Below are positions 1 through 35,332 of a stretch of 35,332 nucleotides of DNA, piece after piece. The stretch spans positions 107,084 through 142,415 of the forward strand of contig CAYMEV010000008.1 in the NCBI GenBank assembly GCA_964389675.1, in the 5' to 3' direction. The stretch is from an uncultured Candidatus Sumerlaeota bacterium. GTDB taxonomy: Bacteria; CAYMEV01. Positions within the stretch are counted from its first letter, which is position 1. Every line of letters begins with the position of its first letter. A program made the translations under genes and the position numbers. Below the pieces are notes generated by a model. It was not told where the DNA came from and ran no database searches. It worked only from the letters and a program-made list of their open reading frames with translations.

Positions 1-1
1 G

Positions 2-184
2 GTAGCAGGAAAAGCAAAGATATCCACTGACAGTAAACTGAGGCTCCTCTACTGGAGCGAAGGCCTGAAAAACTACTTCAAAGGCCCCGATGACCCGAAC
101 TACTGCCTGTGCATCATAACCCCCTATCTCATAGAGCTCAACACCATGGAATCCCCCAAACCCCTCGTATGGAAAGCCGAATGA
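2..184 (+). CDS. C-terminal fragment of a pyridoxamine 5'-phosphate oxidase-like / general stress protein 26 family protein (5'-truncated by the window)
   Basis: Manual translation of frame 2: VAGKAKISTDSKLRLLYWSEGLKNYFKGPDDPNYCLCIITPYLIELNTMESPKPLVWKAE*. The W...YFxGPDDPNY motif is typical of this FMN-binding split-barrel family. Not in the ORF track. Confidence 0.65.
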   Translation, partial: VAGKAKISTDSKLRLLYWSEGLKNYFKGPDDPNYCLCIITPYLIELNTMESPKPLVWKAE

Positions 185-242
185 TGCTGAAAGACTGGCA
201 GTCCCAGGCAACAGGAATCCTCGAGAGCCACAGGCCGAAGAA

Positions 243-1646
243 ATGAACAAGGCATTCGACACCATATACAATCTTGCTGTTGAAAGGGTGCCCGCCTACC
301 GTGATTTCCTGCAAAAGACATTAGGTCATATCCCGGCAATACCTGAGGAATACCACCTGATACCCCTTACCGATAAAAAAAACTATATCAGGCAGTATAC
401 ATTAGACCAGCTCTGCCTGGACGGGACACTCCACGACAAGCATATAATATGCCGGAGCTCCGGGACCACCCAGAAGCCCACATACTGGCCCCAGCTCCCA
501 TCCCAGGAGCAGTATGTGGATTATTACCTATACAGCGACCTCTCTGAATCCTTTGACATAGAGCATAACCCTGTCCTTGCCATAGTAGGCCTCGGCCTCG
601 GCTCATGGATATCAGGCGAACTGACCACATGGGGGCTTCGCAACCTCGGCATAAAGAAAAAAAACCTGACACTATTCACCCCAGGCATAAATGAACAGGA
701 GATACTGGAAGCCCTTTCCCAGTTTTCGCCCCATTACAAATACACCGTGATCTACAGCTATCCCCCTTATGCAAAGCGGATAATAGACCTGGCAGTCCAG
801 GCAGGTATACCCATTAAGGACTTCAATATAAATTTCCGCCTTGTCGGCGAGGGCTACTCTGAAAATTTCCGCGACTACTTAAACAAATACATGGGCTACA
901 ACCCTGACAATATCCACACCATACTCTCAGGATACGGCTCTGCCGATTTCGGCAGCCTCGGCAAGGAAACACCCCTGTGCGCCACAATAAAGAGGATACT
1001 GCATAAGAACCCCAGAATAACTGAAAAACTCTTCGGTACAACAGTGATACCCACCATCTGCCAGTATGACCCGAACAGCCATTACCTGGAAGAGATAGAT
1101 GAAGAACTGATAGTCACAAAGAACCAGGCCATACCCCTGGTCCGCTACAGGACCTCAGACAGGGGCGAACTGATGGAATTCAATGACCTGATATCTATCA
1201 TCCAGAGATACGGCATAGACCCCATAGAGCATTCAAAGAAACTCAATGTAAGCCCCCAGAATATCCAGAACCTGCCATTCGTCATAGTCTACGGCAGGAT
1301 AGACGGAGGCATTACAGTATTCGGCGCCAATGTCCTCGTTTATCAGATAAAGGAAGCCCTTGAGAAATCCACCTTCCTCACAGAATATTTCACAGGCAAC
1401 TTCTTCATGAAAAAAACCGAAGATCAGGACTTAAACCCCATCTTCGAGATATACCTCGAACTCCGCAACGACGAGATCATACCCGATTCCAGCATCACCT
1501 CCCAGGAGATATCCATAAACCTCCAGGCAATATCAGCAGAATACAGGGCCATATCAGAATCCATACCAGACAAGGCAATGCCTGTCGTCAAATTCCTCAC
1601 CAACGGCTCATTCCTGGATACCCACAAGATAAGGTACACGAAATAG
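243..1646 (+). CDS. Phenylacetate-CoA ligase (PaaK)-like adenylate-forming enzyme
   Basis: ANL-type motifs SSGTTxKPTYWP, YGSADFG..GKETP, PLVRYRTSDRG and YGRID; 467 aa. The stop codon overlaps the cas6 GTG start. Confidence 0.8.
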   Translation: MNKAFDTIYNLAVERVPAYRDFLQKTLGHIPAIPEEYHLIPLTDKKNYIRQYTLDQLCLDGTLHDKHIICRSSGTTQKPTYWPQLPSQEQYVDYYLYSDLSESFDIEHNPVLAIVGLGLGSWISGELTTWGLRNLGIKKKNLTLFTPGINEQEILEALSQFSPHYKYTVIYSYPPYAKRIIDLAVQAGIPIKDFNINFRLVGEGYSENFRDYLNKYMGYNPDNIHTILSGYGSADFGSLGKETPLCATIKRILHKNPRITEKLFGTTVIPTICQYDPNSHYLEEIDEELIVTKNQAIPLVRYRTSDRGELMEFNDLISIIQRYGIDPIEHSKKLNVSPQNIQNLPFVIVYGRIDGGITVFGANVLVYQIKEALEKSTFLTEYFTGNFFMKKTEDQDLNPIFEIYLELRNDEIIPDSSITSQEISINLQAISAEYRAISESIPDKAMPVVKFLTNGSFLDTHKIRYTK

Positions 1647-2599
1647 TGCTGCCCTTCATCCACCTGCAGGTAAACATAAAGGCAATTGACAGAATAAATC
1701 TCCCCCTTAATCCCGGCTCTGCCATACGGGGATTTTTCGGCTTCATGTTCAAAAGGATAGTATGCTCGGATTATCAGAAGGAATGCAGCAAGTGCCTCCT
1801 TAATCAGAACTGCGCATACTCCTATATATTTGAAACCCCTGTTCCGGATAATAGCGAGGTTATGAGAAAATATGAACATATACCCAAACCATTTGTCCTC
1901 TTTCCTCCATTGACCAAAGGCGGAATCATCCAGCAGAATTCTGAGACATTCTTAAAGCTGACCATAATAGGCAAAGCAATTAGCTATCTTCCCTATTTTG
2001 TATATACACTGATAAATCTCGGGGATCACGGTATTGGCAGAAAAAGAGCAAAATTTGAGATCAAGGACATAGCCCACCTCAATTCAACCGAAAAAGATTC
2101 CATAATATACAGAAAAGGAGATGAAAAGGTCTTCTTCGACCCGTCCAAAATTGACTATACCCTGCTTGAAAGATACATAGACAAGCTCTCAGAAAAAACT
2201 GAACTTGTTTTTTATTTTCTAAGCCCTCTCAGGATAACTTATGATGGAAAGAATCTCCAGCCGGAATCCCTCGAATTTCACAATATTATAAGGGTTCTTC
2301 TCCGCAGGGTATTCCTTCTTTCAAAATTCCATACATCTTCACCCCTGGATATAGATTTCAAAGACCTGATTGAAAAAAGCCAGGATATCAAAAAATTGCA
2401 TTCCGACCTCTTCTGGTATAATCTCCGGAGACACTCCTCGAGACAGCACAGGTTCATCAATATGGGAGGCATAATGGGAAATGCCGTTTTCCAGGGTGAT
2501 TTCAAACCATTTCTTCCCTTTCTGGTTTTAGGAACCTATATAAATATGGGCAAGAATACAACCTTCGGCCTTGGAAAATTTGATGTAGATTCCTATTGA
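1646..2599 (+). CDS. cas6: CRISPR pre-crRNA processing endoribonuclease Cas6
   Basis: C-terminal Gly-rich loop MGKNTTFGLG; GSAIRGFFG; CxxxxxxCxxCLLxxxCxY motif; PKPFV; located upstream of the cmr genes. Confidence 0.92.
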   Translation: MLPFIHLQVNIKAIDRINLPLNPGSAIRGFFGFMFKRIVCSDYQKECSKCLLNQNCAYSYIFETPVPDNSEVMRKYEHIPKPFVLFPPLTKGGIIQQNSETFLKLTIIGKAISYLPYFVYTLINLGDHGIGRKRAKFEIKDIAHLNSTEKDSIIYRKGDEKVFFDPSKIDYTLLERYIDKLSEKTELVFYFLSPLRITYDGKNLQPESLEFHNIIRVLLRRVFLLSKFHTSSPLDIDFKDLIEKSQDIKKLHSDLFWYNLRRHSSRQHRFINMGGIMGNAVFQGDFKPFLPFLVLGTYINMGKNTTFGLGKFDVDSY

Positions 2600-2623
2600 C
2601 AAAATAAAAAAAAAGCCTATAAT
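2596..2623 (+). promoter_or_regulatory. Sigma70-type promoter (TTGACA-N16-TATAAT) overlapping the cas6 stop
   Basis: Perfect -35 hexamer at 2596-2601 and -10 hexamer at 2618-2623, with 16-nt spacing. Confidence 0.55.
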
Positions 2624-2692
2624 TAAAAATACCATCCAAAAAAACATGCAAGCCCATCCTCTGGGGCTGATTTTACCGGGTCTCCTCTACTC

Positions 2693-2726
2693 CCTCAAAA
2701 GCTGATATTATTTTCAGCTTTTGAGG
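2693..2726. terminator. 13-bp perfect inverted repeat (terminator, attenuator or operator) between cas6 and cmr1
   Basis: CCTCAAAAGCTGA-(8 nt)-TCAGCTTTTGAGG. There is no clear U-tract on the + strand, so its function is uncertain. Confidence 0.4.
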
Positions 2727-2747
2727 CTGACCCGGGAGAAAAAGTAT

Positions 2748-2776
2748 TTGAATTTTATTTAAAAAAATATTATAAT
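2748..2776 (+). promoter_or_regulatory. Sigma70-type promoter for the cmr operon (TTGAAT-N17-TATAAT)
   Basis: Hexamers at 2748-2753 and 2771-2776, about 80 nt upstream of cmr1. Confidence 0.5.
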
Positions 2777-2855
2777 GAGTAAATAATCCTAATAATTTTA
2801 TAGGGGTTATGTTTCATTAGCGAAACTACTAATAAATTTAGTATTGGAGAAATAT

Positions 2856-3857
2856 ATGCAAAAATTAGATTTTAATTGTGAAATTGTAACACCAATGTTT
2901 GCAGGTGATGCAGAACCTACAGATGCAGCCATAAGGGCACAAACAATAAAAGGTCTTATGAGATTCTGGTGGAGGGCATATAATGCTACAAAATATAAAA
3001 CCATAATCGAATTAAGACAAAAAGAAGGTGAGATATTCGGTACTACTGAAGGGAATGGAAGAAAAAGCAGCTTTAAAATAATTGTGGATGCTGGTAACAT
3101 TAGGTCTACAAAGGAAAGCTTAATACAGGAAAAAGATTTAATGGTAAAGGTCGAAGGAAAAAATTTTAGTATTAACATACTTGAATATCTAGCATTTGGG
3201 CCCTGTCAATTTGGTAAAATTATAAGAAATTATTTTAGCCCTGAGAATATATTTAAAATGAAAATTGCCATAATGGATAATAAAAAAGAAGATGATATAA
3301 TTGATTCTCTCAAATTATTAGTATATTTTGGAGGAATTGGATCCAAATCAAGAAATGGCTATGGCAAGTTCAGGATAGGATTAACAGATAACTCTGACTA
3401 TAAAAAGTTACTGCAATTTAATGACATAATATCAAAAGCAAAAAACCTTTGCAAGGGATCAGGTAGTGTTGCAGAATTTCTATCATTTAATAAGGAATCT
3501 CATTTATATGAATTGAAAAATAGATATGACTCATGGTATAGATGCCTTGGGGAACTTGGGAAAATATACAGGCAAAGCAGGCTATCACTGGAAAAAAGAC
3601 ATGTCTATGAAAAAAGACAATATATAGGAGCACCTATAATAACCAAAGAAAAGCCAAAGCTCATCCTTGGTGAAAAAGAAAGAAAAGGTAAACCTTTTTT
3701 CTTAAATGTAATTAAAGTAGATAATTCATATCTCGGATATATTCTATACCTTCATTCTGAAAAGTACCATGAATCAAAAGGCAATAAAACAGACTATCTA
3801 AAAGTATTAAGAGAGGTCAACGAATACCTCTCTAAGGATATGAAAGCAATATTTTAG
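2856..3857 (+). CDS. cmr1: Type III-B RAMP protein Cmr1
   Basis: IVTPMFAG, IKGLMRFWWRA, EGEIFG and GGIGSKSRNGYG RAMP motifs. The ATG at 2856 follows a GGAG RBS and is preferred over the TTG at 2844 in the track. Confidence 0.92.
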   Translation: MQKLDFNCEIVTPMFAGDAEPTDAAIRAQTIKGLMRFWWRAYNATKYKTIIELRQKEGEIFGTTEGNGRKSSFKIIVDAGNIRSTKESLIQEKDLMVKVEGKNFSINILEYLAFGPCQFGKIIRNYFSPENIFKMKIAIMDNKKEDDIIDSLKLLVYFGGIGSKSRNGYGKFRIGLTDNSDYKKLLQFNDIISKAKNLCKGSGSVAEFLSFNKESHLYELKNRYDSWYRCLGELGKIYRQSRLSLEKRHVYEKRQYIGAPIITKEKPKLILGEKERKGKPFFLNVIKVDNSYLGYILYLHSEKYHESKGNKTDYLKVLREVNEYLSKDMKAIF

Positions 3858-3873
3858 ACTAAGGAGTATAAAT

Positions 3874-6624
3874 ATGAACAATAATGATTATATAGCACAG
3901 CTTCAAGCTTTTTTTCATGATCCCATAGATAAGCCTATAAACATTCACAATCATGAAAAACGTGCTGAAGAACAGATCTCTCAACTAGGACTTCAATATA
4001 ATAAACCTTCAGCATCAGATCATATTGCATCTGCTGCAGACAGGATACATTCATATAATGATAACCAGGGAAATACTATCCAGGTTAACTTTGACTCAGA
4101 AGGAGAGATTACGCATCCCCTCGGAAGCGGAGTTTTAAAGCTCACCGACCAGGGAGACCTTATGATCAACACTAAAAATGTAGCAGATAATATTACAAAA
4201 TATCTCCATGATCTTAAAGACAGATACAATGATAGCTATAAAGATATTATTATAAGACTTTGGAGAGAATTTCCTGAGAAAATAAAAACTGATGAGCTGC
4301 CTAACTATAGGCTTGGTAATCTGTGGGATTACCTTCCAGCTGACACAAGAATACCCGATCATTCTATCCTTTCTCACAACTGGCTCGTATCAGCAGTAGC
4401 TTCCTGCGGGGACAATATAATTTTTTCGAAATTTTCTATCGGTCCTGTTCAAAGCTTCATCTCAACTGCAAAAAGAACTGAAGATTTTTGGATGGGCAGC
4501 TACATGCTATCCTATCTGATTTCCCAAACAATAATATATATAATTGATAATTTAGGTCCACAACATATTATATTTCCTTATGTAAAAGGTCAGCCATTCA
4601 TAGATTATCATTTATGTGATAAATACCAAATAGAACTATATAACCAGAGTTCCCCTGATCACCATAAAAATTATAAATATAAGATCTACAATTCATCCCT
4701 TTCAAATGTCGTATTTTTTATATGCCCCGAGAAGGAATATAAACAAATAATTGAGAAAATTCAAAAATACATCATGGAAGAATGGGATAAATTATGCAGA
4801 GAAGCCCAAAAAAAATTCAGTTTCAATGATTATGCAAAGAAAATATTTAATGAACAAATAGGAAGCTTTTTAGAATTCAATTCTGCAGGAATAAAAATAG
4901 AATCATGTAATATTAACAACTTCTTAGATACCTATCAGAAAGCTGTTGGCAAAATTATGAAGCCAAAAAGCAATTACAAACCTAATATAGGAACATACTG
5001 GGACAATATATATGAATACCTTGATAAAGTATTTTCCTCCTCAAAATTAACAAAAAAATTTAACTATATCGAGGAAGAGGGCAGAAAATGCACATTATGC
5101 GGAGAGCATTCTGCAATTGCACCAGATGAAGAGACAAGCAACTCTACATCAAAACTTAAAGAATACTGGAAAGATCATACTAAAAACCTTGATTCATTCC
5201 GCATCGATAAGGATGGAAATGACAGATTGTGCGGAATATGCCTTACAAAAAGAATGGCTCTGGAATCATTTTTCAAGAACAAATACAAGGACTTGAACAC
5301 AGATATTAGTTTTCCTTCCCTTATGTCAATAGCATCATGGCCATTCAAACTTAAAGTAATAGAAAACTGGGAAACATATATAAAGAGCACCAATTATGCA
5401 AGCAGTAACAATAAAAAGCTAAAAGACATAGTAGAAGAATATAATCATTTAATAGACGAGAATGCTGAAAAAGTGCATCTACCCTATAATATAATTAAAA
5501 AGCTGAAAGATAAAACAAAAATCTTAGAGGGAAACACTGACACTAGAATGGAAAATTTTATGAGATATGATGGACAATGGATCTACATAGATGCAATAAA
5601 AAACAATAAGGATATTGATAAGAAAACAGCAGGAAAAATCATATCTTATCTTAAGACAATCTACTCCACAATAGGTGATAGACCCAACAAATACTATGCT
5701 ATAGTATCCATGGATGGAGATGAGATGGGAAAATGGCTATCAGCGACACATCCAAAATGGCCAAAATATAAAGATGTAGTACACTCTAAAATGAATCTCA
5801 ATCTCGCTGATAAAAAGCAGCTTGATGAGAAGATTAACCTATCTCCATCCTTGCATGCATTCATCAGTCATACTCTTAACAATTTTTCACTAAATACTGT
5901 AACCAGAATCGTAGAATCTGATTACCCGGGAAAGCTCGTCTATGCTGGTGGAGATGATGTACTTGCAATTTTACCCTTTGATTATGCGCTTGAATGCGCT
6001 GAAAAAATCAGATATTTCTTTTCAGGAAATGTAAACAAGAAGATGGAGATCGACTTAGACCAGAAAAGCGGATACTACAAAATTGGCAAGGATATTATGG
6101 CTACTATGGGAGATAGAGCAACAATGAGTGCAGGGATAGTCTATGCCCATTATAAATATAGCCTGCAATCAGCAATAAAAAAATCCAAATACTGCGAGAA
6201 GTCTGCTAAGACATTATGTGGTAGAGATGCATACTATATTTCGATCCTAAAGCATTCAGGAAGCGAAATACAGCTAGGTCTTAAATGGAAAATAAATAAT
6301 TCAAGATCTATAGATCTAATTAATAATATAGTAAAAAGTGCTGAAAACGGCAAACTTGCAATGAATTTTTTCTCCTCTGCTCACACTTTACTTAATAAAT
6401 TAGATAATTCTCAGATAGATATATTTAAATCTCTGCTGCATAGGGATATTAGAGACCACATAGTAAAGAAAAAAGACAAAGATGAGATATATAATACCAT
6501 TGAAAAATCATTTAAACCTATACTAGATAATCCACCAGAAAATTCAGATAGATCAAAAAAGGCTTTTCTGCTTAGCCTGCTCTTATGCATGCGCTTTCTA
6601 GCTTCTAAAGGAGGAAAAGAATAA
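3874..6624 (+). CDS. cas10: Cas10/Cmr2 large subunit with intact cyclase Palm motif
   Basis: N-terminal FHDP and DHIASAADR; PADTRIPDHS; IGPVQSFI; Zn finger CTLC...CGIC; DGDEMG and YAGGDDV. Confidence 0.96.
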   Translation: MNNNDYIAQLQAFFHDPIDKPINIHNHEKRAEEQISQLGLQYNKPSASDHIASAADRIHSYNDNQGNTIQVNFDSEGEITHPLGSGVLKLTDQGDLMINTKNVADNITKYLHDLKDRYNDSYKDIIIRLWREFPEKIKTDELPNYRLGNLWDYLPADTRIPDHSILSHNWLVSAVASCGDNIIFSKFSIGPVQSFISTAKRTEDFWMGSYMLSYLISQTIIYIIDNLGPQHIIFPYVKGQPFIDYHLCDKYQIELYNQSSPDHHKNYKYKIYNSSLSNVVFFICPEKEYKQIIEKIQKYIMEEWDKLCREAQKKFSFNDYAKKIFNEQIGSFLEFNSAGIKIESCNINNFLDTYQKAVGKIMKPKSNYKPNIGTYWDNIYEYLDKVFSSSKLTKKFNYIEEEGRKCTLCGEHSAIAPDEETSNSTSKLKEYWKDHTKNLDSFRIDKDGNDRLCGICLTKRMALESFFKNKYKDLNTDISFPSLMSIASWPFKLKVIENWETYIKSTNYASSNNKKLKDIVEEYNHLIDENAEKVHLPYNIIKKLKDKTKILEGNTDTRMENFMRYDGQWIYIDAIKNNKDIDKKTAGKIISYLKTIYSTIGDRPNKYYAIVSMDGDEMGKWLSATHPKWPKYKDVVHSKMNLNLADKKQLDEKINLSPSLHAFISHTLNNFSLNTVTRIVESDYPGKLVYAGGDDVLAILPFDYALECAEKIRYFFSGNVNKKMEIDLDQKSGYYKIGKDIMATMGDRATMSAGIVYAHYKYSLQSAIKKSKYCEKSAKTLCGRDAYYISILKHSGSEIQLGLKWKINNSRSIDLINNIVKSAENGKLAMNFFSSAHTLLNKLDNSQIDIFKSLLHRDIRDHIVKKKDKDEIYNTIEKSFKPILDNPPENSDRSKKAFLLSLLLCMRFLASKGGKE

Positions 6625-7742
6625 TGGATAAGAACTTTGGACTAAAAATTATACCTTATGATGTCTGCTATTTCCGCGGATCAAAACCATTCAGCAGGGG
6701 CTCAGAGCATTTTGCAGAGTCAGCTTTTCCCCCGAATCCATCAACACTGTATAATGCACTTAGAACTACAATTATAAACGAGAATAACATAAATATTAGA
6801 GATTTTTATAATAGTAATATTCCTGATAATATAAAAGAAGAAATCGGTACTGCAAATACAAATGGAGACCTGAGCATTAAAGGCATATTTCTATTTAAAG
6901 GCGAGACATATTCAATAATGCCATTTGATATTGTAAATAATTTAGATCAAGATTACAGGATTTTAAGATTGCATAAAGATGAAAATGTTATAATTTCTGA
7001 TAAATTACCTTATTTCCCATTTATTGCCGATACTTCATATAAATATTCTGGACAATATTTTTCCATTGAAAATCTTAAAAGCTATCTCTACTGTGAAAAC
7101 AGCTTTACACAGTCAGAAATCAAGGCTGAATCTGATTTTATCCTCAGGGATAAGCGCGTCGGTATAGGTATCGATAAAAATGCATCAATTGCTGGAGAAG
7201 GTCTGCTTTTTATAGCGCATGCAATAGAATTTAGCCCAGGATCATGCCTGTATGCAATTATAGAAAAATCAAGCTTATTGAAAAATGAAGGACTCATGAG
7301 GCTAGGCGGAGGATCAAGGCCATTTATTTATAAAAAAGAATCCGATATAACTAGCTTTGAGGACATAGATACCGATAAAATAAAAAGAATTATCTCCAAA
7401 ACAAAACGCTTTAAGGTAATCTTCCTTTCTCCATCTATCTCTAAAGAAGGATGGAAAAACACAGAAATTACAGACTGGACAACAAAAAATAATATAGAGA
7501 TGATTTCTGCACTAATTCAAAGACCAAAAAAGATAGGCGGATACAATATGGCTGAAAACAAGCCAAAACCAATGTACAACATGCTTCAGGCAGGTTCAGT
7601 CTATTATTTTGATATTAAAAACGAAATCTCAGATAATTTACTCGATTCAATCTTTGACTATTTTCATCTAAATAATCATACCGATATAAATAAAAACCAA
7701 GGTTTTGGTTTAACCGTTATAGGAGGATATAATGAAAAATAA
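6624..7742 (+). CDS. cmr3: Type III-B protein Cmr3 (Cas5 group)
   Basis: PYDVCYFRGSKPF, FPPNPSTLYNALRT, RLGGGSR, AGSVYYF and C-terminal GFG. Confidence 0.92.
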   Translation: MDKNFGLKIIPYDVCYFRGSKPFSRGSEHFAESAFPPNPSTLYNALRTTIINENNINIRDFYNSNIPDNIKEEIGTANTNGDLSIKGIFLFKGETYSIMPFDIVNNLDQDYRILRLHKDENVIISDKLPYFPFIADTSYKYSGQYFSIENLKSYLYCENSFTQSEIKAESDFILRDKRVGIGIDKNASIAGEGLLFIAHAIEFSPGSCLYAIIEKSSLLKNEGLMRLGGGSRPFIYKKESDITSFEDIDTDKIKRIISKTKRFKVIFLSPSISKEGWKNTEITDWTTKNNIEMISALIQRPKKIGGYNMAENKPKPMYNMLQAGSVYYFDIKNEISDNLLDSIFDYFHLNNHTDINKNQGFGLTVIGGYNEK

Positions 7743-8589
7743 AAAAAATGACTTATTGTTCTTTTATGCTCAGACCCCTGTACATTGTGGTAGTGGTTCA
7801 TCTCTCGAGGTCATAGATCTACCGATCCAGAGAGAGAAACATACAAATTATCCTATCTTCCAGGCTTCATCTATAAAAGGTACAATGCGCAGGTTCTATG
7901 ATGATGATAAAACAATCGAGCCAATTTTTGGGCCTGAATCAAATGCGGAATATGCATCATGCATTACTTTCACGGACGCCAGAATATTGCTATTTCCAGT
8001 GAAATCATTTAAGGATGTATTTGTTTGGATTACATGCCCCCACGTACTTAGGAGGCTTATAAATGACATGAAAAGTATTGGCCTTAGCTACAATACTGAG
8101 TTACCATCATCACTTGCTGATGATGAGGCTATAATAACAGGTGAAATAAAAAGAATATGCCACAATAACAAATTAATCCTGGATGAGTATGTGTTTAATC
8201 CAAAAAGCAGCCAACCTGTCGCAGAGATATTAGATTCTATTAGCCTTCCACACAAAGATGATGTGATGGATAAAACTGCAATCATATCGGATGATATGTT
8301 TAAGTACTTCGTAACAGCTGCAACAGATGTAGTAGCACGAACCTCAATAGACAAAGATACTGGAGTAGTAAAAGATGGACAGCTCTGGTATGAGGAATAT
8401 CTACCATCTGATTCTATACTCTACTCAATAGTCTTTGCTGAAAACTCAAGGAACGATAACAGTAGTAATCTTGATGGCGATACAGTACTGGTAAAAATCA
8501 AACAAAGCATTACAAAAATCATCCAAATAGGGGGAAATGAAACTATAGGCAAAGGCATAGTGCACCTATTCTGGAATAAGGAGGAATAA
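7732..8589 (+). CDS. cmr4: Type III-B RAMP backbone Cmr4
   Basis: TPVHCGSG, IDLPIQRE (conserved catalytic Asp position), SSIKG, DARILLFPV, LWYEEYLP and QIGGNETIGKG. Confidence 0.96.
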   Translation: MKNKKNDLLFFYAQTPVHCGSGSSLEVIDLPIQREKHTNYPIFQASSIKGTMRRFYDDDKTIEPIFGPESNAEYASCITFTDARILLFPVKSFKDVFVWITCPHVLRRLINDMKSIGLSYNTELPSSLADDEAIITGEIKRICHNNKLILDEYVFNPKSSQPVAEILDSISLPHKDDVMDKTAIISDDMFKYFVTAATDVVARTSIDKDTGVVKDGQLWYEEYLPSDSILYSIVFAENSRNDNSSNLDGDTVLVKIKQSITKIIQIGGNETIGKGIVHLFWNKEE

Positions 8590-8593
8590 CCCA

Positions 8594-8965
8594 ATGAATA
8601 AAACATTAGGACAGGAAAGAGCAAATTACGCTTTTAATTGCGTAAAAGATGCTAAAAAGGATTTCAACAGTGAAAAAAAATCAAAAGAATATAAAGTACT
8701 TGTAAAGGGTTTCCCCTCAATGATTGTCAACAATGGCCTCGGTCAGGCTTTGGCTTTCCTAAAAGCTAAAGGCAAAGATCATCATAGTGCTCTCTATAAA
8801 AATATTGATGATTGGTTTAAAAATCCAGCATCACCGATAACTATCAATAATACGGACATACTAAAGCATATCATTAATAGCACATCGTTAGACTACCGAT
8901 ATATTACTGAAGAGGCTCTGCTGTTAATAAACTGGTTTAAAAAATTTGTGGATGCAGAGATCTAA
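8594..8965 (+). CDS. cmr5: Type III-B small subunit Cmr5
   Basis: KTLGQERA..A, PSMIVNNGLGQALAFL and YRYITEEAL...WFKKF. Confidence 0.94.
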   Translation: MNKTLGQERANYAFNCVKDAKKDFNSEKKSKEYKVLVKGFPSMIVNNGLGQALAFLKAKGKDHHSALYKNIDDWFKNPASPITINNTDILKHIINSTSLDYRYITEEALLLINWFKKFVDAEI

Positions 8966-8989
8966 TAAAAAAACTAAGGAGCATGTAAT

Positions 8990-10156
8990 ATGCCAATACC
9001 AATAAATTCTAGCTTAAAGAATGCTATTGAAAATGTAAATAGATTTAAGGAATCATCGAATTTAAATCTTCTCTTTAACAAATACATTTATAACTGGGAT
9101 GAAAATCAAGGTTATCAGAGCAAAAACAAGCATATTTTTCTAAAAACTATTTCTGAAACTTTTAATAGCAAAAATGTTTCTATGAATAAGAGTTATGAGT
9201 TTTTTATTAAAAAATGGAAAGATACTATAAATAAAATGCATAACTCTGTTGCTTTAACTGCTAATAACTTGACAAGACTCACTGTAGGGCTGGGAAATGA
9301 AACAATCCTGGAGAATTCTATCACACTGAATAATACTTGGGGATTTCCTTATATTCCGGGTAGCGCTTTAAAAGGTGCAGTAAGAGCATACTATATAAAT
9401 AAAATATCAGAAGATATCACAGAACTAGCACCTAATGATATTGATGATCTTATCTCACTATCAGATAAGGATTTCGCAAATAAGAATGCCGAAATAAAGA
9501 CAAATAAAAGCATCCTGTCTGCACGCAGGATATTTGGAACAAAGGATAAGGAAGGTGCAATAATCTTCTTTGATGCGTACCCGACAAAGTTTCCACTTCT
9601 AAAAGTAGATATAATGAATCCTCACTTTCTAAGTTATTACAGCAATAAAGAAAATAATAATCCCCCACCTGGCGACTGGGAAAACCCCGTTCTAATTTAT
9701 TTTATTACTGTTAAAGAAAATCAGCAGTTTCTTTTTGCATATTCGACAAGACATAATTATAATTTAGATGAAGTTGACCTTGGCCAATTAAAAGAATATA
9801 TCAAAGCAACACTTATAGAACATGGTATAGGAGCTAAGACATCAGTAGGCTATGGTTTCTTTTCAAAAATAGCCTATATCGAAAAAGAAGCTCCAAAAGA
9901 TCCGCCTAAACCACAGAAAAAACTCTCAGAAATTGAACAATTAGCATTTGATATTGAGAATAAATACAATGATAGCGATATCGGTAATTTCTTTATTAAA
10001 CTTGATCAATATTCAGGGGATGACCTGAAGACAATAGCACAAGCACTCAAAAAGCATTTCATTAAAAATAAGAAGTGGGCAGGATCAAAGCTAAGCAGAA
10101 AGCAAAAAGAAAAAATAGCTAAAATTAATACTATATTAGGAGAAGATAATAACTAG
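8990..10156 (+). CDS. cmr6: Type III-B RAMP protein Cmr6
   Basis: RLTVGLG, GFPYIPGSALKG, FFDAYP, DIMNPH, PGDWENP and GIGAKTSVGYG. Confidence 0.95.
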   Translation: MPIPINSSLKNAIENVNRFKESSNLNLLFNKYIYNWDENQGYQSKNKHIFLKTISETFNSKNVSMNKSYEFFIKKWKDTINKMHNSVALTANNLTRLTVGLGNETILENSITLNNTWGFPYIPGSALKGAVRAYYINKISEDITELAPNDIDDLISLSDKDFANKNAEIKTNKSILSARRIFGTKDKEGAIIFFDAYPTKFPLLKVDIMNPHFLSYYSNKENNNPPPGDWENPVLIYFITVKENQQFLFAYSTRHNYNLDEVDLGQLKEYIKATLIEHGIGAKTSVGYGFFSKIAYIEKEAPKDPPKPQKKLSEIEQLAFDIENKYNDSDIGNFFIKLDQYSGDDLKTIAQALKKHFIKNKKWAGSKLSRKQKEKIAKINTILGEDNN

Positions 10157-10494
10157 CCAAAGAAATAATTTATAAATTTATTCTTGAAGTAAATTCTCGG
10201 TCTTTACAATTTTGTTTTATTACTGACCTATTTATAAATAATTTGTTTTCTGTTGCAATGTAATTATGATTTTTAAATAATATTAATAAGAAAACACATG
10301 ATTACAATAAGTTGATATTTTTATAATATATAGCTATATATCTTCTCATTGAAGTTTTGAAATTCCTAAAATCGAGAATAATAATTGTTTAGACTGATTT
10401 ATAAAAATTACCTTAGGAGGTAATTTAAAAAATGACATTATCTTTTAAAATTGATATAATACAGCCGAGATACAGAGACAAAAAAGACATGAGG
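10157..10494 (+). promoter_or_regulatory. CRISPR leader with putative array promoter
   Basis: AT-rich region with no long ORF next to the non-degenerate end of the array. It contains ATGACA(10432)-N17-TATAAT(10455) with an extended -10 TG, and a 9-bp inverted repeat at 10405-10426. Confidence 0.75.
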
Positions 10495-13400
10495 GGATAG
10501 ATAGGTACCTTGATGAATAAAGGATTGCGACAGAGAGCCGGGTCGCCCAGTGCACCCGGTTTATCTGCACAGGATAGATAGGTACCTTGATGAATAAAGG
10601 ATTGCGACTTTAAGTCCGGTTCTTTTTAGACAAAAAAAAAGAACCGGTCAGGATAGATAGGTACCTTGATGAATAAAGGATTGCGACGCCTCAAGATCCA
10701 GGCAGTCTATACTGCATTGACTAAAGGATAGATAGGTACCTTGATGAATAAAGGATTGCGACAAAAGTCACGGAGTCAACGATCTCCCGATGTAATTCTA
10801 GGATAGATAGGTACCTTGATGAATAAAGGATTGCGACTTTTTCCTTTTTTTAGTTTAATTAAAAATAATGTCTAAAATAGGATAGATAGGTACCTTGATG
10901 AATAAAGGATTGCGACTCTTAGACAAATGTGTTCGTAGTCGATGATTATCCGTTCTGCAAGGATAGATAGGTACCTTGATGAATAAAGGATTGCGACGCG
11001 ACTAAAGACTGACAGAGCTTATCAAGTCTTGATATTTATGGTAAGGATAGATAGGTACCTTGATGAATAAAGGATTGCGACTTTCGGTATATAATGGTTC
11101 CTTATATCAAGAAACCATTGGATAGATAGGTACCTTGATGAATAAAGGATTGCGACATAAAGCCCCCCCCTTTGTCATTCCTCCTCAAGAGATTCGGATA
11201 GATAGGTACCTTGATGAATAAAGGATTGCGACTTGCACCCAGAGAAGTTTACAATAATCTTATCTGCTGTCATGGATAGATAGGTACCTTGATGAATAAA
11301 GGATTGCGACTCTAAAGTCCGCAACATGCGGATAGCTGCGGACTTATTGAGGATAGATAGGTACCTTGATGAATAAAGGATTGCGACTTCATCAACCCTC
11401 GCTTTCTCAAATATTTCATTGAGGACATTATCCGGATAGATAGGTACCTTGATGAATAAAGGATTGCGACAATAGATAAATTCTCTTATACTGTTGTGTT
11501 TCAGGTTAAAAGGATAGATAGGTACCTTGATGAATAAAGGATTGCGACTATAATCAAGGTTCTTCCTAAATTGCTGAAGCCTGTATGCAAGCGGATAGAT
11601 AGGTACCTTGATGAATAAAGGATTGCGACGGATTCCGCTCTATGCGTGAGTTTTTCCATAATTATCGGATAGATAGGTACCTTGATGAATAAAGGATTGC
11701 GACTGAATTAATTTTTTTCATTTTCTTTACTCCTTTTCATTGGATAGATAGGTACCTTGATGAATAAAGGATTGCGACTTTTATCTTGTCATAGCTGACT
11801 TGGAATTCTTTCAGCGTGTTCGGATAGATAGGTACCTTGATGAATAAAGGATTGCGACTTTGTAAAACAAGGCGTCCATAGCCTCTGTTATTCCTACGGA
11901 TAGATAGGTACCTTGATGAATAAAGGATTGCGACTTAAAATCCCTGAACAATTTTAACTTTTTGTTGTAGATAGGAGAGGATAGATAGGTACCTTGATGA
12001 ATAAAGGATTGCGACTTTTAATAATACTAACATTACTTTTTCTCCTTTTGTTTTTTTGGATAGATAGGTACCTTGATGAATAAAGGATTGCGACCCTTAT
12101 TTATGTATGTGATTTTGTTTTTATTTATACTCATTATAGGATAGATAGGTACCTTGATGAATAAAGGATTGCGACGAAAATCTTTCCAAATTTTCCTTAT
12201 TTATGTATGTGATTTGGATAGATAGGTACCTTGATGAATAAAGGATTGCGACTTGCCTTAAGCTTGCATACAAGCTTAAGGTATCTGAGCCATGGATAGA
12301 TAGGTACCTTGATGAATAAAGGATTGCGACATATAAAGGATTATCAATGAAGATAAAATTTTTATAATAACTTCGGATAGATAGGTACCTTGATGAATAA
12401 AGGATTGCGACCTATCTTCCAGGACGGCATATTTCCGTTTGCCCTTTTCCTCAGGGATAGATAGGTACCTTGATGAATAAAGGATTGCGACCTCTTCTTC
12501 AAGATCTCTAACGGTTTTGATTATCTTCTGGATAGATAGGTACCTTGATGAATAAAGGATTGCGACAGGTTTTTAATAGAAACTAATTCTGAACCCAATA
12601 TAATGGATAGATAGGTACCTTGATGAATAAAGGATTGCGACATGTAATAAGTTGAATATATCTCAGGATAGTGTTAATGATAGGATAGATAGGTACCTTG
12701 ATGAATAAAGGATTGCGACTTTTGTTTTTAATTCTTCCATTTCTTTTCTCCTTTTGGGATAGATAGGTACCTTGATGAATAAAGGATTGCGACTATTTAT
12801 GTATTTAATAAAGCTCATTTCCTATCTCCAATGGATAGATAGGTACCTTGATGAATAAAGGATTGCGACCAGTCCTGCTCTGAGTGTCCATGCTGGTAGA
12901 TTTAATTGGATAGATAGGTACCTTGATGAATAAAGGATTGCGACTTGAAACGCTCTGAAATTGCCTTGATTTCAGCAATCCTTTTCTGGATAGATAGGTA
13001 CCTTGATGAATAAAGGATTGCGACTTAAACCTATCAATAGAAAGAATTTTACCTAAACCTCGGATAGATAGGTACCTTGATGAATAAAGGATTGCGACTA
13101 AAGTCGTGCTTAAAGGCAACGACGTAGTAATATTTTTTATTCGGATAGATAGGTACCTTGATGAATAAAGGATTGCGACTTTTCTATAAAAATCTTTGAG
13201 GCTCATTTGGGCAGGTTCGCCGGGATAGATAGGTACCTTGATGAATAAAGGATTGCGACTGATTTGCTCCTTGTTCAATTCATGGTTGGTAATAGGATAG
13301 ATAGGTACCTTGATGAATAAAGGATTGCGACTTTTCCTCAGCTCAATTAATGGATCATTTACATGAGCTGGATAGATAGGTACCTTGATGAATAAAGGAT

Positions 13401-14036
13401 TGCGACGGATACAATCCTAAAGTTAGCCCTCCGATACTGTAAAAATTTGGATAGATAGGTACCTTGATGAATAAAGGATTGCGACTCGTCTCTGAGTAAA
13501 TCAATTATTTGTTTATATATCTTATAACAGGATAGATAGGTACCTTGATGAATAAAGGATTGCGACTGGATAGTAATGCCTTTATGGCTTTTTCAAGCCT
13601 TCTTGTTCGGATAGATAGGTACCTTGATGAATAAAGGATTGCGACTTCTTTCATACGCATCCTCCGTTCTAATAATTTATTATTAAGGATAGATAGGTAC
13701 CTTGATGAATAAAGGATTGCGACTCTGTAGCGAGCTTGACGAGTTTTACTAAGTGCCTATTTTCTTGGATAGATAGGTACCTTGATGAATAAAGGATTGC
13801 GACTATACGCTATCTCCCTCACTATTTCCTCTAATCTATTATACAGGATAGATAGGTACCTTGATGAATAAAGGATTGCGACTTATCCACCTCTGTTTTT
13901 ATGAATATTTTTGTGAAACTATCAAAGATAGATAGGTACCTTGATGAATAAAGGATTGCGACTTTTAATATCTTTCTTTATAGTCTTTGATTTCTTTTTC
14001 GATAGATAGGTACCTTGATGAATAAAGGATTGAGAC
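10495..14036 (+). CRISPR. CRISPR array with 46 repeats of 37 bp (GGATAGATAGGTACCTTGATGAATAAAGGATTGCGAC) and 45 spacers of about 35-47 nt
   Basis: Counted by eye. The last two repeats are degenerate (first base changed; terminal repeat ends GATTGAGAC), which marks the trailer on the right. A CCTT/AAGG stem is followed by an 8-nt ATTGCGAC 5'-tag, and spacers are T-rich on the + strand, as expected if antisense to mRNA. Confidence 0.99.
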
Positions 14037-14112
14037 AGTTAATATTAATTAAAAGCAGATATTTGCATAATTTGTATTGGAGAAAAATCAGTATTTATTA
14101 TGAAAGGAGGTA

Positions 14113-14274
14113 ATGATGGATAGGCTTTTGCTATTTTTGATCCTGTTCGGGATCTCTTATACAGCCCTGGTGCTTTATGAGATTAGGAAAACATTAATTG
14201 ATCTGAAGACAGGTTTCATTGCAGTGGCTGATTGTATTGAAGAAATGGTGGAATGTCTGAAAGACGAGGAATAG
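14113..14274 (+). CDS. Small (53 aa) predicted single-pass membrane protein
   Basis: A strong RBS (AAAGGAGGT) is followed by ATGATG. Translation: MMDRLLLFLILFGISYTALVLYEIRKTLIDLKTGFIAVADCIEEMVECLKDEE*, with a hydrophobic N-terminal helix. Not in the ORF track. Confidence 0.6.
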   Translation: MMDRLLLFLILFGISYTALVLYEIRKTLIDLKTGFIAVADCIEEMVECLKDEE

Positions 14275-14366
14275 AAAAAATATAATTAAGCTGGTGAGTT
14301 CCTTCAGAACAATGTTTAAGATCATCATTTTTTCCAGAAAATGTATCTTTACTTGCCATTTACACT

Positions 14367-15788
14367 TTAATCAGATTCCCCTAAGGATAATTCTATATTC
14401 TCAACCTCTGCAAAGAACTGAATAAGCTCATCAACAAATCTCTTAAATCCCTTATAATTATTTTCTGTAACAAAGGAAAAACCGTGAGCAAGGACACTAA
14501 AATTACGGTTCTTTAAATGGCTCTGCATCCTTTTTAATGAGAGAGATATTCTTTTTGACAGGCTCAGATCGTCATTAATTGCCTGTAAAATGATATAGCC
14601 TGATATCAGGCTTATCTCTGAAGGGAGAATGGAAACAGACTGCAGGCCTGCAGATTTTCTTATCCTGTTAATCTCTGTAAGAAGATCATTATTATTTAGT
14701 TTTATTTTGCTGTAATCAGGCTTTGCTGTATCAATATCGTACAGGGCAAATCTTCTCTGTTCAAGTATCTCAATGAGTCTGTACAGATAAAGGGAGGCAG
14801 CATCCAGCCTGCCTAAAGCTGCTCTCTTCATAGCATTTTTATATATTATCTGAATAAGCTCTTTCACAGCTTTTTTGTCCTTTAGAAGTTCCAGAGAACT
14901 GTCCCCTGGATTCTTTGGAATAAGGGAAGAGAGATGCAGAAGATCTTCGGTCTTTTTATCCCATTTTTCGCGTAATTTGCCGTAATATTGCCGCTCCAGT
15001 AAATTGGCTTCTTTTATGAGCCCAGCGCTTTCAGATATATTCAGCAGATCTAATTGGTGCAGGGCTTCGGCATGTTTGTATTTTATCATGTATTTCAGAG
15101 GTTCGCGACATTTCTCGCTGAGTTCTCTGTATATTTCTGAAGCACCTCTGTAGTCATAATGCTGAAGCAGGATGTCTGCATTTTTTTCCCTGAGTGTCCC
15201 AAAAACCGCATAGGGGTTATCTATAAATTCCAGATATTCAGAACCAGGCCTAGGTCGCCTTAATTCTTTGAGATAATCTCTATTTCCTATATAAATAAGC
15301 TGAAAATTAAGAAGTGCACCAACCATTGCCAGACCACTGGTCATAGTTTTTTTGCCTGCAGTAATATCTACTGCTATCTTTTTTATACCGCGGTCCTGCC
15401 AGGCATTATAGATGTTTTGAACATTTTTATATATTGAAATGGGGAATGGTTCTACTATCATCTCTTTTTCATAGCTTGATGGCTTTATCTGAGTAAAACT
15501 AATAACCTTATCAAGAGATTGCTCTGATTCTTCGGTACACAGGAAGAGTATCCTTTTTGGTTTAATTGTACTCAAAGACATAATGACAGGCTCCGGGGAT
15601 GTACCGACAGTCATTATAAGACCATCAAAATTTATCTCCTCCAGCTTTTTTTCTTCTTTTATAACAAAATTTCTAAATACTATAGGGAATATCTTTTCCT
15701 CGTAAAACCTATCAAGCTGTTCTTTTGCAGACCCTGTGGCCTTTGCAATCTCTAACCATTGGTTAGTAAGTTTTTTCAATTCATCCAT
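14367..15788 (-). CDS. CARF-HEPN ancillary ribonuclease (TIGR02710 / Csx1-Csm6-like)
   Basis: CARF motifs TVGTSPEP and VDITAGKKTM; C-terminal HEPN motif RNFSVLAHG; YRLIE. Confidence 0.85.
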   Translation of the reverse strand: MDELKKLTNQWLEIAKATGSAKEQLDRFYEEKIFPIVFRNFVIKEEKKLEEINFDGLIMTVGTSPEPVIMSLSTIKPKRILFLCTEESEQSLDKVISFTQIKPSSYEKEMIVEPFPISIYKNVQNIYNAWQDRGIKKIAVDITAGKKTMTSGLAMVGALLNFQLIYIGNRDYLKELRRPRPGSEYLEFIDNPYAVFGTLREKNADILLQHYDYRGASEIYRELSEKCREPLKYMIKYKHAEALHQLDLLNISESAGLIKEANLLERQYYGKLREKWDKKTEDLLHLSSLIPKNPGDSSLELLKDKKAVKELIQIIYKNAMKRAALGRLDAASLYLYRLIEILEQRRFALYDIDTAKPDYSKIKLNNNDLLTEINRIRKSAGLQSVSILPSEISLISGYIILQAINDDLSLSKRISLSLKRMQSHLKNRNFSVLAHGFSFVTENNYKGFKRFVDELIQFFAEVENIELSLGESD

Positions 15789-15794
15789 GGATAT

Positions 15795-17051
15795 CTACTC
15801 CTTCCTTATATTTATTGCCCTATAAGATTCCCTCTGTTTTTTTTTATCAAATGATGGGGTAATGTCAAATATTACTTTTTGCTCGCGGGATATACCTTCA
15901 GGGAGATCCTTTGTAAAACAGAAATAGGATTCGCTGCCCGATTTAATAAAACAGAAAGGTTTTTCAGGGGATATTGAGATAACTTTCCCCTTTAGGTCTT
16001 TTTTTTCATTGCCGGCTGAGGGCTTTCCCTTCAGCCATTCTTTTTTGCATGCTTTCAGGAGTTCATCAATTGTGAATTCTTTTTTCGGGGTTTGAAAGAA
16101 GCTTGATAATTCCTGCAGAGATGCGGACAGCGATTCAGGCATGTTCCAGCCCTTTTCCTCTCTGACCAGCTTTGAAAGCATAAAATGAAAGAAACTCATT
16201 TCATATTGCTCTAAGTCCTTATAGACTCTGCCAAGGTTCTGCATAAGAACCACTTTCATGTCAAGCTTGGGCATTAGACTTGAAGATAAAAGCAGCATGG
16301 GAAGTGCTTTTTCAGGGCAGCCGGTCTCTGCAATAATCTGGCCATATTCATTCAGAATCCACCAATCGGGATGCGGCGTATTGCAGAGAGCTTCATAAAT
16401 CTTAAGTGCCTGTTCGGTGTTTTTAAGGTTATAGAAGGCTTTAGCTTTCAAGCGGAGAAAAAACTTCTTTTGTCTGGGGAATTTATCTATGATTGTCTCT
16501 ATAAGCTCTATGGCTTTGTTATCATCATTGCTGTTAATTAATGATTCTGCATTATAATAATACCACATTGCCCTGTCGCTCCAGTCAGATTTTGTATTTG
16601 TGCTGTTGGGTTTATTATCAAGATCAGCCGGGTTAATAAGGTCTATGTTCTCCTTGATAAAATCAAAACGCTTTGATTTTTTGGCTTCTTTGAATAACTT
16701 AAGCAGAGAGACCTTGAGTGCTGTAATATCAGGCTTTAATGCCTTTATCTTTTCAAAGGCTGTATCTTTGGAATTAAAATCTGCAGAAACATCCATTAGT
16801 ATTCCCTGTATATAGCTCCATATCATCTCGTTCCTGCACCATGCAATATCCTGCAGTTCTGGCGGAATTGCATCAGCTATGCTTATTGCTTCGGCAAATT
16901 TTCTCTGTTTTCTAAGGCAATGCAAGTATCCTGCAGCATCATAGCCATCTTTTGTATCAGATGACTCATAAAGCTCTTTGTATATTGCTTCTGCCTGTTC
17001 ATACTTCTGGTTCTTTCTCAGGTTATTGGCCATTTGCTTTTTAGTATCCAT
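15795..17051 (-). CDS. TPR-repeat protein with a C-terminal cold-shock/OB-fold nucleic-acid-binding domain; function unknown
   Basis: Helical TPR-like repeats throughout. The C-terminus LKGKVISISPEKPFCFIKSGSESYFCF...KVIFDI...YRAINIR resembles a CSD/S1 fold. Confidence 0.7.
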   Translation of the reverse strand: MDTKKQMANNLRKNQKYEQAEAIYKELYESSDTKDGYDAAGYLHCLRKQRKFAEAISIADAIPPELQDIAWCRNEMIWSYIQGILMDVSADFNSKDTAFEKIKALKPDITALKVSLLKLFKEAKKSKRFDFIKENIDLINPADLDNKPNSTNTKSDWSDRAMWYYYNAESLINSNDDNKAIELIETIIDKFPRQKKFFLRLKAKAFYNLKNTEQALKIYEALCNTPHPDWWILNEYGQIIAETGCPEKALPMLLLSSSLMPKLDMKVVLMQNLGRVYKDLEQYEMSFFHFMLSKLVREEKGWNMPESLSASLQELSSFFQTPKKEFTIDELLKACKKEWLKGKPSAGNEKKDLKGKVISISPEKPFCFIKSGSESYFCFTKDLPEGISREQKVIFDITPSFDKKKQRESYRAINIRKE

Positions 17052-17062
17052 AATTCTTTACC

Positions 17063-17356
17063 TCATACTATAATTAAATCATCAAATTCTGTTTTTGTGC
17101 TGAGCCCTGATACCTGTATTGCCGCCTGGCACCTGGAGCAGAGCGAATAATACCTTATGCTGTCCTCTTCAAAATCTATTACCTTCTCAAGTTTGTAACG
17201 CATCTTTATGTACTGATTATAGGTTATGCGGCAGTCGAATACGCTTTTCTGGACCCTTACTCCATAGCTCTTCATTATCTTGGCTACCTTTGCCCTTTTC
17301 CTGTCATCTATTATGTCGTAGCAGACAACTATATACAGAATATTATTCATAGACAT
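17063..17356 (-). CDS. cas2: CRISPR adaptation protein Cas2
   Basis: VVCYDIIDDRKRAKVAK...YGVRVQKSVFDC...DSIRYYSLC. Confidence 0.97.
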   Translation of the reverse strand: MSMNNILYIVVCYDIIDDRKRAKVAKIMKSYGVRVQKSVFDCRITYNQYIKMRYKLEKVIDFEEDSIRYYSLCSRCQAAIQVSGLSTKTEFDDLIIV

Positions 17357-18392
17357 AAGGCTGATAATCAGCCTCTCCCCTCAGGCATTTTACAAAAAGC
17401 CTTATCTGTCTTCTAATAATGTCCCTGTAAGACATGTTCTTCTCCTCCCTGGAATAGTACTCCTCCTTTAAAAGATAGCTCTTGAGCGATACTATAAATG
17501 TCTTTATACCTTCATGGGTCAATCTGACAGGCATGTCTTCCTTGTTATATTCAGTCTCTTCATCGGGGTCAAAATCATCAAGGTCCTCTTTTGAAATAAA
17601 AAAATGCGAAAGCCTTATTCTTTTCTGATTAATCAGCTTTATTACAAGCCTGTCAATAATTAGAGGCCTGAACTCCTCCATCAGGTCAAGGACCAATGAA
17701 GGCCTGCCGTATTTCATGGAATGCAGAGATCCCAGATAGGGATCGAGCCCTGTTATATTTATAGCCTGCTGTACCTCATTGGCCAGTAGAGCATAACCAA
17801 AACTAAGCAGTGCATTGAAAGGATCCTTGGGAGGTCTCCTTGTCCTTTTTTCTATATGGAACTCAGGGGGTTTTATAAGTTTATTGAAAACAGAGAAATA
17901 TACCCTCGCGGCATCCCCCTCATATCCCATGAGGGTATCCAGGTCCTCTGCAATGTTCAGTTTAGGCAGTCTGAATTTTAGGCTTCTTATAACCTCGGTT
18001 ATCTTAATATCCCGTATTACATAATTATGCTTGCGCAGGACTACCATCTCATTTTTAATCTTTGCTTCTATTATTGCTCTTGACTGAACCAGTTTGAACG
18101 AGTCATCTGAGAGCCTGGAGAACTGCAGTTTTCTGAGTTCGATATTTTTACCCCACTGGGTCAGAAGCCTTCCCCTGTATCTGCCGTATACAGTTAGGAA
18201 TACAGTGTCTATTCCCTTCTCCAGGAGAAAAGCTATGCAGGAGGTAGTAATGTTTACATTGCCGAATATTACCACCTGTTCAATATTAAAGTGATGCACC
18301 CATTGTATTGCCTCACCATTCTTCTTTACATAAAGCCTGTTCTGGCTCTTGTGAAGTGAAGCGCCCTGATCTGTCACATACATTACAGACAT
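17343..18392 (-). CDS. cas1: CRISPR integrase Cas1 (no RT fusion)
   Basis: LMGYEGDAARVYF, RTRRPPKDPFNALLSFGY, GLDPYLGSLH and LVLDLMEEFRP. Confidence 0.98.
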   Translation of the reverse strand: MSVMYVTDQGASLHKSQNRLYVKKNGEAIQWVHHFNIEQVVIFGNVNITTSCIAFLLEKGIDTVFLTVYGRYRGRLLTQWGKNIELRKLQFSRLSDDSFKLVQSRAIIEAKIKNEMVVLRKHNYVIRDIKITEVIRSLKFRLPKLNIAEDLDTLMGYEGDAARVYFSVFNKLIKPPEFHIEKRTRRPPKDPFNALLSFGYALLANEVQQAINITGLDPYLGSLHSMKYGRPSLVLDLMEEFRPLIIDRLVIKLINQKRIRLSHFFISKEDLDDFDPDEETEYNKEDMPVRLTHEGIKTFIVSLKSYLLKEEYYSREEKNMSYRDIIRRQIRLFVKCLRGEADYQPYVYE

Positions 18393-18394
18393 AG

Positions 18395-20278
18395 CTACAG
18401 TACCAGGAGAAACCTAGTTTTTCCATCAGCATCCTTTATTCTCTGAAGTTTTGCAAAGGATGCCGAGAGCTCCTCTATATCCTGGCTGTCAAAGTAGTCG
18501 TTAAATATATCCTCCAGCCTCTGCATTCTTTTATCAAGGACAGAAAGGTCCTTTTTTGTCTGCATATAGTCCTTGATAGCCTTTTCCAGCTGAAGCTGGC
18601 TTACAATACCGGACTGAGGCTGTCCGCTTATATGCATCAGCGGAGTAGGATATATAGCAGAGTTTGAATCATAGGCGCATGAACAGTTGACTTTGCTTGT
18701 GATATCCGGTATTTTTTTTCGGATCTTCGGACAGCTCATTGGATTTCCGGAGAATTTTGACTGCATGAGATATGAATCGTTGCAATTAATGCATGAGTGC
18801 AGGATGTAATTTACAATATTTGCTCCGTTTTTCAGGTGACCCAGGGTGTGCCTTATTACGAGCTGTTCTTCATTATTAAGCTCTCTGTAAGTAAGGGCAT
18901 TATTGTAGAGCTTCTCTATGACAGAGCATTTAGATAATATTGATTGAAACTCAATGTCAGAGTCAGGGTCAAAAACCTCAGCCGGCTGTGAAGGCATCTC
19001 AGTTTCTTTGCCTTCCTTGTGGGTATCTACTTCCCACGGAACATCATCCTCATTATCATGCGAATATGACTCAGCATAGGGACTGTTGCTTGCTATGGCA
19101 GCTTGAAGCATATCAATGTCTGCTCTTTTTATTCTGGTTAAGAACAATAGCTGATCATCATAATAGCTGTCATTGGAGGGGTCCATGAACAGGCATCTCT
19201 TCCCCGTCCTTCTGTGGATCCCCAGAGGTATTTTAATAAGGTTTCCGTAGTTTTTAGCTTTTACATAGCTCTGTTTGGGAAAAATCTCGATACCGAAAGC
19301 CTCATCTATACTAATTGATGATATCACTGCTTTGCAAAATTCCCTTGCAATCTTTGCTGGTACCGGGGAAGCAAGGAATATCCATACATGATAGCCCTTA
19401 TACCCGCTATCCTCAAGGTAGCATGGTATTTCAGAGGATGACAGCCTGTCAACTATGCCTTTTGCTACCTTAAGCCCCCTCTTCTGATATTGTTTTAATT
19501 TATCTTCATCAGAGATAATATTCTTCAAGAATACTTTTTTTATATCTATATCAAACGCTATAAATCTGACTGTATTATCCATCCTTAGCTGGTATATGCC
19601 AACAGTGTGATTTCCAAGAATATGGTTTTTTGCAACTATATGGGTAAACGGCTGAGATTCCTTTGAATACCCTGATTCACCAGTGGGACTTACCCACTGT
19701 TTTGCGTATACACCCTCTCTTCCGCTGAAGAGTTCAGCAAATGCTATTAAATAACTGTCATCAAGCCTCTCAAGGTGAAGATGATCTTTATCAACTGAAT
19801 TTTCAACGATCTCCTTCCCAGCAACAAGTTGAGCACCAACTATCAGACTGTCGTAGCTCTTTTTATTGAACTGTTCTTTTGCTTTTTTATATATCCTGCT
19901 TGCTTCCTCATACATATTATTATCCTTAAGGAGGCTTCCATAAAGCAGGTAGACCTTTTCCTGGTTTGGATCACGCTCTATGATAGCTTTATAATTCTTT
20001 ATCGCCTTTTTGACATTGCCGAAATCACTGTGCAATTCAGCAAGCTTATAATGAATATCGACAGGATCATCAGAACTGGAAAGAGCAAGGTTGAGCTCAG
20101 TTACCTGCTCCTTATAAAGACCTGCCTGGTCTAGCAGATCTGCAAGAGCTATGTGAAAATCCCTGTCCCTTATGCTTTTTGTGTCATACCTGCTGTAGAT
20201 CTCTGCTATAATTTCGATATTTTCTTCATCAAGGGCTTTCTGCACCTCTTCAATAAGAACACCGGTATTCTTATCCAT
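18395..20278 (-). CDS. CRISPR-associated primase-polymerase (CAPP; TPR + AEP Prim-Pol + Cys-rich PriCT-like domain)
   Basis: N-terminal TPRs; AEP motifs FDIDI, SGYKGYHVWIF, EIFPKQ and GNLIKIPLG; C-terminal Cys cluster (KC...MSCPKIR...CSC); located directly upstream of cas1. The start is placed at 20278 (MDKN) after a GGAGG RBS, whereas the track starts at 20305. Confidence 0.88.
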   Translation of the reverse strand: MDKNTGVLIEEVQKALDEENIEIIAEIYSRYDTKSIRDRDFHIALADLLDQAGLYKEQVTELNLALSSSDDPVDIHYKLAELHSDFGNVKKAIKNYKAIIERDPNQEKVYLLYGSLLKDNNMYEEASRIYKKAKEQFNKKSYDSLIVGAQLVAGKEIVENSVDKDHLHLERLDDSYLIAFAELFSGREGVYAKQWVSPTGESGYSKESQPFTHIVAKNHILGNHTVGIYQLRMDNTVRFIAFDIDIKKVFLKNIISDEDKLKQYQKRGLKVAKGIVDRLSSSEIPCYLEDSGYKGYHVWIFLASPVPAKIAREFCKAVISSISIDEAFGIEIFPKQSYVKAKNYGNLIKIPLGIHRRTGKRCLFMDPSNDSYYDDQLLFLTRIKRADIDMLQAAIASNSPYAESYSHDNEDDVPWEVDTHKEGKETEMPSQPAEVFDPDSDIEFQSILSKCSVIEKLYNNALTYRELNNEEQLVIRHTLGHLKNGANIVNYILHSCINCNDSYLMQSKFSGNPMSCPKIRKKIPDITSKVNCSCAYDSNSAIYPTPLMHISGQPQSGIVSQLQLEKAIKDYMQTKKDLSVLDKRMQRLEDIFNDYFDSQDIEELSASFAKLQRIKDADGKTRFLLVL

Positions 20279-20433
20279 TAAGATACCCCTCCTCCAATAA
20301 GACATCTTTGTACTAATAAATTATAATACCTTATATGCTGATAATCAAGTCAAAATATAAAATTTTCCTGAATTTTATTCCATAAAATCCGATTGATCAT
20401 ATAATGAAGAAAGTAATATAAAGGGAGGCTGAA

Positions 20434-20811
20434 TTGCCGGATATATCTCTACTATTCACACATGTTTTAACCGGTTCCCAGACCGGGGACACAGAAAAGA
20501 AATTAAATCCAGGCAGCTTCTATTATATGCCAAAAGAACTTATTGCAAGATTCAACACCATATATCCTAATATATCCTCTCTTAGCAGATATTTTAAACC
20601 ATTTAAGTATTTGATTAATATTGTCAGGAAAGTGGATTATTTGCTGATTAACGGGATTTATGGTTCTGTATATCTGATGGTGGATCTCTGTTTTTCCAGG
20701 GGCATTATACTGATTTGCAGCACATTGAAGCGGGTATCAAAAAAGTATGTAAAAATATCAGATGCCGAAATAAAGGAAATCTTCACACACATCATATTAA
20801 GGAGGCATTAA
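20434..20811 (+). CDS. csx20: Csx20-like CRISPR-associated protein (candidate cyclic oligoadenylate ring nuclease), divergent
   Basis: GGGAGG RBS and TTG start. The pattern LLFTHVLT..Q..D, P.EL...F..I.P, DYLLINGIYG.VYLMV, ST.KR.S and FTH..LR matches my recollection of the Csx20 consensus. Confidence 0.7.
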   Translation: MPDISLLFTHVLTGSQTGDTEKKLNPGSFYYMPKELIARFNTIYPNISSLSRYFKPFKYLINIVRKVDYLLINGIYGSVYLMVDLCFSRGIILICSTLKRVSKKYVKISDAEIKEIFTHIILRRH

Positions 20812-20812
20812 A

Positions 20813-21901
20813 ATGGGACAGATACTAGTAACCCTCCTGGGTGAGCAGACTATCCCCAATATACTCTTTATAAAGGAGATGCAGTCCCACAAGAAAATAG
20901 ACAGGTATATTTTCATATCCACGGAACAGATGAAAAAGAGGAACATTCTGCCCAGGATCATGGAATCAGCTCATCTTGAATCCAATGAATGCAGTGAAAT
21001 ACTTGTGAATGAATATTCTCTGTTTGATTTTAAGAAAAAATTGGATGAATGCCAGTTCGCAGATGAAGACAAATTCATTGTAAATATAACTGGCGGAACA
21101 AAGCTCATGGCAATAGGGGCTTATAATTATTTCAGCCATAAGGATTCAGAGATATTTTATGTCCAGATAAAGGGCAACACATACAGGAAAATCCATCCTG
21201 AAGTGAAAAAGAGAGAAAGTGACCTGGAGTACAGGATAAAGCTGAAAGACTACCTGTCTGCTTATGGCATCTCTATAAGGAAATACCAGGATAAGCCTAT
21301 ACTCTCCATAAAGAAAGCTGAACATATACTGCATAAAATGATAAACAAAGACTATAGCCAGATACTGCATTTCCTTAGAACAAAAAGAGAAAGCAGATCT
21401 GTACCCATAGATAGAGACCTGAGAGAATTTCTTGGTGAACTGGGCTTCGATAACCTGCATCAGGACATTGAAAAAGAATACACAAGGCTTCTTACCGGGG
21501 GATGGTTCGAAGAATATGTTTACTTGCTTCTGAAAGAAAAACTCATTCTTAATGAGGATGAAATAATGCTCTCAGTCGATCTTAAGATCAATAATGAAAT
21601 AGATGTACTGTTTGTGAGAAACAATTCAATATACCTGGTAGAATGCAAAACAGGACTCAAGGATGGCAAACGAAGCCTACTCAGTGACACAATATATAAG
21701 ATAAACTCAATATCAAAACAGTTCGGCCTGCGTGTAAGATCAATAATATTTACCATTGATCCCCTAATAAGGGATAAAAAAGGCAATATAAAATGTGATT
21801 ATAAGAAAAAAATGGAGATATTCAGTACAGATATAATAGACAGAGATATACTGCTTGATGAACAGAAACTTAATTATGAACTGAAAAGGATAATAAAATG
21901 A
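20813..21901 (+). CDS. card1: Card1/Can2-type CARF + PD-(D/E)xK nuclease (DUF1887 family)
   Basis: LLGEQTIPNIL and VNITGGTKLMAIGAY (CARF); GGWFEEYVY and NEIDV...VECKTG (restriction-endonuclease fold). Confidence 0.85.
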   Translation: MGQILVTLLGEQTIPNILFIKEMQSHKKIDRYIFISTEQMKKRNILPRIMESAHLESNECSEILVNEYSLFDFKKKLDECQFADEDKFIVNITGGTKLMAIGAYNYFSHKDSEIFYVQIKGNTYRKIHPEVKKRESDLEYRIKLKDYLSAYGISIRKYQDKPILSIKKAEHILHKMINKDYSQILHFLRTKRESRSVPIDRDLREFLGELGFDNLHQDIEKEYTRLLTGGWFEEYVYLLLKEKLILNEDEIMLSVDLKINNEIDVLFVRNNSIYLVECKTGLKDGKRSLLSDTIYKINSISKQFGLRVRSIIFTIDPLIRDKKGNIKCDYKKKMEIFSTDIIDRDILLDEQKLNYELKRIIK

Positions 21902-22686
21902 AAGAATTCCACATTGTATCAGTAGGAAACAGCCTTATTAAAAATTTCATTGATAATGACTCCAGCCCGACAACATCAATGGGAAACGGGATATGGAATA
22001 ATCTGATAAACGACAGTTCCTTTCTTGATAGAATGCAGAAATTTCTTGAAAAGGCTCCAATGCAATATTCTGCAGAAATAAACTCCCTTCTCCATTACTG
22101 CAAAAAAAAAGGAATAAAACCAATAGACATAGAGGTCTTCCCTGTTGCAACGACTACACCTTCAAATGAGATAGCTCTTTCAGCAATATGCAAATACTTT
22201 CATTCCATAGGCATATCTGTTTATAATCCCAGCCAGTTCTCTGGATATTTCGGGTGCCGGTCAGCTGAGGCATGTGAAAATTTCACAAAGGGAATGATAG
22301 AGATGCTTGATAAAATGGTCTATATAGTATCCTGCAAGAAAAAGGAAGGATACCATGTTTGCCTTAATGCAACGGGAGGTTTCAAGGCATATGTCATTAC
22401 ACTCGCACTTGTCGGCTTTATGACCCAATCGGAAGTCTACTATATGCATGAGGAATTCGATGATGTAATAGTATTCCCTTCTCTTTTCCACATACCTGAA
22501 AGCAGGGAAATGGAGCTTATACAAATTCTAAGCGCCAATGAACCTGATCACAACTATCTATTTAATAATTTCCCTGCTGAGATAAGCCTCTTATGTAAAT
22601 ACCACATATTAAAAATTTCAGAATATGATGGTGAGTCAAAAATAGAACTGACAAATATAGGCAAGTTTATTGCCAGAAACAGCTAG
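21898..22686 (+). CDS. APE2256-family CARF protein with short C-terminal wHTH-like region
   Basis: IVSVGNSL, SAEINSL, LNATGGFKA and YYMHEEF; the C-terminus ends in a wing-like ELTNIGK. Confidence 0.8.
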   Translation: MKEFHIVSVGNSLIKNFIDNDSSPTTSMGNGIWNNLINDSSFLDRMQKFLEKAPMQYSAEINSLLHYCKKKGIKPIDIEVFPVATTTPSNEIALSAICKYFHSIGISVYNPSQFSGYFGCRSAEACENFTKGMIEMLDKMVYIVSCKKKEGYHVCLNATGGFKAYVITLALVGFMTQSEVYYMHEEFDDVIVFPSLFHIPESREMELIQILSANEPDHNYLFNNFPAEISLLCKYHILKISEYDGESKIELTNIGKFIARNS

Positions 22687-24800
22687 AATGAACATTTTAA
22701 TATATCAATTATATCTGCTTCTGCTTTAAGAATAAGCTTCTTCTTCCCCTCCATAGGAAGGAATGCATTCCTGAAGCCATTTCTTATGATTGCGAGACAT
22801 TGCCATAAAGACAGACCGCCGGGGCTCATCCTGGCTGCCTTAATATATTCATTCGGCATATCAGTCCTGGATATGCCGGGGTTATCCGTATTTATTGTAA
22901 CCTGAACACCAGCCTTAAGAAGATCAGCAAGAGGATAGGCTCCAAGCTGATATGAATCCGGGTACCAGGAATCCTTGAATCCGATTACCTGATAATTGCT
23001 TGATGGACAAAGTTCAAGTGCTATCCTCTGGTTTATTACCTTGTTAAGAAGCTCCTTTTTTTCCAGCAGGGATAGGCCATGTCCTATCCTTTCTGCATTT
23101 AGGTAGTATATAGCTTCCCAGATATTTTCTGAACCTTTGTCCTCGCCTGCATGAATGGTAGTATGAATACATCTTCTATGAAGGCCCAGAAAAGCATACT
23201 GCAATTCAGCAGGCTGCCTGGCGCTTTCAGAACCGGCAAGGTCAAAACCGACAAAATTCCTGCAGAATTTTCCATTGGATAGAAGTTCATTATACAGTTC
23301 TATATGTCTGTAAATAAAGCTCATCTTTCCGTGTCTGCTTGCAATAAAAAGAAGCTTCACAATTACATCTTCCCTGTCGCAAAGCTCATCTAGCATTATT
23401 TCAACTACCTGCTTCCCGGTCAGCCCTCCTTTTGTATAGTTCTCAGGCGAGCATCTCACCTCAATATATTTTATATTGCACCTTCTGCAATGCTCTATTA
23501 GGTTTCTGCAGGCAAGCCTTATCATCTCTTCATTCTGAAAGAGCCCTGAACCTTGTATATCTCCAAACTTCTCATATTCTCTAATACCTATTCCACGGAA
23601 TAAATTATCATCTCTGCATTTTCCATATATAATCTCTTCAAGCATTTCCTCATTGTCCTTAAAACATGATAAAAATCCGGCCATAGCATAAGGGGGTTTT
23701 ATACCATCAAATCGTGAATTTATGGACTTTATATCGCTATTAATTAAATCCTTAATCATTTTGACATCCCGCCTTGATATCCCCTTCTCTATCTCTAAGA
23801 GCCATAGATCAAACCCTTTGACTTGTCCTCTTATGACTTTTACTTCATTTCTTAGTGTATCTGCATTCGATACTGCCCCTGCTACTGAAAGCACTCCTCC
23901 AAAATGACAATGCAGGTCTGTTTTTGGCAAGTTTGCAAAAAGCTGTCTGTCTCTAAGTTCATTTTCTCTATTCCCGATAATACAATCCTTAAGTTTTTCA
24001 AGAAAACTCGGCGGATATAGATAAAATTCATGAAAATTGCTGTATTTTTCAGGTGCCCTATGCTTATCCCTGTAATTCTTCTGCAGATTAAATGATTTCT
24101 TCTGCATCTGTTCTATCTCGTCGGCCAATTCTGTTGAATTAGCAGTAATGTTTACAGCATCAGAGGAAATTTTATATTTCCTCTTAAGGTTTTTCAGTTC
24201 CATCTCAATAATGGGTGAGATTTCTATCCTTCCTGATATGACAATAGGGTTTATAAGCTCTGCATACTCCTTTTTTAAAGGCCTTGCCATAATATCAGGA
24301 GTCATCCTTCTCAGATCGGCTGAAAGCTCACTGTAAACATCTACAACATGAAGAATGGCGGAGCACCCAAACAGAAAGCCTGCCTGCTGTATATCAGCAC
24401 TCATGGTCTTTCTTCCCCCTGCAAGGCTGATAAATACATTATCTTTCTCTGATGTAGCATTAAGTACCAGCTTGTATATCATATCCCTCATTACCTGGCA
24501 TTCCCTTGAGCTGTTTAGCTCACTGACCCCTGAGGTCTTCCAGATCTTTATCTTGAAATATTCTTTGAAATGCTCATGCCACTTATAAAGTTGCCCAAGG
24601 GCCTTCTCAATCTGGGCACTTTCAGTGGTAGCAAGCCATACCTCATCAATATCATTTATTTCATATTTTGTCCTTTCCTTCATTATCTTTTCATAATCAC
24701 TTCGATTATTGTATATATATATGCGGTCAGGATTGGTAAAGCCAAGCATCTCAGGTATTATCTGCCATGATGTGCCGAATGTGGATATAAGTATATTCAA
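22683..24800 (-). CDS. cad1: CARF-adenosine deaminase effector (Cad1/CAAD type)
   Basis: N-terminal NE0113-type CARF (STFGTSWQIIPE, SLAGGRKTMSA); deaminase motifs DLHCHFGG, GFDLAG.E, TIHAGE, RIGHG, ELCPSSN and NTDNP. Confidence 0.9.
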   Translation of the reverse strand: MNILISTFGTSWQIIPEMLGFTNPDRIYIYNNRSDYEKIMKERTKYEINDIDEVWLATTESAQIEKALGQLYKWHEHFKEYFKIKIWKTSGVSELNSSRECQVMRDMIYKLVLNATSEKDNVFISLAGGRKTMSADIQQAGFLFGCSAILHVVDVYSELSADLRRMTPDIMARPLKKEYAELINPIVISGRIEISPIIEMELKNLKRKYKISSDAVNITANSTELADEIEQMQKKSFNLQKNYRDKHRAPEKYSNFHEFYLYPPSFLEKLKDCIIGNRENELRDRQLFANLPKTDLHCHFGGVLSVAGAVSNADTLRNEVKVIRGQVKGFDLWLLEIEKGISRRDVKMIKDLINSDIKSINSRFDGIKPPYAMAGFLSCFKDNEEMLEEIIYGKCRDDNLFRGIGIREYEKFGDIQGSGLFQNEEMIRLACRNLIEHCRRCNIKYIEVRCSPENYTKGGLTGKQVVEIMLDELCDREDVIVKLLFIASRHGKMSFIYRHIELYNELLSNGKFCRNFVGFDLAGSESARQPAELQYAFLGLHRRCIHTTIHAGEDKGSENIWEAIYYLNAERIGHGLSLLEKKELLNKVINQRIALELCPSSNYQVIGFKDSWYPDSYQLGAYPLADLLKAGVQVTINTDNPGISRTDMPNEYIKAARMSPGGLSLWQCLAIIRNGFRNAFLPMEGKKKLILKAEADIIDILKCSF

Positions 24801-24891
24801 TGCAATTACCTCTTAAAATTATATAATCAGGATAATCTCTCTTCTAAATCAAGTCAATAAAACACGGCTGATAAAATTATCCAGATTCTAA

Positions 24892-25446
24892 TCATTCTTT
24901 ACAAATTATTCTCACATCATCAAACCAGGCCTGCCCTGTCCCGGACAGCATGCATAGTATTCTCATCAGGACAGTGCTGTCAGGCACCCTGATCTCAAAG
25001 CCTGTTTTTGTCCAGTCCGTATCACCGCTTACAGGGCTGTTATACTGAGTAGTTGCAAACCCTGCAAGATTACCCTCCTTATCGATGCACTGAAGGGCAA
25101 TTATAGCAATACCATCAACACCCCTGGCAGATATATAGCCATCAAGCCTTATCATCTTGCCTGCAGGTATATTATCCCTGATATCCTGCGCCCAGTTTGG
25201 GGGTCCGAACTCTTTCAGCCTGTCAGTCAGCTCTGATATCTTTATTGATGCTGAATATTTCCCGCTGTTGAATCTACTCCCATCAAGAGAGAAATCTACT
25301 TCAGGCTTGAACCAGCCTATATAGCTCCAGTCCAGAGGAAGATCCTTGCTGTTTTTTTCAAATCCCGGATTAATGACAGCAATCTCTGAAAAACCAGAAC
25401 TGTTGAATATAAATATTAGAATGAATAAAATAAAAATTCTTTTCAT
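24892..25446 (-). CDS. Secreted protein with CBM4/9-like (galactose-binding-fold) domain
   Basis: Signal peptide MKRIFILFILIFIF; NPGFE...W, SGKYS, GDTDW and GTGQAWFDDVRI. Confidence 0.7.
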   Translation of the reverse strand: MKRIFILFILIFIFNSSGFSEIAVINPGFEKNSKDLPLDWSYIGWFKPEVDFSLDGSRFNSGKYSASIKISELTDRLKEFGPPNWAQDIRDNIPAGKMIRLDGYISARGVDGIAIIALQCIDKEGNLAGFATTQYNSPVSGDTDWTKTGFEIRVPDSTVLMRILCMLSGTGQAWFDDVRIICKE

Positions 25447-25462
25447 ATTACCCTCCTTGATA

Positions 25463-26164
25463 TTAAAACATTAAGACCAGCTCATTATATTGTTTTAGTG
25501 CTTTTCTCCCTTTTTCAGTAATATCATAGATGCCCCTGCTCTTTCTAATAAACCATCCATATACATTATCATACAGTATTCTCTGTGTTTTTGCCTCATC
25601 AGAGCCTTTTTCCCTCAGTGCTTTTATTGATAAAGGCCCGTACTGATCCAGAAGCCAGGCAATATAGACTGCCTTTTGCCTGTATGCTGTAAGCAGTCTC
25701 CTTTTTACAGAACCTCCCTTATTAAGATCAGCTTTCCTTTCATCTGCCTCTTTAATTATCCTTTTTCTCTTTTTCTGCGAGAGCGATGCACTTCTGCTTC
25801 TGTCAAACGGCACTGCATCAATGATTATCTCGGCATATCCTCCTTTTCTGGCAAAGTTTACAAATATGAGTCCGATCTCAAGCCTCCGCAGTAAATGAAA
25901 GAGGTCTCTCCATCTTGAAGTATAGTAGCTGCCGGGCCTCAAGATCGCACAATATACCCTATCTGCTATCCTCTGCCTTTTTACAGCCTGCAGGATCAGC
26001 TGCAGATTCAATGTAAGCTTTAATTCCGCCACAATGAGAGAATCTTTATCCATGGCTGTAAGGTCACACCCCATTACCTCTGAATTGACCTTAAAGCCCT
26101 GATCCTGAAAAAGCTTCTTAACCGGCATATAAAGGTCAGTTTCTTTTATTGTATCCTTTTTCAA
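25463..26164 (-). CDS. DUF2161 family putative PD-(D/E)xK-type protein
   Basis: KETDLY.PVK..F...GF.V..EV..CD, ELK..LNL.LILQA..RQ, TAYRQ.A and NVYGWF.R..RGIY. Confidence 0.85.
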   Translation of the reverse strand: MKKDTIKETDLYMPVKKLFQDQGFKVNSEVMGCDLTAMDKDSLIVAELKLTLNLQLILQAVKRQRIADRVYCAILRPGSYYTSRWRDLFHLLRRLEIGLIFVNFARKGGYAEIIIDAVPFDRSRSASLSQKKRKRIIKEADERKADLNKGGSVKRRLLTAYRQKAVYIAWLLDQYGPLSIKALREKGSDEAKTQRILYDNVYGWFIRKSRGIYDITEKGRKALKQYNELVLMF

Positions 26165-26412
26165 AAAGAGATCTCTCTGTATTAGTATAAATCACATTAT
26201 ACACTAAGTGCTTAAAAATATAAAAGACTAAAAATGCATAAGCATGAATTTGTATTCTCTGATTAATTCTGAATTATGCTTTTTCATGCATTCTCTGTAT
26301 ACAGTTAATCCAAGCCCTAAATATAATATATAATGCATATTTTATTTATAACTACCGGATCGGCCATTTAAATGCTATAATAAGCATAAAGCTGAAAGAG
26401 AAGGTTGTATTT

Positions 26413-29400
26413 ATGTCTCTTATACCAGGGTTTATTATTGACTCCTGCAGGAATAATAGAATGTCAGGAGAATTTAAGGCTTATGCAATGTTTATTGATA
26501 TTGCAGGGTTTACAGCTATGACACAGAACCTGATGTCCCACGGCAAAGAGGGTGCTGAGATCATGTCAGCTATTATTAATGATATTTTTACTCCCTCCAT
26601 CAAAGAGATTTATAAGAACGGAGGATTCATCTCCACCTTTGCAGGCGATGCTTTCACTTCAATTTTCAGGGTAAAAAAACCTGAATACATTCTGAGAGCA
26701 GGATTTGCAATCCAGGAAATCTTTGAAACAAAAGGCCGTTTTGATACAAAGTCCGGCATATATGAGCTTGCTGTAAAGATCGGCCTGTCATCCGGGACTG
26801 TTAAATACCGGATCATAGATGCAGATGCTCAGAGAACCTTCTATTTCAGGGGAGATGCTGTTGATAACTGCGCATCAGCTGAGCATCAGGCAGAAAGTAA
26901 ACAGATCATAGCAGATAAGAGATTTATGGATAGCCTTTCTATGAGTATTGACAGCATAGATCTGCCCGGAAATTACTTTCTTCTCTCCCAAAAGCCTGTT
27001 GAACTGCCCCGGCTTAAAATAAAAAGATACAGTACTGATCCTGAGGCTGAGAGACTCTTTGTACCGGATCAGGTCCTCGAGCTGAAAGCAAAGGGCGAGT
27101 TCAGAGAAATTGTATCCTGTTTCATCAGTTTTTCCGAAGAAGGTGATTTTATAAGCGCTATAAAAGAGGTTATAAAGAAGTGTCATAGGTACGGGGGGTA
27201 TTTCAACCGTGCTGATTTCGGGGACAAGGGGCCTGTAATACTTATAATTTTCGGAGCACCTACCGGAAGGGAGAGGCTTTCTGCAAGGGCTGCTGATTTT
27301 CTCTTAAGCCTGAGGGATATTCCTGCATTCTCATTCAGGGCAGGTATTTCCAAAGGCACTGCCTTTACCGGATTTATAGGCTCCGAGAAGAGGAGGGAAT
27401 ATACTGCTATCGGAGGGACAGTAAGCCTATCTGCACGCATGATGATGTCTGCAGAATGGGGCACTATTATTGCTGAGACAGGGATAGCACGTATATTATC
27501 AAAGGATTATAAGCTTAAATCAAAAGGCTTTATGAAATTTAAGGGGTTTTCTGATAAAATTGAGGTTTTCTCACTGGAATCAAAAATCACCACAAGAGAT
27601 CATCTGCAGTATACAGGCTGTTTTATTGGCAGAAAAAAAGAAACAGAAAAATTAAAGAGGTATATAAATCCTGTATTTAATAATAAATTCGGAGGGGCAG
27701 TCTATATTGACGGGCCTGCAGGCATCGGAAAAACAAGATTTATTGCTGATTTCATGAAGAATACAAGGGGATGCAGTTTCTTTTACCTTCCCTGTGATGA
27801 GATACTTAAAAAATCTTTTAACCCTTTTATTCATTTCTTTAAGCACTATTTCAACCAGAATGAACTGAATGCCATAGAAAGAAACAGAAAAAACTTCCAG
27901 AATAAATATCGTTCTCTAATTAAGAAAACAAAAGATGAGCTTATAAAAAAAGAGCTTAAACGCGATATTTCTATTATATCTGCATTAATAGGGCTTCAAT
28001 GGAAAAACAGCCTGTATTCCCGGCTTGGTCCAAGTGACCGCTATGAGAACACACTGTATGCCGTTAAAAATTTCTTCAAGGCATGCAGTCTATTAAAGCC
28101 CCTTGTCCTGATACTGGAAGACGGCCACTGGATAGACAATGACAGCCTTGAACTGATTAAAAGGCTTGTGAGGAATGTAAAGCAGTATGCCTTTATTATC
28201 ATTTCCTTATGCCGCCCTAATGATGACGGAACACCCGTAGAACTTTTCGGGAAGATTCCGTCAAAAAGAATTTCTATGATCCCCTTCAGCAGGGAGAATA
28301 TGACTGAATTCCTTGCTGACAGGCTTCAGTCAGCTGACATACCTGACAAAACCAGGAGTTTTATACTGGAAAAGAGTGAAGGCAATCCGTTCTTTGCCGA
28401 ACAGATCATTCTGTACCTCACAGAAGGCAATATTCTGGACAAAAAACTTAAGCTATCCGATAAAGCTTATGACATACCATCCGGGATCAATCAGATTATC
28501 CTGGCAAGGATAGACAGGCTGTCATCTGAAATGAAGAATACAATAAAAACAGCTTCTGTACTGGGCAGGGAGTTTGCACTGCAGGTTCTTCAGAGACTGC
28601 TCTATGCAGAGAGATTCCCCCATGATGAAGAATACTTCAGAAATAAGATTGAAGAAGGTTGCAGAGAACAGATCTGGGAAACCATCTCCGAGATAAGATA
28701 TATATTCAGGCATGCCCTTATCAGGGATGTTGTCTATGAGATACAGCTTAAAGCAAGAATAAGGAAGCTTCACGGACTTGCAGGAAAAATTATCGAAGAG
28801 ATCTATAATGACAGGATAGCAGAGTGTTATGAAGATCTTGCAGAACACTTTGATAAAGCTGATAACAGTGATAAAGCCCTGTATTATCTTCAAAAAGCAG
28901 GACTACAGTCACAGGAGAGATATCAGAATGAAAAAGCTGCTGCCTATTACAACCGCCTTATAAAATACCTTCTAGATAATAAGGATTTTGAAAATACAAT
29001 AAGATTCCTTCTTAAAAAGGTAGAAGTACTGGAACTGTCAGGAAGATTGGATGATGCTATAAAAACATCTGAAAAAGCGCTCTCTTATGCAAAACAGATC
29101 AAGAACAGGGATCTGGAAGCTGAATGCCTGAATAATTTAGGCCAGAAGAAAAGGATCATGGGAAATCATGAAGAAGCAATGGCTATTTTTAACAAAGTTC
29201 TTATACTCTCTGAAAAGGCAGGACCCAGGCACGAATACGGACTTGCATTATCATATATGGGAAATATCATGAATCTGCAATGTGAATATGAAAAAGCAAT
29301 GGAATATTATCAAAAAGCTAAGGAAATCTTTGAGGATATAGGATATAAGAGAGGGCTTTCAAATATTATAAACTCCGTTGGGATTGTATATACAGGACAG

Positions 29401-30546
29401 AGCAGATTCACCGAGGCCCTGGACAGTTTCAAAAATCATTTAACCCTGGAAAAAGAACTGGGTAATATAGCCGGCATAAGTGCATCTGAAAGGAACATAG
29501 GGATGCTTTACATAAAACAAGGCAATCTCTCAAAAGCCCTGGAGCATCTTCAGCTAGAGCTGAAGATCTGTGAAGAGCGAGGTGACAGATATGGCATCAG
29601 CGGTACATATGACCTCCTCGGGAGGATCTATCAACAGCAGGGCGATTTCGAAAAGGCAAGTGACTATATGCTGAGAGCTCTCCCAATCAAGGAGGAGATA
29701 GGAAATAAATATGGAATCAGCCTGACCTATGCAAATATAGGCACCCTGTATGACCAGCAGGGGGATTATAAAACCGCTATGGATTATTTCCATAAGTCAA
29801 TAGCATTAAGCAGGGAGCTCAAGGATAAGGAAAATATAGGCAAAGTCTTATGCGATATAGGAATTGTCTACGGAAAACAGGGTAATTATGAAAAGGCCCT
29901 TGAATCCTTCTATAAAGACCTGGAGATAAGCCAGGAAATAGGAAATCTTATCGAAGTTACGGCTGCAACCAATAATATCGGGCTGACATATAAGCACATG
30001 GGAGACCTGGACAGAGCGAAGGAGTATTATTCAAAAGCCCTCTCCCTCTATAAAAAGCTTAAAAACCATATTGGCGTCAGTATAGCAATAAGCAATATGG
30101 CTTCTGTCTACCATCTTCAGGGCAATTATGAAAAAGCCCTGGACTATTATGACAGGGCTATAAAATCAGCCAGGAGACTGGGTATTAAATATCATCTCTG
30201 CTCATACCTCTCTGAAAAGGCTGACATCATGTACAATAAAGACAGTAGAAAAGCTAATATGCTCAACTCAGAAGCCCATGACCTTGCCAAAAAAGCAGGC
30301 AGAAACGACATAATATTTAATACAAACATCCTCTCCTGCAAACTGGACAAGGACAAAAAGGGACTATTAGAAATGCTCAATGATTACAAGGAAAAGGAAC
30401 AGAAAGCAATGATCCTCTATGAGCTCTATAATATGACCAGGGAACCCAATTACGCCAGTGAAGCATTAAAAGCATACAAACAGCTGCTAAAAAAGTCACC
30501 AAAACATGAATACAAAAAAAGAATTCAGGAGCTGGAGAAGATATAA
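26413..30546 (+). CDS. Class III adenylate/guanylate cyclase + STAND-type AAA ATPase + TPR repeats
   Basis: FIDIAGFT and FAGDA in the first cyclase domain; a second, degenerate cyclase domain (GDKG, EYTAIG..V..SARMM); Walker A GPAGIGKT; Walker B ILEDGHW; GNPFF; about 12 C-terminal TPRs. Confidence 0.9.
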   Translation: MSLIPGFIIDSCRNNRMSGEFKAYAMFIDIAGFTAMTQNLMSHGKEGAEIMSAIINDIFTPSIKEIYKNGGFISTFAGDAFTSIFRVKKPEYILRAGFAIQEIFETKGRFDTKSGIYELAVKIGLSSGTVKYRIIDADAQRTFYFRGDAVDNCASAEHQAESKQIIADKRFMDSLSMSIDSIDLPGNYFLLSQKPVELPRLKIKRYSTDPEAERLFVPDQVLELKAKGEFREIVSCFISFSEEGDFISAIKEVIKKCHRYGGYFNRADFGDKGPVILIIFGAPTGRERLSARAADFLLSLRDIPAFSFRAGISKGTAFTGFIGSEKRREYTAIGGTVSLSARMMMSAEWGTIIAETGIARILSKDYKLKSKGFMKFKGFSDKIEVFSLESKITTRDHLQYTGCFIGRKKETEKLKRYINPVFNNKFGGAVYIDGPAGIGKTRFIADFMKNTRGCSFFYLPCDEILKKSFNPFIHFFKHYFNQNELNAIERNRKNFQNKYRSLIKKTKDELIKKELKRDISIISALIGLQWKNSLYSRLGPSDRYENTLYAVKNFFKACSLLKPLVLILEDGHWIDNDSLELIKRLVRNVKQYAFIIISLCRPNDDGTPVELFGKIPSKRISMIPFSRENMTEFLADRLQSADIPDKTRSFILEKSEGNPFFAEQIILYLTEGNILDKKLKLSDKAYDIPSGINQIILARIDRLSSEMKNTIKTASVLGREFALQVLQRLLYAERFPHDEEYFRNKIEEGCREQIWETISEIRYIFRHALIRDVVYEIQLKARIRKLHGLAGKIIEEIYNDRIAECYEDLAEHFDKADNSDKALYYLQKAGLQSQERYQNEKAAAYYNRLIKYLLDNKDFENTIRFLLKKVEVLELSGRLDDAIKTSEKALSYAKQIKNRDLEAECLNNLGQKKRIMGNHEEAMAIFNKVLILSEKAGPRHEYGLALSYMGNIMNLQCEYEKAMEYYQKAKEIFEDIGYKRGLSNIINSVGIVYTGQSRFTEALDSFKNHLTLEKELGNIAGISASERNIGMLYIKQGNLSKALEHLQLELKICEERGDRYGISGTYDLLGRIYQQQGDFEKASDYMLRALPIKEEIGNKYGISLTYANIGTLYDQQGDYKTAMDYFHKSIALSRELKDKENIGKVLCDIGIVYGKQGNYEKALESFYKDLEISQEIGNLIEVTAATNNIGLTYKHMGDLDRAKEYYSKALSLYKKLKNHIGVSIAISNMASVYHLQGNYEKALDYYDRAIKSARRLGIKYHLCSYLSEKADIMYNKDSRKANMLNSEAHDLAKKAGRNDIIFNTNILSCKLDKDKKGLLEMLNDYKEKEQKAMILYELYNMTREPNYASEALKAYKQLLKKSPKHEYKKRIQELEKI

Positions 30547-30719
30547 TCCCTTTTTGATATAATTTTTATGCTGTAATGCAGTCTCATCTTGCTGATACAA
30601 ATATCAAGAAGGATCTGCATTATGAAATGCGCTGCTGAGCTCCAGTCATTTCTGACCCTATAAGGCTAAATAAAAATATTGCTTTATAATTATTCCTGTT
30701 CAGTTTTGCTAAAACCGGG

Positions 30720-31832
30720 TTATTTCAGCCCACTGGTTACATCTTCAATATCCTCATGGGTATCTTTATCCAGTGGCATGATCTGTTTTTCCCCGCTGGT
30801 GAAATCTAACTTCTTAAGATCTATCTTTCTGACCCTTCTATTATACATAGTATGGTAGTATATGGTTAGATCGCCTGTGTTATTTGCAATAGTCCACTGA
30901 GTTGCAGATGGCATTTGATCTCCTGAATTGCCTTCAGAGCCTTCTGCAAGATGAGGGCCGACATTAAAACTGTCCAGGATCCTGAACAGCTCATGCACTG
31001 TGTCATAGCCTCCTGTAGTAGTTCTTGAAGTCTGAGAAAAGACAACTGCTCTTATAAATCTTGAAGGAGATGTAAAATCACCCGGCAGCCCTAACATCCC
31101 AGATCCTCCTGCTAATGGAGTTATTTCCAGATCACCCCATTTCACAGTATCAAAAGGCTTACTGGATAAATAACCATAGTTTCTCAGATTAGTCAGGTGC
31201 CAATCAAAGGTTGGGTTATTTGTAATAACACCAACAGGGTTATCAGATATCTTAATCTCTCCCTCTATAAATTCCAGTACGATACAATTTCCATCTTTAT
31301 CTGATACCATAAGATGGCCTGGCCATGGTATTCCAATAACTGGATCAACTACCGGGACCACTCTAACCTTCTTTATATTGCTTTTCAATTCTTCAATACT
31401 GGAGAAGCTGGATAATATATATGGTATAATATCAACAGGTGAAAGTGATTCAGAGGCACACATGGGATCATATTCAGAATATCTGGCAAATCCTTTGTGC
31501 AGAAAAGCACCGACTGAAAGTCCCTTTTCATTCATACCATCCATTGCAACGCCTTCATCTGCCTGAAATGCAACAAACCCATATCTGCCATTCCACTTAA
31601 TACCGTTTTTCCCTTCCGGGGTTATTCCCTGAAATTCCTCTCCACGAGGATACATCACAGCCTGTGAATTCATATTGAAATCGCCCCATTCATTTGTCCT
31701 TCCACGGACAACCGTCCCATCCTGGCCGATCAATTGAATACCTGTACAAGCAAACAGGATTGATGCCTGAGGCAGCAAAAGAACCGCAACCAACAGGTAT
31801 AACTTGAAATATTTCTGTGTTTTTAGTAACAT
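30720..31832 (-). CDS. Linear amide C-N hydrolase (choloylglycine hydrolase / penicillin V acylase family) with signal peptide
   Basis: Signal peptide followed by the nucleophile motif CTG; GRT.E, DGMNEKGL, TNNPTFDWHLTNL and GLPGDFTSPSRFIRA. Confidence 0.9.
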   Translation of the reverse strand: MLLKTQKYFKLYLLVAVLLLPQASILFACTGIQLIGQDGTVVRGRTNEWGDFNMNSQAVMYPRGEEFQGITPEGKNGIKWNGRYGFVAFQADEGVAMDGMNEKGLSVGAFLHKGFARYSEYDPMCASESLSPVDIIPYILSSFSSIEELKSNIKKVRVVPVVDPVIGIPWPGHLMVSDKDGNCIVLEFIEGEIKISDNPVGVITNNPTFDWHLTNLRNYGYLSSKPFDTVKWGDLEITPLAGGSGMLGLPGDFTSPSRFIRAVVFSQTSRTTTGGYDTVHELFRILDSFNVGPHLAEGSEGNSGDQMPSATQWTIANNTGDLTIYYHTMYNRRVRKIDLKKLDFTSGEKQIMPLDKDTHEDIEDVTSGLK

Positions 31833-32415
31833 AAAAGTTCCTCCATTGTTATTAATAGTAATTTCTTTCTGTTATGTAAAAAATCTTATTCTGGCCACAA
31901 TTAACCAGACACATTAAGCTTATACAACTAAGGCCCTTTTTTGTCAATATCTATAAGTGGTCCTGTACTGTTCAGTTTTCTTTACTATTTTTTAGAAATT
32001 CTTTATCTATATGAGTCATACAGATCTGATCGTATGGAGACTGCATTGTCTTAGCTTTCTTTTCCATATATTTTTCTTACTATTATTAGATATCTAAGAT
32101 GCCGATTCCAATGATTGTTTTTTCTTCTTAGTAATCATGCTGAGATGTACGGTATGTATCTGTGCCAGTCCTCTCTGTTAGTATTATCAGCCCTTATACA
32201 TATAATGCCGGCCTCGTATTAAAATCCCTAATGTAATTTTTGCTCATAATCTTTCTCCTCTTCTTATACATCAGGAGAAATCCAGCTGGTCTATTAAAAG
32301 CTGTGTACAGATTTTAGGGCGCATTATTACATAAAGGTCATCAATCACTCCACATTTTATCTTTAAAAACAGCAAAAATCCTATAATAATATATGATAAG
32401 GAGCAAATTACAGAA

Positions 32416-32991
32416 ATGACTATCAGTTATTATGACAGAAATGCAGAAGATTTTTTCAGGAATACTGTAGATGTAGATATGACAGAAATATATAATGAGT
32501 TTACATCCCTTCTTCCTGAGAAAGCAAAGATAATTGATCTGGGTTGTGGAGCAGGAAGGGATGTCCTCTATTTTAAGAAACTGGGATACAATATAATCGG
32601 TGTAGACAACTCACCTGAAATAGTCAGACTGGCTAGCAAATATACAAAAGAAAATATAATTCTTCAAGATTTTACTAAACTGGATTATAGAGAGGAATTT
32701 GACGGCATATGGGCATGTGCATCTCTTCTCCATTTCAGCAAGACAAAACTTATCTCTGTGATTGAGAAGATAATAGAATATATTAGAAAAAGCGGAATTA
32801 TCTATACTTCATTCAAGTATGGAGATTCTGAAGGTGTACGGAACGGGCGGTACTTTTCAGATTTTACTGAGAGATCTTTCAGCACACTGGTGCTGAAAAG
32901 CAAAATTCAAATTATAAAAATGTGGACAACAAATGATAGAAGACCTGATAGAAACACTCAATGGCTAAATATAATACTGGCGCGTAAATGA
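32416..32991 (+). CDS. Class I SAM-dependent methyltransferase
   Basis: IIDLGCGAGRD, FDGIWACASLLH and SFKYG; AAGGAG RBS. Confidence 0.9.
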   Translation: MTISYYDRNAEDFFRNTVDVDMTEIYNEFTSLLPEKAKIIDLGCGAGRDVLYFKKLGYNIIGVDNSPEIVRLASKYTKENIILQDFTKLDYREEFDGIWACASLLHFSKTKLISVIEKIIEYIRKSGIIYTSFKYGDSEGVRNGRYFSDFTERSFSTLVLKSKIQIIKMWTTNDRRPDRNTQWLNIILARK

Positions 32992-35332
32992 TACCCGACA
33001 ATATTTATGCCATTCAAGGCTTTGAAAAATCTGAAGACTTTATATTCGATAAAGATCTGCTCTCGAGAATATGCATTAATAATACTACCGGAACCATAAT
33101 TATCATTGACTACCCGGCAATATTTGCATCTAATTTCCCATACAAACGCTACTGCCAGAAACAAAATGAGCTAATGAACAAATATAAAAGGGTTTACAGG
33201 CTCATTGAAGGAGATAACAGTATCGAATCTCTCCTAGATAATACCATTAATGAAAAGTCAGAATATTGCACAGAAAGGACCTATGATAGAGAATCTCTTA
33301 TCGCTGACTCAACTCCACTGGAATTCATGTTTGAAGAATGCATAGAAGATGCCTATGGTCCAGTCATATACAAGTATATAAAAAAGGAATACTCATTCAT
33401 TACTATAGACGGTAAAACTGCATATATAGATTTTGCAATGTTTAGAAAAGATGGAACATGGATAGCCTTTGAAGAGAATGGCATCACTTATCATCATCCA
33501 GCCATAATAGGCGAGAAAAGATATAAACAGATATTGAAAAAGCAAAATTCAGTTGTGATGAATAATGGTATAGTATTCCGGTGGGATACAGAAAGCCTCA
33601 GCAACAGGAATAAAATAGCAGATGAGTTAAGAGAATTTATAGGTGATTTAAAAAATTATATTATTCAGTATTCAATGAAATCCATTAGAGGATTCAAACT
33701 CCATGAACATCAGGCTGATTATTTGAAAGACCTGCAATCTGACAGAGAATCTGGACAGAAGAGTGCTCTGGTGCTGCTCCCGACAGGAACAGGAAAAACT
33801 ACTCTGGCACTGGAAGACATGAGAATATTCTCAGAAAGTTCTAAGAAGATAAAATCCCTGATCATGGTACCTACTAAAGAACTAGTAAATCAATGGGAAA
33901 GAGAGGCAGACCCCTATCAGATCAGAAACATTTCTATAAAGACATATGCTGCAGTTGCAAGAAGTTATTATGATGAATCTCCATATAAATACAATTATAT
34001 AATTGTTGATGAAGCCCACCATGCATTAGCACCTGTACTGCGCAAATCCATCAGCCATTACCAGCCTGATTTCCTGCTAGGTTTAACCGCTACTGATAAA
34101 AGACTGGATGCAAAGAAACTTGAAGTTGTCTTTAATGAATATGAGGAAAAGCTGGACCTGAAACAGGCAATAGAAAAGGGTCTGCTATCCCAGATACGTG
34201 CTTTTCGTTTAGAATCCAGTATAGACCTTTCTGAGGTAAGATTTAATGGAAAAGATTATAATACTTCAGATCTTGAGAAAAGAATAAGAGTTAGTTCAAG
34301 AAATGAACTTATTGCAGAAATCCTTCATAAATATTTTTATGAAAAGCTCCCCGGAAAACCCGGGGTTGTATTCTGTGTAAACATTGAACATTCAAAAGAA
34401 ATGGCAAGACTGCTCCAAAAAAAGGGATTTAATGCTGAATCTGTGCATGGTACAGATAAAAAGAGAGATGAGAAAATAATTGCATATATGAAAAGGGAAA
34501 TACAGTTCTTATGCACCTGCAGCCTGCTTACAGAAGGATGGGATGCCCCCCATACCTCTGTTATAGTTATGGCAAGGCCAACCATGTCCAGGGTGCTCTA
34601 TACTCAACAGCTCGGAAGGGGCACAAGAATCGCAAAAGGTAAAGAAGCCCTGTATGTAATTGATGTAGTTGACACATATGGCAATTTTGGGAGCATCAGC
34701 AACAGGCCATGGTCCCTGCATGCCCTGTTCAATATTGATACCTACAAGATCTGGGGTAATATGTTTAAAAGCCCTGTAGATTCTGGAAATGAACTATTGA
34801 TTCTTGGTACAACCTATGAAAAAGAGATAAAATTGCAGCCCTTTGATCTTTTTACTTTTAGCAATATTTATGGAGATTACCTGTCTACGGAACAGATTGC
34901 AAGAGAGCTCTTTGTTTCAACTGATACAGTTACAAATTGGATAAGAAAGAAAGATATAAAAGCAGATCTGATAATACCTATGGGCAGAAGAAAACTTATA
35001 TTCTTTCATCCTGAAAGAACAGCACATATCAGGAAATTAAAAGGACTGAAAGAACATACAGAAGCCACAATAGTAGAAGATTTCTGGGAATTTATTGAAC
35101 AGCGAGATTATACATTCAGTTATAAGATGTATTTTATTCTGGCATTTCTTGATGTTGCAGACAGCACAGGAGATGCAGATATAAAAGAACTTATGCTGAA
35201 ATACAGAGACTTTTATATTATGAGATTTGAAAAAGGTCTCATTATAGACAGAAATAACAGCCCCTATAACAATAAGGTGTCTGGCGACAAATATTCCTAC
35301 TCACTAACGACAAATAAAAATACCCAATTTAA
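32988..35332 (+). CDS. SF2 (DEAH) helicase with N-terminal Vsr/DUF559-like nuclease domain and C-terminal HTH; open to the window end
   Basis: Manual translation from ATG 32988 (ATGA overlap with the methyltransferase stop): YIDFA...FEENGITYHHP; LPTGTGKT; VDEAHH; GLTAT; LTEGWD; QQLGRGTR; STEQIARELFVSTDTVTNWIRK. No stop codon before 35332, which explains its absence from the ORF track. Confidence 0.88.
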   Translation, partial: MIPDNIYAIQGFEKSEDFIFDKDLLSRICINNTTGTIIIIDYPAIFASNFPYKRYCQKQNELMNKYKRVYRLIEGDNSIESLLDNTINEKSEYCTERTYDRESLIADSTPLEFMFEECIEDAYGPVIYKYIKKEYSFITIDGKTAYIDFAMFRKDGTWIAFEENGITYHHPAIIGEKRYKQILKKQNSVVMNNGIVFRWDTESLSNRNKIADELREFIGDLKNYIIQYSMKSIRGFKLHEHQADYLKDLQSDRESGQKSALVLLPTGTGKTTLALEDMRIFSESSKKIKSLIMVPTKELVNQWEREADPYQIRNISIKTYAAVARSYYDESPYKYNYIIVDEAHHALAPVLRKSISHYQPDFLLGLTATDKRLDAKKLEVVFNEYEEKLDLKQAIEKGLLSQIRAFRLESSIDLSEVRFNGKDYNTSDLEKRIRVSSRNELIAEILHKYFYEKLPGKPGVVFCVNIEHSKEMARLLQKKGFNAESVHGTDKKRDEKIIAYMKREIQFLCTCSLLTEGWDAPHTSVIVMARPTMSRVLYTQQLGRGTRIAKGKEALYVIDVVDTYGNFGSISNRPWSLHALFNIDTYKIWGNMFKSPVDSGNELLILGTTYEKEIKLQPFDLFTFSNIYGDYLSTEQIARELFVSTDTVTNWIRKKDIKADLIIPMGRRKLIFFHPERTAHIRKLKGLKEHTEATIVEDFWEFIEQRDYTFSYKMYFILAFLDVADSTGDADIKELMLKYRDFYIMRFEKGLIIDRNNSPYNNKVSGDKYSYSLTTNKNTQF
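35278..35332. mobile_element. Possible IS21/Tn7-like transposon end
   Basis: Starts with TGT and contains two copies of CGACAAATA-N5-TACYCA about 22 nt apart, exactly where the sequence ends. No transposase gene is visible. Confidence 0.35.

Follow-up and report, generated by a model that had tools for sequence, protein, structure and literature searches.

Organization of the locus

The window analysed here is a stretch of 35,332 nucleotides from an uncultured Candidatus Sumerlaeota bacterium, and it carries a CRISPR array flanked by effector and adaptation genes (Table 1). The spacers of this array are all unique and 35-47 nt long, and its direct repeats are regularly spaced, 44 of the 46 being identical and the final two bearing one and two changes. 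Degenerate repeats mark the 3' end of the array, which places the leader at the 5' end. A promoter-like site in the leader matches 11 of 12 consensus positions and, as a consensus match only, would fit transcription of the array from the + strand. With its repeats and spacers, Cmr1-6 and Cas6, the array belongs to a type III-B locus. The adaptation module is CAPP-linked, as the CRISPR-associated primase-polymerase (CAPP) scores 356 bits against family NF040561 (cut-off 200) and adjoins cas1 and cas2; a set of invariant residues is common to this protein and 19 homologues. No second CRISPR array was found in the organism's own genome.

Table 1. Features of the locus, with positions counted from the first nucleotide of the window
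Feature	Position	Strand	Remarks
Type III-B effector genes	1646-10156	+	profile scores
Cas6	1646-2599	+	over Pfam cut-off
Cmr1	2844-3857	+	over NCBIfam cut-off
Cas10/Cmr2	3874-6624	+	over NCBIfam cut-off
Cmr3	6624-7742	+	over NCBIfam cut-off
Cmr4	7732-8589	+	over NCBIfam cut-off
Cmr5	8594-8965	+	over NCBIfam cut-off
Cmr6	8990-10156	+	over NCBIfam cut-off
Promoter-like site in leader	10432-10460	+	ATGACA, 17 nt, TG-TATAAT; 35 nt upstream of first repeat
CRISPR array	10495-14036	+	46 repeats of 37 nt, 45 spacers
Spacer 1 (sp1)	10532-10571	+	marginal hairpin; 6-bp perfect stem, longer in fold
Spacer 2 (sp2)	10609-10650	+	12-bp perfect stem 10616-10627 / 10636-10647, 8-nt loop
Spacer 8 (sp8)	11082-11119	+	marginal hairpin; 7 + 3 bp, one mismatch
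Spacer 11 (sp11)	11311-11350	+	9-bp perfect stem 11315-11323 / 11337-11345, 13-nt loop
Spacer 23 (sp23)	12253-12293	+	11-bp perfect stem 12256-12266 / 12271-12281, 4-nt loop
CARF-HEPN Csm6-like protein	14367-15788	-	between array and cas2
TPR protein	15795-17051	-	between array and cas2
Adaptation module (Cas2, Cas1, CAPP)	17063-20305	-	profile scores
Cas2	17063-17356	-	62 bits
Cas1	17343-18392	-	286 bits
CAPP type A1, N-terminal TPR region	18395-20305	-	NF040561

Hairpin-forming spacers in the array

Hairpin content was scored as the longest perfect stem whose loop spans 3 nt or more, and 2000 sets of dinucleotide-shuffled spacers served as the null. Of the 45 spacers, 3 have stems of at least 9 bp (shuffle mean 0.148, P 0.0005), 6 have stems of at least 7 bp (shuffle mean 1.97, P 0.0085) and 13 have stems of at least 6 bp (shuffle mean 6.29, P 0.0035). 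The longest stem averages 5.0 in the array and 4.46 after shuffling, and none of the 2000 sets reached the value of the array. A second null of about 40,000 length-matched windows from the organism's own genome yields stems of at least 9 bp at a frequency of 0.27%, or 0.12 expected per 45 spacers (binomial P 2.5e-4), and stems of at least 7 bp at 3.2%, or 1.43 expected (P 0.003). When the own-genome windows are restricted to those below 36% G+C, 0.18 stems of at least 9 bp are expected. The array likewise exceeds type I arrays (11 of 2115 spacers with stems of at least 9 bp; Fisher P 0.003) and metagenomic arrays with the same repeat (1 of 328; P 0.006). The per-array P near 3e-4 is weakened by the choice of this array for its odd look among very many arrays scanned. 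The hairpin excess is a real, modest feature, and the array carries more hairpins than background DNA does, an enrichment not seen in arrays that share its repeat core. An excess of long inverted repeats had been claimed in an earlier note on this DNA, and the shuffles, the own-genome windows and the folding described below bear it out; the nine arm pairs named there are all present in the spacers named.

Folding of the individual spacers separates strong hairpins from incidental ones. Sp2, sp11 and sp23 fold as DNA at -12.1, -10.3 and -11.7 kcal/mol (z -4.6, -4.5 and -5.2) and as RNA at -17.3, -15.2 and -18.4 kcal/mol, and their folds are equalled by none of 200 shuffles, the comparison with shuffled spacers having been proposed in the earlier note. 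The loop of sp11 holds a second copy of TGCGGA, which, as read from the sequence, could pair with the first arm instead. Marginal folds are found in sp8 (DNA z -3.1) and sp1 (z -2.4 as DNA, -3.2 as RNA). The hairpins of sp7, sp32, sp34 and sp37 do not exceed chance: the fold of sp32 is not significant (z -1.2), and the 7-bp stem of sp7 is unable to form in full because its loop is 1 nt. Intrinsic terminators, proposed earlier as a captured source, were rejected as the origin of the sp2, sp11 and sp23 hairpins, as none of the three terminator-like sites (a G+C-rich stem with a T run after it) falls in these spacers.

One of the three terminator-like sites lies in sp40 (13586-13599).

With respect to age in the array, five of the nine listed spacers (sp1, sp2, sp7, sp8 and sp11) do lie among the first 11, as originally counted. 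Stems of at least 6 bp are present in 6 of the 11 newest spacers and 7 of the remaining 34 (Fisher P 0.04), and stems of at least 7 bp in 3 of 11 and 3 of 34 (P 0.15). The G+C content of the 11 newest spacers is 0.39, compared with 0.31 for the others (P 0.03).

Hairpin content of other arrays

A set of 832 spacers was assembled from 32 arrays adjoining CAPP homologues, after arrays with a repeat consensus shorter than 30 nt had been dropped and duplicates removed (851 spacers reduced to 832); the type I comparison set and a second CAPP sample were freed of arrays with a repeat consensus shorter than 28 nt. The CAPP set contains 25 spacers with stems of at least 9 bp against 0.89 in shuffles, and 93 with stems of at least 7 bp against 18.4. 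The type I arrays (2115 spacers) contain 11 and 73, respectively, the 11 standing against 1.53 in shuffles. Pooled stems of at least 9 bp are thus about six-fold more frequent in CAPP arrays (3.0%) than in type I arrays (0.52%; Fisher P 3e-7), and the departure of RNA folding energy from the shuffle mean amounts to -1.6 kcal/mol for the window array, -1.5 for the CAPP set and -0.4 for type I arrays. The CAPP effect is very uneven, residing mainly in three arrays: the share of spacers with stems of at least 7 bp runs from 0 to 30%, and 6 of the 21 CAPP arrays with at least 15 spacers have none. The second CAPP sample (126 spacers) has 3 stems against 2.35 in shuffles. At the level of arrays, the CAPP and type I sets differ in the share of spacers with stems of at least 7 bp (Mann-Whitney P 0.03) and at least 8 bp (P 0.006), with P 0.11 once the shuffle expectation is subtracted, so that the contrast across arrays is weak. 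Two type I-C arrays, L149 (11 of 83 spacers with stems of at least 7 bp, 13%) and L128 (4 of 18, 22%), are as hairpin-rich as the window.

Arrays related to that of the window by repeat were represented by 328 unique metagenomic spacers from 15 repeat types with its 24-nt repeat core, chosen by repeat and not by CAPP linkage; 135 of 463 metagenome spacers had been dropped, their repeat not being extendable to 36-37 nt. These 328 spacers show no excess of stems of at least 7 bp (6 against 5.95 in shuffles) and contain 1 stem of at least 9 bp against 0.25. Arrays near Cmr2 or Csx11 without CAPP, a small sample of 179 spacers, hold 7 stems of at least 7 bp and 1 of at least 9 bp. From 33 Cmr2 and 6 Csm1 regions, six small usable non-CAPP type III arrays without a CAPP-type repeat were obtained, and L302, L317, L321 and L325, which carry repeats of the CAPP-linked type, were for that reason excluded from the tally of non-CAPP type III arrays. 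Long Cas1 reading frames were considered as RT-Cas1 and rejected, since they are Cas4-Cas1 fusions. The comparison of arrays with and without CAPP that had been called for gives a divided answer: pooled CAPP arrays are richer in hairpins than type I arrays, but L149 is as rich, the same-repeat spacers show no excess, and the experimental precedent lacks CAPP, which goes part of the way towards the refutation named in the earlier note.

Resampling of hairpin sites

Spacers that overlap another spacer in their own array indicate sites sampled more than once. In the CAPP set, such overlap is found for 20 of 56 hairpin spacers and 84 of 776 others (P 3e-6), a pooled signal confounded by array, as L020 supplies 42 of the 104 overlapping spacers. 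Taken array by array, overlap affects 5 of 13 hairpin spacers and 3 of 58 others in L064 (P 0.004), 4 of 6 and 15 of 53 in L038 (P 0.08), 10 of 16 and 30 of 71 in L020 (P 0.12), and 0 of 3 and 8 of 44 in L031. L020 has stems of at least 7 bp in 26 of its 87 spacers and overlaps in 42 of 87, with 34 overlaps on the same strand and 1 on the opposite strand. In L020 and L038, the overlapping spacers assemble into single contiguous sequences, and there the hairpin lies between unique flanks. In L064, one stem is common to five spacers, with three different loops and differing flanks.

Protospacers and target signals

Searches of phage and plasmid records with the whole array returned no protospacer, the phage matches being two (E 0.09 and 0.3) and the plasmid matches three (E 0.3 and above). 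The organism's own genome gave chance matches of 13-28 nt only, none with E below 0.001, and the matches in a sister genome (G001) were repeat-like only, with no protospacer. Exact scans of IMG/VR with parts of sp23, sp2, sp21/22 and sp11 and with hairpin spacers of L064 and L020 found no match, and a portion of sp2 scanned against a JGI metagenome was likewise without one. Compared with their own genomes, the L020 and L064 arrays matched only themselves.

The spacer strand of the window array is pyrimidine-rich, as expected of guides antisense to mRNA. An antisense pattern of ribosome site plus start codon, counted without targets, is present in 7 of the 45 spacers, where shuffles give 2.2 (P 0.004). 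The count agrees with a type III hot spot reported near gene 5' ends: according to that report (Nucleic Acids Res 2026, PMC13575424), spacer hot spots are linked to transcription and lie near gene starts. Whereas the published spacers were mapped on known phages, the present observation comes from pattern counting.

Origin of the hairpin spacers

Type III-A adaptation by Cas1-Cas2, in a system without CAPP, has been found experimentally to prefer DNA for which hairpin formation is predicted, and a co-resident type II-A system was without that preference, as described in the available portion of the report (Zhang et al. 2021, PMC8860593). As far as that portion extends, the shared features are a type III system with Cas1-Cas2, over-represented hairpin-capable spacers and some repeatedly sampled sites. 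There, however, a III-A system lacking CAPP was studied and new spacers with known targets were sequenced, whereas the window holds a III-B system with CAPP, represented by the 45 spacers of one natural array. Natural arrays have, in addition, been shaped by selection, which gives them an orientation bias unlike the orientation-neutral uptake that was published. Under the type III-A bias, protospacers would map to sso, oriT, attenuators, rRNA/tRNA genes or promoter-proximal regions; for the window array, only the antisense start-site pattern (7 of 45 spacers) points in that direction. A literature search on palindromic or self-complementary spacers found only an unrelated sense of the term, namely oppositely oriented spacer pairs (PMC4027179). 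Most likely, the hairpin excess repeats the published type III bias rather than a new primase-polymerase trick, making the window array a further instance of a known bias and not a new phenomenon. More specifically, there is about an even chance that sp2, sp11 and sp23 are faithful copies of inverted repeats in their targets, over-represented through type III sampling of hairpin-forming DNA. The inverted repeats would already exist in the targeted mobile elements, with both arms presumably in the target, and type III adaptation would draw on hairpin-forming DNA at a higher rate than on the rest. DNA of this sort may be transiently single-stranded or transcribed, as at single-strand and transfer origins, attenuators and regulatory palindromes, and the excess would then be caused by uptake bias, not by target make-up. 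Second-strand synthesis on these fragments may fall to CAPP, but nothing here requires it. Indirect evidence favours natural hairpins: none of the three strong palindromes of the window array reaches a spacer end, and in other CAPP-linked arrays overlapping spacers rebuild hairpins in non-palindromic flanks and hairpin sites are resampled.

The proposal that the hairpins reflect the acquisition mechanism holds up in part: a link to uptake is plausible given the bias of Zhang et al. and the pooled resampling counts, but a role for fold-back or for CAPP does not follow. Fold-back or template-switch synthesis, in which the polymerase would have copied back along its own product so that one arm arose in the course of acquisition and the target lacks it, draws on arms that are perfect over 9-12 bp and on the strand-displacement activity of CAPP noted in the accessible text of PMC8211822. 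A 13-bp palindrome in an L020 spacer, starting at spacer position 1, resembles a snap-back at a DNA end; its left arm occurs in no other spacer, and three overlapping spacers begin in its loop. A snap-back palindrome should, however, reach the spacer end, and the stems of sp2, sp11 and sp23 leave 3, 4 and 3 nt to the nearest end, with unpaired flanks. In CAPP arrays, the hairpin abuts an end in 14 of the 56 hairpin spacers (25%) and comes within 2 nt of one in 25 (45%), against 24% and 50% in natural genome windows, a null that covers edge-cut stems and removes any signal, so that a preference of hairpins for spacer ends was rejected. Overlapping spacers that are independent and have unique flanks moreover confirm several hairpins on either side, the shared stem of L064 with its three loops behaves as a natural family of elements, and the arm motif of sp11 recurs there as a third copy, as is typical for regulatory sites. 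On this evidence the fold-back explanation put forward earlier is highly improbable. Another suggestion holds that CAPP turns folded ssDNA or RNA into duplex prespacers, hairpin-rich spacers thus marking CAPP systems. It gains from the roughly six-fold pooled difference from type I arrays and from second-strand synthesis on short ssDNA, proposed as one CAPP role; prespacer synthesis from ssDNA by CAPP-Cas1-Cas2 modules is likewise proposed (Zabrady et al., Nat Commun 2021, PMC8211822). It is nonetheless quite improbable, as the controls are type I and the contrast may be one of type III versus type I, the published bias needs only Cas1 and Cas2 (in the accessible part of PMC8860593), and many CAPP arrays show no excess, nor do the arrays selected by repeat core. 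Sense and antisense RNA folding do not differ, which gives no pointer to a structured RNA source; structured RNA, and with it the capture of folded RNA envisaged earlier, was rejected. The window resembles the Marinitoga arrangement described by Zabrady et al. in having CAPP type A1 beside cas1/cas2 in a type III-B locus, but its CAPP lies on the strand opposite the array, and the accessible text of that paper reports nothing on spacer hairpins, the word "hairpin" having 0 occurrences.

A further possibility dispenses with uptake bias altogether: the natural hairpins would come from one or a few palindrome-rich elements that the array happened to sample, or reflect selection through the scanning of very many arrays. 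Hairpin content does vary greatly among arrays whatever their adaptation genes, as the range among CAPP arrays and the values for L149 and L128 illustrate; no excess is seen among arrays that share the window's repeat core, and the hairpin spacers and higher G+C gather in the 11 newest positions, as if a new source had recently been sampled. Natural arrays also all rise above shuffles, since inverted repeats are part of real DNA, as in the type I set. Against this stand the higher frequency of stems of at least 9 bp in the window than in both type I and same-repeat arrays, the preferential resampling of hairpin sites in L064, and the experimental bias on record for type III-A in the available text of PMC8860593. 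An origin without uptake bias is rather less likely than not.

Implications for type III adaptation

It is conceivable, though unlikely, that CAPP-bearing type III modules take prespacers from folded ssDNA of replicating or transferring elements, with CAPP making the second strand, and that L020, L064 and the window array are a fossil record of this process; if true, this would be the first in vivo signature of CAPP. Spacer choice in type III systems is poorly understood, and the window adds one modest natural example in which CAPP is not singled out. Should hairpin-rich natural arrays reflect uptake of folded ssDNA, they would lend support from wild genomes and a second subtype to the findings of Zhang et al., and L020, L064 and the window array would be places in which to seek the uptake substrates.

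Locus and array organization

A complete type III-B locus lies in the window; the table lists its parts and the neighbouring genes. The final two repeats of its CRISPR array are degenerate, and a promoter-like site matching the consensus at 11 of 12 positions lies 35 nt 5' of the first repeat; both features place the leader at the 5' end and make spacer 1 (sp1) the newest, in agreement with the orientation assumed in the earlier note. The CRISPR-associated primase-polymerase (CAPP) scores 356 bits against NF040561, for which the cut-off is 200. The phylum is represented by two genomes in the collection examined, and a CAPP is also encoded in the other one (G001), where it is 83% identical to the window protein (G001:C239, G001:C33). 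This sister genome further retains a short array remnant, the repeat core of which differs from that of the window at 3 of 24 positions.

Features of the type III-B locus and its array
Feature	Position	Strand	Remarks
467-aa ORF	243-1646		Immediately 5' of cas6; matches to adenylate-forming CoA ligases weak, far under cut-offs
Cas6 and Cmr1-6	1646-10156	+	
CRISPR array	10495-14036	+	46 repeats of 37 nt, 45 spacers of 35-47 nt
11 newest spacers	10532-11350		G+C 0.39
Other 34 spacers	11388-13999		G+C 0.31
Spacers 9, 12, 16, 20, 29, 30, 41	11157-13686		Antisense start-site pattern
Spacers 21 and 22	12095-12215		Neighbours with 21 nt in common, same orientation
CARF-HEPN Csm6-like gene, TPR gene, cas2, cas1, CAPP type A1	Downstream of array	-	
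Csx20, Card1, ring nuclease, CARF-adenosine deaminase	Beyond CAPP		
Cyclic-oligoadenylate-linked genes	14367-15788 and 20434-24800		Unusually rich set for one locus: Csm6-like CARF-HEPN, Csx20, Card1, ring nuclease, 705-aa CARF-adenosine deaminase fusion
Two unannotated ORFs	24892-26164		One with a DUF2161 PD-(D/E)XK domain
1377-aa protein	26413-30546		Nucleotide cyclase domain, AAA_16 ATPase domain, many TPR repeats; adjoins the CRISPR locus

Hairpin excess in the window spacers

All nine inverted repeats listed in the earlier note were located in the array. For every spacer the longest perfect stem was recorded, loops shorter than 3 nt being disallowed, and the null consisted of 2000 dinucleotide-shuffle sets. 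Stems of at least 9 bp occur in 3 of the 45 spacers (sp2, 12 bp; sp23, 11 bp; sp11, 9 bp) against a shuffle mean of 0.148 (P = 0.0005), and stems of at least 7 bp in 6 against 1.97 (P = 0.0085). Because real DNA is richer in inverted repeats than shuffled sequence, approximately 40,000 length-matched windows from the organism's own genome served as a second null; stems of at least 9 bp appear in 0.27% of them, so that 45 spacers should contain 0.12 (P = 2.5e-4), and 0.18 when only the low-G+C windows are counted. The hairpin excess in this array, together with the judgement that three such stems should be rare by chance, is thus confirmed, with the caveat that this array had been singled out for its odd look.

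The excess is real, yet it is carried by three spacers. The folds of sp2, sp11 and sp23 reach between -10 and -12 kcal/mol in DNA form and between -15 and -18 kcal/mol in RNA form and are matched by none of 200 shuffles, while among the other listed hairpins sp1 and sp8 are marginal, the fold of sp32 is not significant, and sp7, sp34 and sp37 have perfect stems of 5-6 bp, which is the chance level; the 7-bp stem ascribed to sp7 would leave a loop of 1 nt, making full pairing impossible. The reported clustering among the 11 newest spacers is weak, at 6/11 vs 7/34 for stems of at least 6 bp (P = 0.04) and 3/11 vs 3/34 for those of at least 7 bp (P = 0.15). These newest spacers also differ from the other 34 in G+C content (P = 0.03), and recent acquisitions may derive from a different element.

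Hairpins in related and control arrays

Twenty CAPP homologues were aligned and 80 loci were fetched around relatives in the genome collection, from which a simple array finder yielded 32 usable CAPP-linked arrays with 832 unique spacers. Stems of at least 9, 8 and 7 bp are found in 25, 56 and 93 of these spacers, compared with 0.89, 4.2 and 18.4 in shuffles. These stems are distributed very unevenly, with 19 of the 25 longest in three arrays (L020, 9; L064, 6; L038, 4), which, with 26/87, 19/71 and 7/59 spacers, respectively, also account for 52 of the 93 stems of at least 7 bp. Among CAPP arrays of 15 or more spacers, 6 of 21 lack stems of at least 7 bp altogether, and in a further CAPP sample (126 spacers) 3 such stems were counted against 2.35 expected. 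Most telling on this unevenness are arrays chosen by repeat core alone, obtained by scanning metagenomes for the 3' core (24 nt) of the repeat found in the window (102 stretches; 328 of 463 unique spacers kept, those whose repeat is fully definable), which show no excess: stems of at least 7 bp number 6, where shuffles give 5.95, and stems of at least 9 bp number 1, where shuffles give 0.25.

Control arrays without CAPP were drawn from the surroundings of Cas1, covering 100 such regions in 300 genomes from the phylum to which one CAPP host belongs. Family scans assign almost all of them to type I (I-B, I-C, I-G, I-MYXAN), so what is compared is CAPP-linked type III with type I. Their 2115 spacers contain 11 stems of at least 9 bp (0.52%; 1.53 in shuffles) and 73 of at least 7 bp (3.45%). 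The window lies above this type I rate for stems of at least 9 bp (Fisher P = 0.003), and with arrays as units CAPP and control sets differ in the share of spacers with stems of at least 7 bp (Mann-Whitney P = 0.03) and at least 8 bp (P = 0.006); with the shuffle expectation subtracted, P is 0.11. Two type I-C arrays, L149 (11/83) and L128 (4/18), are as rich as the window in stems of at least 7 bp, and arrays near Cmr2 or Csx11 without CAPP, comprising only 179 spacers, have 7 such stems and 1 of at least 9 bp. A CAPP-specific route to hairpin spacers is not supported and appears unlikely. L149 (G022:C1:1669800-1689700) also holds 5 stems of at least 9 bp, and a Cmr2 lies approximately 290 kb away in the same genome. 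In the type I controls L086-L179, 27 of 35 stems of at least 8 bp end no more than 2 nt from the edge of the spacer, as against 50% in natural windows; the latter measure approximately 41 nt, and the shorter type I spacers may explain this end bias.

Targets of the window spacers

Protospacers were not found in phage or plasmid records, in the organism's own or sister genome, in IMG/VR (scanned with parts of four window spacers) or in JGI metagenomes (scanned with part of sp2). The pattern CAT + 4-10 nt + CTCC/CCTC/TCCT, the antisense of a ribosome-binding site and start codon, occurs in 7 of the 45 spacers against 2.2 in shuffles (P = 0.004), and its sense direction in only 2. Together with the composition of the spacer strand (40% T, 27% A, 19% C, 14% G), this pattern fits guides antisense to mRNA 5' ends. 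It also agrees with a hot spot that depends on transcription and lies 10-50 bp past the start codon, described in the available text of a 2026 paper (PMC13575424) from the line of work of Zhang et al. 2021 (PMC8860593). A 12-mer across a ribosome-site-like stretch is common to spacers 20 and 29, and the overlap of spacers 21 and 22 indicates two samples of one target site.

Origin of the hairpins

The earlier note named fold-back or template-switch synthesis by the primase-polymerase as one possible origin of the palindromes. A palindrome made by a polymerase copying back along its own product should reach the end of the captured fragment. The stems of sp2, sp11 and sp23, however, stop 3, 4 and 3 nt before the nearest spacer end and have unpaired flanks. 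In the other CAPP-linked arrays, 14 of the 56 spacers with stems of at least 8 bp (25%) have a stem touching the end and 25 (45%) one at most 2 nt away, compared with 24% and 50% of 1119 own-genome windows with such stems, indicating that hairpins are placed as by random windows over pre-existing hairpins. Moreover, L020 and L038 contain independent spacers whose overlaps join up into single contiguous sequences, and there the hairpin is bounded by unique flanks; some of these spacers carry a single arm with that arm's own flank. In L064 one stem is common to five spacers with three loops and differing flanks, the mark of a natural hairpin element family. One 13-bp palindrome in L020, which begins at position 1 and whose left arm is absent from the other spacers, is compatible with snap-back. 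Overall, fold-back synthesis is not supported and is highly improbable. None of the sp2, sp11 and sp23 hairpins is terminator-like.

Several observations may be signs of biased uptake. In the CAPP set, hairpin spacers have sequence in common with a second spacer of their array more often than other spacers do (20/56 vs 84/776, P = 3e-6); the corresponding figures in type I arrays are 3/35 and 121/2080. Within single arrays the trend is clear in L064 (P = 0.004), weaker in L038 (0.08) and L020 (0.12), and absent from L031. Across the CAPP arrays, overlaps are on the same strand in 72 cases and on opposite strands in 3, against 46 and 20 in type I arrays. The array adjoining CAPP in a Syntrophaceae MAG (L020:3863-10849) has 42 of 87 spacers overlapping another, at offsets of 0-28 nt (34 same-strand, 1 opposite), and in many pairs there are a few base differences, as would arise if the array had returned time after time to related variants of one element. 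In a Cloacimonadota MAG (L064:14177-19808), 5 of 71 spacers carry the stem GCAGAGCT/AGCTCTGC, and here spacers have been taken repeatedly from a family of repeated hairpin elements in the targets. RNA folding energies relative to shuffles are -1.6 kcal/mol for the window, -1.5 for the CAPP set and -0.4 for type I arrays; structured RNA was considered as a source, but sense and antisense strands fold alike and give no pointer to it.

The main rival holds that the array simply drew on elements rich in palindromes, or that its excess reflects selection by the scan, the window array having been chosen for its odd look; this possibility is a serious but less probable one. The most likely account, given roughly even chances, is that the hairpins occur naturally in the targets and are taken up too often because type III systems, as is already known, prefer DNA that forms hairpins. 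In the type III-A system of Zhang et al. 2021, which lacks CAPP, the available text lists rolling-circle plasmid single-strand origins, oriT, attenuators and rRNA/tRNA genes among the sites of such uptake, and describes a type II-A system of the same cells as having no hairpin preference (PMC8860593). Second-strand synthesis on single-stranded fragments is proposed in the CAPP paper, whose available text does not mention hairpins (PMC8211822). Beyond Zhang et al., literature searches turned up no account of natural arrays whose spacers are palindromic or form hairpins. On the favoured account, the array, which belongs to a subtype III-B system with CAPP, would represent a new natural instance of a bias whose kind is already known.

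Follow-up and report, generated by a model that had tools for sequence, protein, structure and literature searches.

Spacers antisense to putative gene starts in a CAPP-linked type III-B CRISPR array, a content found across type III arrays

Results

Architecture of the type III-B locus

The window, the whole stretch of DNA that was analysed (35,332 nt), comes from an uncultured Candidatus Sumerlaeota bacterium (contig CAYMEV010000008.1), whose phylum is represented by just two genomes in the genome set used. It contains the following features.

1646..10156, + strand: type III-B effector genes and cas6 (cmr1, cas10/cmr2, cmr3, cmr4, cmr5, cmr6; Pfam, NCBIfam)
10157..10494, + strand: AT-rich leader from cmr6 to the first repeat, abutting repeat 1 on its upstream side
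10495..14036, + strand: CRISPR array with 45 spacers (35-47 nt) between 46 repeats (37 nt)
14367..15788, - strand: CARF-HEPN (Csm6-family) effector adjoining the distal array end (Pfam PF09670, NCBIfam TIGR02710)
15795..20305, - strand: adaptation operon of CAPP type A1, cas1, cas2 and a TPR protein (Pfam, NCBIfam), comprising the next four genes
18395..20305, - strand: CAPP type A1 (NF040561, 356.2 bits against a cut-off of 200)
17343..18392, - strand: cas1 (Pfam, NCBIfam; TIGR00287/TIGR01573 matched in cas1-cas2)
17063..17356, - strand: cas2 (Pfam, NCBIfam; same pair of models)
15795..17051, - strand: TPR protein (Pfam)

The effector genes encode the subunits of a type III-B (Cmr) CRISPR-Cas system, Cas10/Cmr2 being accompanied by Cmr3, Cmr4, Cmr5 and further RAMP subunits. 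Against NCBIfam models, Cmr2 scored 236.6 bits with TIGR02577 (cut-off 79.4) and Cmr4 scored 241 bits with TIGR02580, and the Pfam matches in these genes are Cmr2_N, Cas10 palm2, Cas_Cmr3, Cas_Cmr5 and RAMPs. The repeats have the 3' end ATTGCGAC, which is common to most CAPP-linked arrays and which we take to be the source of the 8-nt 5' crRNA tag of type III-B; the last repeat is degenerate and ends in ATTGAGAC. This repeat end, a leader on the upstream side and the degenerate repeat on the downstream side together show that the + strand is the one read.

The adaptation genes follow the order CAPP-cas1-cas2-TPR with overlapping or abutting gene ends. Both the family score and the operon with cas1 and cas2 identify a CAPP type A1 adaptation module, and homologues of the CAPP carry the name 'CRISPR-associated primase-polymerase type A1'. 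Residues D243, D245 and H297, presumably the AEP catalytic residues, are invariant among 21 homologues, the CAPP of this locus included. No reverse transcriptase (RT) is fused to Cas1 or lies beside it: an RVT domain was found in none of the 23 window ORFs (Pfam), and the genome's single RVT_1 match, a weak one of 35 bits, is on contig C34, apart from the three Cas1 matches on C8 and C9.

Six spacers are antisense to putative translation starts

The initial annotation had read the reverse complements of six spacers as a ribosome-binding site followed by ATG and an open frame. All the strings quoted for them are present in the respective reverse complements, as are the AAGGAG of sp36 and the ATGs of sp10, sp15 and sp21, and the spacer coordinates are correct to within 1 nt, a stray terminal G being the first base of the 37-nt repeat. 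The six spacers, together with two related ones, are as follows.

11157..11195, + strand: sp9, reverse complement GAGGAGGA-ATG-ACA-AAG; the TGA of the upstream frame overlaps the ATG (ATGA), by eye
11704..11741, + strand: sp16, reverse complement AAAGGAG-N8-ATG-AAA-AAA-ATT; upstream-frame TAA 5 nt before the ATG
12016..12057, + strand: sp20, reverse complement AAAGGAG-N8-ATG-TTA-GTA; upstream-frame TAA overlaps the ATG (TAATG)
12720..12756, + strand: sp29, reverse complement AAAGGAG-N7-ATG-GAA-GAA-TTA
12794..12832, + strand: sp30, reverse complement GGAG-N7-ATG, then MSFIKYIN; in-frame TAG one codon before the ATG
13646..13686, + strand: sp41, reverse complement GGAGG-N6-ATG-AAA-GAA, preceded by AT-rich sequence with stops
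12095..12138, + strand: sp21, reverse complement beginning 4 nt before an ATG and reading MSINKNKITYINK
12176..12215, + strand: sp22, reverse complement carrying on the sp21 frame (ITYINKENLERF)

We searched all 45 spacers with a motif rule, drawn up after the six examples were known, that calls for a 5-nt Shine-Dalgarno (SD) core, a gap of 3-10 nt, an ATG and a frame open to the end of the spacer. The motif occurs in 6/45 spacers as reverse complement and in 0/45 in the forward direction. A looser ATG-only rule again gave 6 against 0, and the loosest rule 10 against 2. Stops in all three frames occur in 5/45 spacers in each direction, with no strand difference. The antisense-to-mRNA polarity proposed by the initial annotation is supported by the reading direction of the array, by the 6:0 asymmetry and by the antisense skew in other type III arrays described below.

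In the six spacers, the distance from the 5' end of the protospacer to the ATG is 14-32 nt. By eye, four of them (sp9, sp16, sp20 and sp30) resemble the internal stop/start junctions of packed operons and do not look like the starts of promoter-proximal first genes. The six are scattered over array positions 9 to 41 and therefore include old, retained spacers. A 13-nt SD context is common to sp20 and sp29. The sp21/sp22 overlap is 21 nt, and the two spacers together reach from +1 to about +60 in a single ORF; sp30 has 11 nt in common with both. This overlap, the continued frame and the shared 11 nt suggest a pile-up of sp21, sp22 and probably sp30 over the opening ~60 nt of a single gene family.

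Mapping of the spacers to phage and plasmid databases, as the initial annotation had proposed, gave no protospacer. The whole array matched 14 INPHARED phage records, none with E below 0.09, and gave 3 matches among PLSDB plasmids, none with E below 0.3, in both cases through low-complexity spacers. IMG/VR gave 0 exact matches to 21-26 nt cores taken from sp1, sp9, sp41 and the sp21/22 overlap, and JGI metagenomes gave 0 exact matches to the cores of sp41 and the sp21/22 overlap. Within the spacers' own genome, nothing longer than 28 nt and no protospacer was found, and a prophage search with Phage_portal and TerL_ATPase returned 0 matches. Against 60 other genomes the array gave short low-complexity matches alone (E 2e-4 or worse), those in the one congener falling on repeat-like sequence. 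Since none of the targets was found, we infer the six gene starts from the spacer sequences alone.

Gene-start spacers exceed the rate expected from ordinary phages

The observed motif rate of 6/45 (13%) was compared with rates under even sampling. Random k-mers of the host genome carry the motif at 1.76% on either strand and at 3.5% at most if all were sense (P(≥6/45)=0.005). As baselines we used four phages chosen from the chance matches of the array search in INPHARED. Sense-strand 40-mers of CD2301, GBK1 and Javan411, phages of 36-45 kb, reach 1.9%, 3.1% and 3.1%, respectively (P(≥6/45)=0.0002-0.0025). Sense-strand k-mers from 7-50 kb of Tsamsa reach 6.0% (P(≥6/45)=0.05), and its early block of tiny genes 8.0% (P(≥6/45)=0.15), the latter without any adaptation bias. 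The excess over even sampling is thus real, in line with the earlier remark that six of 45 looks high.

The type III array differs from a co-resident type I-E array

The same genome holds a type I-E array of 44 spacers with Cse1 and its own Cas1 alongside. The SD+ATG motif occurs in 6/45 type III spacers versus 0/44 type I-E spacers (Fisher p=0.026); after correction for spacer length, the expectation for the 44 I-E spacers is 3.6 (a rate of 0.081; P=0.024). These sequences suggest, at low statistical power, an excess of gene starts over the co-resident DNA-targeting array. Spacer G+C is 32.9% in the type III array and 41.9% in the I-E array (Mann-Whitney p=5e-5). The contrast may also arise if the I-E array remembers other elements.

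The two arrays also differ in hairpins. Stems of at least 6 bp are found in 12/45 type III spacers versus 0/44 I-E spacers, and the type III array contains six spacers with longer stems.

10609..10650, + strand: sp2, hairpin spacer with a 12-bp perfect stem
11082..11119, + strand: sp8, stem of at least 7 bp
11311..11350, + strand: sp11, stem of at least 7 bp
11935..11978, + strand: sp19, stem of at least 7 bp
12253..12293, + strand: sp23, stem of at least 7 bp
12945..12987, + strand: sp32, stem of at least 7 bp

Stems of at least 7 bp, present in 6/45 spacers, occur in 3.0% of host k-mers (P=0.002) and in 3.5% of phage k-mers, which points to a preference for hairpin-forming (partly palindromic) DNA. 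As a separate observation, hairpin-forming spacers are 2-3 times commoner in CAPP-linked than in CAPP-less arrays.

Gene-start spacers occur in type III arrays whether or not CAPP is present

The motif was then counted in other type III arrays of assigned orientation, which together hold 1531 spacers. This pool omits four control arrays (48 spacers) that obtained no direction from the orientation rule as well as arrays with repeats under 33 nt, such as L156. The motif is antisense in 5.0% of the pooled spacers (77) and forward in 0.5% (8). Ratios of reverse complement to forward in other type III arrays are 43:4, 12:4 and 28:2; three arrays of uncertain direction (L027, L058 and L079-first) were left out of one count. 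The strand asymmetry of the motif, 6:0 here and 77:8 elsewhere, agrees with RNA targeting as judged from the spacers.

Against the 5.0% of the other arrays, the probability of at least 6/45 is 0.024, and against the 9.7% of AT-rich type III arrays (19/196) it is 0.27. Of the 23 other arrays that hold at least 25 spacers, 2 reach a motif rate of at least 13.3%. The initial annotation had named the comparison with CAPP-less type III arrays as a check and the presence of the same bias in all type III arrays as the outcome that would speak against it. The motif is found in 43/909 spacers with CAPP (4.7%) versus 34/622 without (5.5%; Fisher p=0.55), two control loci with divergent CAPP-like genes (L199 and L250, 18 spacers) being set apart from the CAPP-less group. 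CAPP-less arrays thus resemble CAPP-linked ones in both strand asymmetry and motif rate, and we rejected a CAPP-specific gene-start bias. A similar rate occurs in type III arrays generally, which is the outcome that the initial annotation had set against its own reading; the frequency of gene-start spacers is the ordinary state of such arrays and no trait of this locus or of CAPP.

Across 79 spacers with the motif from other arrays, the placement of the ATG shows no shift from even sampling (KS p=0.38), so the published peak at +10 to +50 (see Discussion) is not visible. A fixed place of the ATG in the spacer, as in PAM-like or end-linked capture, was tried as an explanation and rejected, the pooled arrays being unphased.

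Discussion

Together, our results suggest that the six crRNAs would be antisense to translation-initiation regions of mobile-element genes that use SD sequences and are tightly packed. The explanation that we hold probable, with some reserve, combines DNA acquisition, antisense-only retention and an uneven sampling by type III systems that favours transcribed gene starts; it does not require capture from RNA. Cas1-Cas2, here with CAPP, would take spacers from DNA. Protection would come only from spacers whose crRNA pairs with mRNA, leaving an array almost purely antisense to genes; we infer this retention step because of the strand asymmetry. Type III adaptation would favour transcribed gene starts, early short-gene regions and hairpin-forming DNA. 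Such uneven sampling has been obtained experimentally in Streptococcus thermophilus III-A and may also have operated here, since the type III array holds more gene starts and hairpins than the I-E array and its spacers have a lower G+C content.

The experimental precedent comes from two studies. In S. thermophilus III-A, spacers reportedly cluster near start codons, most of all 10-50 nt downstream of them, and come preferentially from hairpin-forming DNA; they are inserted in both orientations, with selection afterwards (Zhang et al. 2021, PMC8860593). A III-A hotspot just 3' of an early phage promoter is described as transcription-dependent and interference-independent, and as absent for a co-resident type II system (Noble-Molnar et al. 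2026, PMC13575424). The array studied here resembles these accounts in its enrichment for gene starts and hairpins, in the lack of an RT, in a strand bias by selection, and in the bias missing from a co-resident DNA-targeting CRISPR system, here I-E. There are differences as well: the S. thermophilus work, as described, deals with III-A, plain Cas1-Cas2, new spacers and known targets, whereas here a natural III-B array with CAPP-Cas1-Cas2 is known from its spacers alone, and the published peak falls within the ORF, 10-50 nt in, whereas the six spacers span SD and ATG.

One less probable alternative, which we nonetheless take seriously, is even uptake from compact elements crowded with very short genes, after which the antisense spacers alone survive and 6/45 marks the upper tail. 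The Tsamsa rates (6.0% over 7-50 kb and 8.0% in the tiny-gene block, P 0.05-0.15), the four junction-like spacers (by eye), the unphased ATG position and the 9.7% average of AT-rich type III arrays would all fit. Yet the same sampling should have left about 3.6 motif spacers in the I-E array, which has 0/44; it does not predict hairpin richness or a G+C content 9 points below that of the I-E array, the three ordinary phages reach just 1.9-3.1%, and the adaptation bias in the S. thermophilus experiments is real (PMC8860593, PMC13575424). Selection after acquisition, in which crRNAs against ribosome-binding regions protect better and are kept longer, could account for the old spacers among positions 9 to 41 and for a similar rate with and without CAPP, as expected if the effector and not the adaptation module sets the rate. 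Proposed reasons are that such regions are unstructured, that they are ribosome-free on nascent RNA, or that binding blocks translation too. We consider this unlikely as the main cause: it leaves the hairpin and G+C contrasts with the I-E array unexplained, and the start-proximal and early-gene bias of S. thermophilus is reported in interference-lacking strains (PMC13575424, PMC8860593).

The initial annotation had also raised transcript-linked acquisition despite the absence of an RT. In spirit this agrees with the finding that III-A systems take up DNA close to gene starts in a transcription-dependent manner (PMC8860593, PMC13575424). Capture from RNA itself is not supported. RT-Cas1 modules, such as that of Marinomonas mediterranea, are reported to acquire spacers from RNA (see also bioRxiv 10.1101/2023.09.01.555893), and they share with this locus an adaptation module associated with type III and a link to transcripts; the differences are that no RT is found at this locus and that the spacer pattern also occurs in arrays without CAPP. 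Copying from RNA, for example from the 5' parts of transcripts with CAPP in place of the RT, would suit the strong strand asymmetry and the place of CAPP in the cas1-cas2 operon, and CAPP-RT fusions are reported elsewhere (PMC10415136). It is nevertheless highly improbable. Characterised CAPPs are described as dependent on DNA templates, with poor dNTP incorporation and inefficient priming on RNA templates (PMC8211822); the window has no RT domain, and the weak RVT_1 match lies on a contig away from all three Cas1 matches; CAPP-less arrays have equal asymmetry and rate; and four of the six seem to lie inside polycistronic RNA and not at its 5' end.

Among known systems, the adaptation module is close to CAPP-Cas1-Cas2 modules such as that of Marinitoga piezophila, in which a TPR-AEP primase-polymerase (NF040561) likewise lies directly upstream of cas1-cas2 and beside III-B (Zabrady et al. 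2021, PMC8211822). That study describes CAPP biochemistry and integration, whereas the present analysis concerns natural spacer content. The TPR gene 3' of cas2 is an extra partner relative to the Marinitoga module. It is tempting to speculate, although we think it rather doubtful, that CAPP alters type III memory, in that modules with CAPP take up single-stranded DNA that forms hairpins at some 2-3 times the frequency of CAPP-less type III modules and that gene-start and hairpin spacers together reflect capture from transiently single-stranded, transcribed DNA. By one possible route, transcription or replication would expose folded single-stranded DNA, which CAPP could fill in or on which it could prime. 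If it holds, the hairpin excess of CAPP arrays would be the first hint of a role of CAPP from natural arrays.

It is a question of type III biology how useful guides arise in a system that is RNA-guided yet keeps its spacers as DNA. The answer given by the two S. thermophilus III-A studies is a transcription-linked adaptation bias (PMC8860593, PMC13575424). The array reported here is a natural, non-laboratory example, a III-B system with CAPP from an almost unsampled bacterial phylum, and the pool of 1531 spacers suggests that type III arrays share this gene-start content independently of CAPP. The locus is thus an ordinary one, and it lends modest support to the generality of the published bias.

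Layout of the type III-B locus

The array lies in a complete type III-B locus, between the effector genes and an adaptation operon on the opposite strand.

Features of the locus
+ strand: cas6, cmr1, cas10/cmr2, cmr3, cmr4, cmr5 and cmr6, the type III-B genes, complete in the window
+ strand: AT-rich leader of 338 nt, downstream of the type III-B genes and ahead of the array
10495-14036, + strand: CRISPR array, 46 repeats of 37 nt and 45 spacers (sp1-sp45) of 35-47 nt
14367-15788, - strand: CARF-HEPN gene (Csm6 family), on the far side of the array
15795-20305, - strand: adaptation operon of a type A1 CRISPR-associated primase-polymerase (CAPP), cas1, cas2 and a TPR protein, on the far side of the array
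Accessory genes, besides the CARF-HEPN gene above: Card1, a Cas_APE2256 protein and a fusion of CARF with adenosine deaminase (22683-24800, - strand)
26413-30546: 1377-aa protein with cyclase, AAA_16 and TPR domains, adjoining the accessory set

The CAPP scores 356 bits against NF040561 (cut-off 200). Accessory genes of the cyclic-oligoadenylate type are unusually many at this locus (14367-15788 and 20434-30546). The ATTGCGAC at the 3' end of the repeats and the degeneracy of the final repeat place the reading direction on the + strand, so that spacer sequences as given correspond to the crRNA guide.

Putative gene starts in the spacers

The initial annotation had read the reverse complements of sp9, sp16, sp20, sp29, sp30 and sp41 as a ribosome-binding site followed by an ATG and an open frame. 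All six strings are present, and so are AAGGAG in the reverse complement of sp36 and ATGs in those of sp10, sp15 and sp21; the positions are correct to within one base, the trailing G being a repeat base. Under a fixed rule (SD core of 5 nt, gap of 3-10 nt, ATG, frame open to the spacer end), the motif occurs in 6/45 reverse complements and 0/45 forward spacers, a count flattered by framing the rule with the examples already known. A looser ATG rule returns the identical six spacers, and the loosest rule gives 10 reverse complements versus two forward spacers.

sp21 and sp22 share a 21-nt overlap, and their joint reading from the ATG is MSINKNKITYINKENLERF (12095-12215). sp30 (12794-12832) reads as an SD followed by MSFIKYIN, with 11 nt common to sp21/sp22, and its target appears to be a variant of the sp21/sp22 gene start (MSINKNKITYINK... 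versus MSFIKYIN). The three spacers thus seem to cover the opening ~60 nt of a single gene family, which points to more than one acquisition from a single 5' gene end in related elements.

The forward sequence of sp24 (12331-12374), and not its reverse complement, carries AAAGGA-N6-ATG with a stop after five codons. This may mark a "wrong"-polarity spacer or an ORF that is very short; sp24 does not satisfy the open-frame rule and was left out of the count. TTT opens 10 of the 45 spacers (10532-14000), and the target-sense strand of the spacers is 59% purine (40% A), which may come from an integrase preference for certain flanks or ends or simply from mRNA composition.

The motif count was compared with even sampling of host DNA and of four phages, which came from chance matches of the phage-collection search and serve as a rough yardstick only.

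Motif share under even sampling, and P(≥6 of 45)
Random host 35-47-mers, either strand: 1.76% (at most 3.5% if all sense); 0.005
Phage CD2301, sense strand: 1.9%; 0.0002
Phage GBK1, sense strand: 3.1%; 0.0025
Phage Javan411, sense strand: 3.1%; 0.0024
Phage Tsamsa, 7-50 kb: 6.0%; 0.05
Tsamsa, block of ~280-bp genes: 8.0%; 0.15

The excess is real but moderate. The suggestion that six of 45 is high for random sampling holds when ordinary phage genomes are the yardstick, since the array lies well above them; it is only mildly above a region of tiny genes.

Two memories in one cell

A second CRISPR system, of type I-E, lies outside the window (contig C9, ~45.6-54.5 kb), with Cse1 (E=1e-88) and its own Cas1. 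Its array has 47 repeats of 29 nt and 44 usable spacers of 32-33 nt.

Type III versus type I-E spacers of the same genome
SD+ATG motif: 6/45 versus 0/44 (either direction); Fisher p=0.026
Stem of at least 6 bp: 12/45 versus 0/44; type III 32-nt windows, 19.0%
Mean G+C: 32.9% versus 41.9% (genome 40.0%); Mann-Whitney p=5e-5

Among 32-nt windows of the type III spacers, 8.1% have the motif, so that 3.6 would be expected in the I-E array (P=0.024 for 0/44). Within one cell, the memory of the RNA-guided system is of AT-rich sequence with many gene starts and hairpins, which is not true of the DNA-guided one. The two arrays may remember different elements.

Search for targets

The initial annotation had proposed mapping the spacers to phage and plasmid databases; none of the 45 mapped. 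Searches against a phage collection, a plasmid collection, the source genome and 60 other genomes gave short low-complexity matches only, and spacer cores found no target in four IMG/VR scans and two metagenome scans. All gene starts are thus inferred from spacer sequence alone. That no spacer mapped is unsurprising, since the phylum of the source organism comprises two genomes (the source and one congener) among 199,900 species, and no portal or terminase gene is recognisable in the source genome. The congener's CAPP, 83% identical, sits on a contig of 2.9 kb (locus L014), and the congener also has a diverged repeat-like sequence (L003).

Other type III arrays

From public genomes, 80 CAPP loci were found by alignment of CAPP homologues; they contain 33 arrays, and in nearly all of these the repeat, read in the CAPP gene's direction, ends in GATTG(C/A)(G/A)AC. 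Control arrays were taken beside Cmr3 loci in 400 genomes across the bacterial domain, and beside Cas10 loci in genomes without an AEP-TOTE match from the phylum richest in CAPP loci.

Gene-start motif in other oriented type III arrays
All: antisense 77/1531 (5.0%), forward 8/1531 (0.5%)
CAPP-linked: antisense 43/909 (4.7%)
CAPP-less: antisense 34/622 (5.5%)
Spacer G+C at most 0.36: antisense 19/196 (9.7%), forward 0/196

CAPP-linked and CAPP-less arrays have similar rates (Fisher p=0.55). The 6/45 of the window array has P=0.024 against the pooled 5.0% and P=0.27 against the AT-rich arrays, and two of the 23 other arrays with at least 25 spacers, one with a CAPP and one without, equal or exceed it. 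The bias is thus shared by type III arrays in general, with or without a CAPP, an outcome that the initial annotation had itself named as refuting its reading; it is not specific to this locus or to CAPP. The proposed antisense-to-mRNA polarity is borne out by a strong strand asymmetry in every array set. A limited full-text search turned up no paper on how often natural type III spacers from different taxa contain an SD or a start codon.

Pfam AEP-TOTE matches in genomes G408-G807 fell into three groups: ORFs of 800-1000 aa (E about 1e-100), which are probably TOTE conflict-system primases; CAPPs (1e-35 to 1e-52, ORFs of 500-680 aa), often <10 kb from cas10; and weak partial matches (1e-12 to 1e-22), also beside cas10. 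At two control loci (L199, L250) the Pfam search missed CAPP-like genes of 23-30% identity.

Hairpin-forming spacers

With a perfect stem of at least 7 bp and a loop of 3-20 nt as the criterion, 6/45 spacers of the window array form hairpins, versus 3.0% of host k-mers.

Spacers with a stem of ≥7 bp, composition shuffles and flanking host DNA
CAPP-linked arrays (L014-L093): 101/909 (11.1%); 1.6%; 3.9%
Control set 1: 6/225 (2.7%); 0.9%; 2.1%
Control set 2: 26/508 (5.1%); 1.7%; 3.1%
Controls are loci L121-L160 and L196-L275.

The median share per array is 7.7% in CAPP-linked versus 2.7% in control arrays (Mann-Whitney p=0.004). With overlapping or related spacers merged, 88/844 versus 32/701 remain (p=1.5e-5; array-level p 0.007), and with the two richest arrays removed the odds ratio is 1.8 (p=0.012). 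In two extreme CAPP-linked arrays, L030 (26/88) and L078 (19/71), the same hairpins were sampled repeatedly. CAPP-linked type III arrays thus have 2-3 times more hairpin-forming spacers than CAPP-less ones, a lead rather than a result, from phylogenetically non-independent arrays that were gathered at adaptation genes for CAPP and at effector genes for controls, with a "CAPP-less" label that rests on incomplete assemblies.

Origin of the gene-start spacers

One possible origin is the capture of spacers from RNA. This is unlikely, because the window has no RT, the characterised CAPPs are described as poor on RNA templates (PMC8211822), and CAPP-less arrays show the same pattern. Elsewhere in the genome there is only a weak RVT_1 match (35 bits; contig C34, 377-865), in a 627-aa open frame at the contig start, away from cas1.

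Targets dense in short genes could by themselves explain much of the excess, since four of the six motif spacers resemble translationally coupled operon junctions rather than promoter-proximal first genes, and the ATG is unphased within motif-bearing spacers (KS p=0.38). The upstream-frame stops, found by eye, overlap the ATG in sp9 and sp30 (ATGA) and in sp20 (TAATG) and precede it by 5 nt in sp16 (TAA-N5-ATG), arrangements that may arise by chance in AT-rich sequence. We consider dense short genes a possible but less likely explanation. Selection for accessible ribosome-binding regions would be a further, less likely origin.

In the III-A system of Streptococcus thermophilus, Zhang et al. 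(PMC8860593) report that spacers enter in both orientations with strand bias arising by selection, that uptake prefers hairpin-forming DNA, and that spacer density peaks 10-50 nt past start codons. During phage infection, according to Noble-Molnar et al. (PMC13575424), its type III system, unlike its type II system, acquires spacers mainly just downstream of an early promoter; this hotspot persists without interference, is gone when the -10 box is destroyed, and is stronger under a translation block. The window array shares the gene-start and hairpin traits with S. thermophilus III-A, where they rest on experiment. By this analogy, spacers would be captured from DNA with a skew to transcribed gene starts, early short genes and hairpins, and antisense spacers would then be retained. 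The junction-like spacers and the unphased ATG speak against a strong form of this reading.

The simplest reading is that the window array reflects the same biology as S. thermophilus III-A adaptation. Such a gene-start pattern is normal for type III arrays, agrees with the published mechanism and is not linked to CAPP.

Follow-up and report, generated by a model that had tools for sequence, protein, structure and literature searches.

Modules in which a CRISPR-associated primase-polymerase (CAPP) accompanies Cas1 and Cas2 have already been published (Zabrady et al. 2021, PMC8211822), and in the sections of that paper drawn on here CAPP is proposed as a prespacer polymerase. According to the same sections, MpCAPP and DbCAPP are the only CAPPs with characterised biochemistry; of these, MpCAPP binds Cas1 and can both prime and extend on single-stranded DNA, while its priming and extension of RNA templates are poor. 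A comparable arrangement is found in RT-Cas1 and RT-AEP ("CAPP-RT") modules of type III loci, where a nucleic-acid polymerase is likewise attached to Cas1-Cas2; three loci with an RT-AEP fusion beside cas1-cas2 (L123, L126 and L130) are among those considered below. For type III systems that have no reverse transcriptase (RT), the source of prespacers and the reason for their useful spacer orientation are still puzzling, and we know of nothing that brings a template to CAPP.

[quoted passage not shown] The TPR-OB protein family is the core of these systems (PMC12458937), and the comparison made here rests on a passage of that paper together with Pfam family names.

The locus described here lies in a 35,332-nt stretch of DNA (the window). 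As in the published CAPP modules, a TPR-AEP primase-polymerase of the equivalog NF040561 is encoded immediately before cas1-cas2 within a type III-B locus, but cas2 is followed by a protein that joins a TPR solenoid to a cold-shock domain (TPR-CSD) and then by Csm6, where M. piezophila has Argonaute (PMC8211822); the term "cold shock" is absent from the text and four supplementary files of that paper in the form available. Unlike the RT-Cas1 and RT-AEP modules, the locus has no RT domain. It resembles TOTE systems in that its 418-aa TPR-CSD protein matches the TPR-OB family over its full length and that its CAPP domains bear the Pfam names AEP-TOTE and Mu_Gam-TOTE, whereas its "effector" is a primase-polymerase accompanied by Cas1-Cas2 instead of an RNase H, HEPN, helicase or NERD enzyme. 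The sequence-only reading of this DNA had suggested that the operon might encode an undescribed adaptation machine. That wording is too strong, given that CAPP-Cas1-Cas2 is published (PMC8211822), that TPR-OB is the TOTE core and that a PADLOC profile, PDLC01170, exists for the protein. No paper describing a TPR-cold-shock protein together with CAPP was found, nor any literature pairing TOTE with a primase or AEP; a table in Shah et al. 2019 (PMC6546367), the part of that paper used here, names a "PrimPol, adaptation polymerase" as well as a "TPR protein" that it does not specify further.

Layout of the operon and its type III-B locus

Five minus-strand genes follow each other in the operon order CAPP, cas1, cas2, TPR-CSD and csm6 (Table 1). 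Their ORF coordinates give a 2-nt gap between the CAPP stop codon and the cas1 start, a 14-nt overlap, an 11-nt gap and a 6-nt gap, bearing out the layout and spacings that had been read from the sequence alone; the CAPP ORF extends to 20305, and the end at 20278 given in that reading is a second in-frame ATG. Consensus scanning detected no terminator-like sites in the four short intergenic junctions. Contigs from a different study's run (X2) bridge three stretches with zero differing letters: 15617-15866 across csm6/TPR-CSD, 17009-17385 across TPR-CSD/cas2/cas1, and 18071-18546 across cas1/CAPP. A metagenome contig (L054), the one short locus returned by a metagenome scan, carries the CAPP C-terminus, cas1, cas2 and the start of TPR-CSD in matching order, at 86-89% protein identity to the window (Cas2 89%). 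The bridging contigs and the matching order in L054 together indicate that the operon is no assembly artefact. Its gene content points to an adaptation module in a type III-B locus, with csm6 predicted to be co-transcribed at the 3' end.

Table 1. Features of the locus, with positions counted from the first letter of the window
Feature	Position	Strand	Details
Type III-B interference genes cas6, cmr1, cas10/cmr2, cmr3, cmr4, cmr5, cmr6	1646..10156	+	Pfam
CRISPR array, predicted to be served by the module	10495..14036	+	46 repeats of 37 nt, 45 spacers
csm6, Csm6/Csx1-type CARF-HEPN RNase	14367..15788	-	473 aa; HEPN motif R428-x6-H435
TPR-CSD protein, TOTE "TPR-OB" family	15795..17051	-	418 aa; TPR solenoid 1-342, cold-shock domain 353-417
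cas2	17063..17356	-	97 aa; 14-nt overlap with cas1; PF09827 82.5 bits; TIGR01573 62.4 bits
cas1	17343..18392	-	349 aa; Pfam PF01867 309 bits; TIGR00287 285.8 bits
CAPP, type A1 CRISPR-associated primase-polymerase	18395..20305	-	636 aa; Pfam, NCBIfam, PADLOC
Sigma-70-like promoter match upstream of CAPP	20320..20348	-	TTGATT-17-TATAAT; consensus scan only

The primase-polymerase scores 356.2 bits against NCBIfam NF040561, "CRISPR-associated primase-polymerase type A1" (curated equivalog cut-off 200), and 311 bits against the PADLOC "adaptation polymerase" profile PDLC01101. An N-terminal TPR region (about 80-155, with Pfam TPR families at 83-154) precedes the AEP catalytic domain (188-400; PF22548, AEP-TOTE, 158.7 bits), a Cys-rich region and a C-terminal Mu Gam-like domain (574-631; PF22709, Mu_Gam-TOTE, 34.8 bits), and it is through these two TOTE-named families that CAPP qualifies as a TOTE effector. 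In an alignment of 15 CAPPs, residues D252, D254 and H306 are invariant, the acidic pair and the histidine being what we take to be the AEP catalytic motifs, and so are C460, C525, C543 and H558. The score, the N-terminal TPR and the adjacency to cas1-cas2 argue for membership of NF040561, from which enzymatic activity and Cas1 binding are predicted. A Cas1-Cas2 integrase is likewise indicated by scores above the curated cut-offs for both proteins, by the adjacency of their genes and by the nearby array, whose AT-rich leader side lies at 10157-10494 and whose final two repeats are degenerate (1 and 2 mismatches).

At the far end of the operon, Csm6 combines a HEPN domain (Pfam PF09670, 94 bits; RNFSVLAH at residue 428 fits Rx4-6H) with a CARF domain (TIGR02710, 140.5 bits against a cut-off of 83.9; PADLOC CARF1--CARF_HEPN, 393 bits), the Pfam CARF_Card1 match staying below its cut-off (21.6 vs 24.6). 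Its family membership and the Cas10 palm domain in the locus suggest activation by cyclic oligoadenylate (cOA).

A TPR-cold-shock protein of the TOTE family

An AF2 model of TPR-CSD (pLDDT 90.7) is helical over residues 1-342 and forms a five-strand barrel at 353-417. Against PDB sequences, a profile built from the last 73 residues finds CspB (2i5m_X, E 6.8e-6) and about 20 cold-shock sequences at E around 1e-3 or better; barrel and profile match together confirm the cold-shock fold that had been proposed for this protein. Pfam gives TPR repeats and a weak DUF7017 match for the whole protein and zero matches for the C-terminal piece alone, and Foldseek with the whole model returns generic TPR/PPR proteins only. 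The TPR region of CAPP bears no specific relation to the TPR-CSD alignment (hhalign probability 4.9%).

The PADLOC profile PDLC01170, described as [quoted passage not shown], matches the protein over its full length. On these matches TPR-CSD is a member of the TOTE TPR-OB family and no orphan. Its PDLC01170 score, 85.6 bits, is far lower than those of a Bacteroidota homologue (L049, 215.8 bits) and of a RecD-TBP-linked protein (339 bits), and the window's protein belongs to another branch of the family. The family comprises 554 cluster representatives at E<=1e-3, including a fused RNase HII-TPR-CSD form (P0125); the closest relatives of the window protein are P0004 (71% identity) and P0005 (48%).

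What accompanies these relatives elsewhere? Scanning a genome collection with the TPR-CSD alignment as query recovered homologues spread over bacteria and archaea, where the single protein as query had found zero. Their neighbours include RecD-like helicases or NERD nucleases that carry a fused TBP-TOTE domain, as well as RNase HIII-like and RnlA-like HEPN genes, and at 31 of the 46 loci the homologue stands beside RNase HII/HIII-like or RnlA-like genes. No such gene was detected in the window's own genome by tblastn at E<=1e-3 (two RnlA-like and two RNase HIII-like queries), and none of the five operon proteins yields the TBP domain PF22721 at E<=0.01 in a Pfam search at the sequence level. 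With no TBP domain detected in the operon, the analogy to TOTE is incomplete. From the side of the polymerase, the strongest PF22548 members, which are AEP-helicase fusions, lack TPR-CSD in their flanks by profile search, and a TPR-CSD neighbour was found in 0 of the 4 such loci checked with Pfam.

Recurrence of TPR-CSD in adaptation modules

Cas-linked TPR-CSD proteins belong to three branches: the window's own clade, the Bacteroidota locus L049, which carries cas1, a class-B (BT4734-type) PrimPol, cas2 and TPR-CSD, and a clade of one bacterial family (f224). A CAPP is present in the same locus in 22 of the 28 f224 loci examined; as these genomes are related members of a single family, this is not a tally of 22 independent events. 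At least one of CAPP, cas1 and cas2 is present in 23 of the 28. The commonest immediate neighbour of TPR-CSD in this clade is CAPP, and the idea of Cas2 as the conserved neighbour was dropped for this reason. TPR-CSD of the L136 type occurs in 26 of 87 genomes of the phylum of genome G677, all 26 in the f224 family (26 of its 51 genomes). Among 401 diverse genomes, three hold a TPR-CSD homologue, two of them inside a CAPP-cas module, the window's own genome counted. The f224 loci, the two genomes out of three and the recurrence in several branches tie the TPR-cold-shock protein to CAPP-cas1-cas2, as the sequence-only reading had it. The enrichment near CAPP and cas genes to be expected on that reading is seen in specific clades; it does not extend to the family at large, for which the genome-collection scan gave one cas-linked locus in 46, and Cas1 in L049 was the sole tblastn match of the window's CAPP, Cas1, Cas2 and Csm6 to 53 scan loci.

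The protein might instead work with its other neighbour. TPR-CSD and Csm6 could form a TOTE-like RNA-targeting pair serving interference or abortive infection and not adaptation, in which RNA held by the cold-shock domain would be cleaved by the HEPN domain, with CARF in place of TBP as the switch. The window clade does nest in the RNase HIII/RnlA branch of the TPR-CSD tree (SH-aLRT 99-100), among proteins that share their operon with an RnlA-type HEPN RNase; homologues in Methanoculleus adjoin a CARF3-wHTH gene, and TPR-CSD and csm6 are spaced by only 6 nt. Such a pair is nevertheless unlikely, since a Csm6 homologue is found in 0 of the 28 loci of the cas-linked f224 clade, cas2 or CAPP is the immediate neighbour of TPR-CSD in L054, L049 and L136, and the window's Csm6 is an ordinary TIGR02710 member. 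On the same count, Csm6 is no conserved member of the adaptation machine in which it had been placed. Csm6 is best read as a predicted co-transcribed cOA effector outside the conserved module; it would have no role in spacer capture and would share the interference signalling expected of the Card1, Csx1-like and CARF-deaminase genes that lie beyond the divergent promoter.

A single clade for all cas-linked rows was rejected by the AU test (dlnL 112, p 2e-64), as was one uniting the window and f224 clades (dlnL 54, p 0.00066), for clades that were named after seeing the trees and on trees that come from "quick" searches and contain some long branches. On these topologies the link between TPR-CSD and adaptation genes arose in at least two, and probably three, separate branches. 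TPR-CSD is not obligatory for CAPP modules, being absent from five of the seven assessable CAPP-cas loci of the 401-genome sample (L120, L123, L126, L130 and L134). In a genome of the same genus (G001) neither a TPR-CSD nor a Csm6 gene was found, its CAPP-cas1-cas2 contig stopping inside cas2.

TPR-CSD could also be a stand-alone TOTE remnant or sensor in a defence island, whose adjacency to cas2 would be functionally meaningless. In favour of this are the tendency of defence genes to cluster and be reshuffled, the mobility of the family, which spans bacteria and archaea, and the absence of further homologues among 40 relatives of the window's genome. This explanation appears very unlikely in view of the gene order kept in L054 at its level of protein divergence, the tight operon spacing and the separate branches that landed in PrimPol-cas1-cas2 modules. 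Recurrent pairing with PrimPol modules argues that the pairing probably matters for the making of spacers.

A candidate for template delivery to CAPP

The reading we favour for TPR-CSD is that of an accessory which recurs in PrimPol-dependent adaptation. With a probability of roughly 0.6, TPR-CSD, drawn from the TOTE family, forms together with CAPP and Cas1-Cas2 the adaptation module of the type III-B locus, and Csm6 is a separate cOA effector. The part of TPR-CSD is probably to deliver single-stranded nucleic acid to CAPP. Gene order, the identity of the domains and the joint occurrence of TPR-CSD and PrimPol-cas1-cas2 in phylogenetically separate branches are observed; from them we infer the binding steps, the substrate and the order of events as follows. 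The cold-shock domain of TPR-CSD would capture single-stranded nucleic acid of an invader, and its TPR solenoid would dock on CAPP, on Cas1-Cas2 or on both. CAPP would then prime and fill in a strand to yield duplex prespacers, its C-terminal Mu Gam-like domain perhaps gripping DNA ends, and Cas1-Cas2 would integrate these into the array at its leader end, near 10.5 kb.

Could the captured strand be RNA, and the spacers be copied from it? The spacers look antisense to mRNA-like sequence, with A>T in the reverse complement of 34 of the 45, and a Shine-Dalgarno sequence followed by ATG occurs in 7 of 45 in the antisense-read orientation vs 2 of 45 in the other (0 of 2000 shuffles reach 7). When compared with the window's own genome, all 45 spacers gave chance matches of 17-18 nt only, and one spacer compared with viral contigs gave 0 exact matches. 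Both biases favour the machine of the sequence-only reading, in which five proteins would obtain spacers from RNA, with no reverse transcriptase, by coupling their capture to cOA signalling or RNA cleavage. Cold-shock domains bind RNA, which counts for the same proposal. So do the RNase H-type and TBP-type domains that serve as TOTE partners, which the portion of PMC3710099 used here links to RNA-DNA hybrids. On the other hand, the poor priming and extension of RNA templates by MpCAPP (PMC8211822, sections as above) stands against it, selection for functional type III spacers would yield the same strand bias, and Csm6 is not conserved with the module. Moreover, an RT is fused to this AEP in L123, L126 and L130, which suggests that the AEP alone supplies no reverse transcription. 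The five-protein machine with RNA-derived spacers is, on balance, very unlikely.

A transcription-sensitive form of adaptation is offered as a doubtful extension of the module of TPR-CSD, CAPP and Cas1-Cas2. TPR-CSD would sense single strands laid bare at RNA-DNA hybrids or at nascent transcripts of the invader and pass the displaced DNA strand to CAPP. Recognition of single strands at RNA-DNA hybrids would fit the substrate theme of the partners that TPR-CSD has elsewhere, namely RNase HIII, RnlA and TBP, and the modules whose neighbours were checked all lie in type III loci (the window, L187 with cas10 and a RAMP gene, and L177 with cas6, the latter two from the f224 clade). If true, spacers would come mainly from transcribed 5' regions and in an orientation that type III systems can use, without any reverse transcriptase, which would explain the surplus of antisense Shine-Dalgarno-plus-ATG spacers in the array as well as the capture of TPR-CSD by PrimPol-cas1-cas2 modules in separate branches.

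For the template-delivery step to CAPP, TPR-CSD is a concrete and testable candidate, and CAPP, Cas1, Cas2 and TPR-CSD make up a compact set of four genes in the window that would suit reconstitution. The f224 branch of the protein is kept in about half of the genomes of one bacterial family, and through the operon CRISPR adaptation would be connected with TOTE conflict systems, which have hardly been studied.

The adaptation operon and its neighbours

Five minus-strand open reading frames (ORFs) form a row that converges on the trailer end of a CRISPR array, which is read on the plus strand because its last two repeats are degenerate. The sequence-only reading described five closely spaced genes, and the junctions computed from the ORF coordinates (2 nt, -14 nt, 11 nt and 6 nt) bear this out. 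A consensus scan found no terminator-like site in the four junctions, and from this layout we infer a single transcript. Contigs of another study's run span three of the four junctions' regions with zero differing letters, and a further metagenome contig (L054) keeps the order CRISPR-associated primase-polymerase (CAPP), cas1, cas2, TPR-CSD (the gene for a TPR solenoid with a cold-shock domain), with a Cas2 89% identical to that of the window; the operon arrangement is therefore real.

Features of the CRISPR locus and its surroundings in the window
Feature	Position	Strand	Remark
ORF, 467 aa	243-1646	+	within CRISPR locus; no Pfam/PADLOC match
cas6	1646-2599	+	type III-B locus, Pfam
cmr1 to cmr6 and cas10	2844-10156	+	type III-B locus, Pfam
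AT-rich leader	10157-10494		between cmr/cas10 genes and array
CRISPR array	10495-14036	+	46 repeats of 37 nt, 45 spacers
Short open frame	14116-14274	+	hydrophobic start; between array trailer and csm6 stop codon
csm6, gene 5	14367-15788	-
TPR-CSD, gene 4	15795-17051	-	418 aa
cas2, gene 3	17063-17356	-
cas1, gene 2	17343-18392	-
CAPP, gene 1	18395-20305	-
Promoter-like site	20348-20320	-	consensus match only
csx20	20434-20811		across divergent promoter from operon
Card1	20813-21901		across divergent promoter
Csx1-like APE2256 protein	21898-22686		across divergent promoter
CARF-adenosine deaminase	22683-24800	-	across divergent promoter
ORF, 184 aa	24892-25446	-	within CRISPR locus; no Pfam/PADLOC match
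DUF2161 PD-(D/E)XK protein	25463-26164	-
1377-aa protein	26413-30546		nucleotide cyclase and AAA_16 ATPase domains, many TPR repeats; STAND-like architecture

Gene 1 is a type A1 CAPP (NCBIfam NF040561, 356 bits; cut-off 200) with TPR, AEP-TOTE and Mu_Gam-TOTE domains by Pfam and the PADLOC label "adaptation polymerase". Its D252/D254 acidic pair, H306 and Cys/His cluster are invariant in an alignment of 15 CAPPs. Pfam and NCBIfam identify genes 2 and 3 as cas1 and cas2, and gene 5 encodes a TIGR02710/Csm6-type CARF-HEPN RNase whose Rx6H motif is intact (Pfam, NCBIfam, PADLOC and sequence). Between 20434 and 26164, Pfam and PADLOC reveal a dense cluster of cOA-signalling genes.

The TPR-CSD family and its usual partners

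The product of gene 4 had been read as a TPR protein with a cold-shock fold. Its AlphaFold model (23 homologues, pLDDT 90.7) is an all-helical solenoid as far as residue 342, followed by a barrel of five strands at 353-417, and a profile of the last 73 residues (17 homologues) matches cold-shock proteins in the PDB (CspB, E 6.8e-6), so that reading was correct. The same profile matches PDB 9arw_H, solved as "CSD domain-containing protein Cmr6" (E 0.0043), so fusion to a cold-shock domain occurs in a type III-B subunit as well.

Relatives of gene 4 are many and full-length (410-440 aa): 171 by word-indexed search and 554 cluster representatives by exhaustive search (E<=1e-3). A scan that took an alignment of these relatives as query and covered one genome per species yields 53 TPR-CSD loci in very diverse bacteria and archaea, and neighbours were assessed with Pfam at 46 of them. 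An RNase HII-family and/or RnlA-type HEPN gene lies next to TPR-CSD at 31 loci; nine Methanoculleus loci have uncharacterised neighbours, five have other or no informative neighbours, and one, L049 from Bacteroidota, has cas genes. The commonest arrangement is a three-gene operon of RnlA-like, RNase H and TPR-CSD genes. The RNase HII-family neighbour, in the one case scanned, scores as an RNase HIII (NCBIfam TIGR00716, 205 bits; cut-off 161). In a 754-aa protein, P0125, an RNase HII-family domain and TPR-CSD are naturally fused, which makes P0125 a Rosetta-stone link between the two TOTE components. The PADLOC TPR-CSD profile finds matches in 9 of 401 genomes of a Bacteroidota sample, where the neighbours besides those at L049 are RecD-like helicases or NERD nucleases with the Pfam "TBP-TOTE" domain; genome G616 has a neighbour of the same kind. 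TOTE systems (TPR, OB, TBP, Effector) are already named in the literature, where RNase H domains are described as often included (PMC12458937). Gene 4 thus encodes the TPR-OB core of a TOTE system.

At the Methanoculleus loci (L030, L034, L035, L039, L042-L045, L048), TPR-CSD follows an uncharacterised gene of ~240-260 aa in six of nine cases and adjoins a divergent CARF3-wHTH (HFX_2341_N) gene in six of nine, possibly as a cOA-regulated TOTE-like unit.

Recurrent association with PrimPol-cas1-cas2

Is gene 4 tied to CAPP-cas1-cas2, as had been proposed? Across the whole family the answer is no (1/46 loci); in particular branches it is clearly yes. At L049, cas1, a PrimPol of the BT4734/VirE-N type (the class-B CAPP type), cas2 and TPR-CSD stand in a row. 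A 63-nt unit is present there in six tandem copies (L049:4712-5072), within a 154-aa ORF that separates cas1 from the PrimPol gene.

The AEP-TOTE domain is present in 36 of 401 diverse, unselected genomes; its strongest matches, AEP-helicase fusions, lack a neighbouring cas gene or TPR-CSD, both in the flank profile search and, at the four loci checked, by Pfam. An AEP adjoins cas1 at ten further loci in this sample. Seven AEP-cas1 loci, the window included, have enough flank to judge: TPR-CSD is present in the window and at L136, and absent from L120, L123, L126, L130 and L134. The TPR-CSD profile matches in only three of the 401 genomes, twice inside a CAPP-cas module. RT-(TPR)-AEP fusions adjoin cas1-cas2 at L123:8183-11176, L126:5676-8318 and 8404-10851, and L130:7334-10390, and in L126 a single operon encodes both an RT-AEP fusion and, separately, a CAPP of 815 aa.

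A search of the phylum of L136 with its TPR-CSD protein matches 26 of 87 genomes, all in one family, f224 (26 of its 51 genomes; 10 of the phylum's 39 genera). Among 28 loci assessed in this family (27 fetched plus L136, one weak partial match excluded), CAPP is at the same locus in 22; L179 has cas2 only, L183 has TPR-CSD alone within 15 kb, and four lie at contig edges or are too short to judge. The f224 genomes are relatives of one another, so the 22 loci stand for retention rather than for as many independent events. The genes usually run TPR-CSD, CAPP, cas1, cas2; the L136 locus ends in a CRISPR array, and two of five loci scanned have type III genes (cas10 and a RAMP gene at L187, cas6 at L177). 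The CAPP of the window is 30-34% identical to those of loci L120, L124 and L093 and only 20-23% to those of f224.

Family trees (IQ-TREE "quick", 39-49 members, unrooted) resolve three groups with starred branches between them: helicase/NERD-TBP loci, L049 included; the cas-linked f224 clade; and an RNase HIII/RnlA group in which the window clade (P0001, the gene 4 product, with P0004 and P0005) is nested. With groups named after the trees were seen, and some branches long, AU tests reject trees that unite all cas-linked rows in one clade (dlnL 112, p 2e-64) or the window clade with f224 (dlnL 54, p 0.00066). The L049 PrimPol also belongs to a different AEP class from the window and f224 CAPPs. 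Nothing argues more strongly for a functional link than this repeated capture of TPR-CSD by PrimPol-cas1-cas2 modules.

CAPP-Cas1-Cas2 itself is already published (PMC8211822). PADLOC already describes the protein type ("TPR ... cold shock-like domain (OB-fold)"), with a profile that fits the Bacteroidota branch far better than that of the window. A literature search, with bioRxiv supplements and the 2022 TOTE review outside its scope, found no paper on TPR-CSD as a CAPP partner. What appears new in the window is an RNase HIII-branch TPR-CSD whose capture by a type A1 CAPP module was a separate event.

Possible roles in adaptation

Cold-shock domains bind single strands, and TPR solenoids serve as docking platforms. 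TPR-CSD probably hands a single-stranded template to CAPP, which would turn it into duplex prespacers for Cas1-Cas2. On ssDNA, MpCAPP is able both to prime and to extend; it also displaces strands and binds to Cas1, and RNA is a poor template for it (PMC8211822). Tblastn with two queries per kind found no RnlA-like or RNase HIII-like TOTE partner in the window's own genome, which fits a partner within the operon. A RecD-like helicase that binds DbCas1 is encoded in the class-B DbCAPP operon (PMC8211822); Bacteroidota TPR-CSD partners are usually RecD-like helicases with TBP-TOTE, and this helicase may therefore be a TOTE component.

Could Csm6 be the partner instead? A less likely alternative is that TPR-CSD retains an ancestral partnership with a HEPN RNase. 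A homologue of the window's Csm6 is present at none of the 28 f224 loci, and the position of csm6 varies at other CAPP loci (L120, L126). Csm6 is best read as an interference-side effector like csx20, Card1, the Csx1-like protein and the CARF-deaminase, probably sharing the transcript by chance.

The 45 spacers (10532-13999) are T-rich and G-poor on the plus, transcribed strand (T 40%, G 14%), and their reverse complements resemble mRNA sense strands (A>T in 34/45). Read as reverse complements, 7 of 45 spacers carry an ATG with a Shine-Dalgarno motif 4-10 nt before it; read the other way, 2 of 45 do. Shuffled spacers average 1.46, and a count of 7 is reached in none of 2000 shuffles. Spacer searches found no protospacers in the window's own genome, and a search with one spacer found none in viral contigs. 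The strand bias is accounted for by selection for spacers that work in a type III system; the excess of start sites has no obvious explanation. The bolder reading built on this excess, that TPR-CSD makes adaptation transcription-coupled, seems unlikely. The value of the finding lies in the recurrent, convergent association of TPR-CSD with PrimPol-cas1-cas2.
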